Positions 1 to 63,342 are shown, counted from the first letter of the stretch. The stretch: DNA of 63,342 bases from Ignavibacteriales bacterium (GCA_018335975.1 JAGXRH010000002.1:1-63342), one strand, 5' to 3'. The notes: generated from the letters alone by a model not told the origin. Numbers and translations: made by a program.

Positions 1-3000
1 CTATAAATCCGTGATGACTTTTAACAATGCCGTACACCACAGCGAGACCTAACCCGGTTCCCCGCCCCCGTTCCTTCGTTGTAAAAAATGGTTCGAAGAT
101 TCGCGTTCGCGTCGCTTCATCCATTCCGGTTCCGGTATCGCTCAAACTCACGCGAACGTACGATGCATCAGTTGCGTCGAAGAAACGCTCGCGCAGTTTG
201 CTTCCATCAAGTATTGATGTGGAAAGCGAAAGCGTTCCCCCTTTTGGCATTGCGTCCCGCGCATTCACGCATAAATTCAGAAACGCTTGATGTAACTGAT
301 TGGTATCACCCACGATGGAGGGTATTTGCTTTTCGAGATGTAAGACGCAGGTAATGGTTTTTGGAAACGTTTCCGCCGTCATTTTTTTCAATTCTTCAAA
401 AATTGAATTAAGGTTGACTGATTCAAGAAGCGGTTCGTTCTTTCTCGCAAAGGTGAGGAGTTGTTTCACCAAACTTGCTCCGCGCGATACCGCCTTCGAA
501 ATTGAGTCAACACTTTGCGAGAACTTCGCCGGGTCGCTTTTTTGTCGTTCAAGCAGAGACGAGTACCCCATAATAATGCCGAGCAAATTATTGAAATCAT
601 GCGCGATACCACCGGCAAGCGTACCGATGCTTTCCATTTTTTGCGCCTGAAGAAGTTGCTGTTCCAATTTCTTTTGTTCGGTAATATCCCGGAGGATGCC
701 GCGATAGGCAACAACGGCGCCTTTCTGATTGCGGACGGCGATAGATGTTTCGAGAACGGTGCGGCGCTGTCCATCTTTTCGTTTTATAGAAAACTCAAAA
801 TCCTTGACGAACCCCTGTTGTTCGAGTCGCTGTTTTACTTTTTCGCGGTCGGTTGAACTCGAATATAAATCTTTTGCAATGTTCACCTCGAGGAGTTCCT
901 CTTTCGAGTCATAACCAAATAACTCAACGCCGGCAGGGTTTACATCCACAAGTTGACCTCCGGGGGTGCTAATAAAGATACCATCTTTCGATTCTTCAAA
1001 CAGGTTGCGGTACCGCTCTTCCGAAATTTTTGTTTGTTCGAATAACAATGCATTGTGAATGGAGAGCGAAGCATGGCTCATAAATAATTTTATCCATTCA
1101 AATTCTTCTGCCGTAAATTCCGGGTCGGCGTTTCGAACAATATTGATGACCCCGAGATTTTTTTCTTTCGTCCGTACAGGAATACTAACCAAATGTTCGC
1201 AGGGAATTTTGGTTCCGGGAGGATAAATAGAACGCGGGTCGAGATGGGCATTGTTCACCAATTCGCTTTTCCCCGAACGTACGACATCGCTTAGGATTCC
1301 CTGTCCTAACGGAATAATCCACTCGGAAAATTTTTCGGTTATCCATTCTGCGCCAAGCGCGACCGATGGGCGAAGCACATTCTCTTCCTCGTCGAGCCAA
1401 TAGAGTGCGCATACATCGAAATGTAAAGCCGTTTTCAGCGATTGAATGATACGGTCGAGCAGCTCTCCCAGCGAAAGAGTAGAAAGAAATGTTTCTGACG
1501 CTTCGAGCAATTGCTTCCGCTGGTCGGAAAGTTTGAGGAGCGTGAGTTCCGCTTTTTTCTGCTCCGTTATATCTTTTGCAATAATGATTCTCGCTTTTCG
1601 TCCCGCAAAATCAATAGGATGGGCTGATATCTCGACATCAATCACTGCGCCGCTTTTTGTCCGATGATGGAATTGACCAACGTTTAGTTTGTCGGGGAAA
1701 ATTTGCCGGAGGTGCTCGGTTAATTTTGGAACCTCACCTTCGGGACGAATATCTTTGATGGTCATTGATAAAAATTCTTCACGTGTGTATCCGTAACGGA
1801 AAACCGCCGCATCATTTATTGCTAAAAATTTGAGGGTTTCAAAATCATACACCCACATCGGTTCGGGATTGGATTCGAAGAGAAGGCGATACCGCGACTC
1901 ACTTTCTTTCAATTGCTCTTCCCACTGTTTCCGGAAGGTGATATCTACGTACAGCCGGTACGACTGCGAATGATTTTCTTCGATATTGATAGGAACGCCA
2001 AAAACGTGAACGTTGATAAGCGAGCCGTCTTTCCGTTTTCGCACCGATTCTTTATCAAATGTTTTACCTTCATTTGTTAAGCGAGAGAATAATTTTGCCT
2101 CCTCGGAAAAGTGTTCGGGTAAAATCATTGACTGAATGTTCTTACCGAGCATTTCTTCAAGCGTGTAGTGAAAAATCGTTTCAAAACTTTTGTTTGCGTG
2201 GAGTACGCGCTCATATTCGTCGAGCATTACGATTCCAATGGGAGAATTCTCGAACAACGTCCGAAACTTTTTCTCGGATGCTTGTTTTGTTTCTTCCGCC
2301 CGTTTGATGTCCGAAACATCGCGTGAGATTCCCATAAATCCCAACAGTTCTCCTTCCGCGTTGTGGAGTACGGATGCCGAAAGAAAGGTTGAAAACGTTT
2401 CTCCGTTTTTTTTACGGTTTACGATTTCTTCAACACAGCGTCCATTCGCAAGCGTGGTGGTGTACACTTTTTGCCCCTGGTCGGAATCTGCATACAGCAT
2501 ACTCACATGTTTTCCCAGCACCTCTTTGCGGGTGTATCCGAAGATTTCTTCGGCGGCGCGGTTGAACTCAACGATATGGCGATTTTTATCAACCGTAATA
2601 ATCATATCGAGCGAACTCTCGAAAATGTTGCGCAGGTATTCTTCCGATAATCGCAGTGAATCTTTCACCTCCCGTTGCCCTAATACGCTTTTGATTGCCG
2701 GAACAATGCGGTTGATATGTCCTTTCGTAACATAGTCTGAAACGCCGGCTTTCATACACTCAACTGCCGTTTCTTCATTCATAGAACCGGTGAGAATGAT
2801 AAACGGAACAGAGGGAACAAGTTCTTTTGCAAGGAGAAATGCCGCCATCCCGTCAAACGTAGGATTGCCGAGTTGAAAATCGGAAATTATTATATCGGGG
2901 GTAGAATCTTTAAGGGCTTGAACAAAATCACGTTTTGTTTTCACCAAGGTTGGGGTGAAAGAAATTTTTTCTTTCTGTAATGCCTGATAGAGGAGTTCAA

Positions 3001-3049
3001 CATCTATCGGCGAGTCTTCGAGGACAATAAGTTGTAGCGGTTTCTTCAT
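1..3049 (-). CDS. Hybrid response regulator / multi-PAS-GAF sensor histidine kinase, C-terminus cut by window edge
   Basis: Not in the ORF track because the frame never closes in-window. Reverse-strand translation from ATG (rc of 3047-3049) gives [22 protein letters not shown]...[10 protein letters not shown] (receiver domain). Several PAS-like blocks and a GAF-like block follow, then H-box [21 protein letters not shown] (about 590-650). After that come [21 protein letters not shown] and [20 protein letters not shown], running to base 2. No listed minus ORF shares this frame. Confidence 0.85.
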
Positions 3050-3272
3050 TCAGAGTGTTAGGGTACAATAAACATATTCCTCTCGCTTTTCTGAAAAATT
3101 GGAATGTAAAGTAGGAAAGATTTATCTAATAATGTATTGTTCGGACTTCTTTAAAAAAGAAATAATCTAACGGTAAGCCTGAATCAGTACCTGATGTTGG
3201 GTGATTGAGAAAATTCGGATTTAGGATGTATGCCTGATTGATTCCGACAAAAGATATGCGTAACAAGCAATG

Positions 3273-4166
3273 TTACTTCCCGATTTTATCTTTATACTCG
3301 TCGTAGGTTTTTTGATGCGATGGGTCATACGTATTGAGGCGGGCGTACACCGAGGGGTCGTTCATTTGCAGAAAGGTTTCGGCAATTTCCAGATACTTTG
3401 TATCAAAGAAAAGTTTGATCGCGTAACTGCGAGCATTGAGTTTGGTACGGAGTTTTGCCACCGCTTCCAACGCGGTGAGAATATTATTCAGCGCTTCGTT
3501 TTTCTTTTCGGCAAGAAGGTCGAGACCATTGTAATGGTAGTGAAACACCGCGTCGCGAAACGGGGTAAAAGAAGGACCGAGCAATTCATTGATAAGTTCG
3601 ACACGATTATAATTTCCCCCGCCGGTCGCATCCCATCCCTTTGATGCAGAACCGGCGAAGACAGCAATACTTGTTGCTTTCTGATAATATTTTGTTCCCC
3701 CGCGTTTTGCATACGTATCGGCATCATAGCCAAGCACGAGGTACATATAGAAATCCAGAAAACTTGCCATCTCATCAAAACGGCTTTCATTATGGTCAAT
3801 GCGTTGATTGCGGGCGAACGTAAATTCCCACTTATCGTCGGCAATGCGCACTTCGATGGAGTTTTTTTTCGATTTGTACACCGGACGCTGACTTCCGATA
3901 AAAATTTGGGCGCGATAACGGTTTTCTCCTTCGCCATTTAAGAAAACAATGTTCAAAGCGCATTTGATTTTATCGAAACCCCAATCTTCTCCGGTCCAGC
4001 GATAATCGTTGACGTATTGTTCAACACTTTGTTCGAAGTTCGCAACATTCTCGCGGAACCGGTCGGAGAGATTGGTAACGTCAACAGTAACGTCGCAATC
4101 AAATTCCTGCGCAGAAAGCGTTGAATAGAAAAAGAAAACAAGGAGGAGCGAGAGATAGTATTTCAT
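3273..4166 (-). CDS. DUF4835-family protein (family annotated by some as T9SS PorD)
   Basis: ORF 3273-4229, started here at the internal ATG (rc 4164-4166) giving signal peptide MKYYLSLLLVFFFYSTLSAQEF. Blocks AQEFDCDVTVD, WTGEDW..IKCALNI, IGSQRPVY, FLDFYMYLVLGYDADTY..GG and YHYNGLD match my recollection of DUF4835. Confidence 0.65.
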   Translation of the reverse strand: MKYYLSLLLVFFFYSTLSAQEFDCDVTVDVTNLSDRFRENVANFEQSVEQYVNDYRWTGEDWGFDKIKCALNIVFLNGEGENRYRAQIFIGSQRPVYKSKKNSIEVRIADDKWEFTFARNQRIDHNESRFDEMASFLDFYMYLVLGYDADTYAKRGGTKYYQKATSIAVFAGSASKGWDATGGGNYNRVELINELLGPSFTPFRDAVFHYHYNGLDLLAEKKNEALNNILTALEAVAKLRTKLNARSYAIKLFFDTKYLEIAETFLQMNDPSVYARLNTYDPSHQKTYDEYKDKIGK

Positions 4167-4229
4167 ACGTTTGCCAAATTGTTGGGGAGAATATATCGAA
4201 AACAGTAGTGTTGAGAAATAAAGTTTCAA

Positions 4230-4958
4230 TTAAATGCTTTTCACACCATCGGCTAACGCGGTTAAAGCGGCAGAAACGGCATACACATTTTTTGCACCCG
4301 AAGCTTTCAGAGCGGAGGAGGCGGAAGAAACCGTTGCGCCGGTTGTAATAACGTCGTCAACAAGAAGAACCGTTTTGTTCGCTATTTCTTTTTGAAACTT
4401 GTTCTTCACGACAAAAACATCGTTCACATTTTCCCGCCTTTCCTGAAACTTGAGTTTCGTTTGCGATTGCGTGTATTTGGTGCGCGAAAGAAATTTTGTT
4501 GCAACGGAAATTTTCGTGACAGAAGAAATTCCTCGCGCGATAAAATCGCTTTGATTGTAACCGCGTTCTTTCAATTTCGTTTTGTGCAGCGGAATGGGAA
4601 TGAGATAATCTGCAGAAACAAATTGTGGAAGCGATAGTAATTTTCCTCCAACGCGTTTTCCGAGTGCGATGCCGAACGAAGTTTTTTCTTCGTATTTCAA
4701 TTGGTGAACGATGTCCTGTAACCGTTCATTCTTTTCAAAAAGAAAACACGCCGTAAAATCATCTACGTTCATTGAGTGAAGTTGTCCTCGCTTCTCACAA
4801 AGTTCTTCGGAAGCGTATTCGAGCATAGGAATTTCTGTCCAGCATTTGTTGCAAATGCGGAGTTGGTTCCCGTTCAAATTTTCTTTGCAGAGGAAACAGA
4901 TGTTGGGAAAAACAAAATCGCGGAAGGCAACAAGAGTGGAGCGAAGCACGGTAAGCAT
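4230..4958 (-). CDS. ComF-family phosphoribosyltransferase-like protein
   Basis: Cys-rich N-terminus FPNICFLCKE...CNKCW and PRTase signature VLLVDDVITTGATV near the C-terminus. Start moved to the internal ATG (MLTVLRS). Confidence 0.75.
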   Translation of the reverse strand: MLTVLRSTLVAFRDFVFPNICFLCKENLNGNQLRICNKCWTEIPMLEYASEELCEKRGQLHSMNVDDFTACFLFEKNERLQDIVHQLKYEEKTSFGIALGKRVGGKLLSLPQFVSADYLIPIPLHKTKLKERGYNQSDFIARGISSVTKISVATKFLSRTKYTQSQTKLKFQERRENVNDVFVVKNKFQKEIANKTVLLVDDVITTGATVSSASSALKASGAKNVYAVSAALTALADGVKSI

Positions 4959-5078
4959 AGAGCAAGGCGATATGCGTTTATTTTTTTCGGTGGAGAATAT
5001 AAAAAATAGAGAATACAAAAGTAAATGCCAACCAAATTGTAAAAGAAGAAAACGTTTTGTATGTTTTGTCTAAGAAAA

Positions 5079-5321
5079 ATGAACTGTAAAAAATGTAATT
5101 CAGTTTTACCGGAAAGAGTTTTGTTCTGCCCTCAATGTAATGAGGTCGTTAATAAATCGCTTGGTTCGCTCGCCCCGAGAACCGAAGAAAAACTCAAGAA
5201 AGAACCATTTAAATTAAAGCATCTACTACCAGAAGATGACGGTTCAATTGGTTGTTTATTTATAATCGTTTTGGCTCTCGTTTTGGTTCTCTTTGGCTTT
5301 ATTTGGTTGTTTGTTCCTTGA
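5079..5321 (+). CDS. Small zinc-ribbon membrane protein (hypothetical)
   Basis: MNCKKCNSVLPERVLFCPQCNEV is a CxxC-N12-CxxC zinc ribbon. C-terminal hydrophobic helix CLFIIVLALVLVLFGFIWLFV. No family call possible. Confidence 0.45.
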   Translation: MNCKKCNSVLPERVLFCPQCNEVVNKSLGSLAPRTEEKLKKEPFKLKHLLPEDDGSIGCLFIIVLALVLVLFGFIWLFVP

Positions 5322-5349
5322 CAAAAGCAATTATTAGGATTACGTAAAG

Positions 5350-7362
5350 TCACTTCTTCTGTAAATTTTTCAACCTCTCAATCTCATCTCTCAATTGCGC
5401 CGCGCGTTCAAACTCTAAATCTTTTGCGGCGCGTTTCATTTCGGTTTCAAGCTCTTCCAGCAAATCTTTTTTCTGCTCGCTTGAAAGATAACGAACAACA
5501 CTTTCGGCGACAATCGGCATTCGTTCTCTTCTGTCTTCTTTCGCTTGTCGAATATCTGCAACCGAAGTTGCGGACATAATTTCTTCCGTTGTTTTGTAAA
5601 TTGTTTTCGGTTGAATGTTATTTGCTTCGTTGTACGCAATTTGTTTCGTTCTTCGCCGCGAAGTTTCGTTCATCATTCGCGACATTGAGCCGGTGTTTTT
5701 ATCCGCGTACAAAATTACTTTTCCATTCACGTTGCGCGCTGTTCTTCCAGCAGTTTGAATGAGCGATTTTTCCGAACGCAAAAATCCTTCTTTGTCCGCA
5801 TCCAAAATTGCAACGAGCGAAACTTCCGGCAAATCCAATCCTTCGCGCAATAAGTTCACGCCAATAAGCACATCAAAATTTCCTAAACGCAAATCGCGCA
5901 AAATTTCTACACGCTCCAACGAATCAATATCGCTGTGAATATATCGTACACGGATTTTTATGTTCGCAAGATATTCCGATAAATCTTCCGCCATTCGTTT
6001 CGTGAGCGTTGTAACGAGAATTCTTTCATTGCGTTTTGTCCGCTCGCGAATTTCTGCAATCAAATCATCAATCTGATTTTTAATCGGGCGAATAACAACT
6101 TCCGGGTCAACCAATCCCGTCGGACGAATTACTTGTTCAACAACAACGCCTTTGCATTTTTCAAGTTCGTAATTGCTCGGCGTTGCGGAAACAAAAATAA
6201 GTTGATGCGCGGAGCGTTCCCATTCATCAAACGTCAGCGGACGATTATCGAGCGCAGATGGCAAACGAAATCCCCATTCAACAAGCGTTGTTTTGCGCGA
6301 ACGGTCGCCGTGATACATTCCTTGAATTTGCGGAACGCTCACATGCGACTCATCCATCACAAGCAAAAAATCTTTAGGAAAATAATCGAGCAAACAAAAC
6401 GGACGTGAACCCGGAGGACGACCAGCGAGATGACGCGAATAATTTTCTATTCCCGAACAATAGCCGACTTCTTTCATCATCGTAATATCGAACATCGTGC
6501 GTTGTTCGAGCCGCTGCGCTTCAACGAGTTTATTTTCATCGCGAAGATATTTTAATCGCTCATCAAGTTCAATGACAATTCCTTCAATTGCATTTTCAAT
6601 TGATGTTCGGGAAGTGATAAATTGTTTTGCGGGATAAATGACTGCGCTTTCAGTTTCTTGCAAAACTTTTCCCGTGAGTGCATTGATGGAAGAAATTCTA
6701 TCAATCTCATCGCCGAAAAATTCTATACGAAACGCTTCTTCATTTTCGTACGACGGAACAATTTCCACCACATCACCGCGAACTCGAAACGTTCCGCGCG
6801 TAAATTCAAAATCATTTCTTACATAATGAATTTCCGAAAGTGCGCGAAGAAAATTATTGCGAGCAATGTTCTGATTTTTTTTTGCAACGACGATTGATTG
6901 TATCCATTCATCCGGCGCACCGATTCCGTAAATGCAACTTACCGAAGCAACAACGATAACATTTTTTTCTCCGCACAACAGCGAACTCGTCGCGCGTAAA
7001 CGCAATCTATCAATTTCGGAATTGACGGAAGAATCTTTCGCGATGTATGTATCGGAAGAAGGAAGATACGCTTCGGGTTGGTAGTAATCGTAGTAGGAAA
7101 TAAAAAACTCGACGTGGTCGCGCGGGAAAAACGTTTTGAACTCAGCGTAAAGTTGCGCGGCGAGTGTTTTGTTCGGCGACATTATCAGCGTTGGTTTTCC
7201 CACTTGCTGAATCACGTTGGAAATAGTAAATGTTTTTCCGCTTCCCGTAATGCCGAGAAGCGTTTGATATTTATCGCCGCGAAGTACGCCTTCGGTTAAT
7301 TGCCGAATCGCTTCGGGTTGGTCGCCGGAGGGAGTTAAATCGGTGGTTAAATGGAAGGGCAT
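5350..7362 (-). CDS. uvrB: Excinuclease ABC subunit B
   Basis: PSGDQPEAIRQL, Walker A GITGSGKTFT, VMDESHV box and C-terminal UVR motif AAKDLEFERAAQLRDEIERL. Start placed at MPFHLTT (7362) by analogy with UvrB N-termini; the track start is 7377. Confidence 0.95.
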   Translation of the reverse strand: MPFHLTTDLTPSGDQPEAIRQLTEGVLRGDKYQTLLGITGSGKTFTISNVIQQVGKPTLIMSPNKTLAAQLYAEFKTFFPRDHVEFFISYYDYYQPEAYLPSSDTYIAKDSSVNSEIDRLRLRATSSLLCGEKNVIVVASVSCIYGIGAPDEWIQSIVVAKKNQNIARNNFLRALSEIHYVRNDFEFTRGTFRVRGDVVEIVPSYENEEAFRIEFFGDEIDRISSINALTGKVLQETESAVIYPAKQFITSRTSIENAIEGIVIELDERLKYLRDENKLVEAQRLEQRTMFDITMMKEVGYCSGIENYSRHLAGRPPGSRPFCLLDYFPKDFLLVMDESHVSVPQIQGMYHGDRSRKTTLVEWGFRLPSALDNRPLTFDEWERSAHQLIFVSATPSNYELEKCKGVVVEQVIRPTGLVDPEVVIRPIKNQIDDLIAEIRERTKRNERILVTTLTKRMAEDLSEYLANIKIRVRYIHSDIDSLERVEILRDLRLGNFDVLIGVNLLREGLDLPEVSLVAILDADKEGFLRSEKSLIQTAGRTARNVNGKVILYADKNTGSMSRMMNETSRRRTKQIAYNEANNIQPKTIYKTTEEIMSATSVADIRQAKEDRRERMPIVAESVVRYLSSEQKKDLLEELETEMKRAAKDLEFERAAQLRDEIERLKNLQKK

Positions 7363-7366
7363 CTCA

Positions 7367-7711
7367 TTAAACACCAATGTCGCTAATTTCTACAATCTCT
7401 TCGCCCGATTGAATAAAAGAAATTGCGCGTTGAAATGTTTTTTCAAGAATTGATTTCAAATGGTCGTTTGATGTATTCCCGGAAGTTATCCAAATGATTT
7501 GAGGTGGAATGCCCAATCGTTCCACGAGTTCAATAAAATCATCATCTTTTGTAACGACAACAACATTTTCCTTTCTTGCGGCAAAGAAAATTTCTTTATC
7601 TGTCGCATCGCGTAATCCAAGTTCTTTTACGGCGATGGAACGAATTGAAAATTTTTCTTCAATCCATTTTGCAATTGACGGAGAAAGTTGGGCGTCAATC
7701 CATAACGTCAT
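7367..7711 (-). CDS. DUF5615-family PIN-like protein (putative toxin)
   Basis: MTLWIDAQLSP...DKEIFFAARKENVVVVTKDDDFIEL...PPQIIWI pattern of DUF5615/Mut7-C-like proteins. ATGA overlap (7708-7711) with the upstream DUF433 gene. Confidence 0.7.
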   Translation of the reverse strand: MTLWIDAQLSPSIAKWIEEKFSIRSIAVKELGLRDATDKEIFFAARKENVVVVTKDDDFIELVERLGIPPQIIWITSGNTSNDHLKSILEKTFQRAISFIQSGEEIVEISDIGV

Positions 7712-7932
7712 ACTGCGAGAACGGGATGGTCAATGCGTATCCGAGCGTATTTCAAACACGCTTCCAAATCTGCCGATTCTAAGTCGGGAAGTTCCTCGAG
7801 GATTTGTTCTTTGCTTAATCCGGCAATAAACAAATCCAAAACATCGCTGACACGAATACGCATATTGCGAACACACGGTCTCCCGCCGCATTGTTCAGGA
7901 TTGACTGTAATTCGGTTGAGTAAGTTGTTCAT
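7708..7932 (-). CDS. DUF433-family protein (putative antitoxin)
   Basis: NPEQCGGRPCVRNMRIRVSDVLDL...LSKEQILEELPDL matches the DUF433 consensus as I recall it. Translationally coupled to the PIN-like gene. Confidence 0.7.
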   Translation of the reverse strand: MNNLLNRITVNPEQCGGRPCVRNMRIRVSDVLDLFIAGLSKEQILEELPDLESADLEACLKYARIRIDHPVLAV

Positions 7933-7953
7933 AAAAAATTTGAAATTTATTTA

Positions 7954-9006
7954 TTATTTCACCTTCGAAAGTTCTTCCTTCAAATAATCAATAACTTCCA
8001 CAGGTGTTGGGTTTACGTTATTGAGAATTGCGAGATAGAAACTCATCCAATCACCGAGATGAATGAGTGAGAACATTCGTGTGAGATTTGATTTTCCTTC
8101 GCTCCAACATTCTTCCACACCTGAGGCGTATTTGCCAACGATTTCTTTCATAATGTTCATTCGAAGTCCTACACGTTTGTGGTCTTTGCTATCGCGGAGG
8201 AAAATGACAGTCATATCTCTCATTTGATTTTTCAAAACTTTCCATCCAACGAGTTCATTGTGATTCATTTCGGGAATTACGTGACCGAAAGAAAGCGCTT
8301 TCGAGTTTTCGCATATTTGTCCGCGCCAGCGATAACCGACAACATCAAATCTATCCGCGCCGCTATACACAATCGGAAGTTTGCCATACAATTTTTCTGC
8401 AAGCGCCAGCGATGGATTTTGTTTTGCATCAAGCGAAGAATATTGCTCGCCTTTTTGTTTGAGCATTTGTAACGTCTCTTTGATTTCTCCGTCTTTCGAT
8501 TTTATTAAACCAAGCCTCGCAAATAAAACAAGTGTTGGAAAAAATGAATATCCCAAAGCTGCGCGTGGTGGAAACCCGGGAGGAAGTTTCACAAACATCT
8601 GTCCGTTTTTCTTAGCGAGTTTTTCTGTTTCGCCGTTAGTGGAAAGACAAATCACCGTTGCTTTGCGTTTGATTGCGTCTTTGTGAGCAGCGATTGTTTC
8701 TTCCGTGTTGCCGGAATAACTTGAAATAATGACGAGTGAATCCTTATCAACATAATTCGGTAAAACGTAATGGCGACAAATTTGCATCGGAATACTGAGT
8801 TCGTCTGCAAGATACGTTCGCAGTAAATCACCGCCGATTGCAGAACCGCCAAGCCCAGCAACAACAATATTTTTCGGCTTCTTGAATTTTTTCAGAAGCG
8901 TTGCATTCTTTCCGATTTGCACTGCTTCGGTAACCTGTTGATGAAAATTTTGCAGCATCGCGCGCATATTTCTTGAGTCGAGTGTGAGAAATTGTAATTC
9001 GTTCAT
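7954..9006 (-). CDS. Bifunctional phosphoglucose/phosphomannose isomerase (SIS domain)
   Basis: VVAGLGGSAIGGD, ISSYSGNTEET and PPRAALGY. About 350 aa, the single-SIS architecture of the PGI/PMI family. Confidence 0.8.
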   Translation of the reverse strand: MNELQFLTLDSRNMRAMLQNFHQQVTEAVQIGKNATLLKKFKKPKNIVVAGLGGSAIGGDLLRTYLADELSIPMQICRHYVLPNYVDKDSLVIISSYSGNTEETIAAHKDAIKRKATVICLSTNGETEKLAKKNGQMFVKLPPGFPPRAALGYSFFPTLVLFARLGLIKSKDGEIKETLQMLKQKGEQYSSLDAKQNPSLALAEKLYGKLPIVYSGADRFDVVGYRWRGQICENSKALSFGHVIPEMNHNELVGWKVLKNQMRDMTVIFLRDSKDHKRVGLRMNIMKEIVGKYASGVEECWSEGKSNLTRMFSLIHLGDWMSFYLAILNNVNPTPVEVIDYLKEELSKVK

Positions 9007-9050
9007 TTGAAATTCTCCAGAAAAGTTGTTAATAAAATGAAAATCGTGCG

Positions 9051-10544
9051 GTGAAAATACAGAATATTTGTGGAAATTACGAGAGTGCCGCTATCGTTTT
9101 TTCTCCCCGCGAATTTTTCAGTATCTTTTGCCCCGTGAATTTAGAAGAAGACAATAATCCACCGCAGGAGGCACCTTTCAGCGACGCCCCTTCCCCCTCG
9201 TTGTTTCCCATAGAATCAAAAACGGAATCAATTCGAGAAGGGAGCGCCGTATCTCAGGAAAATTCTGAACGGAGGACTGAGAATACAACTCAAAGAAACA
9301 ATACCCAATTCACCCGAAACAATAAGCCGCGCACCAGCGAACAATCACAATCTGAACAAAAAATACGAATGCCACAAGACACTTTAAACGAAACGACAGG
9401 AACAACAACTCCTGAAACAGAAACACGCTCCGCAAATGCAGAAGACACTCAACGCCAACGCTTTGGAAAAGACCGCAGACGAGAACGCCCTTTTGATGAC
9501 CGACGACAACAGCAACAACAACGCCCTCAAAGAAAAGACCAGCGCGACCAACGTGAAGCCCGTGATACGCGCGAGCCACGGGAACCCCGCGAACAAAAAG
9601 ATTCCCGCGAAGATGCGCAGTCTGTTTCTATTGTCATTCCTCTGTATAACGAAGAAGAATCACTCCGCGAGTTATCCCAAAAGTTACGGGAAACACTTTC
9701 GCGGTATAATCGCTACGAAATAATTTTTGTTGACGATGGAAGCACGGATGATTCCGCTTCCGTCATTCGTCAACTCCGCACACGCGACCACCACATCAAG
9801 TATATTCGCTTTCGCCGCAACTATGGAAAATCGGCCGCACTCTCTGTCGGATTTCAACACGCCAAAGGCGACGTCATTATTACAATGGATTCGGATTTAC
9901 AAGACGAGCCATCGGAAATACCAAAACTGCTTGCAAAAATGAAAGAAGGATACGATATGGTTTCGGGTTGGAAGAAAAAACGATACGACCCGGTTTCGAA
10001 AACAATACCCTCTCGCTTTTTTAATTTTATTACCTCCTTGATGTCCGGTGTTCACCTCCACGATTTTAATTGCGGATTGAAAGCATACAAACAAGAGGTC
10101 GCAAAGTCGTTGGAAATTTACGGCGAACTTCATCGGTATATTCCGGTTCTTGCATTTCGCAACGGATATAAAGTTACCGAAGAGATTGTCGTTCATCGCC
10201 CGCGAAAATTTGGCAAGTCAAAATTCGGAGCATCGCGGTTTTGGCGTGGATTCTTTGATTTACTCACCGTGTTATTTACGACGCGGTACTTTCGCCGACC
10301 GTTACATTTCTTTGGCGGAATCGGGGCAGTAACAACTTCTGTCGGATTTCTTATAAATGCAAAACTAACGTACGATTGGTTTTTTCATAACGAAACATTG
10401 AGTAATCGTCCGCTGCTCTTTGTGGGAATGTTGCTGATGATTGTCGGCGTACAGTTATTTTCTACGGGACTCATCGGTGATATGATTTCCAAAACACATT
10501 CCACAACAGTGCAGGAATATGCAATTCGTGAAAAGCATTTATAA
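9051..10544 (+). CDS. GT2 polyprenyl-phosphate glycosyltransferase (GtrB/ArnC/DPM1-like) with long low-complexity N-terminal extension
   Basis: Core VSIVIPLYNEEESL, FVDDGSTDDS, ITMDSDLQDEP and two C-terminal TM helices. Preceded by about 190 codons rich in T/Q/R/E/D (RRQQQQQRPQRKDQRDQREARDTREPREPREQKDSRED). The track start is GTG, so the true start is uncertain. Confidence 0.8.
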   Translation: MKIQNICGNYESAAIVFSPREFFSIFCPVNLEEDNNPPQEAPFSDAPSPSLFPIESKTESIREGSAVSQENSERRTENTTQRNNTQFTRNNKPRTSEQSQSEQKIRMPQDTLNETTGTTTPETETRSANAEDTQRQRFGKDRRRERPFDDRRQQQQQRPQRKDQRDQREARDTREPREPREQKDSREDAQSVSIVIPLYNEEESLRELSQKLRETLSRYNRYEIIFVDDGSTDDSASVIRQLRTRDHHIKYIRFRRNYGKSAALSVGFQHAKGDVIITMDSDLQDEPSEIPKLLAKMKEGYDMVSGWKKKRYDPVSKTIPSRFFNFITSLMSGVHLHDFNCGLKAYKQEVAKSLEIYGELHRYIPVLAFRNGYKVTEEIVVHRPRKFGKSKFGASRFWRGFFDLLTVLFTTRYFRRPLHFFGGIGAVTTSVGFLINAKLTYDWFFHNETLSNRPLLFVGMLLMIVGVQLFSTGLIGDMISKTHSTTVQEYAIREKHL

Positions 10545-10669
10545 AGAACAATAAACAAAGTCAAAGTGATTCTAAGCCGATTTCAGAAATGAAGTTGGCT
10601 TTTTCTTTTCTCCCCTCACAATTTTTCACTATTTTTTGCGCCATAAAAATTGATTTATAAAATATACTG

Positions 10670-11779
10670 ATGCCATCACCCGACCGCATTACCGTCCAAT
10701 CACTCAAAACCGACTGCCGTTTTTTTCGCGGCGATGTTCCGTGCAAGCCGCATAAACAATTTGACGTACATTGTTTTGACGAACAAGGAAAAGTTTGTTC
10801 ACACTATCAACAAACAAAAGAAAACATACTCATCATCAAACTCGGTGCAATCGGCGATGTCATTCGCACAACCCCGCTCCTGCATTTATTCAAAAAGAAA
10901 TTTCCCCGCGCAAAAATTTGGTGGCTCACACTCACACCCGAAGTTGTCCCTTCTTCTGTTGATGTTGTGTTGAAATGGAATCACGCGAGTTTGATTACTC
11001 TCCAGCAAATTCCGTTCGACAGAATTTATAATTACGATAAAGACAGGGAAGCATGCGCCCTTGCAAGTTCACTCACCTCAAAAAAGAAGTTCGGTTTTGT
11101 GTTGAAGAATGGTATTCCATCTCCCGCAAATAAACTCGCCGAAGCAAAATTTCTTACCGGCGTTTTCGATGATGCGAACAAAGCAAACACGAAGAGCTAT
11201 CTCGAAGAACTATTTGAAATCGCGGGGGAAAAATTTAAAGGCGAAAAATACATACTCGATAATTTTGCCGGCGACGGTTACGCATGGAAACTTCCGAAAG
11301 GAAAAAAGATTATCGGCTTAAATTCGGGGTGTGGGGGAAGGTGGACGTCGCGTTTGTGGGCAGATGAAAACTGGATTTCGCTTGCGAAAAGATTGAAGAA
11401 GGCAGGATACGTTCCGCTGTTCCTCGGTGGTGAACAAGAGCACGAAAAAAATGTAATTCTTGCAAAAAAATCAGGCGCTTTATATTTCGGACATTTCCCA
11501 CTCAAACAATTTATCAATCTTGTTGCTCAATGTTCGCTTGTCGTTACAGCAGTAACAATGGCGATGCACATTACATTGGCTCTCGACAAAAAGATAGTAC
11601 TCTTCAACAACATTTTCAACAAGCACGAATTTGAATTGTACGGTCTTGGCGAAATTCTCGAGCCCGATTTCGATTGCGGGTGTTTTTTTTCCCCAACATG
11701 CCCGAACAATTGCATGCAATACCTTTCGGTAGAAACTGTCGTCGAATCGGTAGGTCGAATTCTAAAAAAATCCAAATGA
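10670..11779 (+). CDS. Glycosyltransferase family 9 (heptosyltransferase-like)
   Basis: ILIIKLGAIGDVIRTTPLL, GLNSGCGGRWTSRLW and LVVTAVTMAMHI blocks typical of GT9. Cys-rich N-terminal segment. Confidence 0.8.
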   Translation: MPSPDRITVQSLKTDCRFFRGDVPCKPHKQFDVHCFDEQGKVCSHYQQTKENILIIKLGAIGDVIRTTPLLHLFKKKFPRAKIWWLTLTPEVVPSSVDVVLKWNHASLITLQQIPFDRIYNYDKDREACALASSLTSKKKFGFVLKNGIPSPANKLAEAKFLTGVFDDANKANTKSYLEELFEIAGEKFKGEKYILDNFAGDGYAWKLPKGKKIIGLNSGCGGRWTSRLWADENWISLAKRLKKAGYVPLFLGGEQEHEKNVILAKKSGALYFGHFPLKQFINLVAQCSLVVTAVTMAMHITLALDKKIVLFNNIFNKHEFELYGLGEILEPDFDCGCFFSPTCPNNCMQYLSVETVVESVGRILKKSK

Positions 11780-11866
11780 CAAAACCCAAATTCCAAATAA
11801 ATTACAATTTTCAATCCTCCGACATCTTTTGGAAATTGATTTTTGTAAATTGGAAATTTTCTGTGT

Positions 11867-14281
11867 ATGCCAAAACAAGATAAAAAGAAAACAACGCCAT
11901 TGACTATTCGGAATGAAAACACCTTTTCATTTCTGAAAGATTGGCATTGCCTTGCGCTTCTTGGGTTGTTGCTCGTTATTTTTTTTCGGGAAATAATTTT
12001 TCAGAAAGCGTTTTTCTGGGAAGATTTTCTGTATTATTTCTATCCTGTTCGTAACTTTGCTACGGTTTCACTCGCCAACGGAGAAATTCCGCTGTGGAAC
12101 CCGTACACGTTTGGTGGAATGCCATTTCTGGCGGATATACAAACAACGGTCTTTTATCTTCCCAACTTTCTTCTTATCCCTTTCGTTTCAAACGGGCGGT
12201 TAGATGCGTGGTATCACGAGATGTTTCTTGTTGCGCATTTCTTTCTTGCCGGCGTTACGATGTTTTATTGCGCCCGCGCTTTCGGGCTTTCTCGTATTGC
12301 TGCAACGTTCTGTGCGTTCGTGTATATGCTTTCGGGATTCGCGATTGTTCATACGATTCACCAGGTCGTCTTAGTGCAAGCCGCGTGGTTTCCGCTCATC
12401 GTTCTCTTGTTCAGAAAAACGATGGAAGAACTTTCCCTCCTCTCGATGTCTGTATGCTCGTTCGTCCTTTCGATGTCGGTCTTAGGGGGACATCCGCAAT
12501 TCACGCTTTATATTTTCTTTTTTCTCTTCGTTTTTTTTCTGTACGAACAAATCCATTTCGTACGCGAGCAAAAAATTTCCGGAGACTCAATTTCCATCTT
12601 TCCGATACTCCGTCGTTCACTCCTTGCTGCGGGCGTTATACTCTTCGCGGTTGGTTTTTCGGCTATTCAACTTCTTCCAACATTTGAACTTGCAAATCTT
12701 TCCGTCCGTGAAGAAATTACCTTTGCAAAATCCTCTGAAGGACAATTATGGTGGCAGCAACTTATTACGTTTCTGGTCCCGAAATTTTATGGCAGTTCGA
12801 GCGCATTACAGGCGGAGAATCCGATTCGGTATTGGGGACCAGGAATGTACTGGAGTTTTTGGGAAACGTGTATTTATACCGGGGTTGCAGCGTTTTCCCT
12901 TGCAATTATTTCACTCTCGTTATGGAAGGAAAACCGCTTTGTTGTATTCTTCGGATGTTTTGGAGTGTTTGCGCTTTTGTATGCCCTGGGAGATAATTTT
13001 GTTCTTCATCCGTTTTTCTACAAGGTTGTTCCGGGATTCGATAAATTTCGTTCGATGGGACGGTGGGGATTTTTTGTAACATTTGCCGTTGCTTTGATGA
13101 GCGGGTTTGGGTTGCAGCAAATGCTTTCCAACGCAAAAGGAGAAAAGAAAAAGTTGTTTTCGCTCATCCTTTTAGTAATTTTTGGTATAACGTCAATACT
13201 GACGGTACTTGTTCATACCGGCGCGTTGAATGATTTCATTCATTGGCAGGCAAGCATTGGAGCGTTTAAGGTAGCACCCGCTGATTTGTTACATCCGCAT
13301 TCTCTCAAAATAGTAAAATCGCAAACGCTGGCCTCCTTTTTCATCGTCGGGATAAGTTGCGGAATTCTCTATCTTTTTCTCAACAACACCATTAAACCAA
13401 TCCTCGCCGTACTTCTCCTTTTCGCTGCGCAATTTATTGATATGCACGTTTTCGGGTTTGTTCAGAATAATGCGAAGGTGGACCCGGGAGCGTATTTTTC
13501 TGAGCGAAAAAATTATATTGAACAAATAAAAGGGGAGGAGAAAAACGGACTCTTTCGTGTGAATGCGAGAAATCGCGGAAGTATATTTCTTGACCGCAAT
13601 CAGGGAATGTTGGATAAAATATTTTTGATGGAGGGATACACTCCGCTTGCTTTACAACGCGTGCTCCCCCCCGCGGCAACTCCCGAAAAAGGATATCAAC
13701 TATTGAACACGAAATATCGTTTGAAAGTTGACACATTGCTCGTGCAGCGCCAAATGCGAACGCGAATGCGGTTTGAACTGGATTCGCTCTGTTTGCCGCG
13801 CGCGATGTTTGTTTATAACTACCGCGTGTTTGAAAACGAAAAAGCCGAAAGCACATTTCTTGCAGGAAAAGAGTTCAACCCGTGGGAAACAGTCGTGTTG
13901 GAAGAAAAGCCCCAGATAACTCTCGCCGATACAACACAAACATTAGATTGGAATTGGAGCATCGAGGAGTATCGAAATAACGCCATTCGGTTCAAAGGAG
14001 AAACACCCAAGACGGGTTTGTTTCTCGTGAGCGAAATTTTTTATCCCGGGTGGAACGCTTACGTTGATGGAAAACAAACGAAAATCTATCGCGCCGATTG
14101 GAGTTTGCGCGCAATTGTTGTTGATAAAGGCGAACACACAATCGAAATGAAATTTGAGCCTGAGCCGTATTATTCAGGAATGAAAATTTCACTCGCAACA
14201 CTTTTTCTTTGTGTTGCTATCGGTGGATTCGATTTTTATAGAAAAAGGAAATCTCCTTCCAATCCAAAATCTGAAATCTAA
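11867..14281 (+). CDS. YfhO-family polytopic membrane glycosyltransferase-like protein
   Basis: 804 aa with many TM helices. C-terminal soluble part ends FYPGWNAYVDGKQTKIYRADWSLRAIVVDKGEHTIEMKFEP plus a terminal TM, the hallmark of the YfhO family. Confidence 0.8.
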   Translation: MPKQDKKKTTPLTIRNENTFSFLKDWHCLALLGLLLVIFFREIIFQKAFFWEDFLYYFYPVRNFATVSLANGEIPLWNPYTFGGMPFLADIQTTVFYLPNFLLIPFVSNGRLDAWYHEMFLVAHFFLAGVTMFYCARAFGLSRIAATFCAFVYMLSGFAIVHTIHQVVLVQAAWFPLIVLLFRKTMEELSLLSMSVCSFVLSMSVLGGHPQFTLYIFFFLFVFFLYEQIHFVREQKISGDSISIFPILRRSLLAAGVILFAVGFSAIQLLPTFELANLSVREEITFAKSSEGQLWWQQLITFLVPKFYGSSSALQAENPIRYWGPGMYWSFWETCIYTGVAAFSLAIISLSLWKENRFVVFFGCFGVFALLYALGDNFVLHPFFYKVVPGFDKFRSMGRWGFFVTFAVALMSGFGLQQMLSNAKGEKKKLFSLILLVIFGITSILTVLVHTGALNDFIHWQASIGAFKVAPADLLHPHSLKIVKSQTLASFFIVGISCGILYLFLNNTIKPILAVLLLFAAQFIDMHVFGFVQNNAKVDPGAYFSERKNYIEQIKGEEKNGLFRVNARNRGSIFLDRNQGMLDKIFLMEGYTPLALQRVLPPAATPEKGYQLLNTKYRLKVDTLLVQRQMRTRMRFELDSLCLPRAMFVYNYRVFENEKAESTFLAGKEFNPWETVVLEEKPQITLADTTQTLDWNWSIEEYRNNAIRFKGETPKTGLFLVSEIFYPGWNAYVDGKQTKIYRADWSLRAIVVDKGEHTIEMKFEPEPYYSGMKISLATLFLCVAIGGFDFYRKRKSPSNPKSEI

Positions 14282-14289
14282 AATTGAAT

Positions 14290-15243
14290 ATGATTTCCAT
14301 CGTCATTCCACTTTACAACGAACAGGAAACAATTCCCGAACTTCATCGCCGATTAACCGACGCGATGAAAAAAGTCGGCGATGACTACGAAATTATTTTT
14401 GTGAACGACAACAGCAAAGATAATTCGTTTGAGGTCATGAAAAAGTTTTCGCAACAAGATTCACATTTGAAAGTGATTGACCTTGCAAGAAATTTCGGAC
14501 ATCAGGTTGCAATTTCGGCGGGAATTGATTCAGCAAATGGCGATGCGGTGATTTTAATGGATGGCGATTTGCAAGACCCGCCGGAACTTCTTCCCGAAAT
14601 GATTGCAAAATGGAAAAGCGGTTTTGAGGTTGTGTACACAATGAAAAAAAGCCGCAAAGAAAATGCGCTCAAACGTTTTGCGTTTCATTCGTTCTATGAA
14701 TTGATGCAGCGATTTTCTTCCATTCCCATTCCGATGGAAGCAGGAAATTTTTCGTTGATGGATAGAAAAGTAGTTTCTGTTCTTCAAACGATGCAGGAAC
14801 GAAATCGCTATCTTGCCGGAATGCGCGCGTGGATTGGTTTTCGGCAAACAGGAATTTGGTTCGATAGAGAAGCGCGATTTGCCGGTAAACCGCAGATGAC
14901 TATTTCGCGGCTCATCAATTTTGCGCTTGACGGACTTTTTTCTTTTTCCAATGCGCCGCTTCGCCTTGCAACATACGTCGGTTTTGGTTCTGCGTTCGTT
15001 GCGTTTCTCGGAATGTTGTATGTTCTCTACGCAAAACTTTTTACAAACACCGCGCTCATCGGCTGGGCTTCAACAATTCTTTCTATTTTATTTATCGGCG
15101 GAATGATTCTTCTCACTCTTGGAATCATCGGCGAATATGTAGGTCGAATTTATGACGAAGTAAAACAGCGGCCGTTGTATGTGGTTCGGGAAAAGATTGG
15201 ATTTGAAAAAAGCAGAGAGCGTGTAGCAGGGAGCATAGAGTAG
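14290..15243 (+). CDS. GT2 polyprenyl-phosphate glycosyltransferase (GtrB/CsbB/ArnC-like)
   Basis: ISIVIPLYNEQETI, FVNDNSKDNS, ILMDGDLQDPPE and two C-terminal TM helices. Begins 3-9 nt after the YfhO-like stop. Confidence 0.85.
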   Translation: MISIVIPLYNEQETIPELHRRLTDAMKKVGDDYEIIFVNDNSKDNSFEVMKKFSQQDSHLKVIDLARNFGHQVAISAGIDSANGDAVILMDGDLQDPPELLPEMIAKWKSGFEVVYTMKKSRKENALKRFAFHSFYELMQRFSSIPIPMEAGNFSLMDRKVVSVLQTMQERNRYLAGMRAWIGFRQTGIWFDREARFAGKPQMTISRLINFALDGLFSFSNAPLRLATYVGFGSAFVAFLGMLYVLYAKLFTNTALIGWASTILSILFIGGMILLTLGIIGEYVGRIYDEVKQRPLYVVREKIGFEKSRERVAGSIE

Positions 15244-15261
15244 AAGCAGTGAGGCGAAACA

Positions 15262-15289
15262 ATTTTTCATTTTTCATTTTTCATTTTTA
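15262..15289 (+). repeat. Heptanucleotide repeat (ATTTTTC)x3 plus one degenerate unit
   Basis: aATTTTTCATTTTTCATTTTTCATTTTTAa lies between the GT2 stop (15243) and the methyltransferase start (15295). Confidence 0.8.
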
Positions 15290-15294
15290 ATTGC

Positions 15295-16023
15295 TTGGAA
15301 GAATATCTTTATCCCCATTTCTATAAAATAGAAAACGAACATTGGTGGTTTGCAGCACGGCAGAAAATTTTATGGAATTTTATTTCTCAAAATTTATCGC
15401 TCACACAAAAATCAAAAGTACTTGATGTTGGCTGCGGAACCGGCGCAATTCTCGATACATTCACGAAACATTTTGAAGCGTACGGACAAGATGTTTCCGA
15501 ACAAGCAGTGGATTTTTGTAAACAACGCGGATTGCAAAACGTGTTTCGCGGTTATTTAAATGAACTTCCTTCGCATTTAAATGAATTCGATTTGGTTACT
15601 GCGTTCGATGTTGTTGAACACATCGAAGATGATTTTGGCGTGTTGAAACAAATGCACTCTTTATTGAAAACGAACGGAAATGTTTTGATTACTGTTCCTG
15701 CGTTTCAAATGCTGTGGGGAGCGCACGATGTTGTAACGCATCACAAACGGCGATACGTGAAAGCAACGCTGCGAGCCGTAATGGAGAAAGCAGGATTTGA
15801 AATTGTGCGGATGTCGTATTTCAACTTTTTTCTTTTTCCCGTTGCTGTTGCGCGAAGAATTCAAGCGAAGATTACAAAAGTTGACGAAGCAAAAGATTTG
15901 GAAATGCCATCGCCAAGATTGAACGGGATTTTGAAATCTGTTTTTGAAATGGAAAAAAATATTTTACCAACAATCAATTTTCCCGTTGGGCTTTCGTTGA
16001 TTGCAATTGGAAGAAAAAAATAA
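15295..16023 (+). CDS. Class I SAM-dependent methyltransferase
   Basis: EHWWFAARQ, motif I VLDVGCGTGA and DLVTAFDVVEHI. The track start is TTG, so the start is uncertain. Confidence 0.8.
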   Translation: MEEYLYPHFYKIENEHWWFAARQKILWNFISQNLSLTQKSKVLDVGCGTGAILDTFTKHFEAYGQDVSEQAVDFCKQRGLQNVFRGYLNELPSHLNEFDLVTAFDVVEHIEDDFGVLKQMHSLLKTNGNVLITVPAFQMLWGAHDVVTHHKRRYVKATLRAVMEKAGFEIVRMSYFNFFLFPVAVARRIQAKITKVDEAKDLEMPSPRLNGILKSVFEMEKNILPTINFPVGLSLIAIGRKK

Positions 16024-16106
16024 CCACAGATTACCTGAATTGTATTTGCGAAAATCCGCGAAGCATCAGCGGAAATTCGCGGTTAAAATAAAATTCCAAA
16101 AATAAA

Positions 16107-17225
16107 GTGAATGTAATTATAATCGGAACAGCATATCCACTTCGCGGAGGAATTGCGCATTACGTTGCGTTACTTGCAAAATATTTTCAGAAAGCAAAAC
16201 ACCACGTCGAAATAATTTCCTTCAAACGACAGTACCCCAAGATTTTATTTCCCGGAAAAACACAAGAAGAAAGCGGCGAAGAATTATTTTCCATTAAAGC
16301 GGAAATGTTGATTGATTCGATTAATCCGTTCAATTGGATTTCGGTGGGAAATGAAATTCGCAAACGAAAACCTGATTTGATTGTGTTCAAATACTGGCTT
16401 CCGTTTTTCGGACCGAGTTACGGAACCATCGCTGCCATCGCAAAACACAATAAACACACCAAAGTGTTGATGATTTGTGACAACATCATTCCCCACGAAA
16501 AACGCCCCGGCGATTCACTCTTCACTAAATACATTTTCCATTTTGCCGATTCCGCAATCGTGCAATCCGATTCAGTCGAAAATGATTTACTCACACTTTT
16601 TCCCAAACTTCCGTACAGAAAAATTCCGCATCCCGTGTATGAAATTTTCGGAGAAAGCATTCCGCAAAGCGAAGCGAGGAAAAAAATCGGAATTACTGAA
16701 ACCGAAAATGTGATTCTATTTTTTGGTTACGTTCGTGCATACAAGGGGCTTGATGTTCTTCTTCACACAATGAAAAATGTGGAAAACATAACCGCGCTTA
16801 TCGTTGGCGAGTTTTACGATAATGAAAAGCAATATCGTTCACTCGCAAAAGAATTGAATGTCGAAAACAAAGTGCGTTTCTTTTCAGAATACATTGCGAA
16901 TGATGAAGTGAAAAATTATTTCTCTGCATGCGACGCCGTTGTTCTTCCTTATAAAACTGCGACACAAAGTGGCATTGCGCAAATTGCTTTTAACTTTGAC
17001 AAGCCGGTGATTACAACGAATGTTGGGGGTCTTGCAGAAATTGTCCCTGATGGGAAAGCGGGATTTGTCGTTGAGCCGAATAATCCGGAACAACTTGCAA
17101 CCGCGATTTCAAAATTCTTTTCCGAAAACAAAAAAGAAGAATTTACCGAGCAAGTTAAAATAGAAAAGAAAAAATACTCGTGGGAAAATTTAGTAAAGGC
17201 GATGGAGGAACTCATGGTACGGTGA
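16107..17225 (+). CDS. Glycosyltransferase family 4 (GT-B fold)
   Basis: C-terminal region ...LPYKTATQSGIAQIAFNFDKPVITTNVGGLAEIVPDGKAGFVVEP is typical of GT4/Glycos_transf_1. GTG start in the track. Confidence 0.8.
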   Translation: MNVIIIGTAYPLRGGIAHYVALLAKYFQKAKHHVEIISFKRQYPKILFPGKTQEESGEELFSIKAEMLIDSINPFNWISVGNEIRKRKPDLIVFKYWLPFFGPSYGTIAAIAKHNKHTKVLMICDNIIPHEKRPGDSLFTKYIFHFADSAIVQSDSVENDLLTLFPKLPYRKIPHPVYEIFGESIPQSEARKKIGITETENVILFFGYVRAYKGLDVLLHTMKNVENITALIVGEFYDNEKQYRSLAKELNVENKVRFFSEYIANDEVKNYFSACDAVVLPYKTATQSGIAQIAFNFDKPVITTNVGGLAEIVPDGKAGFVVEPNNPEQLATAISKFFSENKKEEFTEQVKIEKKKYSWENLVKAMEELMVR

Positions 17226-17253
17226 AAAAAATAACCAATAATTAAAACCTGCC

Positions 17254-17335
17254 CACTCACAAAAAATGTCGTTCACTCAGTCAAAACAGCATTTCACACT
17301 AAAAAACGTGCCTTTCACTCATTAGTACGATTTTC
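17254..17335 (+). promoter_or_regulatory. Four phased direct repeats of about 21 nt upstream of the first FG-GAP cargo gene
   Basis: CACTCAC at 17254, CACTCAG at 17274, CACACTA at 17295 and CACTCAT at 17316, spaced 20, 21 and 21 nt apart. Each is followed by an A-rich and then a T-rich stretch. The array ends about 90 nt before the ATG at 17425. Confidence 0.4.
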
Positions 17336-17424
17336 CTATTTGCATTGCAACGAAATTTTCTTAACTTCTCCCCGCAGATTTTTACTGCAGGGTATTTTTT
17401 TAACCATTTTCAGGAGTAAATACA

Positions 17425-20400
17425 ATGAAAAAGATTCTTTTTGCATTAATCATTGGTGTAGTGTTTATTTTCCACCTAACATTTGCACAAGTAAACACAA
17501 CACTTCCTTCCCAAAACGCGCTCAACATTCCCCGCGCAACAAATATCGAAGTTACATTTTCAAGCGATATCAATCCACAAACGCTGACGAATTCCTCTAT
17601 TCGTATTCACGGTTCGCAAAGCGGATTGCATACGAGCAGTATGTCATACAACAGTTTAGAGCGCAAAGCAACAATAAATCCCAACGAAGATTTTACCGTT
17701 GGTGAAGTAGTAAGTGTTTCACTTACTTCAGGAATTACAATTGCATCAAGTGGGGTGCCGATAGTTCCATATAGTTGGAGTTTTACGATTCAATATAATG
17801 TAAGCGCAGGAACGTTTGCTACGAAAGTGGATTATGGAACAGGAAATTCTCCTCATTCTGTGTACATCTATGATTTAGATGGTGATGGCGATGGAGACAT
17901 TATTACTGCTAATTGGAGTTCCAATACAGTTTCCGTTATAAAGAGTAATGGGGACGACACATACACAACAAAAGTGGATTATGTGACGGGAAATAATCCC
18001 TATTTTGCCTTCGTCAGCGATATTGACGATGATGGCGATGGCGATATTGCGGTTGCGAATAATGGTAGTAACACGGTTTCCATCCTGAAAAACAATGGGA
18101 ATGGGGTTTACAGTACAAAAGTTGATTATGCAACCGGGGGTAATCCAATCGCTATCTTCATCAGCGACATAGATGGGGATGGGGATGGGGACATTGCCAC
18201 AGCGAATTATGGTTCAGGCACAGTTACGATCCTGAAGAACAATGGTGACGGCACCTTTGCTTTGAAAGTGGATTATGCGACAGGAATTCGACCTTGGTCT
18301 GTTTATCTCAACGATGTGGATGGTGACGGTGATTACGACCTTGCTGTTGCGAATAGTAATTCAAACACGGTTTCCATTCTGAAGAACAATGGAGACGGCA
18401 CATACATATCGAAGGTAGATTATGCGACAGGAAATAATCCTTATTCTGTTTTTGTCAACGATATAGATGCTGATGGCGATGGCGACCTTGTTACTGCGAA
18501 TTATGGTTCCAACACGGTTTCCATTCTCAAAAATAATGGGAACGGCACTTACTCAACGAAAACGGACTATGCGGCGGGTGCCAATCCTGTACCTGTTTAC
18601 ATTAGCGATGTAGATGGCGATAGTGATGGTGACATTATTACCGCTAATTGGAGCTCCAATACGGTTTCCATCCTGAAAAACAATGGAAACGGGAGTTACT
18701 CAGCCAAAGTGGATTATGCAACGGGAAGTAATCCTCATTCTGTCATTATCGGCGATATAGATGCCGATGGCGATGGTGATCTTGTCGTTGCGAATCAAGG
18801 TTCCAACACGATATCTACTTTCAAAAATATCAATGGCACAAGTGCTTACACAATCACAGCAACTGCTGGAAGTAATGGCTCAATTTCTCCAAGTGGAAAT
18901 GTTAGAGTAAACTCTGGAAGTAACGAACAATTCACAATTTCACCAAACACAGGTTATCACGTTGATAGTGTAATTGTTGACGGTGTTCTTGTGGATTCCA
19001 TCAACAGTTACACTTTCTCAAATGTCAGTTCAAATCATACGATATCGGTGAAATTTACCGTTAATGAGGCTGCTATTGTAATCACACTCCCGGCAACTCA
19101 AATTGGCGGAACAAGCGCACGCCTCAACGGCTCAGTAAATCCCAATGGGATAAGCACCATAGTAACATTTCAATATGGTTTAACAACAAGTTACGGAAAT
19201 ACCATAGCCGCAACTCCCAGTCCCGTAACCGGTAATGATGCGGTCAGTGTAAGTGCGTTGCTTACAGGATTAACACAAAATACAGAATACCATTTCCGCG
19301 TTGTTGCTTCGAACGAATTTACTGCAACGGTATATGGCAACGACGAAACATTTACAACGACAAATTCAACGAACAATCCGCCAATGGCAATAGCAGGTTT
19401 CGATTCAGTGAAAATCAACACGTCAAAGTTACTCACACTGCAGGGAACCGACTCCGACGAGGGAGATAGTATTAGCGCATACGTTATCAAAACGTTTCCC
19501 GCACACGGATTTCTGCAAAGTTTTAACAGCGCCGCGGGAACGGTTGTGTACAGTCCCGAATTTTTTTATGCAGGAACGGATACCTTTACGTTCAGCGTGA
19601 AAGACGCGCAAAATATAGAAAGCACCCCCGCTCCGTTCATCGTTACCGTCTATCAATATATTGATTCAACGACATTCAGAACGTTTTCGCAGGAAGACTG
19701 GGTTACGCCGGCAGTAAAAATTCCTAAAAAAGGAAAACGCCCGATGCCAACCACGGGAAACGTTCTCGATACCATAATGACAAATGTTTATCCCAAACTC
19801 AAAGTTAAAACAAACCCGAATTTTCCCGGCGGTGTCATTCTCGGCATTAAACGAACCGACAGCGTAAAATCGTACGGATGGATTCGTCTTATCGGAAAAG
19901 GGAAAGATGTTCAAAAATTTTTACCGCATTCGGGAACTGCGCGCGGTTTCGATAAAATTCTCGGAAAAACTTTTTTGAAGGAAGTGAAAAACCCAAAAGT
20001 GGAAAGATACAACAACTCGTTGGTTGGAGAATTGCTTGCATTAAAGATGAATCTTGCAGCAAGCGCGGATAGCATTACCAACCCCGATTTTGTCAATCTT
20101 GTATTCGACGACCCATTACAGCCGAATCATCTTTTTGCGGGAAAAGCGTTGACAGAAATTGCGCGGTTTGCAGATACGACATTAACGTACTATAAACGGT
20201 ACTATACGGGAGCGACTCCTCCTGCAATGTACAACACAATGGCAATTGCTTTGCGCAGTATCAACGAAGCATTTCACGGTAAAAACATTGATACTATTAG
20301 TGTGAAACCGTTGCGATTACGGGATTCCGTGCGAATAGACAGCGTTTCATTTTTGCGGAAAGGTGGCAATAAAGAAACGGCCGATTTCATTCTTTTAGAA

Positions 20401-20682
20401 AATAATTCGTCATTGCCCGAAGAAATATATCTGCAAAATTATCCCAATCCCTTTAATCCCACGACGGCAATTCGTTTTCATCTTCCTTCAATGAGCATTG
20501 TATCGCTGAAAGTATATGACGTGCTTGGAAGAGAAGTTGCTACGATGTTAAACAATGATGAATTAAACGAGGGAGAACACGAAACACGATTTGACGCAAG
20601 CCATTTGCCAAGTGGAATTTATTTCTACAAACTTACAACGCAAACATATTCGCATACGAATAAACTGTTATTGCTTCGGTAA
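17425..20682 (+). CDS. T9SS cargo: Ig-like + 7-bladed FG-GAP/VCBS propeller + InlB-B-like + Fn3-like + Ig-like + unknown module + type-A sorting domain
   Basis: GGAG SD and signal peptide MKKILFALIIGVVFIFHLTFAQ. Seven 49-aa repeats of the form KVDYATGNNPYSVFVNDIDADGDGDLVTANYGSNTVSILKNNGNGTYST. YTITATAGSNGSISPSG...GYHVDSVIVDG follows. C-terminal LQNYPNPFNPTTAIRF...LPSGIYFYKL. Confidence 0.9.
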   Translation: MKKILFALIIGVVFIFHLTFAQVNTTLPSQNALNIPRATNIEVTFSSDINPQTLTNSSIRIHGSQSGLHTSSMSYNSLERKATINPNEDFTVGEVVSVSLTSGITIASSGVPIVPYSWSFTIQYNVSAGTFATKVDYGTGNSPHSVYIYDLDGDGDGDIITANWSSNTVSVIKSNGDDTYTTKVDYVTGNNPYFAFVSDIDDDGDGDIAVANNGSNTVSILKNNGNGVYSTKVDYATGGNPIAIFISDIDGDGDGDIATANYGSGTVTILKNNGDGTFALKVDYATGIRPWSVYLNDVDGDGDYDLAVANSNSNTVSILKNNGDGTYISKVDYATGNNPYSVFVNDIDADGDGDLVTANYGSNTVSILKNNGNGTYSTKTDYAAGANPVPVYISDVDGDSDGDIITANWSSNTVSILKNNGNGSYSAKVDYATGSNPHSVIIGDIDADGDGDLVVANQGSNTISTFKNINGTSAYTITATAGSNGSISPSGNVRVNSGSNEQFTISPNTGYHVDSVIVDGVLVDSINSYTFSNVSSNHTISVKFTVNEAAIVITLPATQIGGTSARLNGSVNPNGISTIVTFQYGLTTSYGNTIAATPSPVTGNDAVSVSALLTGLTQNTEYHFRVVASNEFTATVYGNDETFTTTNSTNNPPMAIAGFDSVKINTSKLLTLQGTDSDEGDSISAYVIKTFPAHGFLQSFNSAAGTVVYSPEFFYAGTDTFTFSVKDAQNIESTPAPFIVTVYQYIDSTTFRTFSQEDWVTPAVKIPKKGKRPMPTTGNVLDTIMTNVYPKLKVKTNPNFPGGVILGIKRTDSVKSYGWIRLIGKGKDVQKFLPHSGTARGFDKILGKTFLKEVKNPKVERYNNSLVGELLALKMNLAASADSITNPDFVNLVFDDPLQPNHLFAGKALTEIARFADTTLTYYKRYYTGATPPAMYNTMAIALRSINEAFHGKNIDTISVKPLRLRDSVRIDSVSFLRKGGNKETADFILLENNSSLPEEIYLQNYPNPFNPTTAIRFHLPSMSIVSLKVYDVLGREVATMLNNDELNEGEHETRFDASHLPSGIYFYKLTTQTYSHTNKLLLLR
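17824..18852 (+). repeat. Seven tandem 147-nt coding repeats (FG-GAP/VCBS blades)
   Basis: Repeat starts AAAGTGGATTATG... recur at 17824 and 17971, and thereafter every 147 nt. The protein units are about 49 aa. Confidence 0.9.
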
Positions 20683-20704
20683 ATGTTAAGAATGGTGGAG
20701 GTTC

Positions 20705-20747
20705 AAGGTACGACGGAAAAATCTTCTTGTCGTACCTTTTTATTTTT
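20705..20747 (+). terminator. Intrinsic terminator after cargo gene 17425-20682
   Basis: Stem AAGGTACGAC / GTCGTACCTT, 14-nt loop, then TTTTATTTTT. Confidence 0.8.
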
Positions 20748-20833
20748 AAACTGCACAATTCTCGGTTGATACAATAGTTTCATTCGTAATTCTAATTGTT
20801 ATATTTATCCCGTTTTTATAGAATGAATTTGTA

Positions 20834-21727
20834 ATGAACACAATAAAATGCGTCGTTTGCACATCTCAAAAACTTGGTGAAGTCCCTTTCGGATATATCT
20901 TTAAAGGAAAATGGCTGCAAGCAGTTGAATGTAAAAACTGTGGAATGATATTCATTCATCCTCAGCAAACATCGCAGGAACTTGTTGAATTATATTCTCG
21001 CGAATACTTTGAAGGGGGCGATTATCGTTGTGGACACGCGGAAAATTGTTTTGAGGAAGAAGGCGAAAGAATCGTTAGTCCAATCTTGGTACAAAAAATT
21101 CAATCGTTGCAACCGAGGGGAAAATTTCTTGACATTGGTTGTGCAGGTGGACAAATGCTCAACGCGATTCGGGAAAGAGGATACGAAACATACGGCGTAG
21201 AACTTTCCAGTGAGGCGGCTCAAAGCGCGCGGGATAAGTTTGGGCTGAACGTTATTACAGGTGATATTCTTTCGGCAAAGTATGAAAACAATTTTTTCGA
21301 TGTTGTGTTTATGGGAGATGTTCTTGAACACGTTCCTAATCCGGTTGAGGTGATGAAAGAAATTCACCGTATTACAAAACCGAAGGCACTCGTCGTTATT
21401 TTATGTCCCACGCAAACAAACACACTCTTCTCACGATTCGGTTTTTCCGTTTATACCCTTTTAGGAAAAAACGCCACAGTTAATTTACCACCATATCATC
21501 TCTTGGAATTTCGTCCTGTGAGTATGAAGAATTTTATGCGTCAAGCAGGATTTTCTGTAATTGATGCACAGGGTACAACGATGAAGCCATCTGAAATAGC
21601 GCAACGGAGTTCTTTTCTGCAAAACATTGCAAAGAAAGTTTTTCAGTATCCGAATTATATACTTACCACCAGGTTCAATATTTTTGGTGATAGAATTGAA
21701 CTATTCGCAAGAAAATCGGTGAAGTAA
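20834..21727 (+). CDS. Class I SAM-dependent methyltransferase with N-terminal 4-Cys zinc ribbon
   Basis: CVVCTS...ECKNCGMIF, motif I FLDIGCAGGQ and DVVFMGDVLEHV. Confidence 0.8.
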   Translation: MNTIKCVVCTSQKLGEVPFGYIFKGKWLQAVECKNCGMIFIHPQQTSQELVELYSREYFEGGDYRCGHAENCFEEEGERIVSPILVQKIQSLQPRGKFLDIGCAGGQMLNAIRERGYETYGVELSSEAAQSARDKFGLNVITGDILSAKYENNFFDVVFMGDVLEHVPNPVEVMKEIHRITKPKALVVILCPTQTNTLFSRFGFSVYTLLGKNATVNLPPYHLLEFRPVSMKNFMRQAGFSVIDAQGTTMKPSEIAQRSSFLQNIAKKVFQYPNYILTTRFNIFGDRIELFARKSVK

Positions 21728-21891
21728 TGTAATTTTCCCCGAAAAAGTGAGTCAGCCATAAAATGAAAAACGTATATAAAACAAAAGCCACCTCAATTCA
21801 CTTTTGAAAACTATATTACTATTTGCAAAAAAACACAAAAAGAGTATATTCTCCACACAAAAAATAATTTACAATCAATTTTGGAGAAAAC

Positions 21892-24120
21892 ATGAAACAG
21901 ATATTTAGAGCAATCGAAATGATGTGCGTAATATTTCTTTTCGTACAACTATTGTACGGGAACACTGGATCGTTACGTGACTTTTATGAAAAAACAGAAT
22001 ACGCAGTAGGTCAACATCCTTATGTTGTTGCTTCTGCCGATGTCGACTTAGATGGTGATGCAGATATAGTAGTTTCGAATTGGTATTCATTCTTTATCAC
22101 GGTATTGTTTAATAACGGCGATGGAACATTCCCCCAAAAAGTAAATATTCCCACGCTTGGTCAAGCAACTCACGTGATTACAACGGATATAGATAATGAT
22201 GGTGACGATGATTTAGTCGTTGCAAGCGCAAATTACCCAAGTGGTGGACAGGGCTCGATTACAATTATGATAAATAATGGTAATGGTACTTTTCAAAATC
22301 CCTATGGATATTATGTGAGTAGCGCAGCATCCACCGTTTGCGCAGGTGATTATGATAATGACGGGGATAAAGATTTAGCAGTTACAAATTGGTATGATGC
22401 CACGGTTACAATCTTTTTCAATACGGGTGGGGGCTTGTTTACAAGAGGGGGCGATTATCTCGTTGGTGCCTATCCCCATGAGTTGGTTGCTGCAGATTTT
22501 GATGGTGATGGGAACCGAGATATTGCAACGGCAAACACAAACTACGGTGGGGATAACGGATCTGTTACCATTCTAAAAAATACCGGACAAGGAATATTTG
22601 AGTTAATCGCAACCATAACCGTCGACGAACACCCACAGGCACTATCAGCTGCGGACATTGATAGCGATAATGATATAGATATCGTTATTGCCAATCGAAA
22701 CTCCAACAATGTTTTTATATTGAAAAATGATGGCGGGGCATTTGAAATCTCATCCACGGTAGAGGTTGGTGTGTGGCCTACAGGAATTACCCCCGGAGAT
22801 TTTAACCAGGACGGCTACGTGGACTTCGCCGTAACCAATTCTTATGCCTACACGGGGATTCTTGGCACTATCTCTTATTTAACAAACAACGGTAATGGCG
22901 AATTTTCTGAAGAATCGTTTGTTAATGTAAACAGCGGTCCACGTACGCTTGCAAGAGGCGACCTGAATGGCGATGGATTTATGGATCTGGCAGTAACAAG
23001 TTGGGATGAAAATTCAGTTACTGTCTTATTAAACGAAAACAGAAAATTTCGGACGCTGAAAGCAGACACCTCGCTCTCGAAGAAAGCGAAGAAAATTTCT
23101 ATCGTAAACGCAACATTCCAAACATCACCCAATCACGGTACGGTCTTACAGGCGTTATTCAACAAAATAGGAAAAAGCGGTGCGCCATTATTAGGTATTC
23201 CTCAGAATGATAAAGCATTAGCAAAAAAATATGCATGGATTCACTATAAGAACGCACAAGAACTGAGTAAACTCTATTTAGGAGAACATAATGGTCCTGC
23301 ATATCCACTTGACTATACAAGGAAGAACGATAAAATTCGAGGGAAATTGAAAGGGGCGCTAAAACCAACGAGTAAAAAGTACAACAACATTGCCATAGAA
23401 CAGGGCGTTCTGTTCAAAGTCAACCTTCTTGCAAGCGCCTACGGAATAACTCCACGTGGATTAGGAAATGTCGTTTTTGATTCTGCATATATATTGGGTG
23501 GTAGAAATCTAAAAGGATATTCCCTTGCAGCAATTTCTCTTTACTTTGACAGTTTAATGACGTATTGGGAACTTTTCGGTATAAATAATCAAGCGGCATA
23601 CGAGAATCTTGACAAATTTTCTCGGTATTTTCTTAAAGGAATTAATGAAGGATTCTCAACCGACTTAAATCCAAGCAGTTACACGCTTAACGCAAAATCG
23701 TACATAGACAATAAACCATACCCTTTGTTTTTGAAAGGAACCAAAGATGCCGTCCTATTAGGATTTCTTAGTAACGTAACGGGAAAAACAGATGAATCGA
23801 AATTGATAGGGAGCGAGATGCCCCGTGTTGAAATCCCTACAAAGATTGAGTTGAATCAAAATTATCCGAACCCATTCAACCCCACAACAACGATAGAGAT
23901 TGGGGTTCCTGAAGAATTAGATGGAGTTGTGGCAACGATGAAAATTTTCAATACGCTTGGCCAAGAAGTGTTCTCTCCAATAGAGAATGAACAACTTGAA
24001 TATGGAACGAGAAGCGTAATAATCAATGCCTCAACCCTCCCAAGCGGTACATATTTTTATCGTTTACAAACGTCAAACAAAAAGTTTGTATTGTCGAAAA
24101 AAATGTTGTTGCTAAAATAA
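21892..24120 (+). CDS. T9SS cargo: 7-bladed FG-GAP/VCBS propeller + unknown module + type-A sorting domain
   Basis: GGAG SD and signal peptide. Seven Ca-loop-like motifs: DVDLDGDAD, DIDNDGDDD, DYDNDGDKD, DFDGDGNRD, DIDSDNDID, DFNQDGYVD, DLNGDGFMD. C-terminal LNQNYPNPFNPTTTIE...LPSGTYFYRL. Confidence 0.9.
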   Translation: MKQIFRAIEMMCVIFLFVQLLYGNTGSLRDFYEKTEYAVGQHPYVVASADVDLDGDADIVVSNWYSFFITVLFNNGDGTFPQKVNIPTLGQATHVITTDIDNDGDDDLVVASANYPSGGQGSITIMINNGNGTFQNPYGYYVSSAASTVCAGDYDNDGDKDLAVTNWYDATVTIFFNTGGGLFTRGGDYLVGAYPHELVAADFDGDGNRDIATANTNYGGDNGSVTILKNTGQGIFELIATITVDEHPQALSAADIDSDNDIDIVIANRNSNNVFILKNDGGAFEISSTVEVGVWPTGITPGDFNQDGYVDFAVTNSYAYTGILGTISYLTNNGNGEFSEESFVNVNSGPRTLARGDLNGDGFMDLAVTSWDENSVTVLLNENRKFRTLKADTSLSKKAKKISIVNATFQTSPNHGTVLQALFNKIGKSGAPLLGIPQNDKALAKKYAWIHYKNAQELSKLYLGEHNGPAYPLDYTRKNDKIRGKLKGALKPTSKKYNNIAIEQGVLFKVNLLASAYGITPRGLGNVVFDSAYILGGRNLKGYSLAAISLYFDSLMTYWELFGINNQAAYENLDKFSRYFLKGINEGFSTDLNPSSYTLNAKSYIDNKPYPLFLKGTKDAVLLGFLSNVTGKTDESKLIGSEMPRVEIPTKIELNQNYPNPFNPTTTIEIGVPEELDGVVATMKIFNTLGQEVFSPIENEQLEYGTRSVIINASTLPSGTYFYRLQTSNKKFVLSKKMLLLK

Positions 24121-24141
24121 CACTCCGTTCTATCAATCACC

Positions 24142-24177
24142 GAGGGACAATTTTTATAGATTGTCCCTCTTTTTTTT
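24142..24177 (+). terminator. Intrinsic terminator after cargo gene 21892-24120
   Basis: Stem GAGGGACAA / TTGTCCCTC, 10-nt loop, T8. Confidence 0.85.
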
Positions 24178-24244
24178 CAAGCGTATGGAAAGTGTATGAT
24201 TTCATTATATTTACCATCAAAAATTTATCAAACATAACAAAATT

Positions 24245-25087
24245 TTGCTTCCCCTTGTCTATATTATCGTTCTCAACTGGAATGGGAAAGACGACACCTT
24301 AGAGTGCTTACGCTCGTTACAAAACATAGACTATAAAAACTACAAAATTCTTGTTGTTGACAACGCTTCTGAAGATGGAAGCGTAGGCGCGATTCAGTCG
24401 GAGTTTCCTAACATCGAAATTCTTGTAAATGCAAATAATCTGCGTTTTGCCGGAGGAAATAATGTTGGTATAAAATATGGGTTACAACATGATGCGGATT
24501 ATATTTTGTTATTAAATAATGACACTGCTGTTGATGGCAGATTTCTTTCTTCTCTGATTCATTGTATAAATGAGACTAAAGACGCTGGAATAGCAGGAGC
24601 CAAAATTTTTTATTTTTTTGATAAGCGAAGAATTTGGTACGCAGGCGGAAACTTGAATTTTGCTACTGGAAGTTTTAAGCACCGAGGAATTCGGCAACGC
24701 GAAAGTGAGCTATACAACGCCGTTGAAGAGGTTGATTACATTACGGGCTGTTGTATGTTAATAAAACGTGAAGTAATAGAACGAGTTGGCATGTTAGATG
24801 AATCATATTTTATTTATGGAGAAGACGCTGATTATTGTTTACGCGCAAAAAATGCTGGCTATAAACTGATGTACATCCCATCTGCAATTGTGTATCACAA
24901 GGTTTCTGTTAGTTCCGGAGGAAATTTTTCGTGGTTTAAGAATTGGAACAAATTGAAAAGTAATTTGCGTTTACTTTGGAGATATGCGAAATGGTATAAT
25001 TGGATTGTCATTCCGTTTACGTTTCCTGTTGGAATCATTGTTGGTTATTACACGGCGAAACGTGAGTCGAAAGAAATCGGAAAGTAG
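24245..25087 (+). CDS. Glycosyltransferase family 2
   Basis: YIIVLNWNGKDDTLECL, VVDNASEDGS, LLLNNDT and YGEDADYC, as in rhamnosyltransferase-like GT2 enzymes. TTG start in the track. Confidence 0.8.
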   Translation: MLPLVYIIVLNWNGKDDTLECLRSLQNIDYKNYKILVVDNASEDGSVGAIQSEFPNIEILVNANNLRFAGGNNVGIKYGLQHDADYILLLNNDTAVDGRFLSSLIHCINETKDAGIAGAKIFYFFDKRRIWYAGGNLNFATGSFKHRGIRQRESELYNAVEEVDYITGCCMLIKREVIERVGMLDESYFIYGEDADYCLRAKNAGYKLMYIPSAIVYHKVSVSSGGNFSWFKNWNKLKSNLRLLWRYAKWYNWIVIPFTFPVGIIVGYYTAKRESKEIGK

Positions 25088-25092
25088 CGCAA

Positions 25093-26424
25093 ATGGAGTT
25101 TGGTAAGCATCTTAAGAAAGGGTTTTGGGGACTTGCAGATAAAAGTCTTCCATTGATTTATGGGCTTGGTTTTGTGCTGTTGGTCATTCGTGTTTTACCG
25201 AAAGAAGAATTTGGAACGTATATAATAATTCAAAATTTATATTTGCTTCTTGTCGCAGCGGGTTCAAGCTTTGCATTATTACCAATGGTAAAATTTGCGG
25301 CAGAAACAGAGGATATTGTGGCTATCACAAATACTGGAAATTGGCTATATGTATTCTTCGTAATCGTTATTGGCTTACCGATTGTCGCATTCAAAGAGGA
25401 GTTTGCAAAAATTTTTCATACGCCAGATTTTATAGAGTTAGCGTGGTTTCTTCCTTTGATGCTTGTCGTTTCCTCGCTTCGGCAAGTGACTCTGTATTTG
25501 CTACAGTCGAAAATTCAGATTCGACATATGTTTTTTTTGAATGCGGTATATTTTATAGGTTCGCTCATTCTCGTTATAATTGTTTTTCAAAATGTTGAAA
25601 ACCAGACGGCGTTCACGATGCTCGTCATCAATACGGTTACACTCGCTTTTTCATCGGCGCTCGGTTTTCTCCTTCTACCTTCAGGAACAATAAGGAAAAT
25701 GTTTCTTTGGAACGTTCAAAAAGTAGAGGTGAAAAAATTTTGGAATTATGGAAAATATTCGTTTGGTGCGTCTTCTTCCTATACATTGTATCTTCAAGCA
25801 GATAGTTTTGTAATTGCGAATTTGCTCGGCCCTGTTTCGGTTGCGGTCTATAATGCCGCAAAGGTATTTATCCGAATATTCGACGTCGTGCTACAGGTGA
25901 TAATGATGTTTATAGTGCCGATTTCAGCACAATTGTCTTCAAAGAATAATGTCGAGGATCTCAGAATTTTAGCCGAGAAATCAATATTCGTCTTTACCGC
26001 AATTATTTTTCCTATGAGCATAGGTCTTTTTTTTTTCTCTCCGGAAATTATTTCTCTGTTTTATAATAATAAATATTCAGATACAACAATTCTTCTTCGA
26101 TTACTTTCACTATCAGGAATTTTTATACCTACAATTGGAGTTGCGGCAAGTTTTTTATATGGCATTGGAAAAATGAAAGAAGTATTTCTCGTCAGCGCAA
26201 TCAATGTCGTAACAGCAATATGTATAATGTATTTTGCCATTGTTTACGGCGGAATAGTTGGCGCAGCAGTTTCAATTATCTGTATTTCAATGATGATGAT
26301 GTTCACGTATTACTTTGCTCTCGTGAAGTATTGTGGGATTTCTTTGCGGTTCAGTAATATTATTTTACGATATAAAGACGCACTTCTATTTGTTCAAAAG
26401 TTATTGAACAATAAAAGTAATTAG
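25093..26424 (+). CDS. Wzx-like oligosaccharide flippase (MOP superfamily polysaccharide biosynthesis protein)
   Basis: 443 aa with about 12 hydrophobic helices throughout. Position and size are typical of Wzx in glycan loci. No sharp motif, so the call rests on architecture and context. Confidence 0.65.
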   Translation: MEFGKHLKKGFWGLADKSLPLIYGLGFVLLVIRVLPKEEFGTYIIIQNLYLLLVAAGSSFALLPMVKFAAETEDIVAITNTGNWLYVFFVIVIGLPIVAFKEEFAKIFHTPDFIELAWFLPLMLVVSSLRQVTLYLLQSKIQIRHMFFLNAVYFIGSLILVIIVFQNVENQTAFTMLVINTVTLAFSSALGFLLLPSGTIRKMFLWNVQKVEVKKFWNYGKYSFGASSSYTLYLQADSFVIANLLGPVSVAVYNAAKVFIRIFDVVLQVIMMFIVPISAQLSSKNNVEDLRILAEKSIFVFTAIIFPMSIGLFFFSPEIISLFYNNKYSDTTILLRLLSLSGIFIPTIGVAASFLYGIGKMKEVFLVSAINVVTAICIMYFAIVYGGIVGAAVSIICISMMMMFTYYFALVKYCGISLRFSNIILRYKDALLFVQKLLNNKSN

Positions 26425-26655
26425 AGGAAATTGAGCACACACCAAGATATACGTGCGATACATCGTCTATATGAATGAGAGATGCTTTAATTGCGCGATA
26501 TAGATTCTCGTGGTGTAATTTCAAATACCTATCGATCAATATAAAATTAGAATACGGAATTTTAGAATAAACGACACGGTGTAATTATTTTTACGTTCTA
26601 GAAAAACAGGGATATGCCCAAAAAAGAGGATGAATTTTAAATCGATCCCATTATT

Positions 26656-27540
26656 ATGAATAATTCATACAGCATTATATTTCAAACATTCAGGTTTGCG
26701 CAAAAGCTTTTACGCGGTTCCGGTTTAGGAAAAATTAAAGCATTACGAACAATTCGAGATTTTATATTTCATCAACTACGCCCCCAAGAGCCGATGATTG
26801 TTCAAATAGAGAATATTAAAATGTACGTTGACCCCTCTTTTTCAGCTGTTGTTCCGGAGTTGTTACGCGATGATATCTATGAAGCAGATGAAACCAGACT
26901 CTTGCAAAGTATTTTACGGGAAGGAGATACCTTTGTTGATGTAGGAGCGAATATTGGATATTATTCATTGTTTGCGGGATTACTTGTGAAAGAAAAAGGG
27001 AGAGTAATTTCGTTCGAACCCGAACCCTTCAACTTTTCATATCTCCAGAAAAATGTTTCCTTAAACAACCTCACAAATGTTATAATGGAACAAAAGGCAA
27101 TTTCTGATAGAAAAGGACAACTCCGTTTGTTTCTTGATAAAACAAATTCAGGAGCACATCACCTCTATAATCTTAATGATCAAGCAGAAGAGGTGATTGT
27201 AGAGGCAATCACGTTGGACGAATATTTTTCCCCCTCTTCACAAAGGGTTGATCTCATCAAAATGGATATTCAAGGATATGAACCTTTTGCGCTTAAAGGC
27301 ATGGAAAATATCATACGACAAAATCCATCATTGAAAATAATAACTGAATATTGGCCACCAATGATTAAAAAAGCAGGGTTTAATCCAGAGGATTACCTCA
27401 AATCGCTCACGTCTTTAGGTTTTCATTTCACAATTATCAACGGTCAACATATTCAAAATGTAGAATTTGCAAGTTTTGAATCAATTGCTAAATCTTGTGA
27501 AGAGCACGAGTTTATCAACCTCCTGTGTGAAAAGGGGTGA
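26656..27540 (+). CDS. FkbM-family methyltransferase
   Basis: FVDVGANIGYYS, ISFEPEPFNFSYLQKN and LIKMDIQGYE. Paralogous to the next gene. Confidence 0.8.
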   Translation: MNNSYSIIFQTFRFAQKLLRGSGLGKIKALRTIRDFIFHQLRPQEPMIVQIENIKMYVDPSFSAVVPELLRDDIYEADETRLLQSILREGDTFVDVGANIGYYSLFAGLLVKEKGRVISFEPEPFNFSYLQKNVSLNNLTNVIMEQKAISDRKGQLRLFLDKTNSGAHHLYNLNDQAEEVIVEAITLDEYFSPSSQRVDLIKMDIQGYEPFALKGMENIIRQNPSLKIITEYWPPMIKKAGFNPEDYLKSLTSLGFHFTIINGQHIQNVEFASFESIAKSCEEHEFINLLCEKG

Positions 27541-27614
27541 ACACGTTTTAATCAGGAATGGCAGCTATTATGGTGATTAAAATCAACGAGTTAGACGGTA
27601 GAACAATAGTTAGT

Positions 27615-28484
27615 ATGAAAAAAATTCTTTTCTCTTTTTTTAGATTTTTCCAAAAAGTTCTCAGAGGAAGCGGTTTAGGAAAAATTCCTCTATTCAAAAA
27701 AATGCGCGATGCGATTTATGTATTGCTTCGGCCGAAATCCGTAACACAAATCGAAGTAGAAGGAATAAAACTGCTCGTTGACCCAGTTGACGAATCAATA
27801 GGAAAATTATTTCTTGTGCATACACGCTATGAACCGACAGAAACCGATTTAATAAAATCGATTCTCAAACCCGGAATGACCTTTGTGGATATCGGCGCAA
27901 ACATAGGTTATTATTCGATACTTGCGTCCAAATGTGTTGGAGAAAATGGAAAAGTGTTTTGCTTTGAACCTGCGCCAAGCAATTTTTCTTTTCTACAAAA
28001 AAATATTGAAGCAAACAGCGCAAAAAATATAGTCGCAATTCAAAAAGCAGTTTCTGACCAAAAAGGAACCCTGCATCTTTTTATGGATGAACACCTTTCT
28101 GGTGGACATCAAATTTTTAATTCAGGAATTAAGTCGAAATCGGTTGAAGTTGAAACAATTTCCGTTGATGAGTTTTTTCAAAATGAAAACAGTAAAATTG
28201 ACCTGTTGAAAATCGATATCGAAGGCGCGGAAATGTTTGCTCTGCAAGGAATGAAGCAAACGCTCGCCGCAAATCCCCAAATGAATTTCATCACCGAATT
28301 TTATCCAAAAATGATTGAGCGAGGTGGCTTTTCTCCTCAGCAATACTTGAATGAACTTCGCGCTCTCGGTTTTTCTCTTTCAATTATTGATGAAGAAAAG
28401 AAAATAATCTTTCACGCCGTTGACGAAGAAATATTTTCCATTGCTCAAATTGATGGAACGACGAACCTTTTCTGTGAAAGATGA
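27615..28484 (+). CDS. FkbM-family methyltransferase (tandem paralog)
   Basis: FVDIGANIGYYS, FCFEPAPSNFSFLQKN and LLKIDIEGAE. N-terminus FRFFQKVLRGSGLGKI parallels FRFAQKLLRGSGLGKI of the preceding gene. Start moved to MKKILFS; the track start is 27558. Confidence 0.8.
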   Translation: MKKILFSFFRFFQKVLRGSGLGKIPLFKKMRDAIYVLLRPKSVTQIEVEGIKLLVDPVDESIGKLFLVHTRYEPTETDLIKSILKPGMTFVDIGANIGYYSILASKCVGENGKVFCFEPAPSNFSFLQKNIEANSAKNIVAIQKAVSDQKGTLHLFMDEHLSGGHQIFNSGIKSKSVEVETISVDEFFQNENSKIDLLKIDIEGAEMFALQGMKQTLAANPQMNFITEFYPKMIERGGFSPQQYLNELRALGFSLSIIDEEKKIIFHAVDEEIFSIAQIDGTTNLFCER

Positions 28485-29629
28485 ATCTTGCAATTTTTAC
28501 TCCATATTTGACTTCAATGGGCGGGGGTGAGAAGTATGTTTTAGTGCTTGCAGAAGCCATCGCGAAACTTCCTGAAACTTCGGTAACGCTCCTTGTGTAT
28601 GATATCGATTTTGAGAAGTCGCGATATCAGCAGTTTTTCAACGTATCCCTGACAAATGTAAAAACCACTATTTTAAAAAACGGGACACGGGACATAAAAA
28701 AAGTAACCGAAGGATTTGATACATTTATTAATCTTTCGAACTTTCAATTGTTTGTTTCGAATGCTCATCAGACGATTCAACTCTTACAAGTACCATACGG
28801 AGAGCTATCGGCCTCTTTCATTGTAGAAAAAATTTTAGCCGGAGAAATTAAAGACGCGGCTAAAGATATTTTTCGATTACGCCTTATTTCAGAATGCAGA
28901 AACAAAAAGAGGATAACGGTCACAAATTCCCAATTTGTCCACGATACACTTCTCCGTCACCATAACGTCGAAAGTTTTATCCTCGCGCCGCCGATAGATG
29001 ATTTTTTTGTCGAGGGAATACAAAAGGAAAAAATAATTTTGAGCGTTGGAAGAATTTTTGCCGGGCTATACAATCAAAAACGGTACGATATTACCACAAA
29101 AGTTTTTCGGGAACTTGCAAAAAAAGAATTGAGCAGTTGGGAATATCATATTGTCGGCAGTGTTGCCAACGACGAAACAACAATGACCATGCTGCAACAA
29201 TTGCAAAGAGAAAATTCAGGCTTTCCCGTTTTTTTTCATCTCAATGAACCGTATGCCAAGCTGAAAGAATGGTACAATCGCGCTTCTTTGTTTTGGCATG
29301 CAGCCGGCTATGAAGTTGACGAAGAAAAATTTCCTGAACGGACAGAACATTTCGGAATGTCCACTGTTGAGGCAATGTCTGCATACGCCGTTCCTTTGGT
29401 AGTAAACAAAGGAGGGCAGAAAGAAATAGTCGAGCAAGGAATGAATGGCTTTGTGTGGAACGCTCTGGATGAACTCAAACAACAAACGATTCTGTTGGCG
29501 AAGGATGAGCAAACGAGAAAAAGGATGGCAAATAATGCGCGGGAACGCTTTTTCTTTTATAGCCGAAACCGCTTTTCCGAAGAGGCGCAAAAATTAATTC
29601 AAAAAATTTCTTCCAATACGTTGGCTTAG
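28481..29629 (+). CDS. Glycosyltransferase family 4 (GT-B fold)
   Basis: EHFGMSTVEAMSAYAVPLVVNKGGQKEIVEQGMNGFVW (E-x7-E region). ATGA overlap with the preceding FkbM gene. Confidence 0.8.
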   Translation: MNLAIFTPYLTSMGGGEKYVLVLAEAIAKLPETSVTLLVYDIDFEKSRYQQFFNVSLTNVKTTILKNGTRDIKKVTEGFDTFINLSNFQLFVSNAHQTIQLLQVPYGELSASFIVEKILAGEIKDAAKDIFRLRLISECRNKKRITVTNSQFVHDTLLRHHNVESFILAPPIDDFFVEGIQKEKIILSVGRIFAGLYNQKRYDITTKVFRELAKKELSSWEYHIVGSVANDETTMTMLQQLQRENSGFPVFFHLNEPYAKLKEWYNRASLFWHAAGYEVDEEKFPERTEHFGMSTVEAMSAYAVPLVVNKGGQKEIVEQGMNGFVWNALDELKQQTILLAKDEQTRKRMANNARERFFFYSRNRFSEEAQKLIQKISSNTLA

Positions 29630-30150
29630 AACCCCGTCAACTTCATTTTGTAATACTCCGCTTTTTCCGTATCACCTTTTTGCTCATAAAGTTTAACTAA
29701 CCGCTCCAAAAGAACGTTGGGTTTGTCCACGTACGCTAATCCGTCCAAAAGGAATGCAATAAGTTCATCAATCGCAGGAAGGTTTACCACCGGGTCATAA
29801 CAATCGCAAATGGCAAGGTATGGCGCAACCTCTGATGGATTCACTATTGCTGATTTACGATAATATCGCAACGCAAGTTCATAATTATCTTTTTGAGCGT
29901 AAGTCGTTTCGAAGATTGCTGCGAGCAAGAAATAGGTTTGATAGGAGAGGGAAGGAAATTCTACGACAAGTTTTTCCGCGAACAAACAGAGTTCGTCGGG
30001 GAGGAGTGAACCATTCCAAAAAAGGGCGCGGTATAATTCAAAATCATCCAGTCGTTGACGAATCGCTTCTTCAAACGCATCGAAGAGTTCGTTGAAATTT
30101 TTCGTTTCAAGAAAACATTCGCGAATTTGTTGTTGACTGAATGTTGCCAT
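29626..30150 (-). CDS. Hypothetical helical-repeat (TPR-like) protein
   Basis: ORF 29626-30225, started at the internal ATG (MATFSQQQIRE). All-helical composition with no motif recognised. Its stop codon overlaps the stop of the convergent GT4 gene (cTTAg). Confidence 0.5.
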   Translation of the reverse strand: MATFSQQQIRECFLETKNFNELFDAFEEAIRQRLDDFELYRALFWNGSLLPDELCLFAEKLVVEFPSLSYQTYFLLAAIFETTYAQKDNYELALRYYRKSAIVNPSEVAPYLAICDCYDPVVNLPAIDELIAFLLDGLAYVDKPNVLLERLVKLYEQKGDTEKAEYYKMKLTGF

Positions 30151-30334
30151 AAAAAATAATTTCGCCGTGAAAATATGAAAAGCATTTTCGTTCTCCAACA
30201 GAATAAAATGTAGAAAAATTACCACCGACCCCGCTTCAGAAAAAACGAGTCAAGGCAACATTGAACAACATCTTTCCACTTTCTTTTTACCATTCCCGAA
30301 CTTGAAGTATATTTTCCCCAGTTTTATAAACAGT

Positions 30335-31114
30335 ATGCACAGCACAATCGTTAAGACCGATGCCCTCGTTCTCAAATCGTTGAAATATGGCGACACAAGT
30401 AAAATTGTTACGTTCTACACGAAGGAATTCGGTAAACTCACGGCAATGGCAAAAGGGGTACGTAAAACATCTGCAAAATATGGAACCGCATTGGAACCTC
30501 TTTCGGTTGTTTCGCTGGTGTTGTACCATAAAAATTCACGCGAGATTCAACTCGTTTCGGAATGTTCAACAATGCGCCGGTTTACTGCCCTCACGGAACA
30601 ATTTGATGTGCTTACCGCCGCACTGACACTGGTTGAGCTCGTGTACAAAACTTCTCACGAAGAAAAAAATGAAACGTTATTTCACCTTCTTCTTGGCATT
30701 CTGGAGAAATTGAATTCTCATCCAAACAGCTCACCAACACTGCTGCTTTGGTTTCATTTTCAACTTGCAGAACAACTCGGATTTGGTTTTCAACTGGAAA
30801 CGTGCCCGCTCTGTCGCCGTCCGATTCAAGAATCATCGTATCGTTCTCACAATCCGTTCGTTGAACTTGCCCGCGGCGGAATTCTGTGCGCCACATGCTC
30901 TTCCGTGGATAGACCTCTTCAACAGTTGAACCGTGAAACTCTTTCTTTATTGCGTGCGTTATTAGAAAGCGACGTTCATTCGGCAACCGCGATTTCCATT
31001 TCTGCTTCCGAACACAAGGAATTGAAAATACTTCTGCATAATTATTTTCGATTTCATATCGAGGGATGGAAGCCGTTGAAGAGCGAACGCATATTTTCGG
31101 CAATGGCTCAATAA
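30335..31114 (+). CDS. recO: DNA repair protein RecO
   Basis: MHSTIVKTDALVLKSLKYGDTSKIVTFYTKEFGKLTAMAKGVRK (OB-fold N-terminus) and CPLCRRP...CATC zinc motif. Confidence 0.85.
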   Translation: MHSTIVKTDALVLKSLKYGDTSKIVTFYTKEFGKLTAMAKGVRKTSAKYGTALEPLSVVSLVLYHKNSREIQLVSECSTMRRFTALTEQFDVLTAALTLVELVYKTSHEEKNETLFHLLLGILEKLNSHPNSSPTLLLWFHFQLAEQLGFGFQLETCPLCRRPIQESSYRSHNPFVELARGGILCATCSSVDRPLQQLNRETLSLLRALLESDVHSATAISISASEHKELKILLHNYFRFHIEGWKPLKSERIFSAMAQ

Positions 31115-31156
31115 TGTTACACGAAAAATTTTATCAATCTTATTAAGAAAATACCT

Positions 31157-32695
31157 ATGTCAAAAAAATCATTACTTGCAACCGTTCTTTTATTTTGTGT
31201 CAGCGTTCTTTTCGGCGCCGTCGTAGTTTCAGGTTTTAAATCGGAAACGACCGCGCTCCCGATTCCGGACGAAACCGTTAATATCGGTGCGCCGACTCCA
31301 ATTACTACCGCCGGTTTTAACGCTCAAGACTTAAGCAAAGCATTTACCGAAGTAGCAAAAGTTGCAAAGCCTTTCGTGGTGAGTATTACGGTTACCACCA
31401 GAAGTAAAGAAAGCCCAACCGGAAAATTTCACGACTTCTTTCAATTCTTCGGACCTGATTTCAACCAACGCGAACAACAACCGCAACCACAAGTCGGCGC
31501 GGGCTCAGGCGTAATTTTAACGAACGATGGTTATATCGTTACGAATAATCACGTTGTGGAAGATGCCGATAACGACGGAATTGAAGTTGTGCTCGACGAT
31601 AAGCGTCGTTTCAAAGCAAAACACGTTGGCACAGATCCTTCAACGGATTTAGCCGTAATAAAAATTGATAGTAAAGATTTGCCTGTTGCCTCCTTTGGAA
31701 ATTCCGATTCCGTTGAGGTGGGCGAATGGGTGCTTGCCATCGGAAATCCGCTCGGTTTGACTTCAACCGTTACCGCGGGGATTATCAGCGCAATTGGGCG
31801 CGGAAATCTTGGAGTAATTCGTGATGCGGGAGGGTATGCAATTGAAAATTTTATTCAAACGGATGCCGCAATTAATCCCGGCAACAGCGGCGGCGCATTG
31901 GTAAACTTACGCGGCGAAGTGATAGGAATAAACGCGGCGATTGCAACAACAAACGCGCGTTATCAGGGATATGGGTTTGCTATTCCGTCGAATTTGATGA
32001 AGTCGGTAACGGAAGATGTTATTCGTCACGGAAAGGTTTTACGCGGGTATATCGGTGTGCAAATTCAAACGATGGACGAAACGTACGCGAAAGCGGTTGG
32101 TTTGGATAAAGTACGCGGCGTTCTTATTCAATCGGTAAACGAAGGAAGCGCGGGCGACGATGCAGAACTCAAACAAGGCGACGTCATTCTTTCGGTGAAC
32201 GGGGTAGAGGTGAATGCGGCAAACGAATTACAAACGCAAATTGCAAGTCATCATCCGGGAGACATCGTTACGTTGAAAATTTTCCGCAACAAAAAAGAAA
32301 TGGAGAAAAAAGTAAAACTCAAATCACGTCCGAGTGAATCGTTGAGTTCCGATGATTCAAAATCGAAGGAAGAAAAGCGTCCGGAAGAAGATTCTCCCTC
32401 GACGGCAACGTTTGATAAGTTGGGCTTGACGGTGAAAGGGCTCACCGCAAAAGAAAAGCGCGACCTCGATATTGAAAAGGGAGTAAAAATAACAGGGATT
32501 GACCCAATGAGCGAAGCATCGAAACGCGCATTGGAACGGGAAGATGTTATCTTGGAAGCGGATGGTCAGGAAATTTATTCTCCTTCGGACCTCGAGAACG
32601 TTCTCTCGAAAAGAAAAGGAGATTCGATACTGCTCCGCGTAAAAAAGAAATCTTCCGACCAGGTAAATTTAGTAGCAATAGAGATTCCCAGTTAG
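31157..32695 (+). CDS. htrA: Periplasmic serine endoprotease, HtrA/DegP/DegQ family, two PDZ domains
   Basis: TNNHVVED (His), DLAVIKI (Asp) and GNSGGALVN (Ser) form the catalytic triad. Two PDZ-like segments and an N-terminal TM/signal sequence. Confidence 0.9.
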   Translation: MSKKSLLATVLLFCVSVLFGAVVVSGFKSETTALPIPDETVNIGAPTPITTAGFNAQDLSKAFTEVAKVAKPFVVSITVTTRSKESPTGKFHDFFQFFGPDFNQREQQPQPQVGAGSGVILTNDGYIVTNNHVVEDADNDGIEVVLDDKRRFKAKHVGTDPSTDLAVIKIDSKDLPVASFGNSDSVEVGEWVLAIGNPLGLTSTVTAGIISAIGRGNLGVIRDAGGYAIENFIQTDAAINPGNSGGALVNLRGEVIGINAAIATTNARYQGYGFAIPSNLMKSVTEDVIRHGKVLRGYIGVQIQTMDETYAKAVGLDKVRGVLIQSVNEGSAGDDAELKQGDVILSVNGVEVNAANELQTQIASHHPGDIVTLKIFRNKKEMEKKVKLKSRPSESLSSDDSKSKEEKRPEEDSPSTATFDKLGLTVKGLTAKEKRDLDIEKGVKITGIDPMSEASKRALEREDVILEADGQEIYSPSDLENVLSKRKGDSILLRVKKKSSDQVNLVAIEIPS

Positions 32696-32723
32696 AAGTT
32701 TTGTGAAGCGCGTTTGTTCCTTC

Positions 32724-32758
32724 AACGGATGTGGAAATTTATTCTGCATCCGTTTTTT
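32724..32758 (+). terminator. Intrinsic terminator after htrA
   Basis: Stem AACGGATG / CATCCGTT followed by a T-run. Confidence 0.65.
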
Positions 32759-32877
32759 ATTTCAGAAAGCAATTGCGAATAATGAGCAAGGAACTCAAAC
32801 AACTCTTTGGAATACGAAGGACGAAACTGCGCGTAGAGATGGGATTGGGTGGAGAAGAGAGATTTCACCGACACGCT

Positions 32878-33459
32878 CTATACTGTTATTTTTGTTTCGG
32901 TAAACCCGAAGGTTTTCAACGCATTGTATTCTACAGTTACTGAAATTTCTTTTTCCTCTCTCCATAGACTCGCAATTATTCGTTGATTATCAAGGAAGCC
33001 ACAAGCCACGTTATCTTTACGAAGTATTTTTATAATAGAAGACTCTATTCTTTCTAAAATTCTTTTTTCTTGTTCGACTGGGGCAATTAATAGTTTGAAC
33101 GTTTTTAATAGAGGAAAAATTATTTGAGATAACGGTAAATTATTATTTAGAAAATCTCTAACACGTCCACTTGGACAATAGATACGTTCCTTAATCCCGT
33201 TTTGGAATTTCTCTGGATCATAGATTGTATATCGTCCTGATAAATAATGTACAATATGCGTTTCAAGTCTATCTAGAATAGATGTTGCACTTATTCCAAC
33301 GTAATTTACTAAATAGGAATCATTATAAGGTATAGTCCACAAGTACAACCCTGGTGATTTTAACTTATCAGAAGAAAATATTGATTCGCAATCCTGATTT
33401 TCAAATAAAGAAAAAGGTCCTTCCCACTTTATGTTTAGCGAAGACTCGGGGTTATTCAT
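32878..33459 (-). CDS. Hypothetical protein with GIY-YIG-like N-terminal motifs
   Basis: PGLYLWTIPYNDSYLVNYVGIS...RLETH resembles GIY..YIG..R..H spacing. Later KRILERIESSIIKIL could supply the conserved Glu helix. The gene looks A+T-rich by eye. Confidence 0.45.
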   Translation of the reverse strand: MNNPESSLNIKWEGPFSLFENQDCESIFSSDKLKSPGLYLWTIPYNDSYLVNYVGISATSILDRLETHIVHYLSGRYTIYDPEKFQNGIKERIYCPSGRVRDFLNNNLPLSQIIFPLLKTFKLLIAPVEQEKRILERIESSIIKILRKDNVACGFLDNQRIIASLWREEKEISVTVEYNALKTFGFTETKITV

Positions 33460-33490
33460 AATAAGTAATTTTTCAACCTAATATTTTTTT

Positions 33491-35305
33491 TCACTCCCAA
33501 CCCACTTCCTTCCCTTTATTCTGTTCCTTCAAATAATCCATAATCGGAGAAAAATATTCGAGCATTGCTTTGGAGGAAACCGGTTCGCCGGTTTTTTCTT
33601 TTATCACTTCACGCCAATCACGCGTTGCACCGAGTTTTAAAATACTCATCAGCCATTCGCCGACTTGTTTGTTGCCGTAGTAATTGCAGTTGTGCGGGTC
33701 TTCGTGCAATATATTTTTCGCAATGTACATATGCAACTGATATTTGATGATGAACGCCATCGCATAATCGTAATACTGCGCGGGGTCATCGTTGATATGC
33801 GTTTTTGTCGCCGCATCGCAAAATTCTTCTCCGCGTTTTTCCGGTGCTTCCACTCCCTGAAATTCGCCAACGTAATTCCACCAACGCTCGTTGAGTTTAT
33901 CTGCGGGCAATTTCGTTTCGTAAAAATCGTGTTCCCAATGCGTCATCACTCCCGCGCTCCACGGAATAAACACCACCGCATTATCAAGCGCTTCATTCAG
34001 TAAATATTGTGTTTGGTCAATTGTTGCATCATTCGCCATCACACCGATTTCTTTTAAATATTTTGGTTGACGCGCGGCAATGCCAATCAAATCGCCAATC
34101 GCTTCGTGAAACGCGCGGTTCGCTCCTTCGCGTAACGGAATCGGAACTTCGGGAGTTGAATACGCGATGTAATAATAAATATGTCCGAGTTCGTGATGCG
34201 TTGTTTCAAACCAATCGTAATCCGGTTTCACGCTCATCAGCGAGCGCACATCGTTTTGCAAATCAATATGCCAAGCCGATGCGTGCGTGTTTTTCTTTCG
34301 CTTTGCATCGGCGGGAAGTTCATACAAATCGGATTTTTCCCAAAATGTTTTTGGCAGAGATTGCATTCCAATCGAAGTATAAAATTTTTCTGCTTGCTGA
34401 ATAAACCATTCCGGCTTTTTGTCCTTGAACATTGCATTCAAATCAACACCTTCCACAATGCCGGGCCACGCTTGACTCCAACGATTTCCCAACCAATGCG
34501 CGGGAATTTTTTTCGGAACCGGCTGATGATATTTTTCTGCAAGTTTATTTTTTGTCCAGCAATGAAGTTGTTCGTAGAGCGGTTTCAATTCACGGTTAAA
34601 TTGTTTCATCGTTGTCATCATTTCGGGAACGGACATTTCATAACCGCTGACTTGCAAATCGAAAAAAGATTTGTAACCCATCTCCGTTGCAACACGATTG
34701 CGAATTGTTTGCAATGTGAGAAGTCCCGGTTTCAACGCTGCGCCGGTTTGTTTGGAAACTTCCCACGCGTGTTTTCGCATATTCAAATCCGTGGACGAAG
34801 AAAGAATATCATCGAGTTGATTCGGCGTTACAATTTTTACCGGTTCATTTTTTTGTTCGAAATGAAATTCAAAACTGTTCAGCACTGCGCTTTGCTTTGA
34901 CTCCGCTTCAACACGCGCCGCAACAACATCAGGAATTGTTCCGGGATAACTTGCCGCGCTGCGTAAAATTGTTTCGAGTTGTTTGCGCGTGATTGCATCG
35001 AGTTTATCTTTGTCTTTTAAAAACTGTTTGCATTTGTTAATCACGTATTCGCTTCCTTGAAAAGCGGCAAGCACACCGTTTGCGCCGACTTGCTGTCCCG
35101 TGTGTTCATCCGTAACATCTGTTGACGCTTTCCAATCCGATTCGGAAGAAATTGCGTAGAGTTTCGGATACATCGTGTTATACATATTCAAAAATTCTGC
35201 GATGTCTTTATTTACTTTTTGTTCTTTACTGTCTACGCCGTTTATACCAAGATAAACAAGCGAGAACATTGTAACGGGGAGCGCGAAGATGAGAAAGAGT
35301 TTCAT
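33491..35305 (-). CDS. M2-family (angiotensin-converting-enzyme-like) zinc metallopeptidase, secreted
   Basis: HHELGHIYYY (HEXXH) followed by FHEAIGD, as in peptidyl-dipeptidase A. N-terminal signal sequence MKLFLIFALPVTMFSLVYL. Confidence 0.85.
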   Translation of the reverse strand: MKLFLIFALPVTMFSLVYLGINGVDSKEQKVNKDIAEFLNMYNTMYPKLYAISSESDWKASTDVTDEHTGQQVGANGVLAAFQGSEYVINKCKQFLKDKDKLDAITRKQLETILRSAASYPGTIPDVVAARVEAESKQSAVLNSFEFHFEQKNEPVKIVTPNQLDDILSSSTDLNMRKHAWEVSKQTGAALKPGLLTLQTIRNRVATEMGYKSFFDLQVSGYEMSVPEMMTTMKQFNRELKPLYEQLHCWTKNKLAEKYHQPVPKKIPAHWLGNRWSQAWPGIVEGVDLNAMFKDKKPEWFIQQAEKFYTSIGMQSLPKTFWEKSDLYELPADAKRKKNTHASAWHIDLQNDVRSLMSVKPDYDWFETTHHELGHIYYYIAYSTPEVPIPLREGANRAFHEAIGDLIGIAARQPKYLKEIGVMANDATIDQTQYLLNEALDNAVVFIPWSAGVMTHWEHDFYETKLPADKLNERWWNYVGEFQGVEAPEKRGEEFCDAATKTHINDDPAQYYDYAMAFIIKYQLHMYIAKNILHEDPHNCNYYGNKQVGEWLMSILKLGATRDWREVIKEKTGEPVSSKAMLEYFSPIMDYLKEQNKGKEVGWE

Positions 35306-35497
35306 AGTGAGTATTTGAGTTTGTGAGTAGAAAGTAGTTGAGAAAAATTGTGGCGATTAATTATTGTTCCAGAATCATTGGGAGGTTTTTATTTAACCTG
35401 TTTGGTTTTCTATATAGATTGTTTGAATATTTATTTTTCACGCAAAGCCGCAAAGACCACAAAGGAATTTATTGCGACTTCGCGTCTTTGCGAGAAA

Positions 35498-35563
35498 TTA
35501 GGTTTTGTTGTTGAACCACTCCCCAACATCTCCCAAACCCTCTTCCGAAATCTGATGTTCCAT
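35498..35563 (-). pseudogene. Detached duplicate of the esterase gene 3' end (21 codons + stop)
   Basis: The reverse strand reads MEHQISEEGLGDVGEWFNNKT-stop. The intact esterase ends MEHQISEESLGDVANWLKKQMLFREA-stop (36084-36164). The first 40 nt differ at only 2 positions. Confidence 0.7.
35501..35563. repeat. Direct repeat, left copy (esterase 3'-end sequence) flanking the toxin-antitoxin cassette
   Basis: ccaacatctcccaaaccctcttccgaaatctgatgttccat here, against gcaacgtctcccaaactctcttccgaaatctgatgttccat at 36123-36164. The two copies are 601 nt apart. Confidence 0.8.
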
Positions 35564-35573
35564 TTATATAAAA

Positions 35574-35822
35574 TTATTGGTAATGGTTATTCACATCAAG
35601 TATTTCAATCGCTTCCTTATTTCTGAAAATAAAGATCGCGCGGAATTTTTTGTCAACACGAAAACTCCAAATCCTCATTTCCTTTGGTTCAAGTAATTCC
35701 GTGTGAAGACTTGGATGAAACGGATTTTGTTCAAACAGCGAACTTTGTTTCTCAAATTTTTCTTTGAGATTGTGCAGAGTAATATACCGTTGAATTTCCG
35801 GATGAAGTGGAAGTATTTTCAT
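35574..35822 (-). CDS. RelE/ParE-superfamily toxin-like protein
   Basis: 82 aa. ...IWSFRVDKKFRAIFIFRNKEAIEILDVNNH resembles the C-terminal beta-strand pattern of RelE/ParE toxins. ATGA-type 4-nt overlap with the upstream small gene. Confidence 0.6.
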   Translation of the reverse strand: MKILPLHPEIQRYITLHNLKEKFEKQSSLFEQNPFHPSLHTELLEPKEMRIWSFRVDKKFRAIFIFRNKEAIEILDVNNHYQ

Positions 35823-36043
35823 TCAGCAAAATAAGAAGAACGGGATAATCCTTTTTTCAAACTATTCAGAAATTTTTTATTGTATTTCTTCGTCTTGCTC
35901 AACGCGGAAACAATTTCGTCAACATATTTTGTCGGCGGGGGAGAAAAAATATCTCCTTCCATAATTTGTCGAAGATATTCATATCGAAGTTTTGCCTCAA
36001 CCAAAACTTCGTATTCTTTTTTAGGAATCGTTACTGTCATCAT
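35819..36043 (-). CDS. Putative cognate antitoxin (unassigned family)
   Basis: 74 aa, immediately upstream of and overlapping the RelE-like gene. Assignment is by position only. Confidence 0.5.
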   Translation of the reverse strand: MMTVTIPKKEYEVLVEAKLRYEYLRQIMEGDIFSPPPTKYVDEIVSALSKTKKYNKKFLNSLKKGLSRSSYFAE

Positions 36044-36083
36044 AGTGTTTTTCTTTATTGTGTTTGAAATATATTAACTTTGC

Positions 36084-36788
36084 TTACGCTTCACGAAATA
36101 ACATTTGTTTCTTCAACCAATTCGCAACGTCTCCCAAACTCTCTTCCGAAATCTGATGTTCCATCGGATATTCTTTGTATTCGAGTTTAGCATTGTATTG
36201 TTCGAGAAGTTGTTTTGCTCGTCTTCCAAATGAAACGGGAAGAACCGGGTCATATAATCCGTGTGTTACAAAAAATGATGGAGAATTATCGTTTGATATT
36301 TTTTCCCATTCATAATTCAAATGCGTTCCTTCGGCAATGTAACCGCTGTTTGCAATTACGCCGGCAATTTCATTCGGTCGTGTTAATGCAAGCGAATACG
36401 CCATCACCGTTCCCATCGAAAATCCGAGTAAGAAAATTTTCTTTTCATCAATCGGAAATTCTTTTATCTCCGCAAGGAGTCCTTTGGACATTTCATCAAA
36501 GAAATCGGAAAGCGCGTTACAACTTTCGGGAAACATTTTATCATCGGGTTTTCCTGCTTCGAGAATATCGTACCATGTGAATCCGCCATATTCAAACCTA
36601 AATGGCGCGCGGACGGAAATATATAATGGCGAAGCCATCCCTTTGGGAAAACTCTCGTCAAAATATTCCGAAAGTCCGAGCAAATCATTTTCATCCGCAC
36701 CTCTTCCGTGGAGAAAAAGAATGGTTGGGTGTTTTTCTGCTTTCGAGTTTTTCGGAAGAACGACTTTGTAAACTAATTTTGAATTCAT
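36084..36788 (-). CDS. Alpha/beta hydrolase (phospholipase/carboxylesterase family)
   Basis: TILFLHGRGADENDL, nucleophile elbow GFSMGTVMA and ...THGLYDPVLP...MEHQIS (Asp/His region). Confidence 0.8.
   Translation of the reverse strand: MNSKLVYKVVLPKNSKAEKHPTILFLHGRGADENDLLGLSEYFDESFPKGMASPLYISVRAPFRFEYGGFTWYDILEAGKPDDKMFPESCNALSDFFDEMSKGLLAEIKEFPIDEKKIFLLGFSMGTVMAYSLALTRPNEIAGVIANSGYIAEGTHLNYEWEKISNDNSPSFFVTHGLYDPVLPVSFGRRAKQLLEQYNAKLEYKEYPMEHQISEESLGDVANWLKKQMLFREA
36103..36164. repeat. Direct repeat, right copy (inside the intact esterase gene)
   Basis: See the left copy. Similarity is highest over the 40 nt adjoining the shared ATGGAACATCAG (minus-strand sense). Confidence 0.8.
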
Positions 36789-36889
36789 TTGAAATGGGTT
36801 GGAGGTTTGTCCAAAGGACTCCTTTCGGAGGGGTTAGGGGTTTGAGTAAACATAAATTTCTCAAACCGCAAACCACTAACCTCAAACCT

Positions 36890-37444
36890 CTACGACGCTG
36901 TGTCCGGTTTCACAAACACCGCAATCACAAGCCCCGCAAGAAACATCGCGAGAATATTATCCGCGATCATTACGACAGAATAATCGGTCGGATATGCCAT
37001 CCAATTCCAATTCGTGATGTGCTGAAAAAATGCGGTGAAGATTCCCAACATTCCAACAAACGTAACGCGTGAGAAATACGATTCCGCAAATGCTGTGCTG
37101 CGCGAAAGAAACCACGCCGCAAGCCACGCAAATAAAATATTGGTGAGCAAACCAATCACCATTTGCGAAGGCATTGCTGGGTTTTGTCCTTCTGCCTGAT
37201 AAATAACGGTTGCAATGGGTCCCTCTTGATATTTTTTCATTGTTGCTTCGCTTCCATCCATCGTTTTCGGAATGATATACACGCTCGACTGAGGAAAGTT
37301 CGATTTCATAAATGCACGAACTTCATCTTCGTTGGAAAGTCCGCGCATTGTTCCGCCGTGTAAATCCAACACTGCCCACGATAAAAATCCCCAGATAAAT
37401 AATGTTACACCGCCAAGCACGGCGGCAAGAATAGTTTTTTTCAT
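36890..37444 (-). CDS. Hypothetical integral membrane protein
   Basis: 184 aa with an N-terminal TM, a soluble segment of about 60 aa and 3-4 C-terminal TM helices. No family recognised. Confidence 0.55.
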   Translation of the reverse strand: MKKTILAAVLGGVTLFIWGFLSWAVLDLHGGTMRGLSNEDEVRAFMKSNFPQSSVYIIPKTMDGSEATMKKYQEGPIATVIYQAEGQNPAMPSQMVIGLLTNILFAWLAAWFLSRSTAFAESYFSRVTFVGMLGIFTAFFQHITNWNWMAYPTDYSVVMIADNILAMFLAGLVIAVFVKPDTAS

Positions 37445-37504
37445 AAATGTAAAAAAAAGATTAGTGAATGAAATTATTTCGGCGTGAATATATTCCTTCT
37501 TCCT

Positions 37505-37543
37505 GAAAACAAAAACAGCGATTGAGTTTTTTCAATCGCTGTT
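37505..37543 (-). terminator. Intrinsic terminator after the PIN/UPF0175 pair
   Basis: Minus-strand RNA: AACAGCGAUUGA-loop-UCAAUCGCUGUU followed by UUUUGUUUUC. Confidence 0.8.
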
Positions 37544-37565
37544 TTATCAATAAGAGAATTTCTAC

Positions 37566-38021
37566 TCACTCGCCGCAAACTTCAAGAATATTTTCAATCA
37601 CAAAATCGGATGCTCGAAAATTCGTTTGTTGTAATTCTTCAAGTACGGGTTTTATCTTTTTGATAAATCCTTTCTCTTTTGCTTTTACAAGAACTCCCAA
37701 TGTTCCCGTTATTTGTAAATTCATACTCTTTGCAATTTTTCTCGCTCGTAAATCGTCGAGAATCAGTAACGGTTTTTCTTTTTCAAATGCTAATGCAATC
37801 GCGCTTGATTCTCCTTTGCCTAACATTTGTTCGAGAACTTTTTGAAGCGTTGCATCTTTTGGTTGCTCTACAACTATCCAAGATGGTAATTGTTCTTTAA
37901 ACTCACGAGCAATTTCTTCTGTGATAATAATTTCCTCATAACATTGTCGTAACAATTCTAACCTTCCGATTTTCCTCAAAACAATTAAACAACTTGTATC
38001 GGAAATTACGACTTCACGCAT
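37566..38021 (-). CDS. DUF3368-family PIN-domain protein (putative toxin)
   Basis: VVISDTSCLIVL...GKGESSAIALA...LLILDDLRARKIA...ITGTLGVLVKAK matches the DUF3368 PIN-like pattern. 8-nt overlap with the upstream UPF0175 gene. Confidence 0.7.
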   Translation of the reverse strand: MREVVISDTSCLIVLRKIGRLELLRQCYEEIIITEEIAREFKEQLPSWIVVEQPKDATLQKVLEQMLGKGESSAIALAFEKEKPLLILDDLRARKIAKSMNLQITGTLGVLVKAKEKGFIKKIKPVLEELQQTNFRASDFVIENILEVCGE

Positions 38022-38238
38022 TCTCGATATCTGATTTCAAATCGTCAAGTGATTTACTGAAAATGGAAAAACCATATTTGCCGACGATTTCGATGAACGC
38101 ACGTTTGCTTAAACCAGCCAATTCTGCGGCTTGTCCTAAACTAAGTTTTTCGCGTTCGTAAAGTTCTCCGGCTAAAATGATTTTTATTTCTGATTCGGTG
38201 AGGTCAGAAACGGTTGGAAGTGATACGTTGAGAGTCAT
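38014..38238 (-). CDS. UPF0175-family antitoxin-like protein
   Basis: ILAGELYEREKLSLGQAAELAGLSKRAFIEIVGKYGFSIF is the UPF0175 pattern. Start moved to the internal ATG (MTLNVSLP). Confidence 0.7.
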   Translation of the reverse strand: MTLNVSLPTVSDLTESEIKIILAGELYEREKLSLGQAAELAGLSKRAFIEIVGKYGFSIFSKSLDDLKSDIENA

Positions 38239-38281
38239 AATATTATAATTTTTCTTGCGAGAAAATACCAACTCTACATTG

Positions 38282-38319
38282 AAACAAAAAACGGCGACCG
38301 AGTTTATTTCAATCGCCGT
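38282..38319 (-). terminator. Intrinsic terminator after ORFan 38342-38971 (homologous to the 37505 hairpin)
   Basis: Minus-strand RNA: ACGGCGAUUGA / UCGGUCGCCGU pairs fully if two G-U wobbles are allowed, which works only on this strand. Followed by UUUUUGUUUC. Confidence 0.75.
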
Positions 38320-38341
38320 TTTTATTTTTTTCCCATGGTGC

Positions 38342-38971
38342 TCAAATTGACAAATACAAAAAGTTTTCTATTGGAATTTTCTTGATATCAGTTTCTTTAC
38401 TACTATCTGTCTCGTTTGGGACAATGTAATTTTTCAAATTTGGAAGAAAACTATCAAACTGTTGGATGTTATCTGAGACAAGACAATCAATTAAATTTAA
38501 CGTTAACGGTTCGTTCCCAACGCGGAGACTGTTAGAATATGTAACACTCTCATTGGCAGTATCTATCCCGAAACTTCCAACCCCTCGGTTAAAATTTTCA
38601 ATACAGAGCAATTCAGAAAGTTCACGGTATTTTTCTTTCAGTACCCTTCCCCCGGTAACCGAGTACAAACTTACTTCTCTCTCTGATTCGTCTGTAATAA
38701 ACAAAAACATAAAATCGCCGTTTACACCTTCAATTATGAACGCGAATTCATCATTTTTCTCGCTGAGGTTGTTCACCCATTTTTTCTTACCAAAATATTC
38801 TTTTACTGATTCATATATAGTTTTCTTCTGTGCGATTTCATTCGATTTTATTTCTAAACCATTGATAGAAATACTTGTCGGAAAGATTCTGATTGTTAGC
38901 AAAAAAATTACAATGGTACTAACAAAGCCAACGAAAATATATTTCCAATTCAGCAATAATTTTTCTTTCAT
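38342..38971 (-). CDS. Hypothetical membrane-anchored protein (ORFan)
   Basis: The ATG at 38971 is preceded by AGGA. N-terminal TM YIFVGFVSTIVIFLLTI, then a soluble domain of about 170 aa. A faint YbjN-like pattern (FAFIIEGVNGDFMFLFITDE...FGIDTANESVTYS) is a weak guess. Confidence 0.55.
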   Translation of the reverse strand: MKEKLLLNWKYIFVGFVSTIVIFLLTIRIFPTSISINGLEIKSNEIAQKKTIYESVKEYFGKKKWVNNLSEKNDEFAFIIEGVNGDFMFLFITDESEREVSLYSVTGGRVLKEKYRELSELLCIENFNRGVGSFGIDTANESVTYSNSLRVGNEPLTLNLIDCLVSDNIQQFDSFLPNLKNYIVPNETDSSKETDIKKIPIENFLYLSI

Positions 38972-39012
38972 TTTCAAAAATCCTTTGTAGACTATTTAAT
39001 TTGACTTTTAAA

Positions 39013-39047
39013 GAAAACAGCGATACAAGTTTTGCATCGCTGTTTTC
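39013..39047 (-). terminator. Hairpin between the 19-codon ORF and ORFan 38342-38971 (terminator or attenuator)
   Basis: 12-bp stem GAAAACAGCGAU / AUCGCUGUUUUC with an 11-nt loop. On the minus strand only UUU follows, so it is a weak terminator. Confidence 0.5.
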
Positions 39048-39150
39048 TTTTGGCTTTTTGTTCGTTATGGTTTTGGTGGAATACCAAAAATATCACGAGC
39101 CTTTTCAATGCAATGATTTTTCATAGTGTGTAAAATAGTTGTAATTAATT

Positions 39151-39210
39151 AAATTTCCGCAGAGGCAACATATCGCGGCATATTTTTTTGCGCGTTATGT
39201 TGCCCCGCGG
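39151..39210. repeat. Structured repeat element, copy 1
   Basis: aaatttccgcagaGGCAACATAtCGCGgcatatttttttgCGCGtTATGTTGCCccgcgg. Long imperfect hairpin (9-bp and 4-bp stems plus outer CCGC/GCGG). Confidence 0.75.
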
Positions 39211-39221
39211 ATTTCTTGTTT

Positions 39222-39422
39222 TCAATACGGGTCTTTTCTTCCCGGTCTTCCAGTTTTGCGCTTGTAATCTTCTTTGGACAACCAGTTTCCTGTTTGTTTT
39301 TTCTCGATGCACCAATCGTGTTTGTATGCACCGTGAGCGCGGCTGTTATAATCTGACAAATGTTCTCCTTTCTGACGTTGACCGCCAGCAAGGATTTTAC
39401 CAAACGATTTTAGTATTCCCAT
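39222..39422 (-). CDS. Possible small basic protein (66 aa), uncertain
   Basis: ORF MGILKSFGKILAGGQRQKGEH...KRKTGRPGRKDPY, on the same strand as its neighbours and exactly filling the gap between two copies of a hairpin repeat. There is no SD, and overlapping alternative frames exist. Confidence 0.3.
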   Translation of the reverse strand: MGILKSFGKILAGGQRQKGEHLSDYNSRAHGAYKHDWCIEKKQTGNWLSKEDYKRKTGRPGRKDPY

Positions 39423-39447
39423 AATTGTAATTCAGTTAAAGTTGATA

Positions 39448-39504
39448 AAATTTCCGCAGAGGCAACATATCGCCACATTTTTTGCACGTTATGTTGCCTC
39501 GCGG
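39448..39504. repeat. Structured repeat element, copy 2
   Basis: aaatttccgcagaGGCAACATAtcgccacattttttgcacgtTATGTTGCCtcgcgg. Nearly identical arms to copy 1. Confidence 0.75.
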
Positions 39505-39522
39505 GTTTTTAGATTTCAAGTT

Positions 39523-39828
39523 TCAATCATAGTAATCTTCAAGTTCGTACCATAAGTAATTCACAGCTGCGGCAATAATTGCAGCATCGTCAGTATATCC
39601 TATAAACGGTATAACATCAGGAATTGCGTCAACCGGACTAATTAAATAGGTAAGCGCACCAACGGCAATTGCTTTTCTTGCCCAGAAAACATCCGGATCT
39701 TTCATATAGCGGTAAAGCGCAACGGCATCACCATATAAACGACTTGGAGTTTCTTTCATCTTTTGCCAAAAGTTATTTTTGACAGACTGCACTTTAGTCC
39801 TCGTGCCTTTGATAAGTTTGCTTTTCAT
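39523..39828 (-). CDS. DUF1232 (YkvA-like) membrane protein
   Basis: AIAVGALTYLISPVDAIPDVIPFIGYTDDAAIIAAAV is the DUF1232 signature. Strong SD AGGAGA 5 nt upstream of the ATG. Confidence 0.75.
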   Translation of the reverse strand: MKSKLIKGTRTKVQSVKNNFWQKMKETPSRLYGDAVALYRYMKDPDVFWARKAIAVGALTYLISPVDAIPDVIPFIGYTDDAAIIAAAVNYLWYELEDYYD

Positions 39829-39843
39829 ATTATTCTCCTATAT

Positions 39844-40101
39844 TTATTCGTTTGGCCAAAGCAATATTGCTTCGATGTTTTTAGTAAGCACGACATCACA
39901 TATTTCTTCACCCTCATCGTTTGCCTGTGAGTAAATGAATTCACCGTCTTCGGATAAAAACATATACTCATCGCTATCAAAAGTATAAGGGTCATCAGAA
40001 CCTTCAAAATAAATTTGCAACGCAGGTTCTTCTTCATCCTTTACTAACTTGTTAAAGCGTTCGAGGATTGTTTGGATTGTTTCAAGAAGTTTTTTATTCA
40101 T
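39844..40101 (-). CDS. Hypothetical small highly acidic protein (85 aa)
   Basis: D/E-rich: EEEPALQIYFEGSDDPYTFDSDEYMFLSEDGEFIYSQANDEGEE. Ends 15 nt upstream of the DUF1232 gene. No family recognised. Confidence 0.5.
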   Translation of the reverse strand: MNKKLLETIQTILERFNKLVKDEEEPALQIYFEGSDDPYTFDSDEYMFLSEDGEFIYSQANDEGEEICDVVLTKNIEAILLWPNE

Positions 40102-40260
40102 TTAGTTTATCGAAATTAGTTTAACATATAAATTTGCAAAAGAATGCGTGCGAAATATATTTACTATTTCCGCGAACATGAATTTACAATTGGTTAGAAA
40201 AAAATTTTGGTTTGTTGAACACCAGATATAGAATAATCCTCATGAATGCTTTATAGTTTG

Positions 40261-41139
40261 TCATTTCCTTAGCCTTATTATTCTTCTTGCCCATTCACCA
40301 TTAAATAATTTGATGTTGTTACATCTACTAGGTAACTTCCCGTTGTTTTTAAAACTTTTTTCCGTTCCTGAACCCTTCTTGTCGCGAGATGATGGAAACG
40401 GAAGAATAATGTTTACTTTTGGAAAACGTGTTTTGTGCTCCTCTATAATTGCCTCAAAATATAAAATACAAAACGCGATATGGTGTTGAATAAACTTTGT
40501 ATACTTTTGGCGTTGAGTCTTTTTGGATAGTAGTTCACCATAGATCTTCAAGAAATAATTTATTCGTTGAAAATTATCTTTGAGTTCTTGCTCTCTTTGC
40601 TTTATTCTCCTTATGGCATCTACAACTCTTTCTCTTTTGTCAACTTGTTTTTCAAAAAGTAGACCTATCGTTTCTAAAATATCGACTCGCTCATTTTCTA
40701 AAAATTGTATTTCGTTTACTGCGTTTTCCATTCTTTTTTTACGAGGCAATTTTGAGAGGAGAGTTAAACTTTTCTCTAAATCATCTTGTAAATCTTTAAC
40801 TGCTGTAATCGAACCGTTATTTGAAATTTCTAATAACAAACAAAGAATAGCGCTAGTTATAGTTTCATATATGAATCCTTCCTCTTTGAAGTCGATTATA
40901 TTTAAGTGATTTTCCTTCAACTCATTTTCATAGTGTTTCAAAATCTTATAAAGTTTATTATCCGTATTCTCTGGAAGTGTTTTATCTGCGTCTTCACTTA
41001 TTTTTTTTCTGAATCCTGCTTTGTAGACCTCTGGTGGTAAAGTCGGACACGCAATATTTTTCGACACTCTTTCTATTTCATTACCCTCCTCGTCATTAAA
41101 CAACTTTGTTAAAAATTCTCGAATTGAAAAGTCATCCAT
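40261..41139 (-). CDS. Hypothetical protein (292 aa ORFan, helical, basic C-terminal tail)
   Basis: AGGA SD about 8 nt upstream. A+T-rich with no motif recognised. Confidence 0.55.
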   Translation of the reverse strand: MDDFSIREFLTKLFNDEEGNEIERVSKNIACPTLPPEVYKAGFRKKISEDADKTLPENTDNKLYKILKHYENELKENHLNIIDFKEEGFIYETITSAILCLLLEISNNGSITAVKDLQDDLEKSLTLLSKLPRKKRMENAVNEIQFLENERVDILETIGLLFEKQVDKRERVVDAIRRIKQREQELKDNFQRINYFLKIYGELLSKKTQRQKYTKFIQHHIAFCILYFEAIIEEHKTRFPKVNIILPFPSSRDKKGSGTEKSFKNNGKLPSRCNNIKLFNGEWARRIIRLRK

Positions 41140-41190
41140 ATATTTTCCTTCGTATTTTTATTTCTCGTATAATAATTGTTCTTATAACAC

Positions 41191-41227
41191 AACAAAAAAA
41201 CGGCAACACATTTCTGAATTGCCGTTT
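41191..41227 (-). terminator. Intrinsic terminator after pckG
   Basis: Stem AAACGGCAA / TTGCCGTTT. The minus-strand 3' flank is UUUUUUGUUG. Confidence 0.75.
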
Positions 41228-41234
41228 TCGTTTT

Positions 41235-43076
41235 CTACTCACTCGCCATTTTCCATTCACTCGGAGAACGCCAAAGTGAGGAAAGAATCAACTCGCGCAT
41301 AAAAATAAATTCTTTCGGAAGTTTGTCGTAAAGTTTTGAAAAGAGTTCTTCTTGTAGAAGTAATTCATTTTTCCACGCTTCTGTATTCACTGACATTACT
41401 TTGTCAAATTTCTCTTTCGGGAAATCTAAACCATCCCAATTGATGTCTTCGTATTTCGGCATCCAACCAAGCGGACTTTCAATCGCGAATCCTCTTCCGT
41501 GAACGCGGTCAACAATCCATTTCAACACGCGCATATTTTCTCCGTACCCGGGCCACACAAATTTTCCGTTTTCATCTTTGCGGAACCAGTTCACGGAAAA
41601 AATTCGCGGGGGATTCGGAAGATTTCTTCCAAACTGTAACCAATGATTGAAATAATCCGCCATATGATATCCGCAAAATGGAAGCATTGCAAACGGATCG
41701 CGACGCACTTGTCCGATTGTTCCCGCGGCGGCTGCAGTCATTTCCGAACCCATCGTCGCCGCCATATACACGCCGAAATTCCAATTCACCGATTGACACA
41801 CAAGCGGAACCGTTGAACTTCTTCTTCCGCCAAAAATAAAAGCAGAAATCGGTACACCTTTCGGATTTTCCCACTCAGAATCTATAATCGGATTTTGATT
41901 TGCGGGCGTCGTGAATCTTGCATTTGCGTGCGATGCAACTCTTCCGCAATCGGGAGTCCATTCTTTTCCTTGCCAATCAATAAGTTTTGACGGAGGTTCG
42001 TCAGTCATCCCCTCCCACCACACATCGCCGTCGGGAGTGAGTCCTACGTTTGTAAAAATTGTATTTGCCTTTATGCACTCCATCGCATTGGGATTTGATT
42101 TATATGATGTTCCCGGAGCAACGCCAAAATATCCCGCTTCGGGATTGATTGCGTACAACTTTCCATCCGCGCCCGGTTTTATCCACGCAATATCATCGCC
42201 GACTGTTGTAACTTTCCAATTGCCAAATTCTTTCGGAGGAATAATCATTGCGAAATTTGTTTTTCCGCAGGCGCTTGGAAATGCAGCCGCGATATACGTT
42301 TTTTCTTTTTCCGGAGATTCAACGCCAAGAATCAACATATGTTCTGCAAGCCAACCTTCATCCCGCGCCATTGTTGATGCGATACGAAGCGCAAAACATT
42401 TTTTTCCGAGAAGCGCATTTCCGCCATAGCCGCTTCCATACGACCAAATCGAACGCTCTTCGGGAAAGTGAACAATGTATTTATTTTCTTTATTGCAAGG
42501 CCACGAAACATCTTTTTGTCCAGCATTCAAAGGCATTCCAACCGAATGAAGACAATGCACAAACTCGCCGTTGCCGAGAACATCGAGAACTTTTTTTCCC
42601 ATGCGCGTCATTATTTTCATGCTGACGACAACATACGGCGAATCGGTAAGTTGCACGCCGATGTGCGAAATGTTCGAGCCGAGCGGTCCCATACTGAACG
42701 GAATAACGTAGAGCGTTCGCCCTTTCATACATCCATCGAAAAGTTTTGAAAGCGTTTCTTTCATTTCTTTCGGATGCATCCAATTGTTCGTGGGTCCCGC
42801 GTCTTGTTTACGAACAGAACAAATGAACGTTCTGTCTTCTACTCTCGCAACATCGCCGACATCCGAACGGGCGAGAAAACTATTCGGGCGTATTTTTTCG
42901 TTCAGTTTGATAAATGTTCCGGATGCTACAAGTTGCTCGCAGAGCGAATTATATTCCTCATTGGAGCCATCGCACCAATGAATGTTTTCCGGTTTACAAA
43001 GTTGTTTTGCTTCCTCGACAAAACGAAGAAGTTCTGTGTTTTTGATTGATTGAGGATTAATCATATTTGCCTCCAA
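41235..43076 (-). CDS. pckG: Phosphoenolpyruvate carboxykinase (GTP)
   Basis: About 610 aa with kinase-1a FPSACGKTN and [16 protein letters not shown] and FGGRR blocks typical of GTP-type PEPCK. Confidence 0.9.
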
Positions 43077-43129
43077 AAGTGGATGTTAAAAAATAGTTTG
43101 AAATAAAAAGATATTGAGGTAACAGTTCG

Positions 43130-43954
43130 TTATTTCGAAAAAAACATTTTCCGTGTTTCGATAAAATTTTCTGCACGGAAAGTGTATAAATATACGCCGC
43201 TTGATAATTCGTCGGCGTGAAAATCAATTCTATATTCCCCTGCCTCCTTAAATCCCTCAACAAGTGTAGCAATTTCTGTGCCACGAACATCATAAACCTT
43301 CAACGAAATGTTGCTGTTATCCAATAGGGAATATCGAATAACGGTTGCCGGATTAAATGGATTAGGAAAATTCTGTGCAAGTTCAAACCGGAGAGGTTTT
43401 CCCGTATTATTTTCTTCAATACTGGTAAGGGAAACAACAGTGAGAGTTTTATTGGGAGCCCAATTCCACTGGTCGCCGCTATTGTTTCCGTTCCCGTTCA
43501 CGCTGTTGCCGGTTGCGTATAATGTTTGTGTTCCCGGAGTAGAGGGAGCGGTGTAGGAAAATTCAAACGAGAGCGCACCCATGGAAAAATTAGTTGCAGA
43601 ACGATGAGTGAGTTCCGTGCCGACTTTTTTCAGGGAGGAGGAAACAGCCGATAATGTACCATTCGAAGCGGCGATATCTGTCCCGCCTTTGATTCCCGGT
43701 CCGCCTGAAATTGTTACTCTGTACGTTGCTGTTTGATTAGCGAAGAGCGTATCGGGACCGAGGATTGTAACAGCAACGCCGGTCGTGGGAGACATTCCAT
43801 GGCAACTGCAACCCTCGGTCGAGGTTTTTCTTGTTCGCCCCGTTACGCCGCTTGCGCTCGAGTAAACATATACCGAGAGTGCAAAAAAAGAAAAGAGAAA
43901 AAAGGAATTTCTGAAAAGAAATTTTTTTGAAGAGAGAGCATTAAAAAGGTTCAT
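43130..43954 (-). CDS. Small T9SS cargo protein with GCSCHG motif
   Basis: Signal sequence, then SSASGVTGRTRKTSTEGCSCHG and a beta-rich domain of about 150 aa. C-terminal LAQNFPNPFNPATVIRY...SSGVYLYTF sorting domain. Confidence 0.75.
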   Translation of the reverse strand: MNLFNALSSKKFLFRNSFFLFSFFALSVYVYSSASGVTGRTRKTSTEGCSCHGMSPTTGVAVTILGPDTLFANQTATYRVTISGGPGIKGGTDIAASNGTLSAVSSSLKKVGTELTHRSATNFSMGALSFEFSYTAPSTPGTQTLYATGNSVNGNGNNSGDQWNWAPNKTLTVVSLTSIEENNTGKPLRFELAQNFPNPFNPATVIRYSLLDNSNISLKVYDVRGTEIATLVEGFKEAGEYRIDFHADELSSGVYLYTFRAENFIETRKMFFSK

Positions 43955-43963
43955 AGTATTTGA

Positions 43964-44494
43964 TTAATGAGTTTGAGAATTAATAAGTATCGTTAAACAC
44001 TCCTCGATTGTTTTTGGGGCACAAATATACTTTGTAATCGTTCCATCATCAAAAAATGCAGGAGAATTTTTGAACAAGTCAATGACCGGCATCCAGAAAT
44101 TTCCCAAAACGACAATTGGTTTTTCTTTCATTAATTGTTTGTGAACAAATTCCCACACGGCGGCGAATTCGAGCAGTGTTCCCGTTCCGCCGGGGAGGAC
44201 AATGTACGCGTCAGCCAATTCAATGAGTTTCATCATTCGCTCAATCAAATTTGTCTTTACGATTATTTCGTCGAGAAACGGGTTTGGTTCGCGGGAGAAA
44301 ACGGACGTAACAACGCCGATAGTTTTTCCACGGCTTTCTTTCGCGCCTTTTGCTGATGCTTCCATTATTCCACCGTAACCGCCGTTGCAAATTGTGAAGT
44401 TGTTTTTCGCAAGTTCTTTTCCAAGTTGAAATGCGGTTTCGTATTCTTCAGAATTTGGAATGCAGCGCGCGTTGCCGAAAATGGTAATCGTCAT
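43964..44494 (-). CDS. LOG-family / TIGR00725-like protein
   Basis: ICNGGYGGIMEA and YIVLPGGTGTLLEF (PGGxGTxxE) motifs. Confidence 0.75.
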   Translation of the reverse strand: MTITIFGNARCIPNSEEYETAFQLGKELAKNNFTICNGGYGGIMEASAKGAKESRGKTIGVVTSVFSREPNPFLDEIIVKTNLIERMMKLIELADAYIVLPGGTGTLLEFAAVWEFVHKQLMKEKPIVVLGNFWMPVIDLFKNSPAFFDDGTITKYICAPKTIEECLTILINSQTH

Positions 44495-44596
44495 TGGTAA
44501 TTATTCATTTGTCATTAGTGTGATATGCGAAATGGAATTCAAGCGTAGCAAGAATTAGAATTTTCAAATCAAAAATCTTCAATCTAAAATCAAAAA

Positions 44597-46405
44597 TTAG
44601 TTCAGAAACTCCCACGTAACTCCCAAGCGCAAATTTCTATCGGGCATCGGGTAAAACGGAACAACGTAATATTTCGTGTTCAAAATATTTTCAATCGTAA
44701 AATGCACAACCGCATCGCCAAGATTTGCGAAGAAGAGAAAGTTGTATGAGCCAATTAAACTCCTCGTTTCAAAAATTTTATTAAAACTAAAATAATTTCC
44801 TTGAATTCCTAGCTTCATGGGAAGATGGTCGCCAAAAAATAATGAGTTATAGAATACGCTACTGCTTCCAAAGACAGGAGGAACTATTCCTAAATAATAA
44901 TATTCCGAAATTGTATTAAGTGATGTTTCAAGCGTAAACTTATCAAACGAATAAGAACAGTGGGAAACAAATACGCTAAATCGATTCCCCCAATAACGCC
45001 GATGGTGTTCTGGCATTTGAAAATTATGCATCAGAAGAGAAATGTGTAATCGTTGATTCAGATGCAAATTAACTCCAGCTCCGAATTGATGGTTAGATAA
45101 ATTACTTGGGTTTATGTTTCCAGATGAAAATGAAATCAGGTTGGATAGGTAATAACTTTTTGAAAAATATGCATTGAATTCTAACTCCGAAACCGGTTTG
45201 TAAATTACCTCACCACTATATGCAAAATTATTGATGATTGAATAGTCTTCAAATTTTGCACAAATGTTCAATGAAATTTCTTTTACAGGTTTCGCTTCAA
45301 TATTTCCGTATAAACTTGCATATACTTTTTCAACAGCAAAAGGACGAAGCCAACTACGTGTTCTATATGACTGTTTTTTTTCAATATCGCTACCAATTGT
45401 AAACACTACATCTTGAATATTTAACTTTTGTAAAACCGACACACCACTCCAAATAGAATTGTAATGAGAATTGAATGGTGTGTCAATGTATTCAAAATTC
45501 AAATTAGATGCATAGAAAGAAATAGAACTTGTTTGAATTGAATCGCCTAAAAAATTTCCCACTCCATTTAATTGCCAGCTCCATTGAGTATTATAATATT
45601 TCGAGTATAATTGTTCTACGACAGCAAAGTTTGGGTCATAAATATCAAGGGAACGAATTCCACCGAACCATCCAACTTTCTGTTTGTTGTATAATTGTGA
45701 AAGTTGCAACTGAAATTTTTCCGACACATTCCATCGCAGTTTTGAACGAACACCCCATTCGTCATCAAAGGAATTCTCATATCGTCCATCGGTAGTTCTT
45801 CGCTGAACGCCAACACTCAAATTCATATTCTGCGAAAGGTTGTGCGCGATGATTCCATCGAACAAACCCTCTTCGTACGCTCCTTCGGTGTACTTAATAC
45901 GCGAATACGGAAGGTTGGAATTGAACGATTTTGTAACAATATTAATTGCAACTGCGTTGGAATTCATTCCGTACAAAAACGAGCGGGGCGCAGGAATAAT
46001 TTCAATGCGTTCAATCATTTCCGTTGGAATAAAATTCAAATCAGCAATTCCCGTAAGCGGTTCGTTCATCGGTCGTCCGTCAATAAATACACCAATGTTA
46101 TTCGCACTCATTCCGCGATAGGTTAATCGACTCGGTTGTCCAACGCTTCCTAAATCATTGTAAAAAAATCCGGGTAGTGTGGCAAGAATATCTCCGAGCG
46201 AACGGTAATCCATCCAAGGGAGTTCTTGCGATGTGATGACAATCGTTGAAGAATCGTTTTCAAGTGAGCCGAGTTCGAGAGGAGCGAATGTTATGGTTGA
46301 ATCTTGTGGTTTGGTAGAGTCGGAAGGAGAAAGCATCAACGCAAACGCAGCGCACGGCAGTTCGAGAAAGAGGCAAACGATAAAAAAAAGTCGCGTATGA
46401 TTCAC
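44597..46405 (-). CDS. TonB-dependent receptor-like outer-membrane protein
   Basis: Plug-domain blocks LGDILATLPGF, YRGMSANNIGVFIDGRPMNEP and IERIEIIPAPRSFLYGMNSNAVAINIVTK, followed by a beta-barrel-like alternating sequence. Confidence 0.75.
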   Translation of the reverse strand: MNHTRLFFIVCLFLELPCAAFALMLSPSDSTKPQDSTITFAPLELGSLENDSSTIVITSQELPWMDYRSLGDILATLPGFFYNDLGSVGQPSRLTYRGMSANNIGVFIDGRPMNEPLTGIADLNFIPTEMIERIEIIPAPRSFLYGMNSNAVAINIVTKSFNSNLPYSRIKYTEGAYEEGLFDGIIAHNLSQNMNLSVGVQRRTTDGRYENSFDDEWGVRSKLRWNVSEKFQLQLSQLYNKQKVGWFGGIRSLDIYDPNFAVVEQLYSKYYNTQWSWQLNGVGNFLGDSIQTSSISFYASNLNFEYIDTPFNSHYNSIWSGVSVLQKLNIQDVVFTIGSDIEKKQSYRTRSWLRPFAVEKVYASLYGNIEAKPVKEISLNICAKFEDYSIINNFAYSGEVIYKPVSELEFNAYFSKSYYLSNLISFSSGNINPSNLSNHQFGAGVNLHLNQRLHISLLMHNFQMPEHHRRYWGNRFSVFVSHCSYSFDKFTLETSLNTISEYYYLGIVPPVFGSSSVFYNSLFFGDHLPMKLGIQGNYFSFNKIFETRSLIGSYNFLFFANLGDAVVHFTIENILNTKYYVVPFYPMPDRNLRLGVTWEFLN

Positions 46406-46475
46406 AGGAAATATTTTTGGCGGGAAAATATACTTATTTGCAATGCAGTATCACAGTAGTAAATTACAAATAGCA

Positions 46476-46571
46476 AAATCCAAATAACAAACAAAACTCA
46501 AAAACAAAATTCAAAACGTATCTCTTGTAATTTAGAATTTATTTGTCATTTGAAATTTGTTATTTGGATTT
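46476..46571. repeat. A+T-rich element bounded by perfect 16-bp inverted repeats
   Basis: AAATCCAAATAACAAA (46476-46491) and TTTGTTATTTGGATTT (46556-46571), separated by 64 nt. Lies between the methyltransferase stop and the TonB-receptor start. Confidence 0.7.
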
Positions 46572-46585
46572 ATTCAAAGTGGGCA

Positions 46586-47335
46586 TTAATTCACTTTTTG
46601 CAAAACCAACGTTATTCCCTCTCTCATCGAGGATGGAACTATGCTTTGCACAATGCCGTACACTTTTTCGATTGGATATAAGCGGTTGAAATAATTTTTA
46701 CTTTCGCATTTTACAACACGGAGACCGCACGATTGACCGATTGCGCAAAGTTCTTTTGTTGTGTACTCGCGAAAATGTCCCGGGTTTTCTGCGTTCTCGC
46801 GGAGCATTTCGTACGGATTTCTTCCAAAAAGTAACAACAACCGTTTCAACGTTGATGTTGCGTTGGGAGTTTGAATGATAAGAAAGCCATTTTCACTGAG
46901 GAGCGAGTGTAAAAATTTCAAAACCAATGTTGGCGCAACGTGCAAATGCTCGATGACTTCTGCAAGAATAATTATTTCGCACGGAGGAATTGTGAGCCAC
47001 TTTTGGCGGTGTTGAGTTTCATTCAAATCGAAGTGAACAAAATTATTTTTGTCGAAACGAACATCGTCGAGCAAATGTCCACCCCTGCTTTGTTTGTGCT
47101 CGTAACCGATGGAGAGGATTGTGTCGCTTGGAAAATTTTCTGAAAGAAGTTCGGTAAAGAATGAAGGACCCACATCGCAGAGACGGATTGATTTCTGCGG
47201 AAAGTTTGTTCGCAACTCTTTTATCGTGTTGAGCAGATACAAAAACCGTTTTGAATGTCGCCGTAAATAAATTTTTGCATCATCGGTAAGATTTCTCGGA
47301 AGGAAAAACTTTTCTATTTCGGATTGAAAGTGCAA
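46586..47335 (-). CDS. Class I SAM-dependent methyltransferase-like protein
   Basis: IRLCDVGPSFF (motif I-like), IIILAEVIEHL and GFLIIQTPN. TTG start in the track, so the start is uncertain. Confidence 0.6.
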   Translation of the reverse strand: MHFQSEIEKFFLPRNLTDDAKIYLRRHSKRFLYLLNTIKELRTNFPQKSIRLCDVGPSFFTELLSENFPSDTILSIGYEHKQSRGGHLLDDVRFDKNNFVHFDLNETQHRQKWLTIPPCEIIILAEVIEHLHVAPTLVLKFLHSLLSENGFLIIQTPNATSTLKRLLLLFGRNPYEMLRENAENPGHFREYTTKELCAIGQSCGLRVVKCESKNYFNRLYPIEKVYGIVQSIVPSSMREGITLVLQKVN

Positions 47336-47340
47336 TGTGG

Positions 47341-47538
47341 TTACGCGGGCAAGGAATTATTTTTTTTTGTTGGTTTCTTTGCGTCGCGAGGAGATTCAAA
47401 TGCGGCGATTTCGATTTGCAGATTATCTATCGCTTCTTGTTCCGTCTGTCCGCGCGCCTTACATCCCAAACCAGGACAGTATGCAAGAAAACCATAGCGA
47501 TGCTGTTCGACGTACACGATGAATTGTTTGGGCTTCAT
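47341..47538 (-). CDS. HicB/UPF0150-like small protein (no HicA partner seen)
   Basis: FIVYVEQHRYGFLAYCPGLGCKARGQTEQEAIDNLQIEIAAF fits the HicB N-terminal domain pattern. Its stop lies 5 nt before the methyltransferase start. Confidence 0.6.
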   Translation of the reverse strand: MKPKQFIVYVEQHRYGFLAYCPGLGCKARGQTEQEAIDNLQIEIAAFESPRDAKKPTKKNNSLPA

Positions 47539-47697
47539 TTTGAATTTGACATTTGGTAATGTGGATTACCTCCTCTAATTTTTCGTAATCAGAGTTTGGT
47601 CAGAGAATATTGCGGGTGGCAAATATCCGACACAGGTGAGCGAAAATTCGATTTTATAGAAAAGAAAAAGATTTTCGGGCTTTCATTTATAAAGAAA

Positions 47698-50091
47698 TTA
47701 CCTCATCAATACCATTTTCTTTACGGCGATATACGTTCTTTCATCATCAATAGAGGCGGCAGTAATACGATAGTAATAAACCCCGCTTGGAAGAATTGAA
47801 GCGTCAAATTCAACTTCGTGCTCGCCTTCCTCCAACTCACTTTTGTTGAGAAGTGTTGCAACATCTTGTCCGAGAATGTTATAAATTTTCAGCGTTACAA
47901 TACTCGTAGCCGAAATCTGAAAACGAATAGTCGTCATCGGATTAAATGGATTCGGAAAGTTTTGGCGCAGCATAAAGGTTGGGGGATGCGTTGCGTTTTG
48001 TTCGCCGCTTGTTCTTCGGGTCGAAGTGGTGGTTGCGGGACGGAGATAGGGAATCTCTGCTAATCCACGAGTTCCCTTAATGCGAAGGGTTTTGGAAAAA
48101 CTATTGGTATCTATTGGTCCTTCAAAGGCGTTGTTTATGTTATCAATCGTAGAGTCCAAATTTTTGAAAACAGAAGAGTCGGCAAAAAAATGCTTTCGGG
48201 TTCCGCTTGCAACGTCAAGAGCGTAGTACCCCATCATCATTGTGTCGGCGAGCGATGCAATCTTCCGAATAGTTTTTCCGTTAACGAGCGGGTTATCTGT
48301 TCCGTCGTTGTAAGTAAGTTCGCCAAAATCTACAGGAGTTATTCCTAAATCACTTGCGGCAATGTTGAGTTTTAATGCCATCATATTTGTGAGCAGACGG
48401 TTGTTTTGCAATCTTCGGAGGATAACATTTTTTTCTCCGACAAGCGGGGCTTTCTTTCCGGGATCCATACGGTCAAATCCGCGGGGGGAACCATTATGGA
48501 TTTTATCGAGACTTTTTCCTAACGTAATAAGCGCTTGCTTTTTATCGCGGAAAAGCGCCCAGCCATAGTGGGAAGAACTGTCCGTTCGTTTCACGCCAAC
48601 CAGCAACCCTTCCGGACTATCGAATCCTTTTTTCAAAAAAACTTCGGTTAGTACATTAATTCTATTGGGAAGAGGTAAACCGAGAATATTCGTTTTTGGT
48701 GGCTGCGTAATTCTTTTTCCCGCAACTTCTGCGGATGCCTTCCTCCAACTATGTTTTTTAATCTTTGCCACTCCCGCTTTTCGCGCCCAAGCAGTGATGG
48801 TTACAGTTGCCCCGGAGTCAAGCGGAGAATCGAAAATGACAGTCCATTTCGAAGTAATTTTTTTTGAAGTATCTCTTAAAGAAACCTGAGATGGGGGAAA
48901 AGTAAAAGGTTTCGTATATCTTGCGGTATCGAGAAACAGAGTGAAGTCAATGTTGAGAACTGCTGCCTGCGGTAAGATATTGACAATCTCATACGTAAAC
49001 TTTGCTCTATCCGGTTTCGGCAGAACAGCCCGCCCCGCAGCCCCCTTGTTATCCTTATCTAAAGCCAGGAGATTCGCATCGAATGAACGGTAACGAAGAG
49101 TATCAATAGTAAATCCCACAAGCAAAACGGTATCGGCGCTGGTTAATGCATTATGGAAAAAAATGAGTTCAGTACTGTCTGCGCCTGTTGTTGTGGGCGT
49201 TAGTGTGATGGTAAAAGTTTTCGTGTCGTTTGGATAGAGCGAATCACTTCCGGTTGTCGCAATAGAAAAATCATCGTGTATTACGTAAACCGATTCGAGA
49301 ATAAGCAGCGACCCGCCTGTGTTGGTAACAGTAAAAGATTTTGTTTTACTTGTCCGATAAGGAAGCGTATCAAAATTGAGGATGGAGGTATTCGCGGTGA
49401 AAACGGGGTTCAGAACTCTGCCGCGTACGTTTAAATAAACCTGTCCGGAAAATGTATTATTATAAAAAGTAATAATTGCACTTTTTTCTCCTGCAGGTAA
49501 TTGAGGAACAAAGTCAATATAAAACACTTTTTGGGTTTGTGGTGGGAGTGTGTAATTTAAAGGTAGAACGGTGAACAACGGGCTATTACTTGTAACCGTA
49601 GTTATCTTGAGCGTATCCAAACTGGGATTCGAGACAACGACACTATCAAAATCGGACATCCACAAATATGTTTCGCCCATCTCAAGCGTATCAGCGCTTA
49701 ACGATATTTGCGGGTCAATGGCAGTACCGCATACCATAATGGAATCGGGAGAGCCGGTTGCGTTGTGTGTGAACCGAATGAACGCAGTATCTGTTCCCCG
49801 GACAACCGGCGAGTAGGCAATTGTTATCTTAAGATTTTGGAAGGCGGGAATGGTAATATCTTCCGATGGTGCAACCGCAAAGTTCGGTTTCGAGGAAGTT
49901 ATAGCATAAACATCGAGCGAGAAATTACCGGTGTTCGAGACAACGAGACTATCGGTTTTGCTATTTCCGGCATAGAGAGTGCCGAAGGAAAGTGATTGCG
50001 GAGAAACAGAAAATTGTGGTTGCGCGTTTATCCCGGAGAGAGCAAAGAAAACGCAAATCATCACCATTAAAAAGCGAGGGAAGGGTATCAT
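47698..50091 (-). CDS. T9SS cargo: three ASH/choice-of-anchor-D-like Ig repeats + unknown module + type-A sorting domain
   Basis: Start moved to MIPFPRFLMVMICVFFALSGINAQ. Repeats of the form SLSFGTLYAGNSKTDSLVVSNTGNFSLDV. C-terminal LRQNFPNPFNPMTTIRF...LPSGVYYYRI. Confidence 0.85.
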   Translation of the reverse strand: MIPFPRFLMVMICVFFALSGINAQPQFSVSPQSLSFGTLYAGNSKTDSLVVSNTGNFSLDVYAITSSKPNFAVAPSEDITIPAFQNLKITIAYSPVVRGTDTAFIRFTHNATGSPDSIMVCGTAIDPQISLSADTLEMGETYLWMSDFDSVVVSNPSLDTLKITTVTSNSPLFTVLPLNYTLPPQTQKVFYIDFVPQLPAGEKSAIITFYNNTFSGQVYLNVRGRVLNPVFTANTSILNFDTLPYRTSKTKSFTVTNTGGSLLILESVYVIHDDFSIATTGSDSLYPNDTKTFTITLTPTTTGADSTELIFFHNALTSADTVLLVGFTIDTLRYRSFDANLLALDKDNKGAAGRAVLPKPDRAKFTYEIVNILPQAAVLNIDFTLFLDTARYTKPFTFPPSQVSLRDTSKKITSKWTVIFDSPLDSGATVTITAWARKAGVAKIKKHSWRKASAEVAGKRITQPPKTNILGLPLPNRINVLTEVFLKKGFDSPEGLLVGVKRTDSSSHYGWALFRDKKQALITLGKSLDKIHNGSPRGFDRMDPGKKAPLVGEKNVILRRLQNNRLLTNMMALKLNIAASDLGITPVDFGELTYNDGTDNPLVNGKTIRKIASLADTMMMGYYALDVASGTRKHFFADSSVFKNLDSTIDNINNAFEGPIDTNSFSKTLRIKGTRGLAEIPYLRPATTTSTRRTSGEQNATHPPTFMLRQNFPNPFNPMTTIRFQISATSIVTLKIYNILGQDVATLLNKSELEEGEHEVEFDASILPSGVYYYRITAASIDDERTYIAVKKMVLMR

Positions 50092-50526
50092 GTAAATTGT
50101 AATTTTGTTTGGTACGCGAAATAATAATGTTTGCACGAATTGTGCCGACACCTAAATTCTTTTTATAAAGTTTGGATACGTTCGTTCCAAAAACTGATAA
50201 ACCGGTCAAACAGCCAAACAAACACCCTTCCTTTAGCATTTATGAGGCATGATTTTTTTTCTTTGACCGACGTTTCCCAATCCATTCAGTGAGATGATGT
50301 GAATATTTTGTGAATGTTTGGCGGTGCAAATTAAAAATTCCATTTTCTAATTTTCGCGTGTAATAAAAGACATTTTCCGATGAATTGCAACTTGCCCTAA
50401 AACAAAGTACTCAATTTGAAATTTCTCCAATATTTTCCTATATAAATCCACAATTTTTTAACGGTGTGTATTCTTGTATGAGCGAATAATTTTTTCAACA
50501 ATAAATTTTTCCGAAAGGGTACAACA

Positions 50527-52335
50527 ATGAAAAACTATTTTTCTTTTATTGCGATTTGCTTTGTTGCAATGATGTTATTCACGCTTTCATCATTTGCGGG
50601 AAAATCGTCTCACCCGCTTATTCCCCGCGAGCCAAAACCGGAACGCATCGAACCGACGCAAACATCGGAGATTTCTCAAGCACATCTTCCGAGAAAACCA
50701 AGTCCGCACTCCGATTCTCCGAAAGATTTGCAATGGGTGCTGATGGATAGTATGCCCAACGCATACGGACCCGCGCACGCAAATATTAATCCTTTGGCGT
50801 ACGACCCGTGGAATAATCACATTGCAATGATTTATCGCGGCGCATTAAACTACCAACCGCCAAATCTAACGACGGGCTCATTATGGTACGGTTCTTCACA
50901 TGACGAATTTACAACGTGGGCGCGTGTAGGAAAACTTAATGCGGATATTGACCAATACGGGCGTTACCCGAGTTGTGCAATCTCAAATCCGAATCATAGT
51001 TCTACTCCTGCCGATGCGATTTTTATGTATTCGTTTCCTCATTTATGTTCTGGTTCTGCATTTGGCTGTATCGGATTTGGGCTAGAACCGTTTCTTCAAA
51101 ATACTCCATTCAATGTGATGTCTCTTGATAATTCGTATGGTAGCAGTACATACATCTGGACTTCAGATAACCACCCAAGCGCATATTTTCTTGTTCCGAA
51201 ATCGGACTCTCTTTGTTTTTGGGGAACAGTAAACCAAGGAGAAACTTGGAACGAAAATGCTTGCTGGCTTGATTGGACAGATATATATGGTGAACGCGGA
51301 CAAAGCAAGGGAGACACAACGTATGTTGAAGCAGTAGTCGAAGATACGTCGGTTGCCGATTACATTTTTTTCAAAATCAATAAATCAACAAACAATGGAA
51401 CAACGTGGTCAGGTTGGGAAAACGTTTTGTGGAAAACCATTCCTCAACTGTCGGAGTATGATAATTTAGGTTCACTTGATTTTTCCATTGCGCACGATTT
51501 TGTGGTGGATGCATACGGCTACGAACACATTTTCTTCAATGTTGTTGATACCAATGTTGCTCCGAACAGACTCCATATTGTTGAAGCGTATCGCACAGTA
51601 AATGGTTGGAGCGGGAATATAGTTGCACAAAGAACACTTTCATTTATTCCTGGGTTTGCGGCGCTCTCACAAATGGATAACGAGTTACAAGCCGCAATCA
51701 GCGAAGACCGCAGAACAATTGTCGTTAAATGGGTTGATGCGCCGGTTGAAGGAGAAACCGATGGAGATATTTTTGCAACGGGAAAAAGAATCGGATGGGG
51801 GGATTGGACGTTCAGTAGTAACTTAACGCAAACCTCGGGTTCAGATGGAAGAGAAATGTTCACACATCTTGCACCACGATTTGAGAATTCACCGCTTGGG
51901 TTTGAGGTTACCGTTTACTTAACCAAAACTGAACAACTTGCAATTGTTCCTGATCCAATGCTGGATGATACGCAACCGTGCGCATTATGGGGAGCGAAAG
52001 CGTGTGTGCCGTTTATTATTGATTTGTATGTAACCGAGCGTGAACCAGGGAAGCCACCGAAATTTAAACTCTATTCCAATTATCCCAATCCTTTTAACGC
52101 GCAAACAATCATCCCGTATGATATTCCAACTGCGTCTGTTGTTTCGTTGAAAGTGTTTGATGTGAACGGAAGAGAAGTTGTCAATTTATACCACGGATAT
52201 CAGGAGGCGGGGCAATACAAAGCGACATACAACGCTTCACATCTTGCAAGCGGTGTGTACTTTTATCGTTTGAATGTGCAACAATCGAACAACGTAATTT
52301 TTTCAGCGAGCGAGAAAATGGTGGTAACAAAGTGA
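50527..52335 (+). CDS. T9SS cargo with BNR/Asp-box-like motifs (sialidase-like beta-propeller?)
   Basis: Signal sequence. Asp-box-like STNNGTTW and VNQGETW. C-terminal LYSNYPNPFNAQTIIPY...LASGVYFYRL. Confidence 0.7.
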   Translation: MKNYFSFIAICFVAMMLFTLSSFAGKSSHPLIPREPKPERIEPTQTSEISQAHLPRKPSPHSDSPKDLQWVLMDSMPNAYGPAHANINPLAYDPWNNHIAMIYRGALNYQPPNLTTGSLWYGSSHDEFTTWARVGKLNADIDQYGRYPSCAISNPNHSSTPADAIFMYSFPHLCSGSAFGCIGFGLEPFLQNTPFNVMSLDNSYGSSTYIWTSDNHPSAYFLVPKSDSLCFWGTVNQGETWNENACWLDWTDIYGERGQSKGDTTYVEAVVEDTSVADYIFFKINKSTNNGTTWSGWENVLWKTIPQLSEYDNLGSLDFSIAHDFVVDAYGYEHIFFNVVDTNVAPNRLHIVEAYRTVNGWSGNIVAQRTLSFIPGFAALSQMDNELQAAISEDRRTIVVKWVDAPVEGETDGDIFATGKRIGWGDWTFSSNLTQTSGSDGREMFTHLAPRFENSPLGFEVTVYLTKTEQLAIVPDPMLDDTQPCALWGAKACVPFIIDLYVTEREPGKPPKFKLYSNYPNPFNAQTIIPYDIPTASVVSLKVFDVNGREVVNLYHGYQEAGQYKATYNASHLASGVYFYRLNVQQSNNVIFSASEKMVVTK

Positions 52336-52345
52336 GGTAGGAATT

Positions 52346-53596
52346 TTACCGCGGCAATTTTATTCGAAACGTTGTTCCTTTTCCCGGTTTGCTTTCGTGG
52401 AGTTCTAACTTTCCTTTGTGATATGTTTCCACGATGCGTTTACAAAGCGAGAGCCCCAATCCCCAGCCACGTTCTTTTGTGCTGTAGCCCGGGCGGAAAA
52501 CTTCTTTTTTGAATTGCGCATCAATTCCTTTTCCCGTATCACTCACGTCAACATACAGCGCGTTCGATTTTCCGATAATGTTGAAGGAAATACTGCCGGC
52601 GTGCGATTCAATGGCATCAAGCGCATTCTTCACTAAATTTTCAAACACCCATTCGAGCAGTTCACGATTAACTGCCGCCGTTGTTTCACCGCGATGAAGC
52701 ACATTGAATAAAATTTTCTTCCCGTCGCCAAAACGCTTTGTTGTTGAAAGCCGCTTTTGAAAATAGGCAACGGTCTTTTCAATCACCTCGAGCACATTTT
52801 CTTCTTTTAAATTCGGCTTTGAACCGATTTTGGAAAATCGTTCCGCAACTTTATGTAACCGTTGAATATCATTTTCCATTTCGGAAAGTGTTTCCGTTGC
52901 TTGCGGCGTTGTTTCTTCCGATTGCATTTGTGTTTTCAGAAGTTCCATCCATCCCATAATGCTCGAAAGCGGCGTGCCGAGTTGATGCGCAGTTTCTTTC
53001 GACATTCCTACCCAAATACTGCTTTGTTCGTTCCGCTTTATATAACTGAAACCGACATACGCGAGCAGAATAAACATTGCGCCCAAACTCAATTCGATGT
53101 ACGGAAGTTGCTGCAGTTGCGTTATCATCGCGCGGAGATTCACAATTACTTTCGATTCGCTGAAATGGATGTTGCTGAGAACAATAGTTTTCTGATACGT
53201 AACTTTTATCGGCGTGTTGTGTGTATCCATTTCGCGCACCATTTCCCGCAAAAACATTGTTCGTTGGGATTCTGTCCAGAGGGAATCGAGCGTAATGTTC
53301 CGGTACGCTTTGATGAGCGTATCCGAAGCATCGGTTTCGATGATGGGGAAATCAATGGTGGGAATTATTTTATCGAAGAAAAATTCAAAATCGGTAGTGG
53401 GCGATTCGCTGTTGGCAACGTGTTCAATCGTTGTAGCATACAAGAGCGCAACTTTTTTCTCGTCCTCTAATAGTTTGTACACAATCGCTTTCAATTCATC
53501 AACGATGGATTGTGTGTAGAAGAGCGTTGCCACAACGAGGAGAAACGCTGCGGTGAGCAATGCAATTTTTATTTTGGCAGAACGAAATCCGCGCAT
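52346..53596 (-). CDS. Membrane sensor histidine kinase (two TM, HisKA + HATPase_c)
   Basis: H-box SKETAHQLGTPLSSIMGW, N-box VFENLVKNALDA and G-boxes DTGKGID / GWGLGLSLC. No response regulator is adjacent. Confidence 0.85.
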   Translation of the reverse strand: MRGFRSAKIKIALLTAAFLLVVATLFYTQSIVDELKAIVYKLLEDEKKVALLYATTIEHVANSESPTTDFEFFFDKIIPTIDFPIIETDASDTLIKAYRNITLDSLWTESQRTMFLREMVREMDTHNTPIKVTYQKTIVLSNIHFSESKVIVNLRAMITQLQQLPYIELSLGAMFILLAYVGFSYIKRNEQSSIWVGMSKETAHQLGTPLSSIMGWMELLKTQMQSEETTPQATETLSEMENDIQRLHKVAERFSKIGSKPNLKEENVLEVIEKTVAYFQKRLSTTKRFGDGKKILFNVLHRGETTAAVNRELLEWVFENLVKNALDAIESHAGSISFNIIGKSNALYVDVSDTGKGIDAQFKKEVFRPGYSTKERGWGLGLSLCKRIVETYHKGKLELHESKPGKGTTFRIKLPR

Positions 53597-53617
53597 AGAA
53601 TATTAGAATTTAGAATT

Positions 53618-53688
53618 CAGATTTTAGATTTCGTTGAAAGGGTTCGTAGAGATTTCCTTACCTCTATCAATCGAAAATCTAAAATCTG
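53618..53688 (-). terminator. Long A+T-rich hairpin downstream of the coiled-coil lipoprotein gene
   Basis: cagattttagatttcgttga ... tcaatcgaaaatctaaaatctg, an imperfect 20-bp inverted repeat. The motif AATCTAAAAT also occurs near 44570-44596 and 14262-14283. Confidence 0.45.
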
Positions 53689-53707
53689 CAATCTAAAATT
53701 TTTAGCG

Positions 53708-54571
53708 TTAGTCAATTTCTACGACGAGAAATTTTGAACTTTTCCAAAATTCGAGTTCGTCAAGAATACGCAGCAGGCATTTTTTCTCTTCCCCTTTTTC
53801 CAGCGAGAAGGAACCTTGCGGATGCGTGGAGAGAAGAGTGATATCATCAATGTCCTCCGCATCAATGGAAATTTCTTTCAACGCCGTAATGTCAATTTCC
53901 TGAAATCCGATTCGTTCCAGATTTCCGGTAAGCACGGTTACGCTTCGGATGCCGAGTATCCCACCTTTGGTTTCGATAATTTTTTTCTGCTCCAATTCTT
54001 TTTTCGTTCCGACGATATAAAATGCGGTGTTGATGATTTTATTTTTCTCGACCAATTGTTCTCGGAGCGATGCAATCGTATCTTGCTGCTGTTGGATAAG
54101 CGTGTTTGCCGCCGCCAACTGCATTCGGAGATTATCGTTTTCATCGCGTAAATCTTCATTCGCCGCCAATAACGAATCGAAACTATTCAACAGGGAGTTA
54201 TACTTTCGCTGAATATTTTTGATGACCTTTTCGAGACTATCAACTTTTTTGGATGAACGGCGAATCAAATTGGTTTGCACGTCGAGTTCGTTGGCAATTA
54301 CCTGAAGTTTTTCCTGAAACGTTGCCTGCGTTTCGCCGTGCTCGGGACGGAGTTGGAGCATAATGTTCCGTTTCCGTAAAAGCGCGTCGAGGTTTTCATT
54401 CATATCGTTAATTTCAAACAATGCCTGTTGGTATGCGCTATCGGAAGAACTTCGTTCCACGAGCACCGAGTCAATTTCTGTGCGTGTGTTTTCGACTGCT
54501 TCTTTATTTTCATTCGAACAGGAGTTTAAGAGCAAAAGAATTGCCACGAGTAATGGGGATAATGTTTTCAT
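53708..54571 (-). CDS. Coiled-coil lipoprotein, hypothetical
   Basis: Lipobox LLLNSCS, a heptad-rich segment of about 150 aa and a C-terminal domain ...AFYIVGTKKELEQKKII...LLSTHPQGSFSL...FWKSSKFLVVEI. The tail reminds me of Cbp1-type adhesins (low confidence). Confidence 0.6.
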   Translation of the reverse strand: MKTLSPLLVAILLLLNSCSNENKEAVENTRTEIDSVLVERSSSDSAYQQALFEINDMNENLDALLRKRNIMLQLRPEHGETQATFQEKLQVIANELDVQTNLIRRSSKKVDSLEKVIKNIQRKYNSLLNSFDSLLAANEDLRDENDNLRMQLAAANTLIQQQQDTIASLREQLVEKNKIINTAFYIVGTKKELEQKKIIETKGGILGIRSVTVLTGNLERIGFQEIDITALKEISIDAEDIDDITLLSTHPQGSFSLEKGEEKKCLLRILDELEFWKSSKFLVVEID

Positions 54572-54587
54572 ATTTGTATAGGATAAA

Positions 54588-55211
54588 TTATTTAGGTGGA
54601 ACAGAAATATTTTTTTGAGTAGAATCTTTAGGAATTGTTAATTGAATGAAAATTTTCAGAGAATCGAGTTCGTGTCGCAAGGCGCTGTTTTGTTCTTTGA
54701 GAAAATTTTCCATTTCAGTAAAAGTTGCGCGAAGCGTTTCAATGGTTTTGCGGTGTTCTTCAACGGCTTCCGTTTGTTTTTGCGTCCAGTCATCTTTTTG
54801 CTTGGATAATGTTACTACATCTCGGAAACGGATTCCGTAATTCATGGTATCGGCGCACAGCTGCTCTATGGTATCACGTTTCATCTGAAGGAACGTGAGC
54901 AACGTGAGTATATGATTTTCTTTTGCATCGAGCGTGTCGTAGCGAATTTGAATTTCATTTTCTAATGAATCCTCCAATTGGTCTTTGCTTGCCGTCAACG
55001 ATTTCAACGATTCTTTTAATCGCTTCACCTCTTTGGTGAGTTTGGTTTTGTCTCCTTTTAATTGCTTGATAAGGCGTTGACTCAAAGAAACTTCTTCGCG
55101 TAAATTTTTTAAGAGAACGGAATCTCTCGTTTGTTTTTGCGGGTCGGCAAATAGTGACGCAGAGAAGTACACCGTGAACAACAGGAACGCCGGTATAAGT
55201 TTCAGTTTCAT
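54588..55211 (-). CDS. Secreted coiled-coil protein, hypothetical
   Basis: Signal sequence MKLKLIPAFLLFTVYFSASLFA, then continuous heptad-like K/E/L-rich sequence. 16 nt upstream of the preceding lipoprotein gene. Confidence 0.55.
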   Translation of the reverse strand: MKLKLIPAFLLFTVYFSASLFADPQKQTRDSVLLKNLREEVSLSQRLIKQLKGDKTKLTKEVKRLKESLKSLTASKDQLEDSLENEIQIRYDTLDAKENHILTLLTFLQMKRDTIEQLCADTMNYGIRFRDVVTLSKQKDDWTQKQTEAVEEHRKTIETLRATFTEMENFLKEQNSALRHELDSLKIFIQLTIPKDSTQKNISVPPK

Positions 55212-55227
55212 TCTTTGTGAATATTTT

Positions 55228-55268
55228 TTAAAACTAAAAAGTCGTGAGTAATTTACGACTCACGACTT
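55228..55268 (-). terminator. Intrinsic terminator after secF
   Basis: Stem AAGTCGTGAG / CTCACGACTT. The minus-strand 3' flank is UUUUAGUUUU. Confidence 0.8.
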
Positions 55269-55299
55269 AGAATTTAAAGACAAAAAGCAAATCTGAAAT

Positions 55300-56277
55300 T
55301 TACTTAACGAGTTCTGCCGATTTGTGTGTTTTGTATGCAGACGCTTCAGAAGTGGCAGAGGATGTTTTACGGATAGTGTATTCAAGAACGACTGCGCTTG
55401 CAATATAAATGGATGAATACGTTCCGGTGATAATACCAATCGTGAGCGCAAAGGCAAACCCCCGGTTCACTTCGCCGCCGAAGAGAAACAGCACTACCGC
55501 GACAAGGAAGATAGTTCCTGAAGTAATAATTGTTCGGCTGAGGGTTTCGTTCAAACTTTTATTCATCACCTCGAAAAGTCCCATTGTGCGATGAATCTTT
55601 TGATTTTCCCGAATACGGTCGAAGATAACCACCGTGTCGTTTACGGAAAGACCAACGAGTGTGAGTAATGCCGCTATCATATTCTGGTCAATTTCAAATT
55701 CGGTGAAGGGGGTGAGTCCATCGAGCAACGAGAGAATGCCGAGTGTTACCAGCACGTCGTGGAATAAGGCGGCCACGGCGCCTATTCCATATATGAACTT
55801 AAACCGAACACCGACATAGATCATAATAGCAATCAGCGATGCAATAATTGCATACACCGCATTCCGTCGAAGTTCAGCGCCGATTTTGGGACCGATTTTT
55901 TGTTCTTCCTCCACGCTTGGTGAATTTTGTGGAAACACAGTTTTCAATTCTGTGATGATGCGGTCGCCGATAATCGTTCCCTGCGCCTGCTCGGGAGTGC
56001 GGATGAGAATTCGGTTTCCCGCCCCATACTCTTTAATTTCAGCGCGCGTAAATCCTGCACTGCCCATTGCCGTTCGGATTTGCCCGATATCCGGGGTTTC
56101 TGGAAATTGCACAACAACTTCTGTTCCCCCTTCAAAATCTATTCCTAACCCGATGCCCAGGGCTCCGGGTTTGAAAATCATCGAGAGGAAACCGATGGCG
56201 ATAACGGAAAGCGAAATGGTAAACCACCGTTTTCGTTTCCCCATAAAATCTATATTTGTTTTCTGAAAAAGTCTCAT
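55300..56277 (-). CDS. secF: Protein translocase subunit SecF
   Basis: FMGKRKRWFTISLSVIAIG, GIDFEGGT and a C-terminal 5-TM RND-like block ending ...SIYIASAVVL. Confidence 0.9.
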   Translation of the reverse strand: MRLFQKTNIDFMGKRKRWFTISLSVIAIGFLSMIFKPGALGIGLGIDFEGGTEVVVQFPETPDIGQIRTAMGSAGFTRAEIKEYGAGNRILIRTPEQAQGTIIGDRIITELKTVFPQNSPSVEEEQKIGPKIGAELRRNAVYAIIASLIAIMIYVGVRFKFIYGIGAVAALFHDVLVTLGILSLLDGLTPFTEFEIDQNMIAALLTLVGLSVNDTVVIFDRIRENQKIHRTMGLFEVMNKSLNETLSRTIITSGTIFLVAVVLFLFGGEVNRGFAFALTIGIITGTYSSIYIASAVVLEYTIRKTSSATSEASAYKTHKSAELVK

Positions 56278-56297
56278 AAAAATTCGTTTGTTCCTGA

Positions 56298-58139
56298 TTA
56301 TCCGAAATTCACCGTTTTACCGCTCGTCAGCATCGCGTTGAAAATAATGTGTGTTGCCCAAATTGCGGTTATCATACTCACGACGATACCAATCATCAGC
56401 GTTAATGCAAATCCCTGTATCGGACCTGAGCCAAATTGATAGAGAATAATACCGGTGATAAATGTTGTAATGTTTGAATCGAAAATAGCGGTAAATGCTT
56501 TTTTATACCCGGCATCAACGGCGGCGCGAGTTGTTTTTCCCGATGCTAACTCTTCGTGAATGCGTTCGTTGATGAGGACGTTCGCATCTACGGCAACAGC
56601 CATACTCAAAATGATACCTGCAATACCTGGAAGTGTAAGCGTTCCCTGAAATCCGGCAAGTATTACTATCATAAAAATGAGGTTGAGCACCAACGCAATG
56701 TTTGCAACAACGCCGGAAAAACTATAATACACCATAATAAAAAGAGCCGTGAGCACAAAAGCAAGAATTGCGGAGAGTAATCCTTTCTGAATGGAGTCGG
56801 CACCTAACGAAGCGCCAACGGATTGTTGTTGAATTATATCTACCGGAGCAGGAAGCGCGCCCGCTTTCAAGACAATCTGTAATACCTGCGCCTCTCCCAT
56901 ATCCATTCCTTCAATCTGAGAGTTTCCTCCGGTAATCTTTGAACGAACGACAGGGGCTGAATATACTCCTCTGTCGAGAATAATCGCAATACGTTTGTTA
57001 ACATTCGCTCCCGTGATGCGTGCCCACTCCCTTGCGCCTTCGGAACTCATCTGCATATTCACAACCGGCTGGTTATACACAAAATCCACATTCGCGTTTT
57101 CTATTACGCCGCCGGTGAGTTCGGGTTCTTTCTTTGCGCAGAAGAGCGCATAAATTTCTTTTCCATCATCGGCAACAATCGGTTTCGCCGCCCAGTGGAA
57201 CTGCACATCAGAAGGAAGGATTTTCTGTATTTCTGGTAATTGTAAAATGTGGTTTACTGAATCGCGAAACTCTTCCCCAACATATCCCTCATTTCCATCC
57301 TGACGAGGGGGCTGCACCAAAGCGAAAAATGGATTTTCTTTCCTGAGTTGTTCTTCAGATTTTGTTTGCGCAGAAGGAGAAATACCGCTGGTATCTTTTT
57401 TCTGCGAAGCGCTATCGGTGGAGGCAAGAGATTTGGATGTGTCGTTGCTGCTATCTGCAACAGGAGTTACGGTAGAGGTGTCAACGCCGTAATGCAACGC
57501 GAGCGTTTTATTGATGGATTCATAAAGTTTCGCAACGGATTCCGGTTCCTTGAGTAATTTGAATTCGAGCAACGCAGTTCCCTGCAGCAGGGTGCGTACC
57601 TGAGATTCATTTTTTACCCCGGGAAGTTCGACAATGATCCGTGTGCCTCCCTGCTTCTGAATTGTCGGCTCGGAAACACCGTATTGGTCAACGCGATTGC
57701 GAACAATTTCGATTGCGCGGTCAATTGCCGTTGTTGCTTCGGTCTGGAGTTTGGTGATGATGGTTTCATTATCCCGCTCCTGAACGTCGCCGAAATAGAC
57801 GGCAAGTTCAACGCTTTGTTCGGCAAATTTCCGTTGTAAGATGGAAACCACGTTTTCTTCGCTTGTGCTTGCTTCCTGACGGACGCTTTCAATGGTGCGA
57901 AGAAATTTCTCATCTTTATTTTTGGCAAGGTCTTCGAACATTTTTACGATGTCCACCTCCATAACAACGCGCATCCCGCCTTGCAAATCGAGTCCCAATT
58001 TTACGGGAAGAATGTTACCGCCCATATCTTTTGCGTCGCTCATTCCCAGCGTAACTGAGAGCGGTTTCCAAAAGACATAGCCGATGCCGATGAATGAAAT
58101 TATTATTATGAAAAGTATTCTTATGCGATATGGATTCAC
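56298..58139 (-). CDS. secD: Protein translocase subunit SecD
   Basis: LGLDLQGGM, GVSEPTIQKQGGTRIIVELPG and the C-terminal TM block GIAGIILSMAVAVDANVLINERI. Directly upstream of secF. Confidence 0.9.
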   Translation of the reverse strand: MNPYRIRILFIIIISFIGIGYVFWKPLSVTLGMSDAKDMGGNILPVKLGLDLQGGMRVVMEVDIVKMFEDLAKNKDEKFLRTIESVRQEASTSEENVVSILQRKFAEQSVELAVYFGDVQERDNETIITKLQTEATTAIDRAIEIVRNRVDQYGVSEPTIQKQGGTRIIVELPGVKNESQVRTLLQGTALLEFKLLKEPESVAKLYESINKTLALHYGVDTSTVTPVADSSNDTSKSLASTDSASQKKDTSGISPSAQTKSEEQLRKENPFFALVQPPRQDGNEGYVGEEFRDSVNHILQLPEIQKILPSDVQFHWAAKPIVADDGKEIYALFCAKKEPELTGGVIENANVDFVYNQPVVNMQMSSEGAREWARITGANVNKRIAIILDRGVYSAPVVRSKITGGNSQIEGMDMGEAQVLQIVLKAGALPAPVDIIQQQSVGASLGADSIQKGLLSAILAFVLTALFIMVYYSFSGVVANIALVLNLIFMIVILAGFQGTLTLPGIAGIILSMAVAVDANVLINERIHEELASGKTTRAAVDAGYKKAFTAIFDSNITTFITGIILYQFGSGPIQGFALTLMIGIVVSMITAIWATHIIFNAMLTSGKTVNFG

Positions 58140-58250
58140 GAGTTTCCTCCGATGAAACCTGAAAAATGGTAAAATATTTAAAATTTGAGGGGTGAATATA
58201 CCACTTTGAGTGAAAAGAAAAAATTACAAAGCCAAAAATCGTAATGTTCA

Positions 58251-58297
58251 GAAAAAATAAAACGGCGAAGGGAATGGCTTCTATCCCTTCGCCGTTT
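58251..58297 (-). terminator. Intrinsic terminator after small gene 58355-58609
   Basis: 14-bp stem AAACGGCGAAGGGA / TCCCTTCGCCGTTT. The minus-strand 3' flank is UAUUUUUUC. Confidence 0.85.
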
Positions 58298-58354
58298 GTA
58301 CTGCAGAGCATTCGTTAAGTAAATGCTCTTACATTCACTTGAGTATTGTTGATA

Positions 58355-58609
58355 TTATCCGATGACGATGACTTCCGGCATTTGCGGCGGGTAGTATTTT
58401 ACTTTTTGAATGAGTGATGATTCACCGTAAATCATTACTTCGGGATACACGATGGGATTACATTTGAATGTAGTGTTGCCGCACACAATATATTCCGATA
58501 ATTGAATCGGTTCGGTGGAGATATTTTTTTTCACCGGAACCTCGATGGAACTCATTTGAACCACTATCAAAAGGAAAAAAATCGGAAGAGAGAATAAGAG
58601 CGTTTTCAT
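58355..58609 (-). CDS. Small secreted hypothetical protein (84 aa)
   Basis: Signal sequence MKTLLFSLPIFFLLIVVQ. Followed by a strong intrinsic terminator. Confidence 0.45.
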   Translation of the reverse strand: MKTLLFSLPIFFLLIVVQMSSIEVPVKKNISTEPIQLSEYIVCGNTTFKCNPIVYPEVMIYGESSLIQKVKYYPPQMPEVIVIG

Positions 58610-58774
58610 AATGTTTTCTTTATTAGTTTTTCAAATACACTTCATTTGACTAACCAACAATGAAAAATGTTGCAGGGAGGGGAAAATATTTTTTTTGAAT
58701 GTCAGAATATCAAATCAAAACGAATTTACGAATTTGTAGAAGATGTATTCGTAACATTCGTTATTCGCACAACA

Positions 58775-59899
58775 TTATTCCAACTTCTTCTTAAACCGCA
58801 ACACGCTCGCAGCCAAAATTACTATTCCCATAAAAAGAAGCGCGCTCGCTTCCAACCACAAACTTGAAATGCCAACACCTTTTAAAATAATTGAACGAAC
58901 GATAACAAGATAGTAACTCATCGGAATAAAATGCGAAAGAACTTGCAGCGCGTGCGGCATATTTTCTACGGGAAATGTGAAACCGGAAATGTACATCATC
59001 GGCTGCAAAATAAAGAACTGCGCCGTCATCATTGCTTGCTGCTGCGTTTTGGAAATGGTGGAAACGAAAAGTCCGAGACCAAGCGTTGTGAGAAGAAAAA
59101 ATCCCGTTAAACCAAAGAGCAATGGAACACTTCCTTTAATCGGAATGTCAAAACCATACACCATCACGAGCAGCACAACGCAAACATTGACAACGCCGAT
59201 AATGGTGAACGGAATAAGTTTTCCCAAAATTAATTCCGTCGGACGAATCGGCGTAACCATAATTTGTTCGAGCGTGCCGATTTCTTTTTCTTTCACAATC
59301 GCCATCGAAGTCAGATTCATTGTCGTAACGAGAAGAATAAGTACGAGAACGCCCGGAACCATATAATTTCTGCTTTTGAGCGCAGGATTATACCACGTGC
59401 GAATTTCCGCATTCACCCCGACGATGGGTTTTCCGTTGGAGAAAAAGTTTGCCAAAATCCCGCTTGCATATTTTGTAATTATTTGACTTGTGTATCCCAT
59501 CGCAATTGCCGTTGAGTTTCCCTCCGCACCATCGAGAATCACTTGCACATTTGCTGGTTCTTTGCGGAAAAGTTTTTTGGAAAAGTTTGTCGGAATAACA
59601 AGAGCCATTGTTGCTTTGTTGTTATCGAGATACGATTGGATTGCGTTGTAATCTTCAGTGGAATATTCAATCGTGAAATAGCCGCTGTTGGTAAAGGTTT
59701 GAATAAACTCGCGGCTCTCTTTCGATTTATCCAAATCGCACAACACCATTGCAATATTTTTTACATCGAGCGAGGCGGCAAAACCGAGAATTGTTAATTG
59801 CAGTACCGGCGCAATAAACACGAGCGGCAATAGTTTTTTATCCTTAAACAGTTGCCCGAATTCTTTCTTAAGAAGTGCAAGGATGCGCTGGAGGTTCAT
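58775..59899 (-). CDS. ABC-2 type transporter permease
   Basis: 374 aa with an N-terminal TM, a loop of about 130 aa, then five TMs, and the NYMVPGVLVLILL block typical of the ABC-2 membrane family. Confidence 0.8.
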   Translation of the reverse strand: MNLQRILALLKKEFGQLFKDKKLLPLVFIAPVLQLTILGFAASLDVKNIAMVLCDLDKSKESREFIQTFTNSGYFTIEYSTEDYNAIQSYLDNNKATMALVIPTNFSKKLFRKEPANVQVILDGAEGNSTAIAMGYTSQIITKYASGILANFFSNGKPIVGVNAEIRTWYNPALKSRNYMVPGVLVLILLVTTMNLTSMAIVKEKEIGTLEQIMVTPIRPTELILGKLIPFTIIGVVNVCVVLLVMVYGFDIPIKGSVPLLFGLTGFFLLTTLGLGLFVSTISKTQQQAMMTAQFFILQPMMYISGFTFPVENMPHALQVLSHFIPMSYYLVIVRSIILKGVGISSLWLEASALLFMGIVILAASVLRFKKKLE

Positions 59900-59952
59900 T
59901 TATAATTTGCGAATTACGATTTCGGATTTACGATTGATATGTTGAATTTCTT

Positions 59953-61434
59953 TCATCCCTGTTCGCGTTCTTCTTTCAACTTCAATTGAATCCACCGCAC
60001 GGAAACACCCAACGACGCGGCGGTTTGTGTTTTGTTTCCGTTAAATTCCTCCAGCCGTTTTTTGAGCAAACGCATCTCGAACTCTTCCAGCGTTCCCTGA
60101 AAATCCAAGGCATCTTTTCGTTCTTCAAGAATAATATGTTCGTCAGAAATTTTTTCTCCGTCGCATAAAATCAACGCCCGTTGGATAATGTTCACTAATT
60201 GGCGAATATTTCCGGGAAATTGAAACCGCTCCAACTTTTGTAATGCGCTTGTGCTTAAATGCGCAGACGTGTTTCCGAATTTCCGAATAAAAAAATTCGC
60301 AAGCAAGCCGATATCTTCCCGTCGTTCTCGAAGCGGAGGAAGCGTGAGGGGGAAAATATTCAAGCGGTAAAATAAATCTTCGCGAAACTTTCCCTCTTTT
60401 ACGAGTTGCGGCAAATCTTTATTTGTGGCGGCAAGAATGCGAACATCAATTTTTTTCGTTTGTGTATCGCCGAGGCGGATGATTTCTCGGTTTTCCAACA
60501 CGCGAAGAAGTTTTGCTTGCAACGCGGGAGAGATGTCAGCAATTTCATCGAGGAAAAATGTTCCCTTGTCGGCGACTTCGAGTAATCCTTTTTTATCTGC
60601 GTTGGCTCCGGTGAACGCCCCTTTTTTGTAGCCGAATAATTCGCTTTCTAAAAGATTATCGGGAATGGAACCGCAAAATTGCGCGAGAAACGGTTTCTCT
60701 TTCCGCGAACTCAATTTGTGAATCGCCTGCGCAACCAAATCTTTTCCGGTTCCACTTTCGCCGAGAATAAGCACCGTTGCATCGGTTCGCGCTACTTTGT
60801 GGATGAGCGTGGCGAGTTCGCGAATAGATTTACTTTCACCGACAATGTCGGGAAGTTGTTCAATCGCGTCGAGTTTGTTGAGGAGAATTTGATTTTCGTT
60901 TTGCAGATGTTCCAGCCGCGAAATTTTATCGAGCGCAAGCGAAACGAGATTGGAAAAAAAATGGAGGAAAATCAAATTCGTTTCCGTGAATTCTTTCCGG
61001 TTCGATTGACTATCCGCAAGAATAACGCCCCAGATTTGTTCGTTGCGAACTATCGGAACACCAATAACCGATTTTATTTTCTGCAATTGAATGCTGACAA
61101 ACTGCGATACATTCGGGTTGGTTTGCGCATCGTGATACAAAAGCGGTTTTTTATTCTGCACCACTTGTTGCAGTACCCCGGAAGAAAACTCGGAAAGGTT
61201 GGCGATACTTTCTTTGCCGACGTTTCGCGCAGAGATTATGGAAAAGGAATTATCTGCCTCATTGTACTTCACGAACAAACCACGCTCTGCATTGATAACA
61301 CCGATAACCCAATCGAGCGCTTGCTCCATCAACGACTCTTCATACGCGGCAGAATTCAGAAGTTCGCTCACGTGGAGTAATTCTTCAAACTGTTCTTTCG
61401 AAAGTTGCTTTATGTGCTGGACTTCTTCTTTCAT
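59953..61434 (-). CDS. Sigma-54-dependent transcriptional activator (GAF - AAA+ - HTH)
   Basis: Walker A GESGTGKDLVAQAIH, GAFTGA loop (KKGAFTGANADKKG), ATNKDL, and C-terminal Fis-type HTH NKTQTAASLGVSVRWIQ. The N-terminal 170 aa are GAF-like. Confidence 0.9.
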   Translation of the reverse strand: MKEEVQHIKQLSKEQFEELLHVSELLNSAAYEESLMEQALDWVIGVINAERGLFVKYNEADNSFSIISARNVGKESIANLSEFSSGVLQQVVQNKKPLLYHDAQTNPNVSQFVSIQLQKIKSVIGVPIVRNEQIWGVILADSQSNRKEFTETNLIFLHFFSNLVSLALDKISRLEHLQNENQILLNKLDAIEQLPDIVGESKSIRELATLIHKVARTDATVLILGESGTGKDLVAQAIHKLSSRKEKPFLAQFCGSIPDNLLESELFGYKKGAFTGANADKKGLLEVADKGTFFLDEIADISPALQAKLLRVLENREIIRLGDTQTKKIDVRILAATNKDLPQLVKEGKFREDLFYRLNIFPLTLPPLRERREDIGLLANFFIRKFGNTSAHLSTSALQKLERFQFPGNIRQLVNIIQRALILCDGEKISDEHIILEERKDALDFQGTLEEFEMRLLKKRLEEFNGNKTQTAASLGVSVRWIQLKLKEEREQG

Positions 61435-61437
61435 TCT

Positions 61438-62433
61438 TTAAGGGACAATTATAAACGAGGCAGGTTTTGAACGGTTGCGGTTTTGAAATTCATCCACACA
61501 ACCGATAACCCAAAAGTATTTTTCCGTTGAGGCGCCCGGAATAATATTTGTACTTGTTGTAACAGAAATACTATCGGAAGAAATATTGTTTTTCGACCAG
61601 ACGAGAGCAGGTTCTTGAAATTCATCAACAAAAACCTCATACACTTCAACAAAAAACGTGAAGCGAAATCCCGGCGTGTAGGGAATCCAGTTGAGTACCG
61701 GCGTAGTCGTAAAGATAGTGTCTAAATTTTTTGGCGAAAATGTTTCTACCTCCAGTTCAATAATACGTTTTACCGTTGCCGAGCCGATGCGATATGTTAC
61801 TCCCTGACGCTCGTGTGCGTGAAACGAAAACTCTCTCCCGATTATTTCCACCAGTGAACCAAGCTGCAATTGGTAATCGGAAAATTTTCCTGAAAATGTA
61901 GTTGCAGAAATTTTATTCAACGGTTTTAAAATGTTGAGTTCTTCGTTCAGAAGAAACACTGTATCAATTTCATCATCGTCGGTAAGCGTTACACTCGTCT
62001 CAAGCGAATATTCGGCAGGGCTGTTGTACTTATTTCGCACTTCGCTGAACATAATTACGCTATCGAGAACCGGAATGGCGTTCAAATGTTTTCCCATCAG
62101 AAACTCTTTCTTGCCGCTCCACTTGACAAAAGCAGAATCTTTTGTGTATCCGTTTTTCTCAAACATTAACCACCCATTTTGCGGAGAAAGAAGGGTAAGA
62201 TGAAAAATGCCGGAATCGTTGCTCTGCACTGCGGTGTTGTTCTCTTTCCAGAGGACGGTTACCTCTTCGAGCGGTAATGGTAAGTGTGCATCGCTAAAAA
62301 CTGTTCCTCTAATAGAGTGGAGTGTGTTGTTCGGGTTATTCGGGTCGAGAGGATTGGTGCGCGGCGCGTTGCAGGAAAGAAGTAAGCCAACCAACAAAAA
62401 TGTAAAAAGAAAAAAAATGTCATTCCACTTCAT
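61438..62433 (-). CDS. Hypothetical lipoprotein
   Basis: Start moved to MKWNDIFFLFTFLLVGLLLSCNA (lipobox). CarboxypepD_reg-like IRGTVFSD...EEVTVLW segment. Stops 3 nt before the sigma-54 activator start. Confidence 0.55.
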   Translation of the reverse strand: MKWNDIFFLFTFLLVGLLLSCNAPRTNPLDPNNPNNTLHSIRGTVFSDAHLPLPLEEVTVLWKENNTAVQSNDSGIFHLTLLSPQNGWLMFEKNGYTKDSAFVKWSGKKEFLMGKHLNAIPVLDSVIMFSEVRNKYNSPAEYSLETSVTLTDDDEIDTVFLLNEELNILKPLNKISATTFSGKFSDYQLQLGSLVEIIGREFSFHAHERQGVTYRIGSATVKRIIELEVETFSPKNLDTIFTTTPVLNWIPYTPGFRFTFFVEVYEVFVDEFQEPALVWSKNNISSDSISVTTSTNIIPGASTEKYFWVIGCVDEFQNRNRSKPASFIIVP

Positions 62434-62554
62434 TCTTTTGATAGAGAGCGGAGAGTTTTCTTTTAAGAAATAAAACGACATACGGATTGCGGTGTAAAAA
62501 AATGCAGAAAAAAGTAGGGCTTTTACACGAGAATTTCAATTCTCTCCGGCGTTT

Positions 62555-62596
62555 TAAAATAAAAAAGCCGCAAAGTATTGAGCATTCTTTGCGGCT
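62555..62596 (-). terminator. Intrinsic terminator after cargo gene 62619-63342
   Basis: Stem AGCCGCAAAG / CTTTGCGGCT. The minus-strand 3' flank is UUUUUUAUUUU. Confidence 0.85.
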
Positions 62597-62618
62597 GAAA
62601 AATGATGTGCGGAAGTTG

Positions 62619-63342
62619 TTACTTCGTGAGCACCATCTTTTTGGTCATCGCTTCATTTGTCGTAAGGAGTTGATAGAAATAGATTCCCGAGGGGAATCCA
62701 GTTGCTATGAACGACACTTGATGTACGCCGGCATCCATTGGTTCATTATTCAAGAGCGTACTAATTTCTGCGCCCAGAATGTTATAAACCCGCAAAGTTA
62801 CGGTTGTATTTTCTCGCAATGCAAACGTAATGTTCGTTGTCGGATTGAACGGATTCGGATAATTTCCACGTAAAGCAGTTTCGGTGGGAATTTCTTCCAT
62901 TCCTTCGCCAACGCCAAGCACTGTTGGTGTGATATTCATATTCAGTACGGTTGTTGATTGGTTTATGTCAATAACAGCATTAGATGTAGCGCTTGCATAG
63001 TCAATCTTCGTTGCAGAAACAGTGTATGTTCCCGTGGCTAAACCTTCGATTGAATAACTTCCATCAGCACCGGTAAAGGAGGTATTGATTACAGAACCGG
63101 CAGAATTTTTAACTGTGAGGATAACGCCGGAAACAAGCGTATTACTTCCGTTGCGAAGAATACCGGTAATTTTTCCGAAAGAACTGTCACCCTGCACGCT
63201 ATCGAGAGCAGCATTAATACCGGTAACGGTGCCGCTTGCAGCAACCGGAGTCGCATCTTCCCACGTCTGGACATTGTCAAAAAATTCGGGTACATAATCT
63301 GATGCCGAGAAGAAAAGAATATAATTTTCGTTGCGAAGATTT
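62619..63342 (-). CDS. T9SS cargo with CarboxypepD_reg-like repeats, N-terminus outside window
   Basis: The track starts it at a GTG (63197), but the frame stays open to the window edge: ...NLRNENYILFFSASDYVPEFFDNVQTWEDATPVAASGTVTGINAALDSVQGDSSFGKITG. C-terminal LRGNYPNPFNPTTNITF...FPSGIYFYQL. Confidence 0.8.
   Translation of the reverse strand, partial: NLRNENYILFFSASDYVPEFFDNVQTWEDATPVAASGTVTGINAALDSVQGDSSFGKITGILRNGSNTLVSGVILTVKNSAGSVINTSFTGADGSYSIEGLATGTYTVSATKIDYASATSNAVIDINQSTTVLNMNITPTVLGVGEGMEEIPTETALRGNYPNPFNPTTNITFALRENTTVTLRVYNILGAEISTLLNNEPMDAGVHQVSFIATGFPSGIYFYQLLTTNEAMTKKMVLTK

What the first reader, a model, noticed from the sequence alone, without database searches (positions are those of the whole stretch)
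19675..20418. Unrecognised ~240-aa module shared by three T9SS cargo proteins, always directly before the sorting domain
In the three largest secreted proteins, the segment between the recognisable head domains and the C-terminal sorting domain is homologous, although the heads differ. The heads are:
- 17425-20682: FG-GAP propeller plus Ig/Fn3 domains.
- 21892-24120: FG-GAP propeller only.
- 47698-50091: three ASH-like Ig repeats.

Shared blocks, in the same order:
- Entry motif FRTF / FRTL / YRSF.
- GIKRTDSVKSYGWIRL / GVKRTDSSSHYGWALF / (B) ALAKKYAWIHY.
- HSGTARGFD / HNGSPRGFD / HNGPAYPLD.
- YNNSLVGELLALKMNLAAS / QNNRLLTNMMALKLNIAASDLGITPVDFGEL / YNNIAIEQGVLFKVNLLASAYGITPRGLGNV.
- GKALTEIARFADTTLTYY / GKTIRKIASLADTMMMGYY / GYSLAAISLYFDSLMTYW.
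- SINEAF / NINNAF / GINEGF.

Coordinates are 19675-20418, 23041-23845 and about 48050-49105 on the minus strand. The third copy carries an insert of about 105 aa after the entry motif. I cannot match these motifs to any named family.

A conserved, apparently helical module reused under variable heads and fused to the T9SS signal could be a stalk or adaptor. It could also be a surface-attachment or glycan-acceptor element, or an effector domain in its own right.
Basis: seen in the sequence. Interest (0 to 1): 0.7.

Follow-up and report, generated by a model that had tools for sequence, protein, structure and literature searches.

The report
Uncatalogued basic module before T9SS signal
Three secreted surface proteins of this uncultured Ignavibacteria-type bacterium share a real protein domain that Pfam, NCBIfam and the PDB do not list; in several hundred related protein clusters it sits directly in front of the type IX secretion sorting signal, and it is strongly positively charged, so it most likely holds these proteins on the negatively charged cell surface, although this is not proven.

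Summary
The three T9SS cargo proteins at 17425-20682(+), 21892-24120(+) and 47698-50151(-) share a homologous segment just upstream of their type A sorting domains. Pairwise BLASTP E-values are 5e-13, 7e-23 and 3e-6, and shuffle z-scores are 10.7 to 36.

A profile of the three copies finds 759 protein clusters among 1.84 billion representatives. In 148 of the best 150 hits the module ends 105-121 residues before the C-terminus and a CTD motif follows.

No Pfam-A, NCBIfam, PDB-sequence or Foldseek match covers it. All located relatives with a clear label come from Ignavibacteria-lineage MAGs.

The anatomy is:
- a basic N-terminal arm starting at [YF]R[ST]F;
- a ~210-residue alpha/beta core, modelled by AlphaFold2 at pLDDT 88;
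- a proline-rich disordered linker;
- the CTD.

Some complete genes are only signal peptide + module + CTD. The module is basic (pI about 9.4), while heads and CTDs are acidic (about 4.7).

My best reading (about 35%) is a cell-proximal pedestal that docks on anionic outer-membrane glycolipid. Rivals are a glycan acceptor, a binder of external ligands, a spacer or folding aid, and an enzyme. It is a new domain family within a known cargo architecture, of moderate interest.

The parts
19675..19740 (+). Protein A (17425-20682), aa 751-772: basic N-terminal arm of the module, beginning with the entry motif FRTF. This is the short form, with no beta-sandwich.
   Evidence: In 38 short-form relatives the [YF][RK][STGA][FLIVM] pattern lies 16-33 aa upstream of the core. 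The arm aligns with the first ~30 aa of long-form modules.
19741..20388 (+). Protein A aa 773-988: alpha/beta core of the module.
   Evidence: The profile hit covers aa 773-981/988. BLASTP to B gives 5e-13 and to C 7e-23. No Pfam or NCBIfam hit.
20389..20679 (+). Protein A aa 989-1085: linker plus T9SS type A C-terminal sorting domain.
   Evidence: PF18962 at aa 1006-1081 (E 1.2e-11) and TIGR04183 (E 4.7e-11).
23047..23127 (+). Protein B (21892-24120), aa 386-412: arm beginning with FRTL. Short form.
   Evidence: B (P0004) falls in the short-form clade.
23128..23805 (+). Protein B aa 413-638: the most divergent copy of the core.
   Evidence: The profile hit covers aa 413-630/638. BLASTP to A gives 5e-13 and to C 3e-6. 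Shuffle z is 20.3 and 10.7.
23863..24117 (+). Protein B aa 658-742: T9SS type A CTD.
   Evidence: PF18962 at aa 658-737 (E 2.5e-10).
49009..49092 (-). Protein C (47698-50151; the likely true start is ATG 50091), aa 354-381 in the 817-aa frame: arm beginning with YRSF.
   Evidence: Model residues 1-33 precede the sandwich strands. The arm consensus is YRSFxxDSxAxDxDxxGKxGKxVKxK.
48676..49008 (-). Protein C aa 382-492: beta-sandwich subdomain lying between arm and core.
   Evidence: The model shows strands only, with pLDDT mostly 73-95. Jackhmmer finds it in 64/105 relatives. Its HMM hits 82/150 relatives once each, never in heads. It is unrelated to the CTD (hhalign probability 0.2%).
48031..48675 (-). 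Protein C aa 493-707: alpha/beta core.
   Evidence: The profile hit covers aa 493-707. Model residues 146-360 have pLDDT mostly above 90.
47701..48030 (-). Protein C aa 708-817: disordered proline-rich linker (aa ~715-731) plus T9SS type A CTD.
   Evidence: Model residues 367-375 have pLDDT below 50, and the CTD beta-sandwich spans residues 391-467. PF18962 at aa 732-800.

Best explanation
The segment is a genuine, autonomous and so far uncatalogued protein domain cassette of Ignavibacteria-lineage bacteria.

**Anatomy.**
- A basic ~25-30-residue arm starting at [YF]R[ST]F.
- An optional ~110-residue beta-sandwich.
- A ~210-residue alpha/beta core.
- A ~25-residue proline-rich flexible linker.
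- A type A T9SS sorting domain.

The module and its CTD appear to be inherited together and combined with very different acidic passenger 'heads', or with none.

**Proposed mechanism.**
1. The protein crosses the inner membrane by Sec. A signal peptide is present (shown).
2. It is exported by the T9SS through its CTD (inferred from the CTD).
3. The CTD is cut off in the flexible linker, as in studied T9SS cargo (inferred by analogy).
4. The module then becomes the cell-proximal end of the mature protein.
5. Its strongly positive surface, unique within these otherwise acidic proteins, docks on the anionic outer-membrane glycolipid or polysaccharide layer.
6. It thereby acts as a pedestal or retention module that keeps the passenger on the cell surface and orients it (inferred).

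**Confidence by part.** That this is a real, uncatalogued domain that always precedes the CTD: about 0.9. That it works as an anion-binding pedestal: about 0.35.
For: **Homology and family size.**
- The three window copies are homologous.
- The family has 759 clusters at E<=1e-3 and 620 at E<=1e-10.

**Fixed position.**
- The module ends 105-121 aa (median 116) before the C-terminus in 148/150 hits, and a PNPF-type CTD motif follows.
- 38/38 full-length members carry PF18962.

**Fold.**
- The AlphaFold2 model of C aa 349-817 has pLDDT 88 and pTM 0.75.
- The core is above 90, the linker is below 50-60, and the CTD is a separate sandwich.

**Autonomy.**
- Some members are only signal peptide + module + CTD: P0092, P0069, P0114, P0080, P0109, P0031 and P0111 (P0100 is similar but has about 40 extra residues before the arm).
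- P0069 is a complete gene inside a 29 kb contig.

**Charge.**

| Region | Median pI | Note |
|---|---|---|
| Core | 9.4 | net +6; 81% above pI 8.5 |
| Sandwich | 9.4 | |
| Arm | 10.0 | net +5 in 30 aa |
| Heads | 4.7 | |
| CTDs | 4.7 | |

As a control, the 210 aa before the CTD of cargo without the module in the same loci have a median pI of 5.1 (n=11). The same region of module-bearing cargo has 9.2 (n=35).

**Co-inheritance with the CTD.** CTDs that follow modules are 53% identical to each other, against 43% to other CTDs.

**Heads look like adhesins.** They are Ig-like or repeat arrays in proteins of up to 4268 aa.

**Cleavage site.** In studied T9SS cargo, cleavage occurs in the flexible linker before the folded CTD, followed by C-terminal glycolipid attachment (PMC11969387).

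**No catalytic signature.** Only G519, S600 and F676 are invariant. The candidate His552 is H in 87/122 and Q in 25/122. Lys594 is also R, N or Q.
Against: - There is no experiment, and no structural or sequence similarity to any known LPS- or glycan-binding anchor domain.
- Head-less members have nothing to display, so the module must also have value of its own.
- The many conserved Asn, Asp, Ser and Trp residues (N496, N499, D524, W531, N584, N596, S600, D636, N673, D681) would also fit a specific ligand pocket, metal sites or glycosylation sequons.
- The positive charge could be aimed at external anionic substrates rather than the cell's own surface.
- Whether Ignavibacteria cleave and anchor type A cargo as Porphyromonas does is unknown.
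- No conserved gene neighbour supports any partner.
- I had no atomic coordinates, so I could not check whether the basic or conserved residues cluster on one face.
Confidence: 0.35

Rival explanations
1. Glycan-acceptor cassette. The module presents conserved Bacteroidota-type O-glycosylation sequons, D-(S/T)-(A/I/L/V/M/T), so that every protein carrying it is decorated with the cell's O-glycan close to the membrane. This could occur alone or together with anchoring.
For: - Three of the most conserved Asp residues are each followed by S/T and then a hydrophobic residue. At C positions 524, 636 and 681 the full sequon is present in 50%, 82% and 74% of 122 cores.
- Cores carry 3.7 sequons on average, against 0.66 after shuffling.
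- Sequon density per 100 aa is 1.79 in cores (0.31 expected), 0.95 in heads (0.51 expected) and 0 in CTDs (0.28 expected, 9180 residues).
- The sequon definition is from PMC8550257.
- Genes A and B sit inside a glycosyltransferase, methyltransferase and flippase cluster. The head-less member P0069 lies next to a Bac_transf initiating sugar transferase.
Against: - Any conserved motif exceeds a shuffle, so these triplets can simply be structural.
- Position 636 lies inside a predicted helix (model residue 288).
- The third position at site 524 is often S or P.
- The glycan-gene context is not general: it is absent.
- It is unknown whether Ignavibacteria use this sequon.
- This reading does not explain the basic charge.
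Confidence: 0.17
2. Autonomous binding domain for an external anionic ligand, such as an acidic polysaccharide, extracellular DNA or a mineral surface. The module itself would be an adhesin or lectin, and the heads would add further specificities.
For: - Head-less members exist.
- The module is basic.
- It has conserved aromatic and Asn/Asp residues typical of sugar-binding sites.
- Nuclease-type secreted proteins lie directly upstream of two members: Endonuclease_1 + CTD and Exo_endo_phos.
Against: - Its invariant position at the cell-proximal end, behind heads of up to about 4000 aa, is an odd place for a domain meant to reach external substrates.
- There is no similarity to any CBM or lectin family.
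- The nuclease neighbours occur in only 2 of about 8 contexts examined.
Confidence: 0.18
3. Passive structural element or secretion and folding aid. It could be a spacer lifting heads above the LPS layer, an intramolecular chaperone, or an extension of the T9SS signal that improves recognition of very large cargo.
For: - Its position and spacing relative to the CTD are constant.
- It is co-inherited with the CTD.
- Many carriers are giant repeat proteins.
Against: - Other T9SS cargo in the same window and loci lack it, so secretion does not need it.
- Head-less members exist.
- About 40 well-conserved positions and a conserved charge are more than a spacer requires.
- The flexible linker separates it from the CTD in the model.
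Confidence: 0.15
4. A novel enzyme, for example a Ser/Lys or Ser/Asp hydrolase, or a self-processing domain that releases the heads.
For: - S600 is invariant.
- D636 is conserved in 120/122 and N584 in 115/122.
- K594 is K or R in 93% of cores.
- The fold has no known relative, so an unknown activity cannot be excluded.
Against: - No His is conserved: H552 is replaced by Q in 20% of cores.
- K594 is replaced by N or Q in 7%.
- S600 sits at the end of a helix with no nucleophile-elbow motif.
- There is no hit to any peptidase or hydrolase model or structure.
Confidence: 0.07

Closest known systems
T9SS type A cargo architecture with CTD cleavage and C-terminal glycolipid (A-LPS type) anchoring, as in Porphyromonas gingivalis, Tannerella forsythia and Prevotella intermedia
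   Same: - The layout is signal peptide, passenger, flexible linker and a Por_Secre_tail/TIGR04183 CTD at the extreme C-terminus.
- In the studied species, cleavage occurs in the linker before the folded CTD (PMC11969387).
   Different: - No conserved ~230-350-aa basic domain immediately before the CTD turned up in the T9SS papers I searched.
- In those species the domain preceding the CTD varies between cargo (my own knowledge).
- Here one cassette recurs in hundreds of protein clusters of a single lineage.
- Processing and anchoring in Ignavibacteria have not been studied.
Non-covalent cell-surface anchoring domains of S-layer and surface proteins: SLH domains, and the N-terminal LPS O-antigen-binding domain of Caulobacter RsaA (from my own knowledge of these families)
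   Same: This is a functional analogy only. Each is a dedicated domain at the cell-proximal end of a large surface protein that binds an anionic cell-envelope glycan. Each is reused under varied outer parts, and SLH domains are typically basic.
   Different: - No sequence match: Pfam and NCBIfam and PDB profiles.
- No fold match.
- Those domains work with type I or Sec secretion, not T9SS, and lie N-terminal in RsaA.
- Binding has not been tested for this module.
Ig-like domain immediately preceding the CTD in gingipain RgpB and other Porphyromonas cargo (my own knowledge)
   Same: It is a folded domain directly upstream of the linker and CTD. The optional beta-sandwich here gives weak Foldseek matches to Ig-like, PapD, RhoGDI and NPC2 sandwiches.
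   Different: - The defining part here is an alpha/beta core with no fold match.
- The sandwich lies N-terminal to the core, not next to the CTD.
- The sandwich is absent from the short subfamily.
NCBIfam 'choice-of-anchor' domains, which are conserved domains found next to various C-terminal sorting signals
   Same: The concept is the same: a conserved module that recurs together with sorting signals. Protein C's heads do match choice_anch_D.
   Different: - The module itself matches no choice-of-anchor model.
- In the data seen it pairs with only one anchor type, the T9SS type A CTD.

Membership tests
T9SS type A C-terminal sorting domain (PF18962 / TIGR04183) | About 70-85-aa beta-sandwich at the extreme C-terminus that matches the CTD models | tested here: met
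   This holds for the proteins but not for the module. CTD hits cover A 1006-1081, B 658-737 and C 732-800. The module ends about 20-25 aa upstream and is a separate fold in the model.
T9SS type A C-terminal sorting domain (PF18962 / TIGR04183) | The module is an N-terminal extension or duplication of the CTD (a 'long CTD') | tested here: not met
   - hhalign of the sandwich alignment against the CTD alignment gives probability 0.2%.
- The core is alpha/beta.
- The 'long CTDs' of P. intermedia are 7-stranded sandwiches, not extra domains (PMC11969387).
Any Pfam-A (2025 copy) or NCBIfam (release 20) family | A significant HMM match over the module | tested here: not met
   - No family covers A 745-1000, B 380-655 or C 349-730 at E<=0.1.
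- None recurs in 17 module sequences at E<=10.
- None covers the module in 38 full-length members.
Any solved structure (PDB) | Sequence-profile or fold similarity of the core | tested here: not met
   - Profile searches: best E is 0.06-0.8, all spurious.
- Foldseek gives 0 hits at E<=1e-3, and every listed hit is a beta-sandwich.
- BFVD gives only hits at whole-model TM 0.09-0.18, several of them named CTD proteins, and none to the core.
- Limits: the query was a three-domain model, only 50 rows are shown, and AFDB was not available.
Bacteroidota general O-glycosylation substrates | Presence of the D-(S/T)-(A/I/L/V/M/T) sequon | tested here: met
   Three conserved sites carry the sequon in 50%, 82% and 74% of 122 cores. 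Cores average 3.7 sequons against 0.66 after shuffling, with density 1.79 per 100 aa against 0.31 expected.
Bacteroidota general O-glycosylation substrates | Glycan actually attached at these sites, and an O-glycosylation locus present in the genome | not testable with these tools
   This needs glycoproteomics. The window has a GT, MT and flippase cluster around A and B, but no recognised O-oligosaccharyltransferase was identified, and the context is not conserved.
SLH or RsaA-type envelope-glycan anchoring domains | Sequence or fold membership | tested here: not met
   There is no SLH or other anchor-domain Pfam hit. No such chain appears among the PDB profile or Foldseek matches.
SLH or RsaA-type envelope-glycan anchoring domains | Binding of the producer's own anionic envelope glycan | not testable with these tools
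   Only indirect evidence exists: the module's pI is about 9.4 against about 4.7 for the rest of the protein, and about 5.1 for the equivalent region of cargo without the module.
Ser/Lys or Ser/His/Asp hydrolases, including self-cleaving intramolecular chaperone domains (Peptidase_S74) | An invariant catalytic residue set and a model match | tested here: not met
   - S600 is invariant, but K594 is K in only 83% (R, N and Q also occur) and H552 is H in 71%.
- There is no peptidase model or structure match.

The most novel reading that the evidence does not exclude
Ignavibacteria use a lineage-specific basic domain cassette, fused to the T9SS signal, as a general non-covalent anchor that fixes secreted proteins to anionic LPS. 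The cassette may itself be O-glycosylated. This would be a surface-attachment strategy that complements or replaces the sortase and A-LPS route known from Porphyromonas. Head-less copies could form a basal layer of the cell coat.
Probability: 0.25. Interest if true: 0.65.

Novelty: new variant of a known kind. Interest (0 to 1): 0.45.

Why it matters
How T9SS cargo is retained on the cell surface is understood only for a few Bacteroidia, where a sortase attaches it to anionic LPS. If this cassette is an anchoring module, it would show that a sister lineage solved the same problem with a built-in binding domain.

Three practical consequences follow:
- It would give a simple sequence marker for surface-displayed rather than released proteins in Ignavibacteria metagenomes.
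- It would provide a portable 'display tag' for engineering.
- Defining the family fills an annotation gap. About 760 clusters at 50% identity are currently labelled only 'hypothetical', 'T9SS type A sorting domain-containing', or named after their heads.

Tried and rejected
- **Word-index homologue search with module A alone**: no hits. This was a sensitivity limit of the method, because the exhaustive profile search then found 759 clusters.
- **First AlphaFold2 run on a 3-sequence alignment**: pLDDT 50.6, unusable. Foldseek with this model gave only noise, E>=2.9.
- **Genome-contig scans.** The single-protein scan found nothing. A 7-sequence alignment worked.
- **Conserved gene neighbourhood**: none found beyond other T9SS cargo genes and local synteny. 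I therefore rejected the idea that the polysaccharide cluster around A and B is a general partner.
- **Sandwich as a duplicated CTD:** rejected (hhalign probability 0.2%).
- **Literature**: nothing describes this module. The 'long CTD' of P. intermedia is a different thing.
- **P0167** (360 aa, no signal peptide) looked at first like a minimal form. I rejected it as probably a mis-called start inside a larger gene.


Full report
**1. The observation**

The three ORFs are present: A = 17425-20682(+), 1085 aa; B = 21892-24120(+), 742 aa; C = 47698-50151(-), 817 aa. For C, the signal peptide and the database gene call (P0002, 797 aa) fit an ATG start at 50091. Each protein has a signal peptide and ends in a T9SS type A sorting domain (PF18962 / TIGR04183).

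- A: Big_5, FG-GAP repeats, Flg_new_2, an fn3-like domain and Big_9.
- B: FG-GAP only.
- C: three ASH / choice-of-anchor-D Ig domains.

No Pfam-A or NCBIfam model touches the stretch between heads and CTD.

With the CTD removed, the three segments still align significantly. BLASTP used composition-based statistics. The shuffle test used 300 shuffles per pair, which scored about 36 +/- 5.

| Pair | BLASTP E-value | Smith-Waterman score | z against shuffles |
|---|---|---|---|
| A-B | 5e-13 | 142 | 20.3 |
| A-C | 7e-23 | 225 | 36.1 |
| B-C | 3e-6 | 96 | 10.7 |

A profile of the three copies finds exactly these three in a six-frame scan of the window. Three of the six CTD-bearing ORFs in the window carry the module. 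The only slips are the order of the motif columns (A / C / B) and the description 'apparently helical'.

**2. A sizeable family, always in front of the CTD**

The 3-sequence profile was searched against 1.84 billion representative proteins. It gives 759 clusters at E<=1e-3, 620 at E<=1e-10 and 114 at E<=1e-30.

- In 148 of the best 150 hits, the match ends 105-121 residues (median 116) before the C-terminus, and the tail contains the PNPF-type CTD motif. The two exceptions are truncated fragments.
- All 38 full-length members scanned have PF18962.
- Their heads vary: Flg_new_2 (12), SdrD_B (10), CarboxypepD_reg (10), SpaA (8), HYDIN/ASH Ig (5), Big_3_5, tyrosinase and SGL.
- Database names are 'hypothetical', 'T9SS type A sorting domain-containing', or derive from the heads: VCBS, tandem-95, beta-helix, SdrD B-like.
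- Carrier proteins reach 4268 aa.

**3. Anatomy**

Alignment of relatives and an AlphaFold2 model of C aa 349-817 define the parts. The model used a 38-sequence alignment and has mean pLDDT 88 and pTM 0.75.

- **(i) Arm.** About 25-30 residues, with the consensus YRSFxxDSxAxDxDxxGKxGKxVKxK.
- **(ii) Beta-sandwich.** About 110 residues.
- **(iii) Alpha/beta core.** About 210 residues, pLDDT mostly above 90, about 36% helix with much ordered coil.
- **(iv) Linker.** Proline-rich, pLDDT below 50-60.
- **(v) CTD.** A separate beta-sandwich.

In head-less members it follows the signal peptide within a few to about 20 residues, directly in P0092.

Jackhmmer finds it in 64 of 105 relatives. Its HMM hits 82 of the best 150, once each and never in the heads, and it is unrelated to the CTD (hhalign probability 0.2%).

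The entry motif lies 16-33 aa before the core in 38 'short' members and 121-140 aa before it in 57 'long' members. On a neighbour-joining tree of 122 cores, 38 of the 39 short forms fall in one clade, with a minimum of two state changes. Short and long are therefore two old subfamilies. The window holds both: A and B are short, C is long.

CTDs that follow modules are more alike (53% mean identity) than they are to other CTDs from the same loci (43%). This suggests that module, linker and CTD travel together. The sampling behind this comparison is biased.

**4. No known relative**

- Pfam-A and NCBIfam give nothing, even at E<=10, on 17 module sequences.
- PDB sequence-profile searches give only spurious hits at E>=0.06.
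- Foldseek of the confident model against the PDB gives no hit at E<=1e-3. All listed hits are Ig-like or CTD-like beta-sandwiches, such as the PorZ CTD, PapD, RhoGDI and NPC2.
- BFVD gives only weak hits (whole-model TM 0.09-0.18), several of them named CTD proteins, and nothing that matches the core.

There are limits to this. The query was a three-domain model, only 50 rows are shown, and neither AFDB nor HH-suite database searches were available. 'No known relative' therefore holds only at HMMER and Foldseek-PDB sensitivity.

**5. Where it occurs**

The window's proteins are on metagenome contigs. Its SecD is 55-60% identical to SecD of named Ignavibacteriae/Ignavibacteriales MAGs. The closest module-bearing relatives, P0003 and P0005, are from Ignavibacteriales MAGs.

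A scan of one genome per species found 33 loci. All are in MAGs labelled Ignavibacteria, Ignavibacteriales, Ignavibacteriota, 'Chlorobiaceae' or 'Bacteroidota', except two. One is a 2.5 kb contig binned as Euryarchaeota, probably mis-binned. The other is an unclassified bacterium. Several MAGs have two or three copies, some in tandem. The scan used two peptide patterns, so it is not a census.

**6. Clues to function**

- **(a) Head-less genes exist.** Some members are signal peptide + module + CTD, 451-506 aa. P0069 is a complete gene inside a 29 kb contig. The module is therefore an autonomous unit, not merely a connector.
- **(b) The module is a basic island in acidic proteins.**
  - Core: median pI 9.4, net +6, 81% above pI 8.5.
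  - Sandwich: median pI 9.4.
  - Arm: pI 10.0, net +5 in 30 residues.
  - Heads and CTDs: pI 4.7.
  - Control: the equivalent 210 residues before the CTD in cargo without the module, from the same loci, have median pI 5.1 (n=11), against 9.2 (n=35).
- **(c) Conservation is not enzyme-like.**
  - Only G519, S600 and F676 are invariant.
  - W531, D636, N584, L612 and P495 are nearly so.
  - His552 is Q in 20% of cores, and Lys594 is sometimes N or Q.
- **(d) Three conserved sequon-like triplets.**
  - Three conserved Asp residues are each followed by Ser/Thr and then a hydrophobic residue. This matches the Bacteroidota O-glycosylation sequon D(S/T)(A/I/L/V/M/T) (PMC8550257).
  - The full sequon is present in 50%, 82% and 74% of cores at the three sites. 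Cores average 3.7 sequons against 0.66 after shuffling.
  - Sequon density per 100 aa is 1.79 in cores, 0.95 in heads and 0 in CTDs.
  - This could equally be structural, because one site lies inside a helix.
- **(e) Gene context is uninformative.** A and B lie in a glycosyltransferase, methyltransferase and flippase cluster, and P0069 lies next to an initiating sugar transferase. Other members sit among unrelated genes or other T9SS cargo.

**7. Most likely mechanism**

*Shown:* Sec signal peptide; type A CTD; flexible linker; a compact basic module immediately before the linker; acidic passengers.

*Inferred from studied T9SS systems:* The CTD is removed in the flexible linker, and the new C-terminus may be attached to a glycolipid (PMC11969387). 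This would make the module the cell-proximal end of the mature protein.

*Inferred from the charge contrast:* The module docks on the anionic LPS or polysaccharide layer and acts as a pedestal or retention module.

I put this at about 35%. The rivals are:

| Rival reading | Probability |
|---|---|
| O-glycan acceptor cassette (not exclusive of anchoring) | about 17% |
| Binder of external anionic ligands | about 18% |
| Passive spacer or secretion/folding aid | about 15% |
| Enzyme or self-processing domain | about 7% |

**8. Comparison with what is known**

The overall cargo architecture is standard for T9SS. What is new is a conserved, lineage-specific, basic pre-CTD cassette with an alpha/beta core that has no detectable relative. 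Functionally it most resembles envelope-glycan anchoring domains of surface-layer proteins, such as SLH and the LPS-binding domain of RsaA. That resemblance is an analogy from general knowledge, because both membership tests failed. I found no description of this module in the searchable literature.

**9. Verdict**

The function remains open. I rate it as a new domain family, that is, a new variant within a known kind of system, of moderate interest (0.45). The interest would rise if the anchoring or glycan-acceptor role were demonstrated.

Noticed in passing
window 9051-29629: A long polysaccharide/glycan biosynthesis cluster, with the two module-bearing cargo genes A and B embedded in it. 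It contains GT2 (14284-15243, 24245-25087), GT4 (16107-17225, 28481-29629), class I methyltransferases (15295-16023, 20834-21727), two FkbM methyltransferases (26656-28484) and a Wzx-like flippase (25093-26424). It also contains an 804-aa membrane protein (11867-14281) whose C-terminal end matches YfhO.
   Followed up: partly
window 50091-50151 (-): The longest ORF of protein C starts at GTG 50151.
   Followed up: yes
window 43130-43954 (-), 50527-52335 (+), 62619-63342 (-): Three further T9SS type A CTD proteins lack the module. The first two have no recognisable Pfam head domain. The third is cut by the end of the window.
   Followed up: partly
window 46586-47335 (-) and 20834-21727 (+): A class I SAM methyltransferase lies directly downstream of both module genes C and A. 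This pairing was not seen next to family members in other genomes.
   Followed up: partly
L013 1-11805; L030/L032 (contig SCUC01000356); L035 4522-11598; L016/L031 (contig CAVQPS010000007): Module-bearing genes often occur as neighbouring or tandem paralogues in other Ignavibacteria MAGs, many of them encoding giant proteins of more than 2000 aa.
   Followed up: no
L034 5173-6837: A distant member (38% identity, unclassified MAG) ends after 'LYQN', which is the first residues of the CTD. This is probably a frameshift, assembly error or pseudogene rather than a form without a CTD.
   Followed up: partly
L033 (CAIYYO010000177, 2.5 kb): A module-bearing contig is binned in a 'Euryarchaeota archaeon' MAG. 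It is almost certainly a mis-binned bacterial contig.
   Followed up: no
L039 6559-7941 and L040 6381-7748: Nuclease-type genes sit immediately upstream of two family members: Endonuclease_1 + CTD in L039 and Exo_endo_phos in L040. This is only 2 of about 8 contexts examined and may be coincidence.
   Followed up: no
CTDs of 108 family members (last 85 aa each): The D[ST][AILVMT] triplet is completely absent from the CTDs: 0 in 9180 residues, against about 26 expected from composition. It is about twofold enriched in the heads and about sixfold in the module core.
   Followed up: partly
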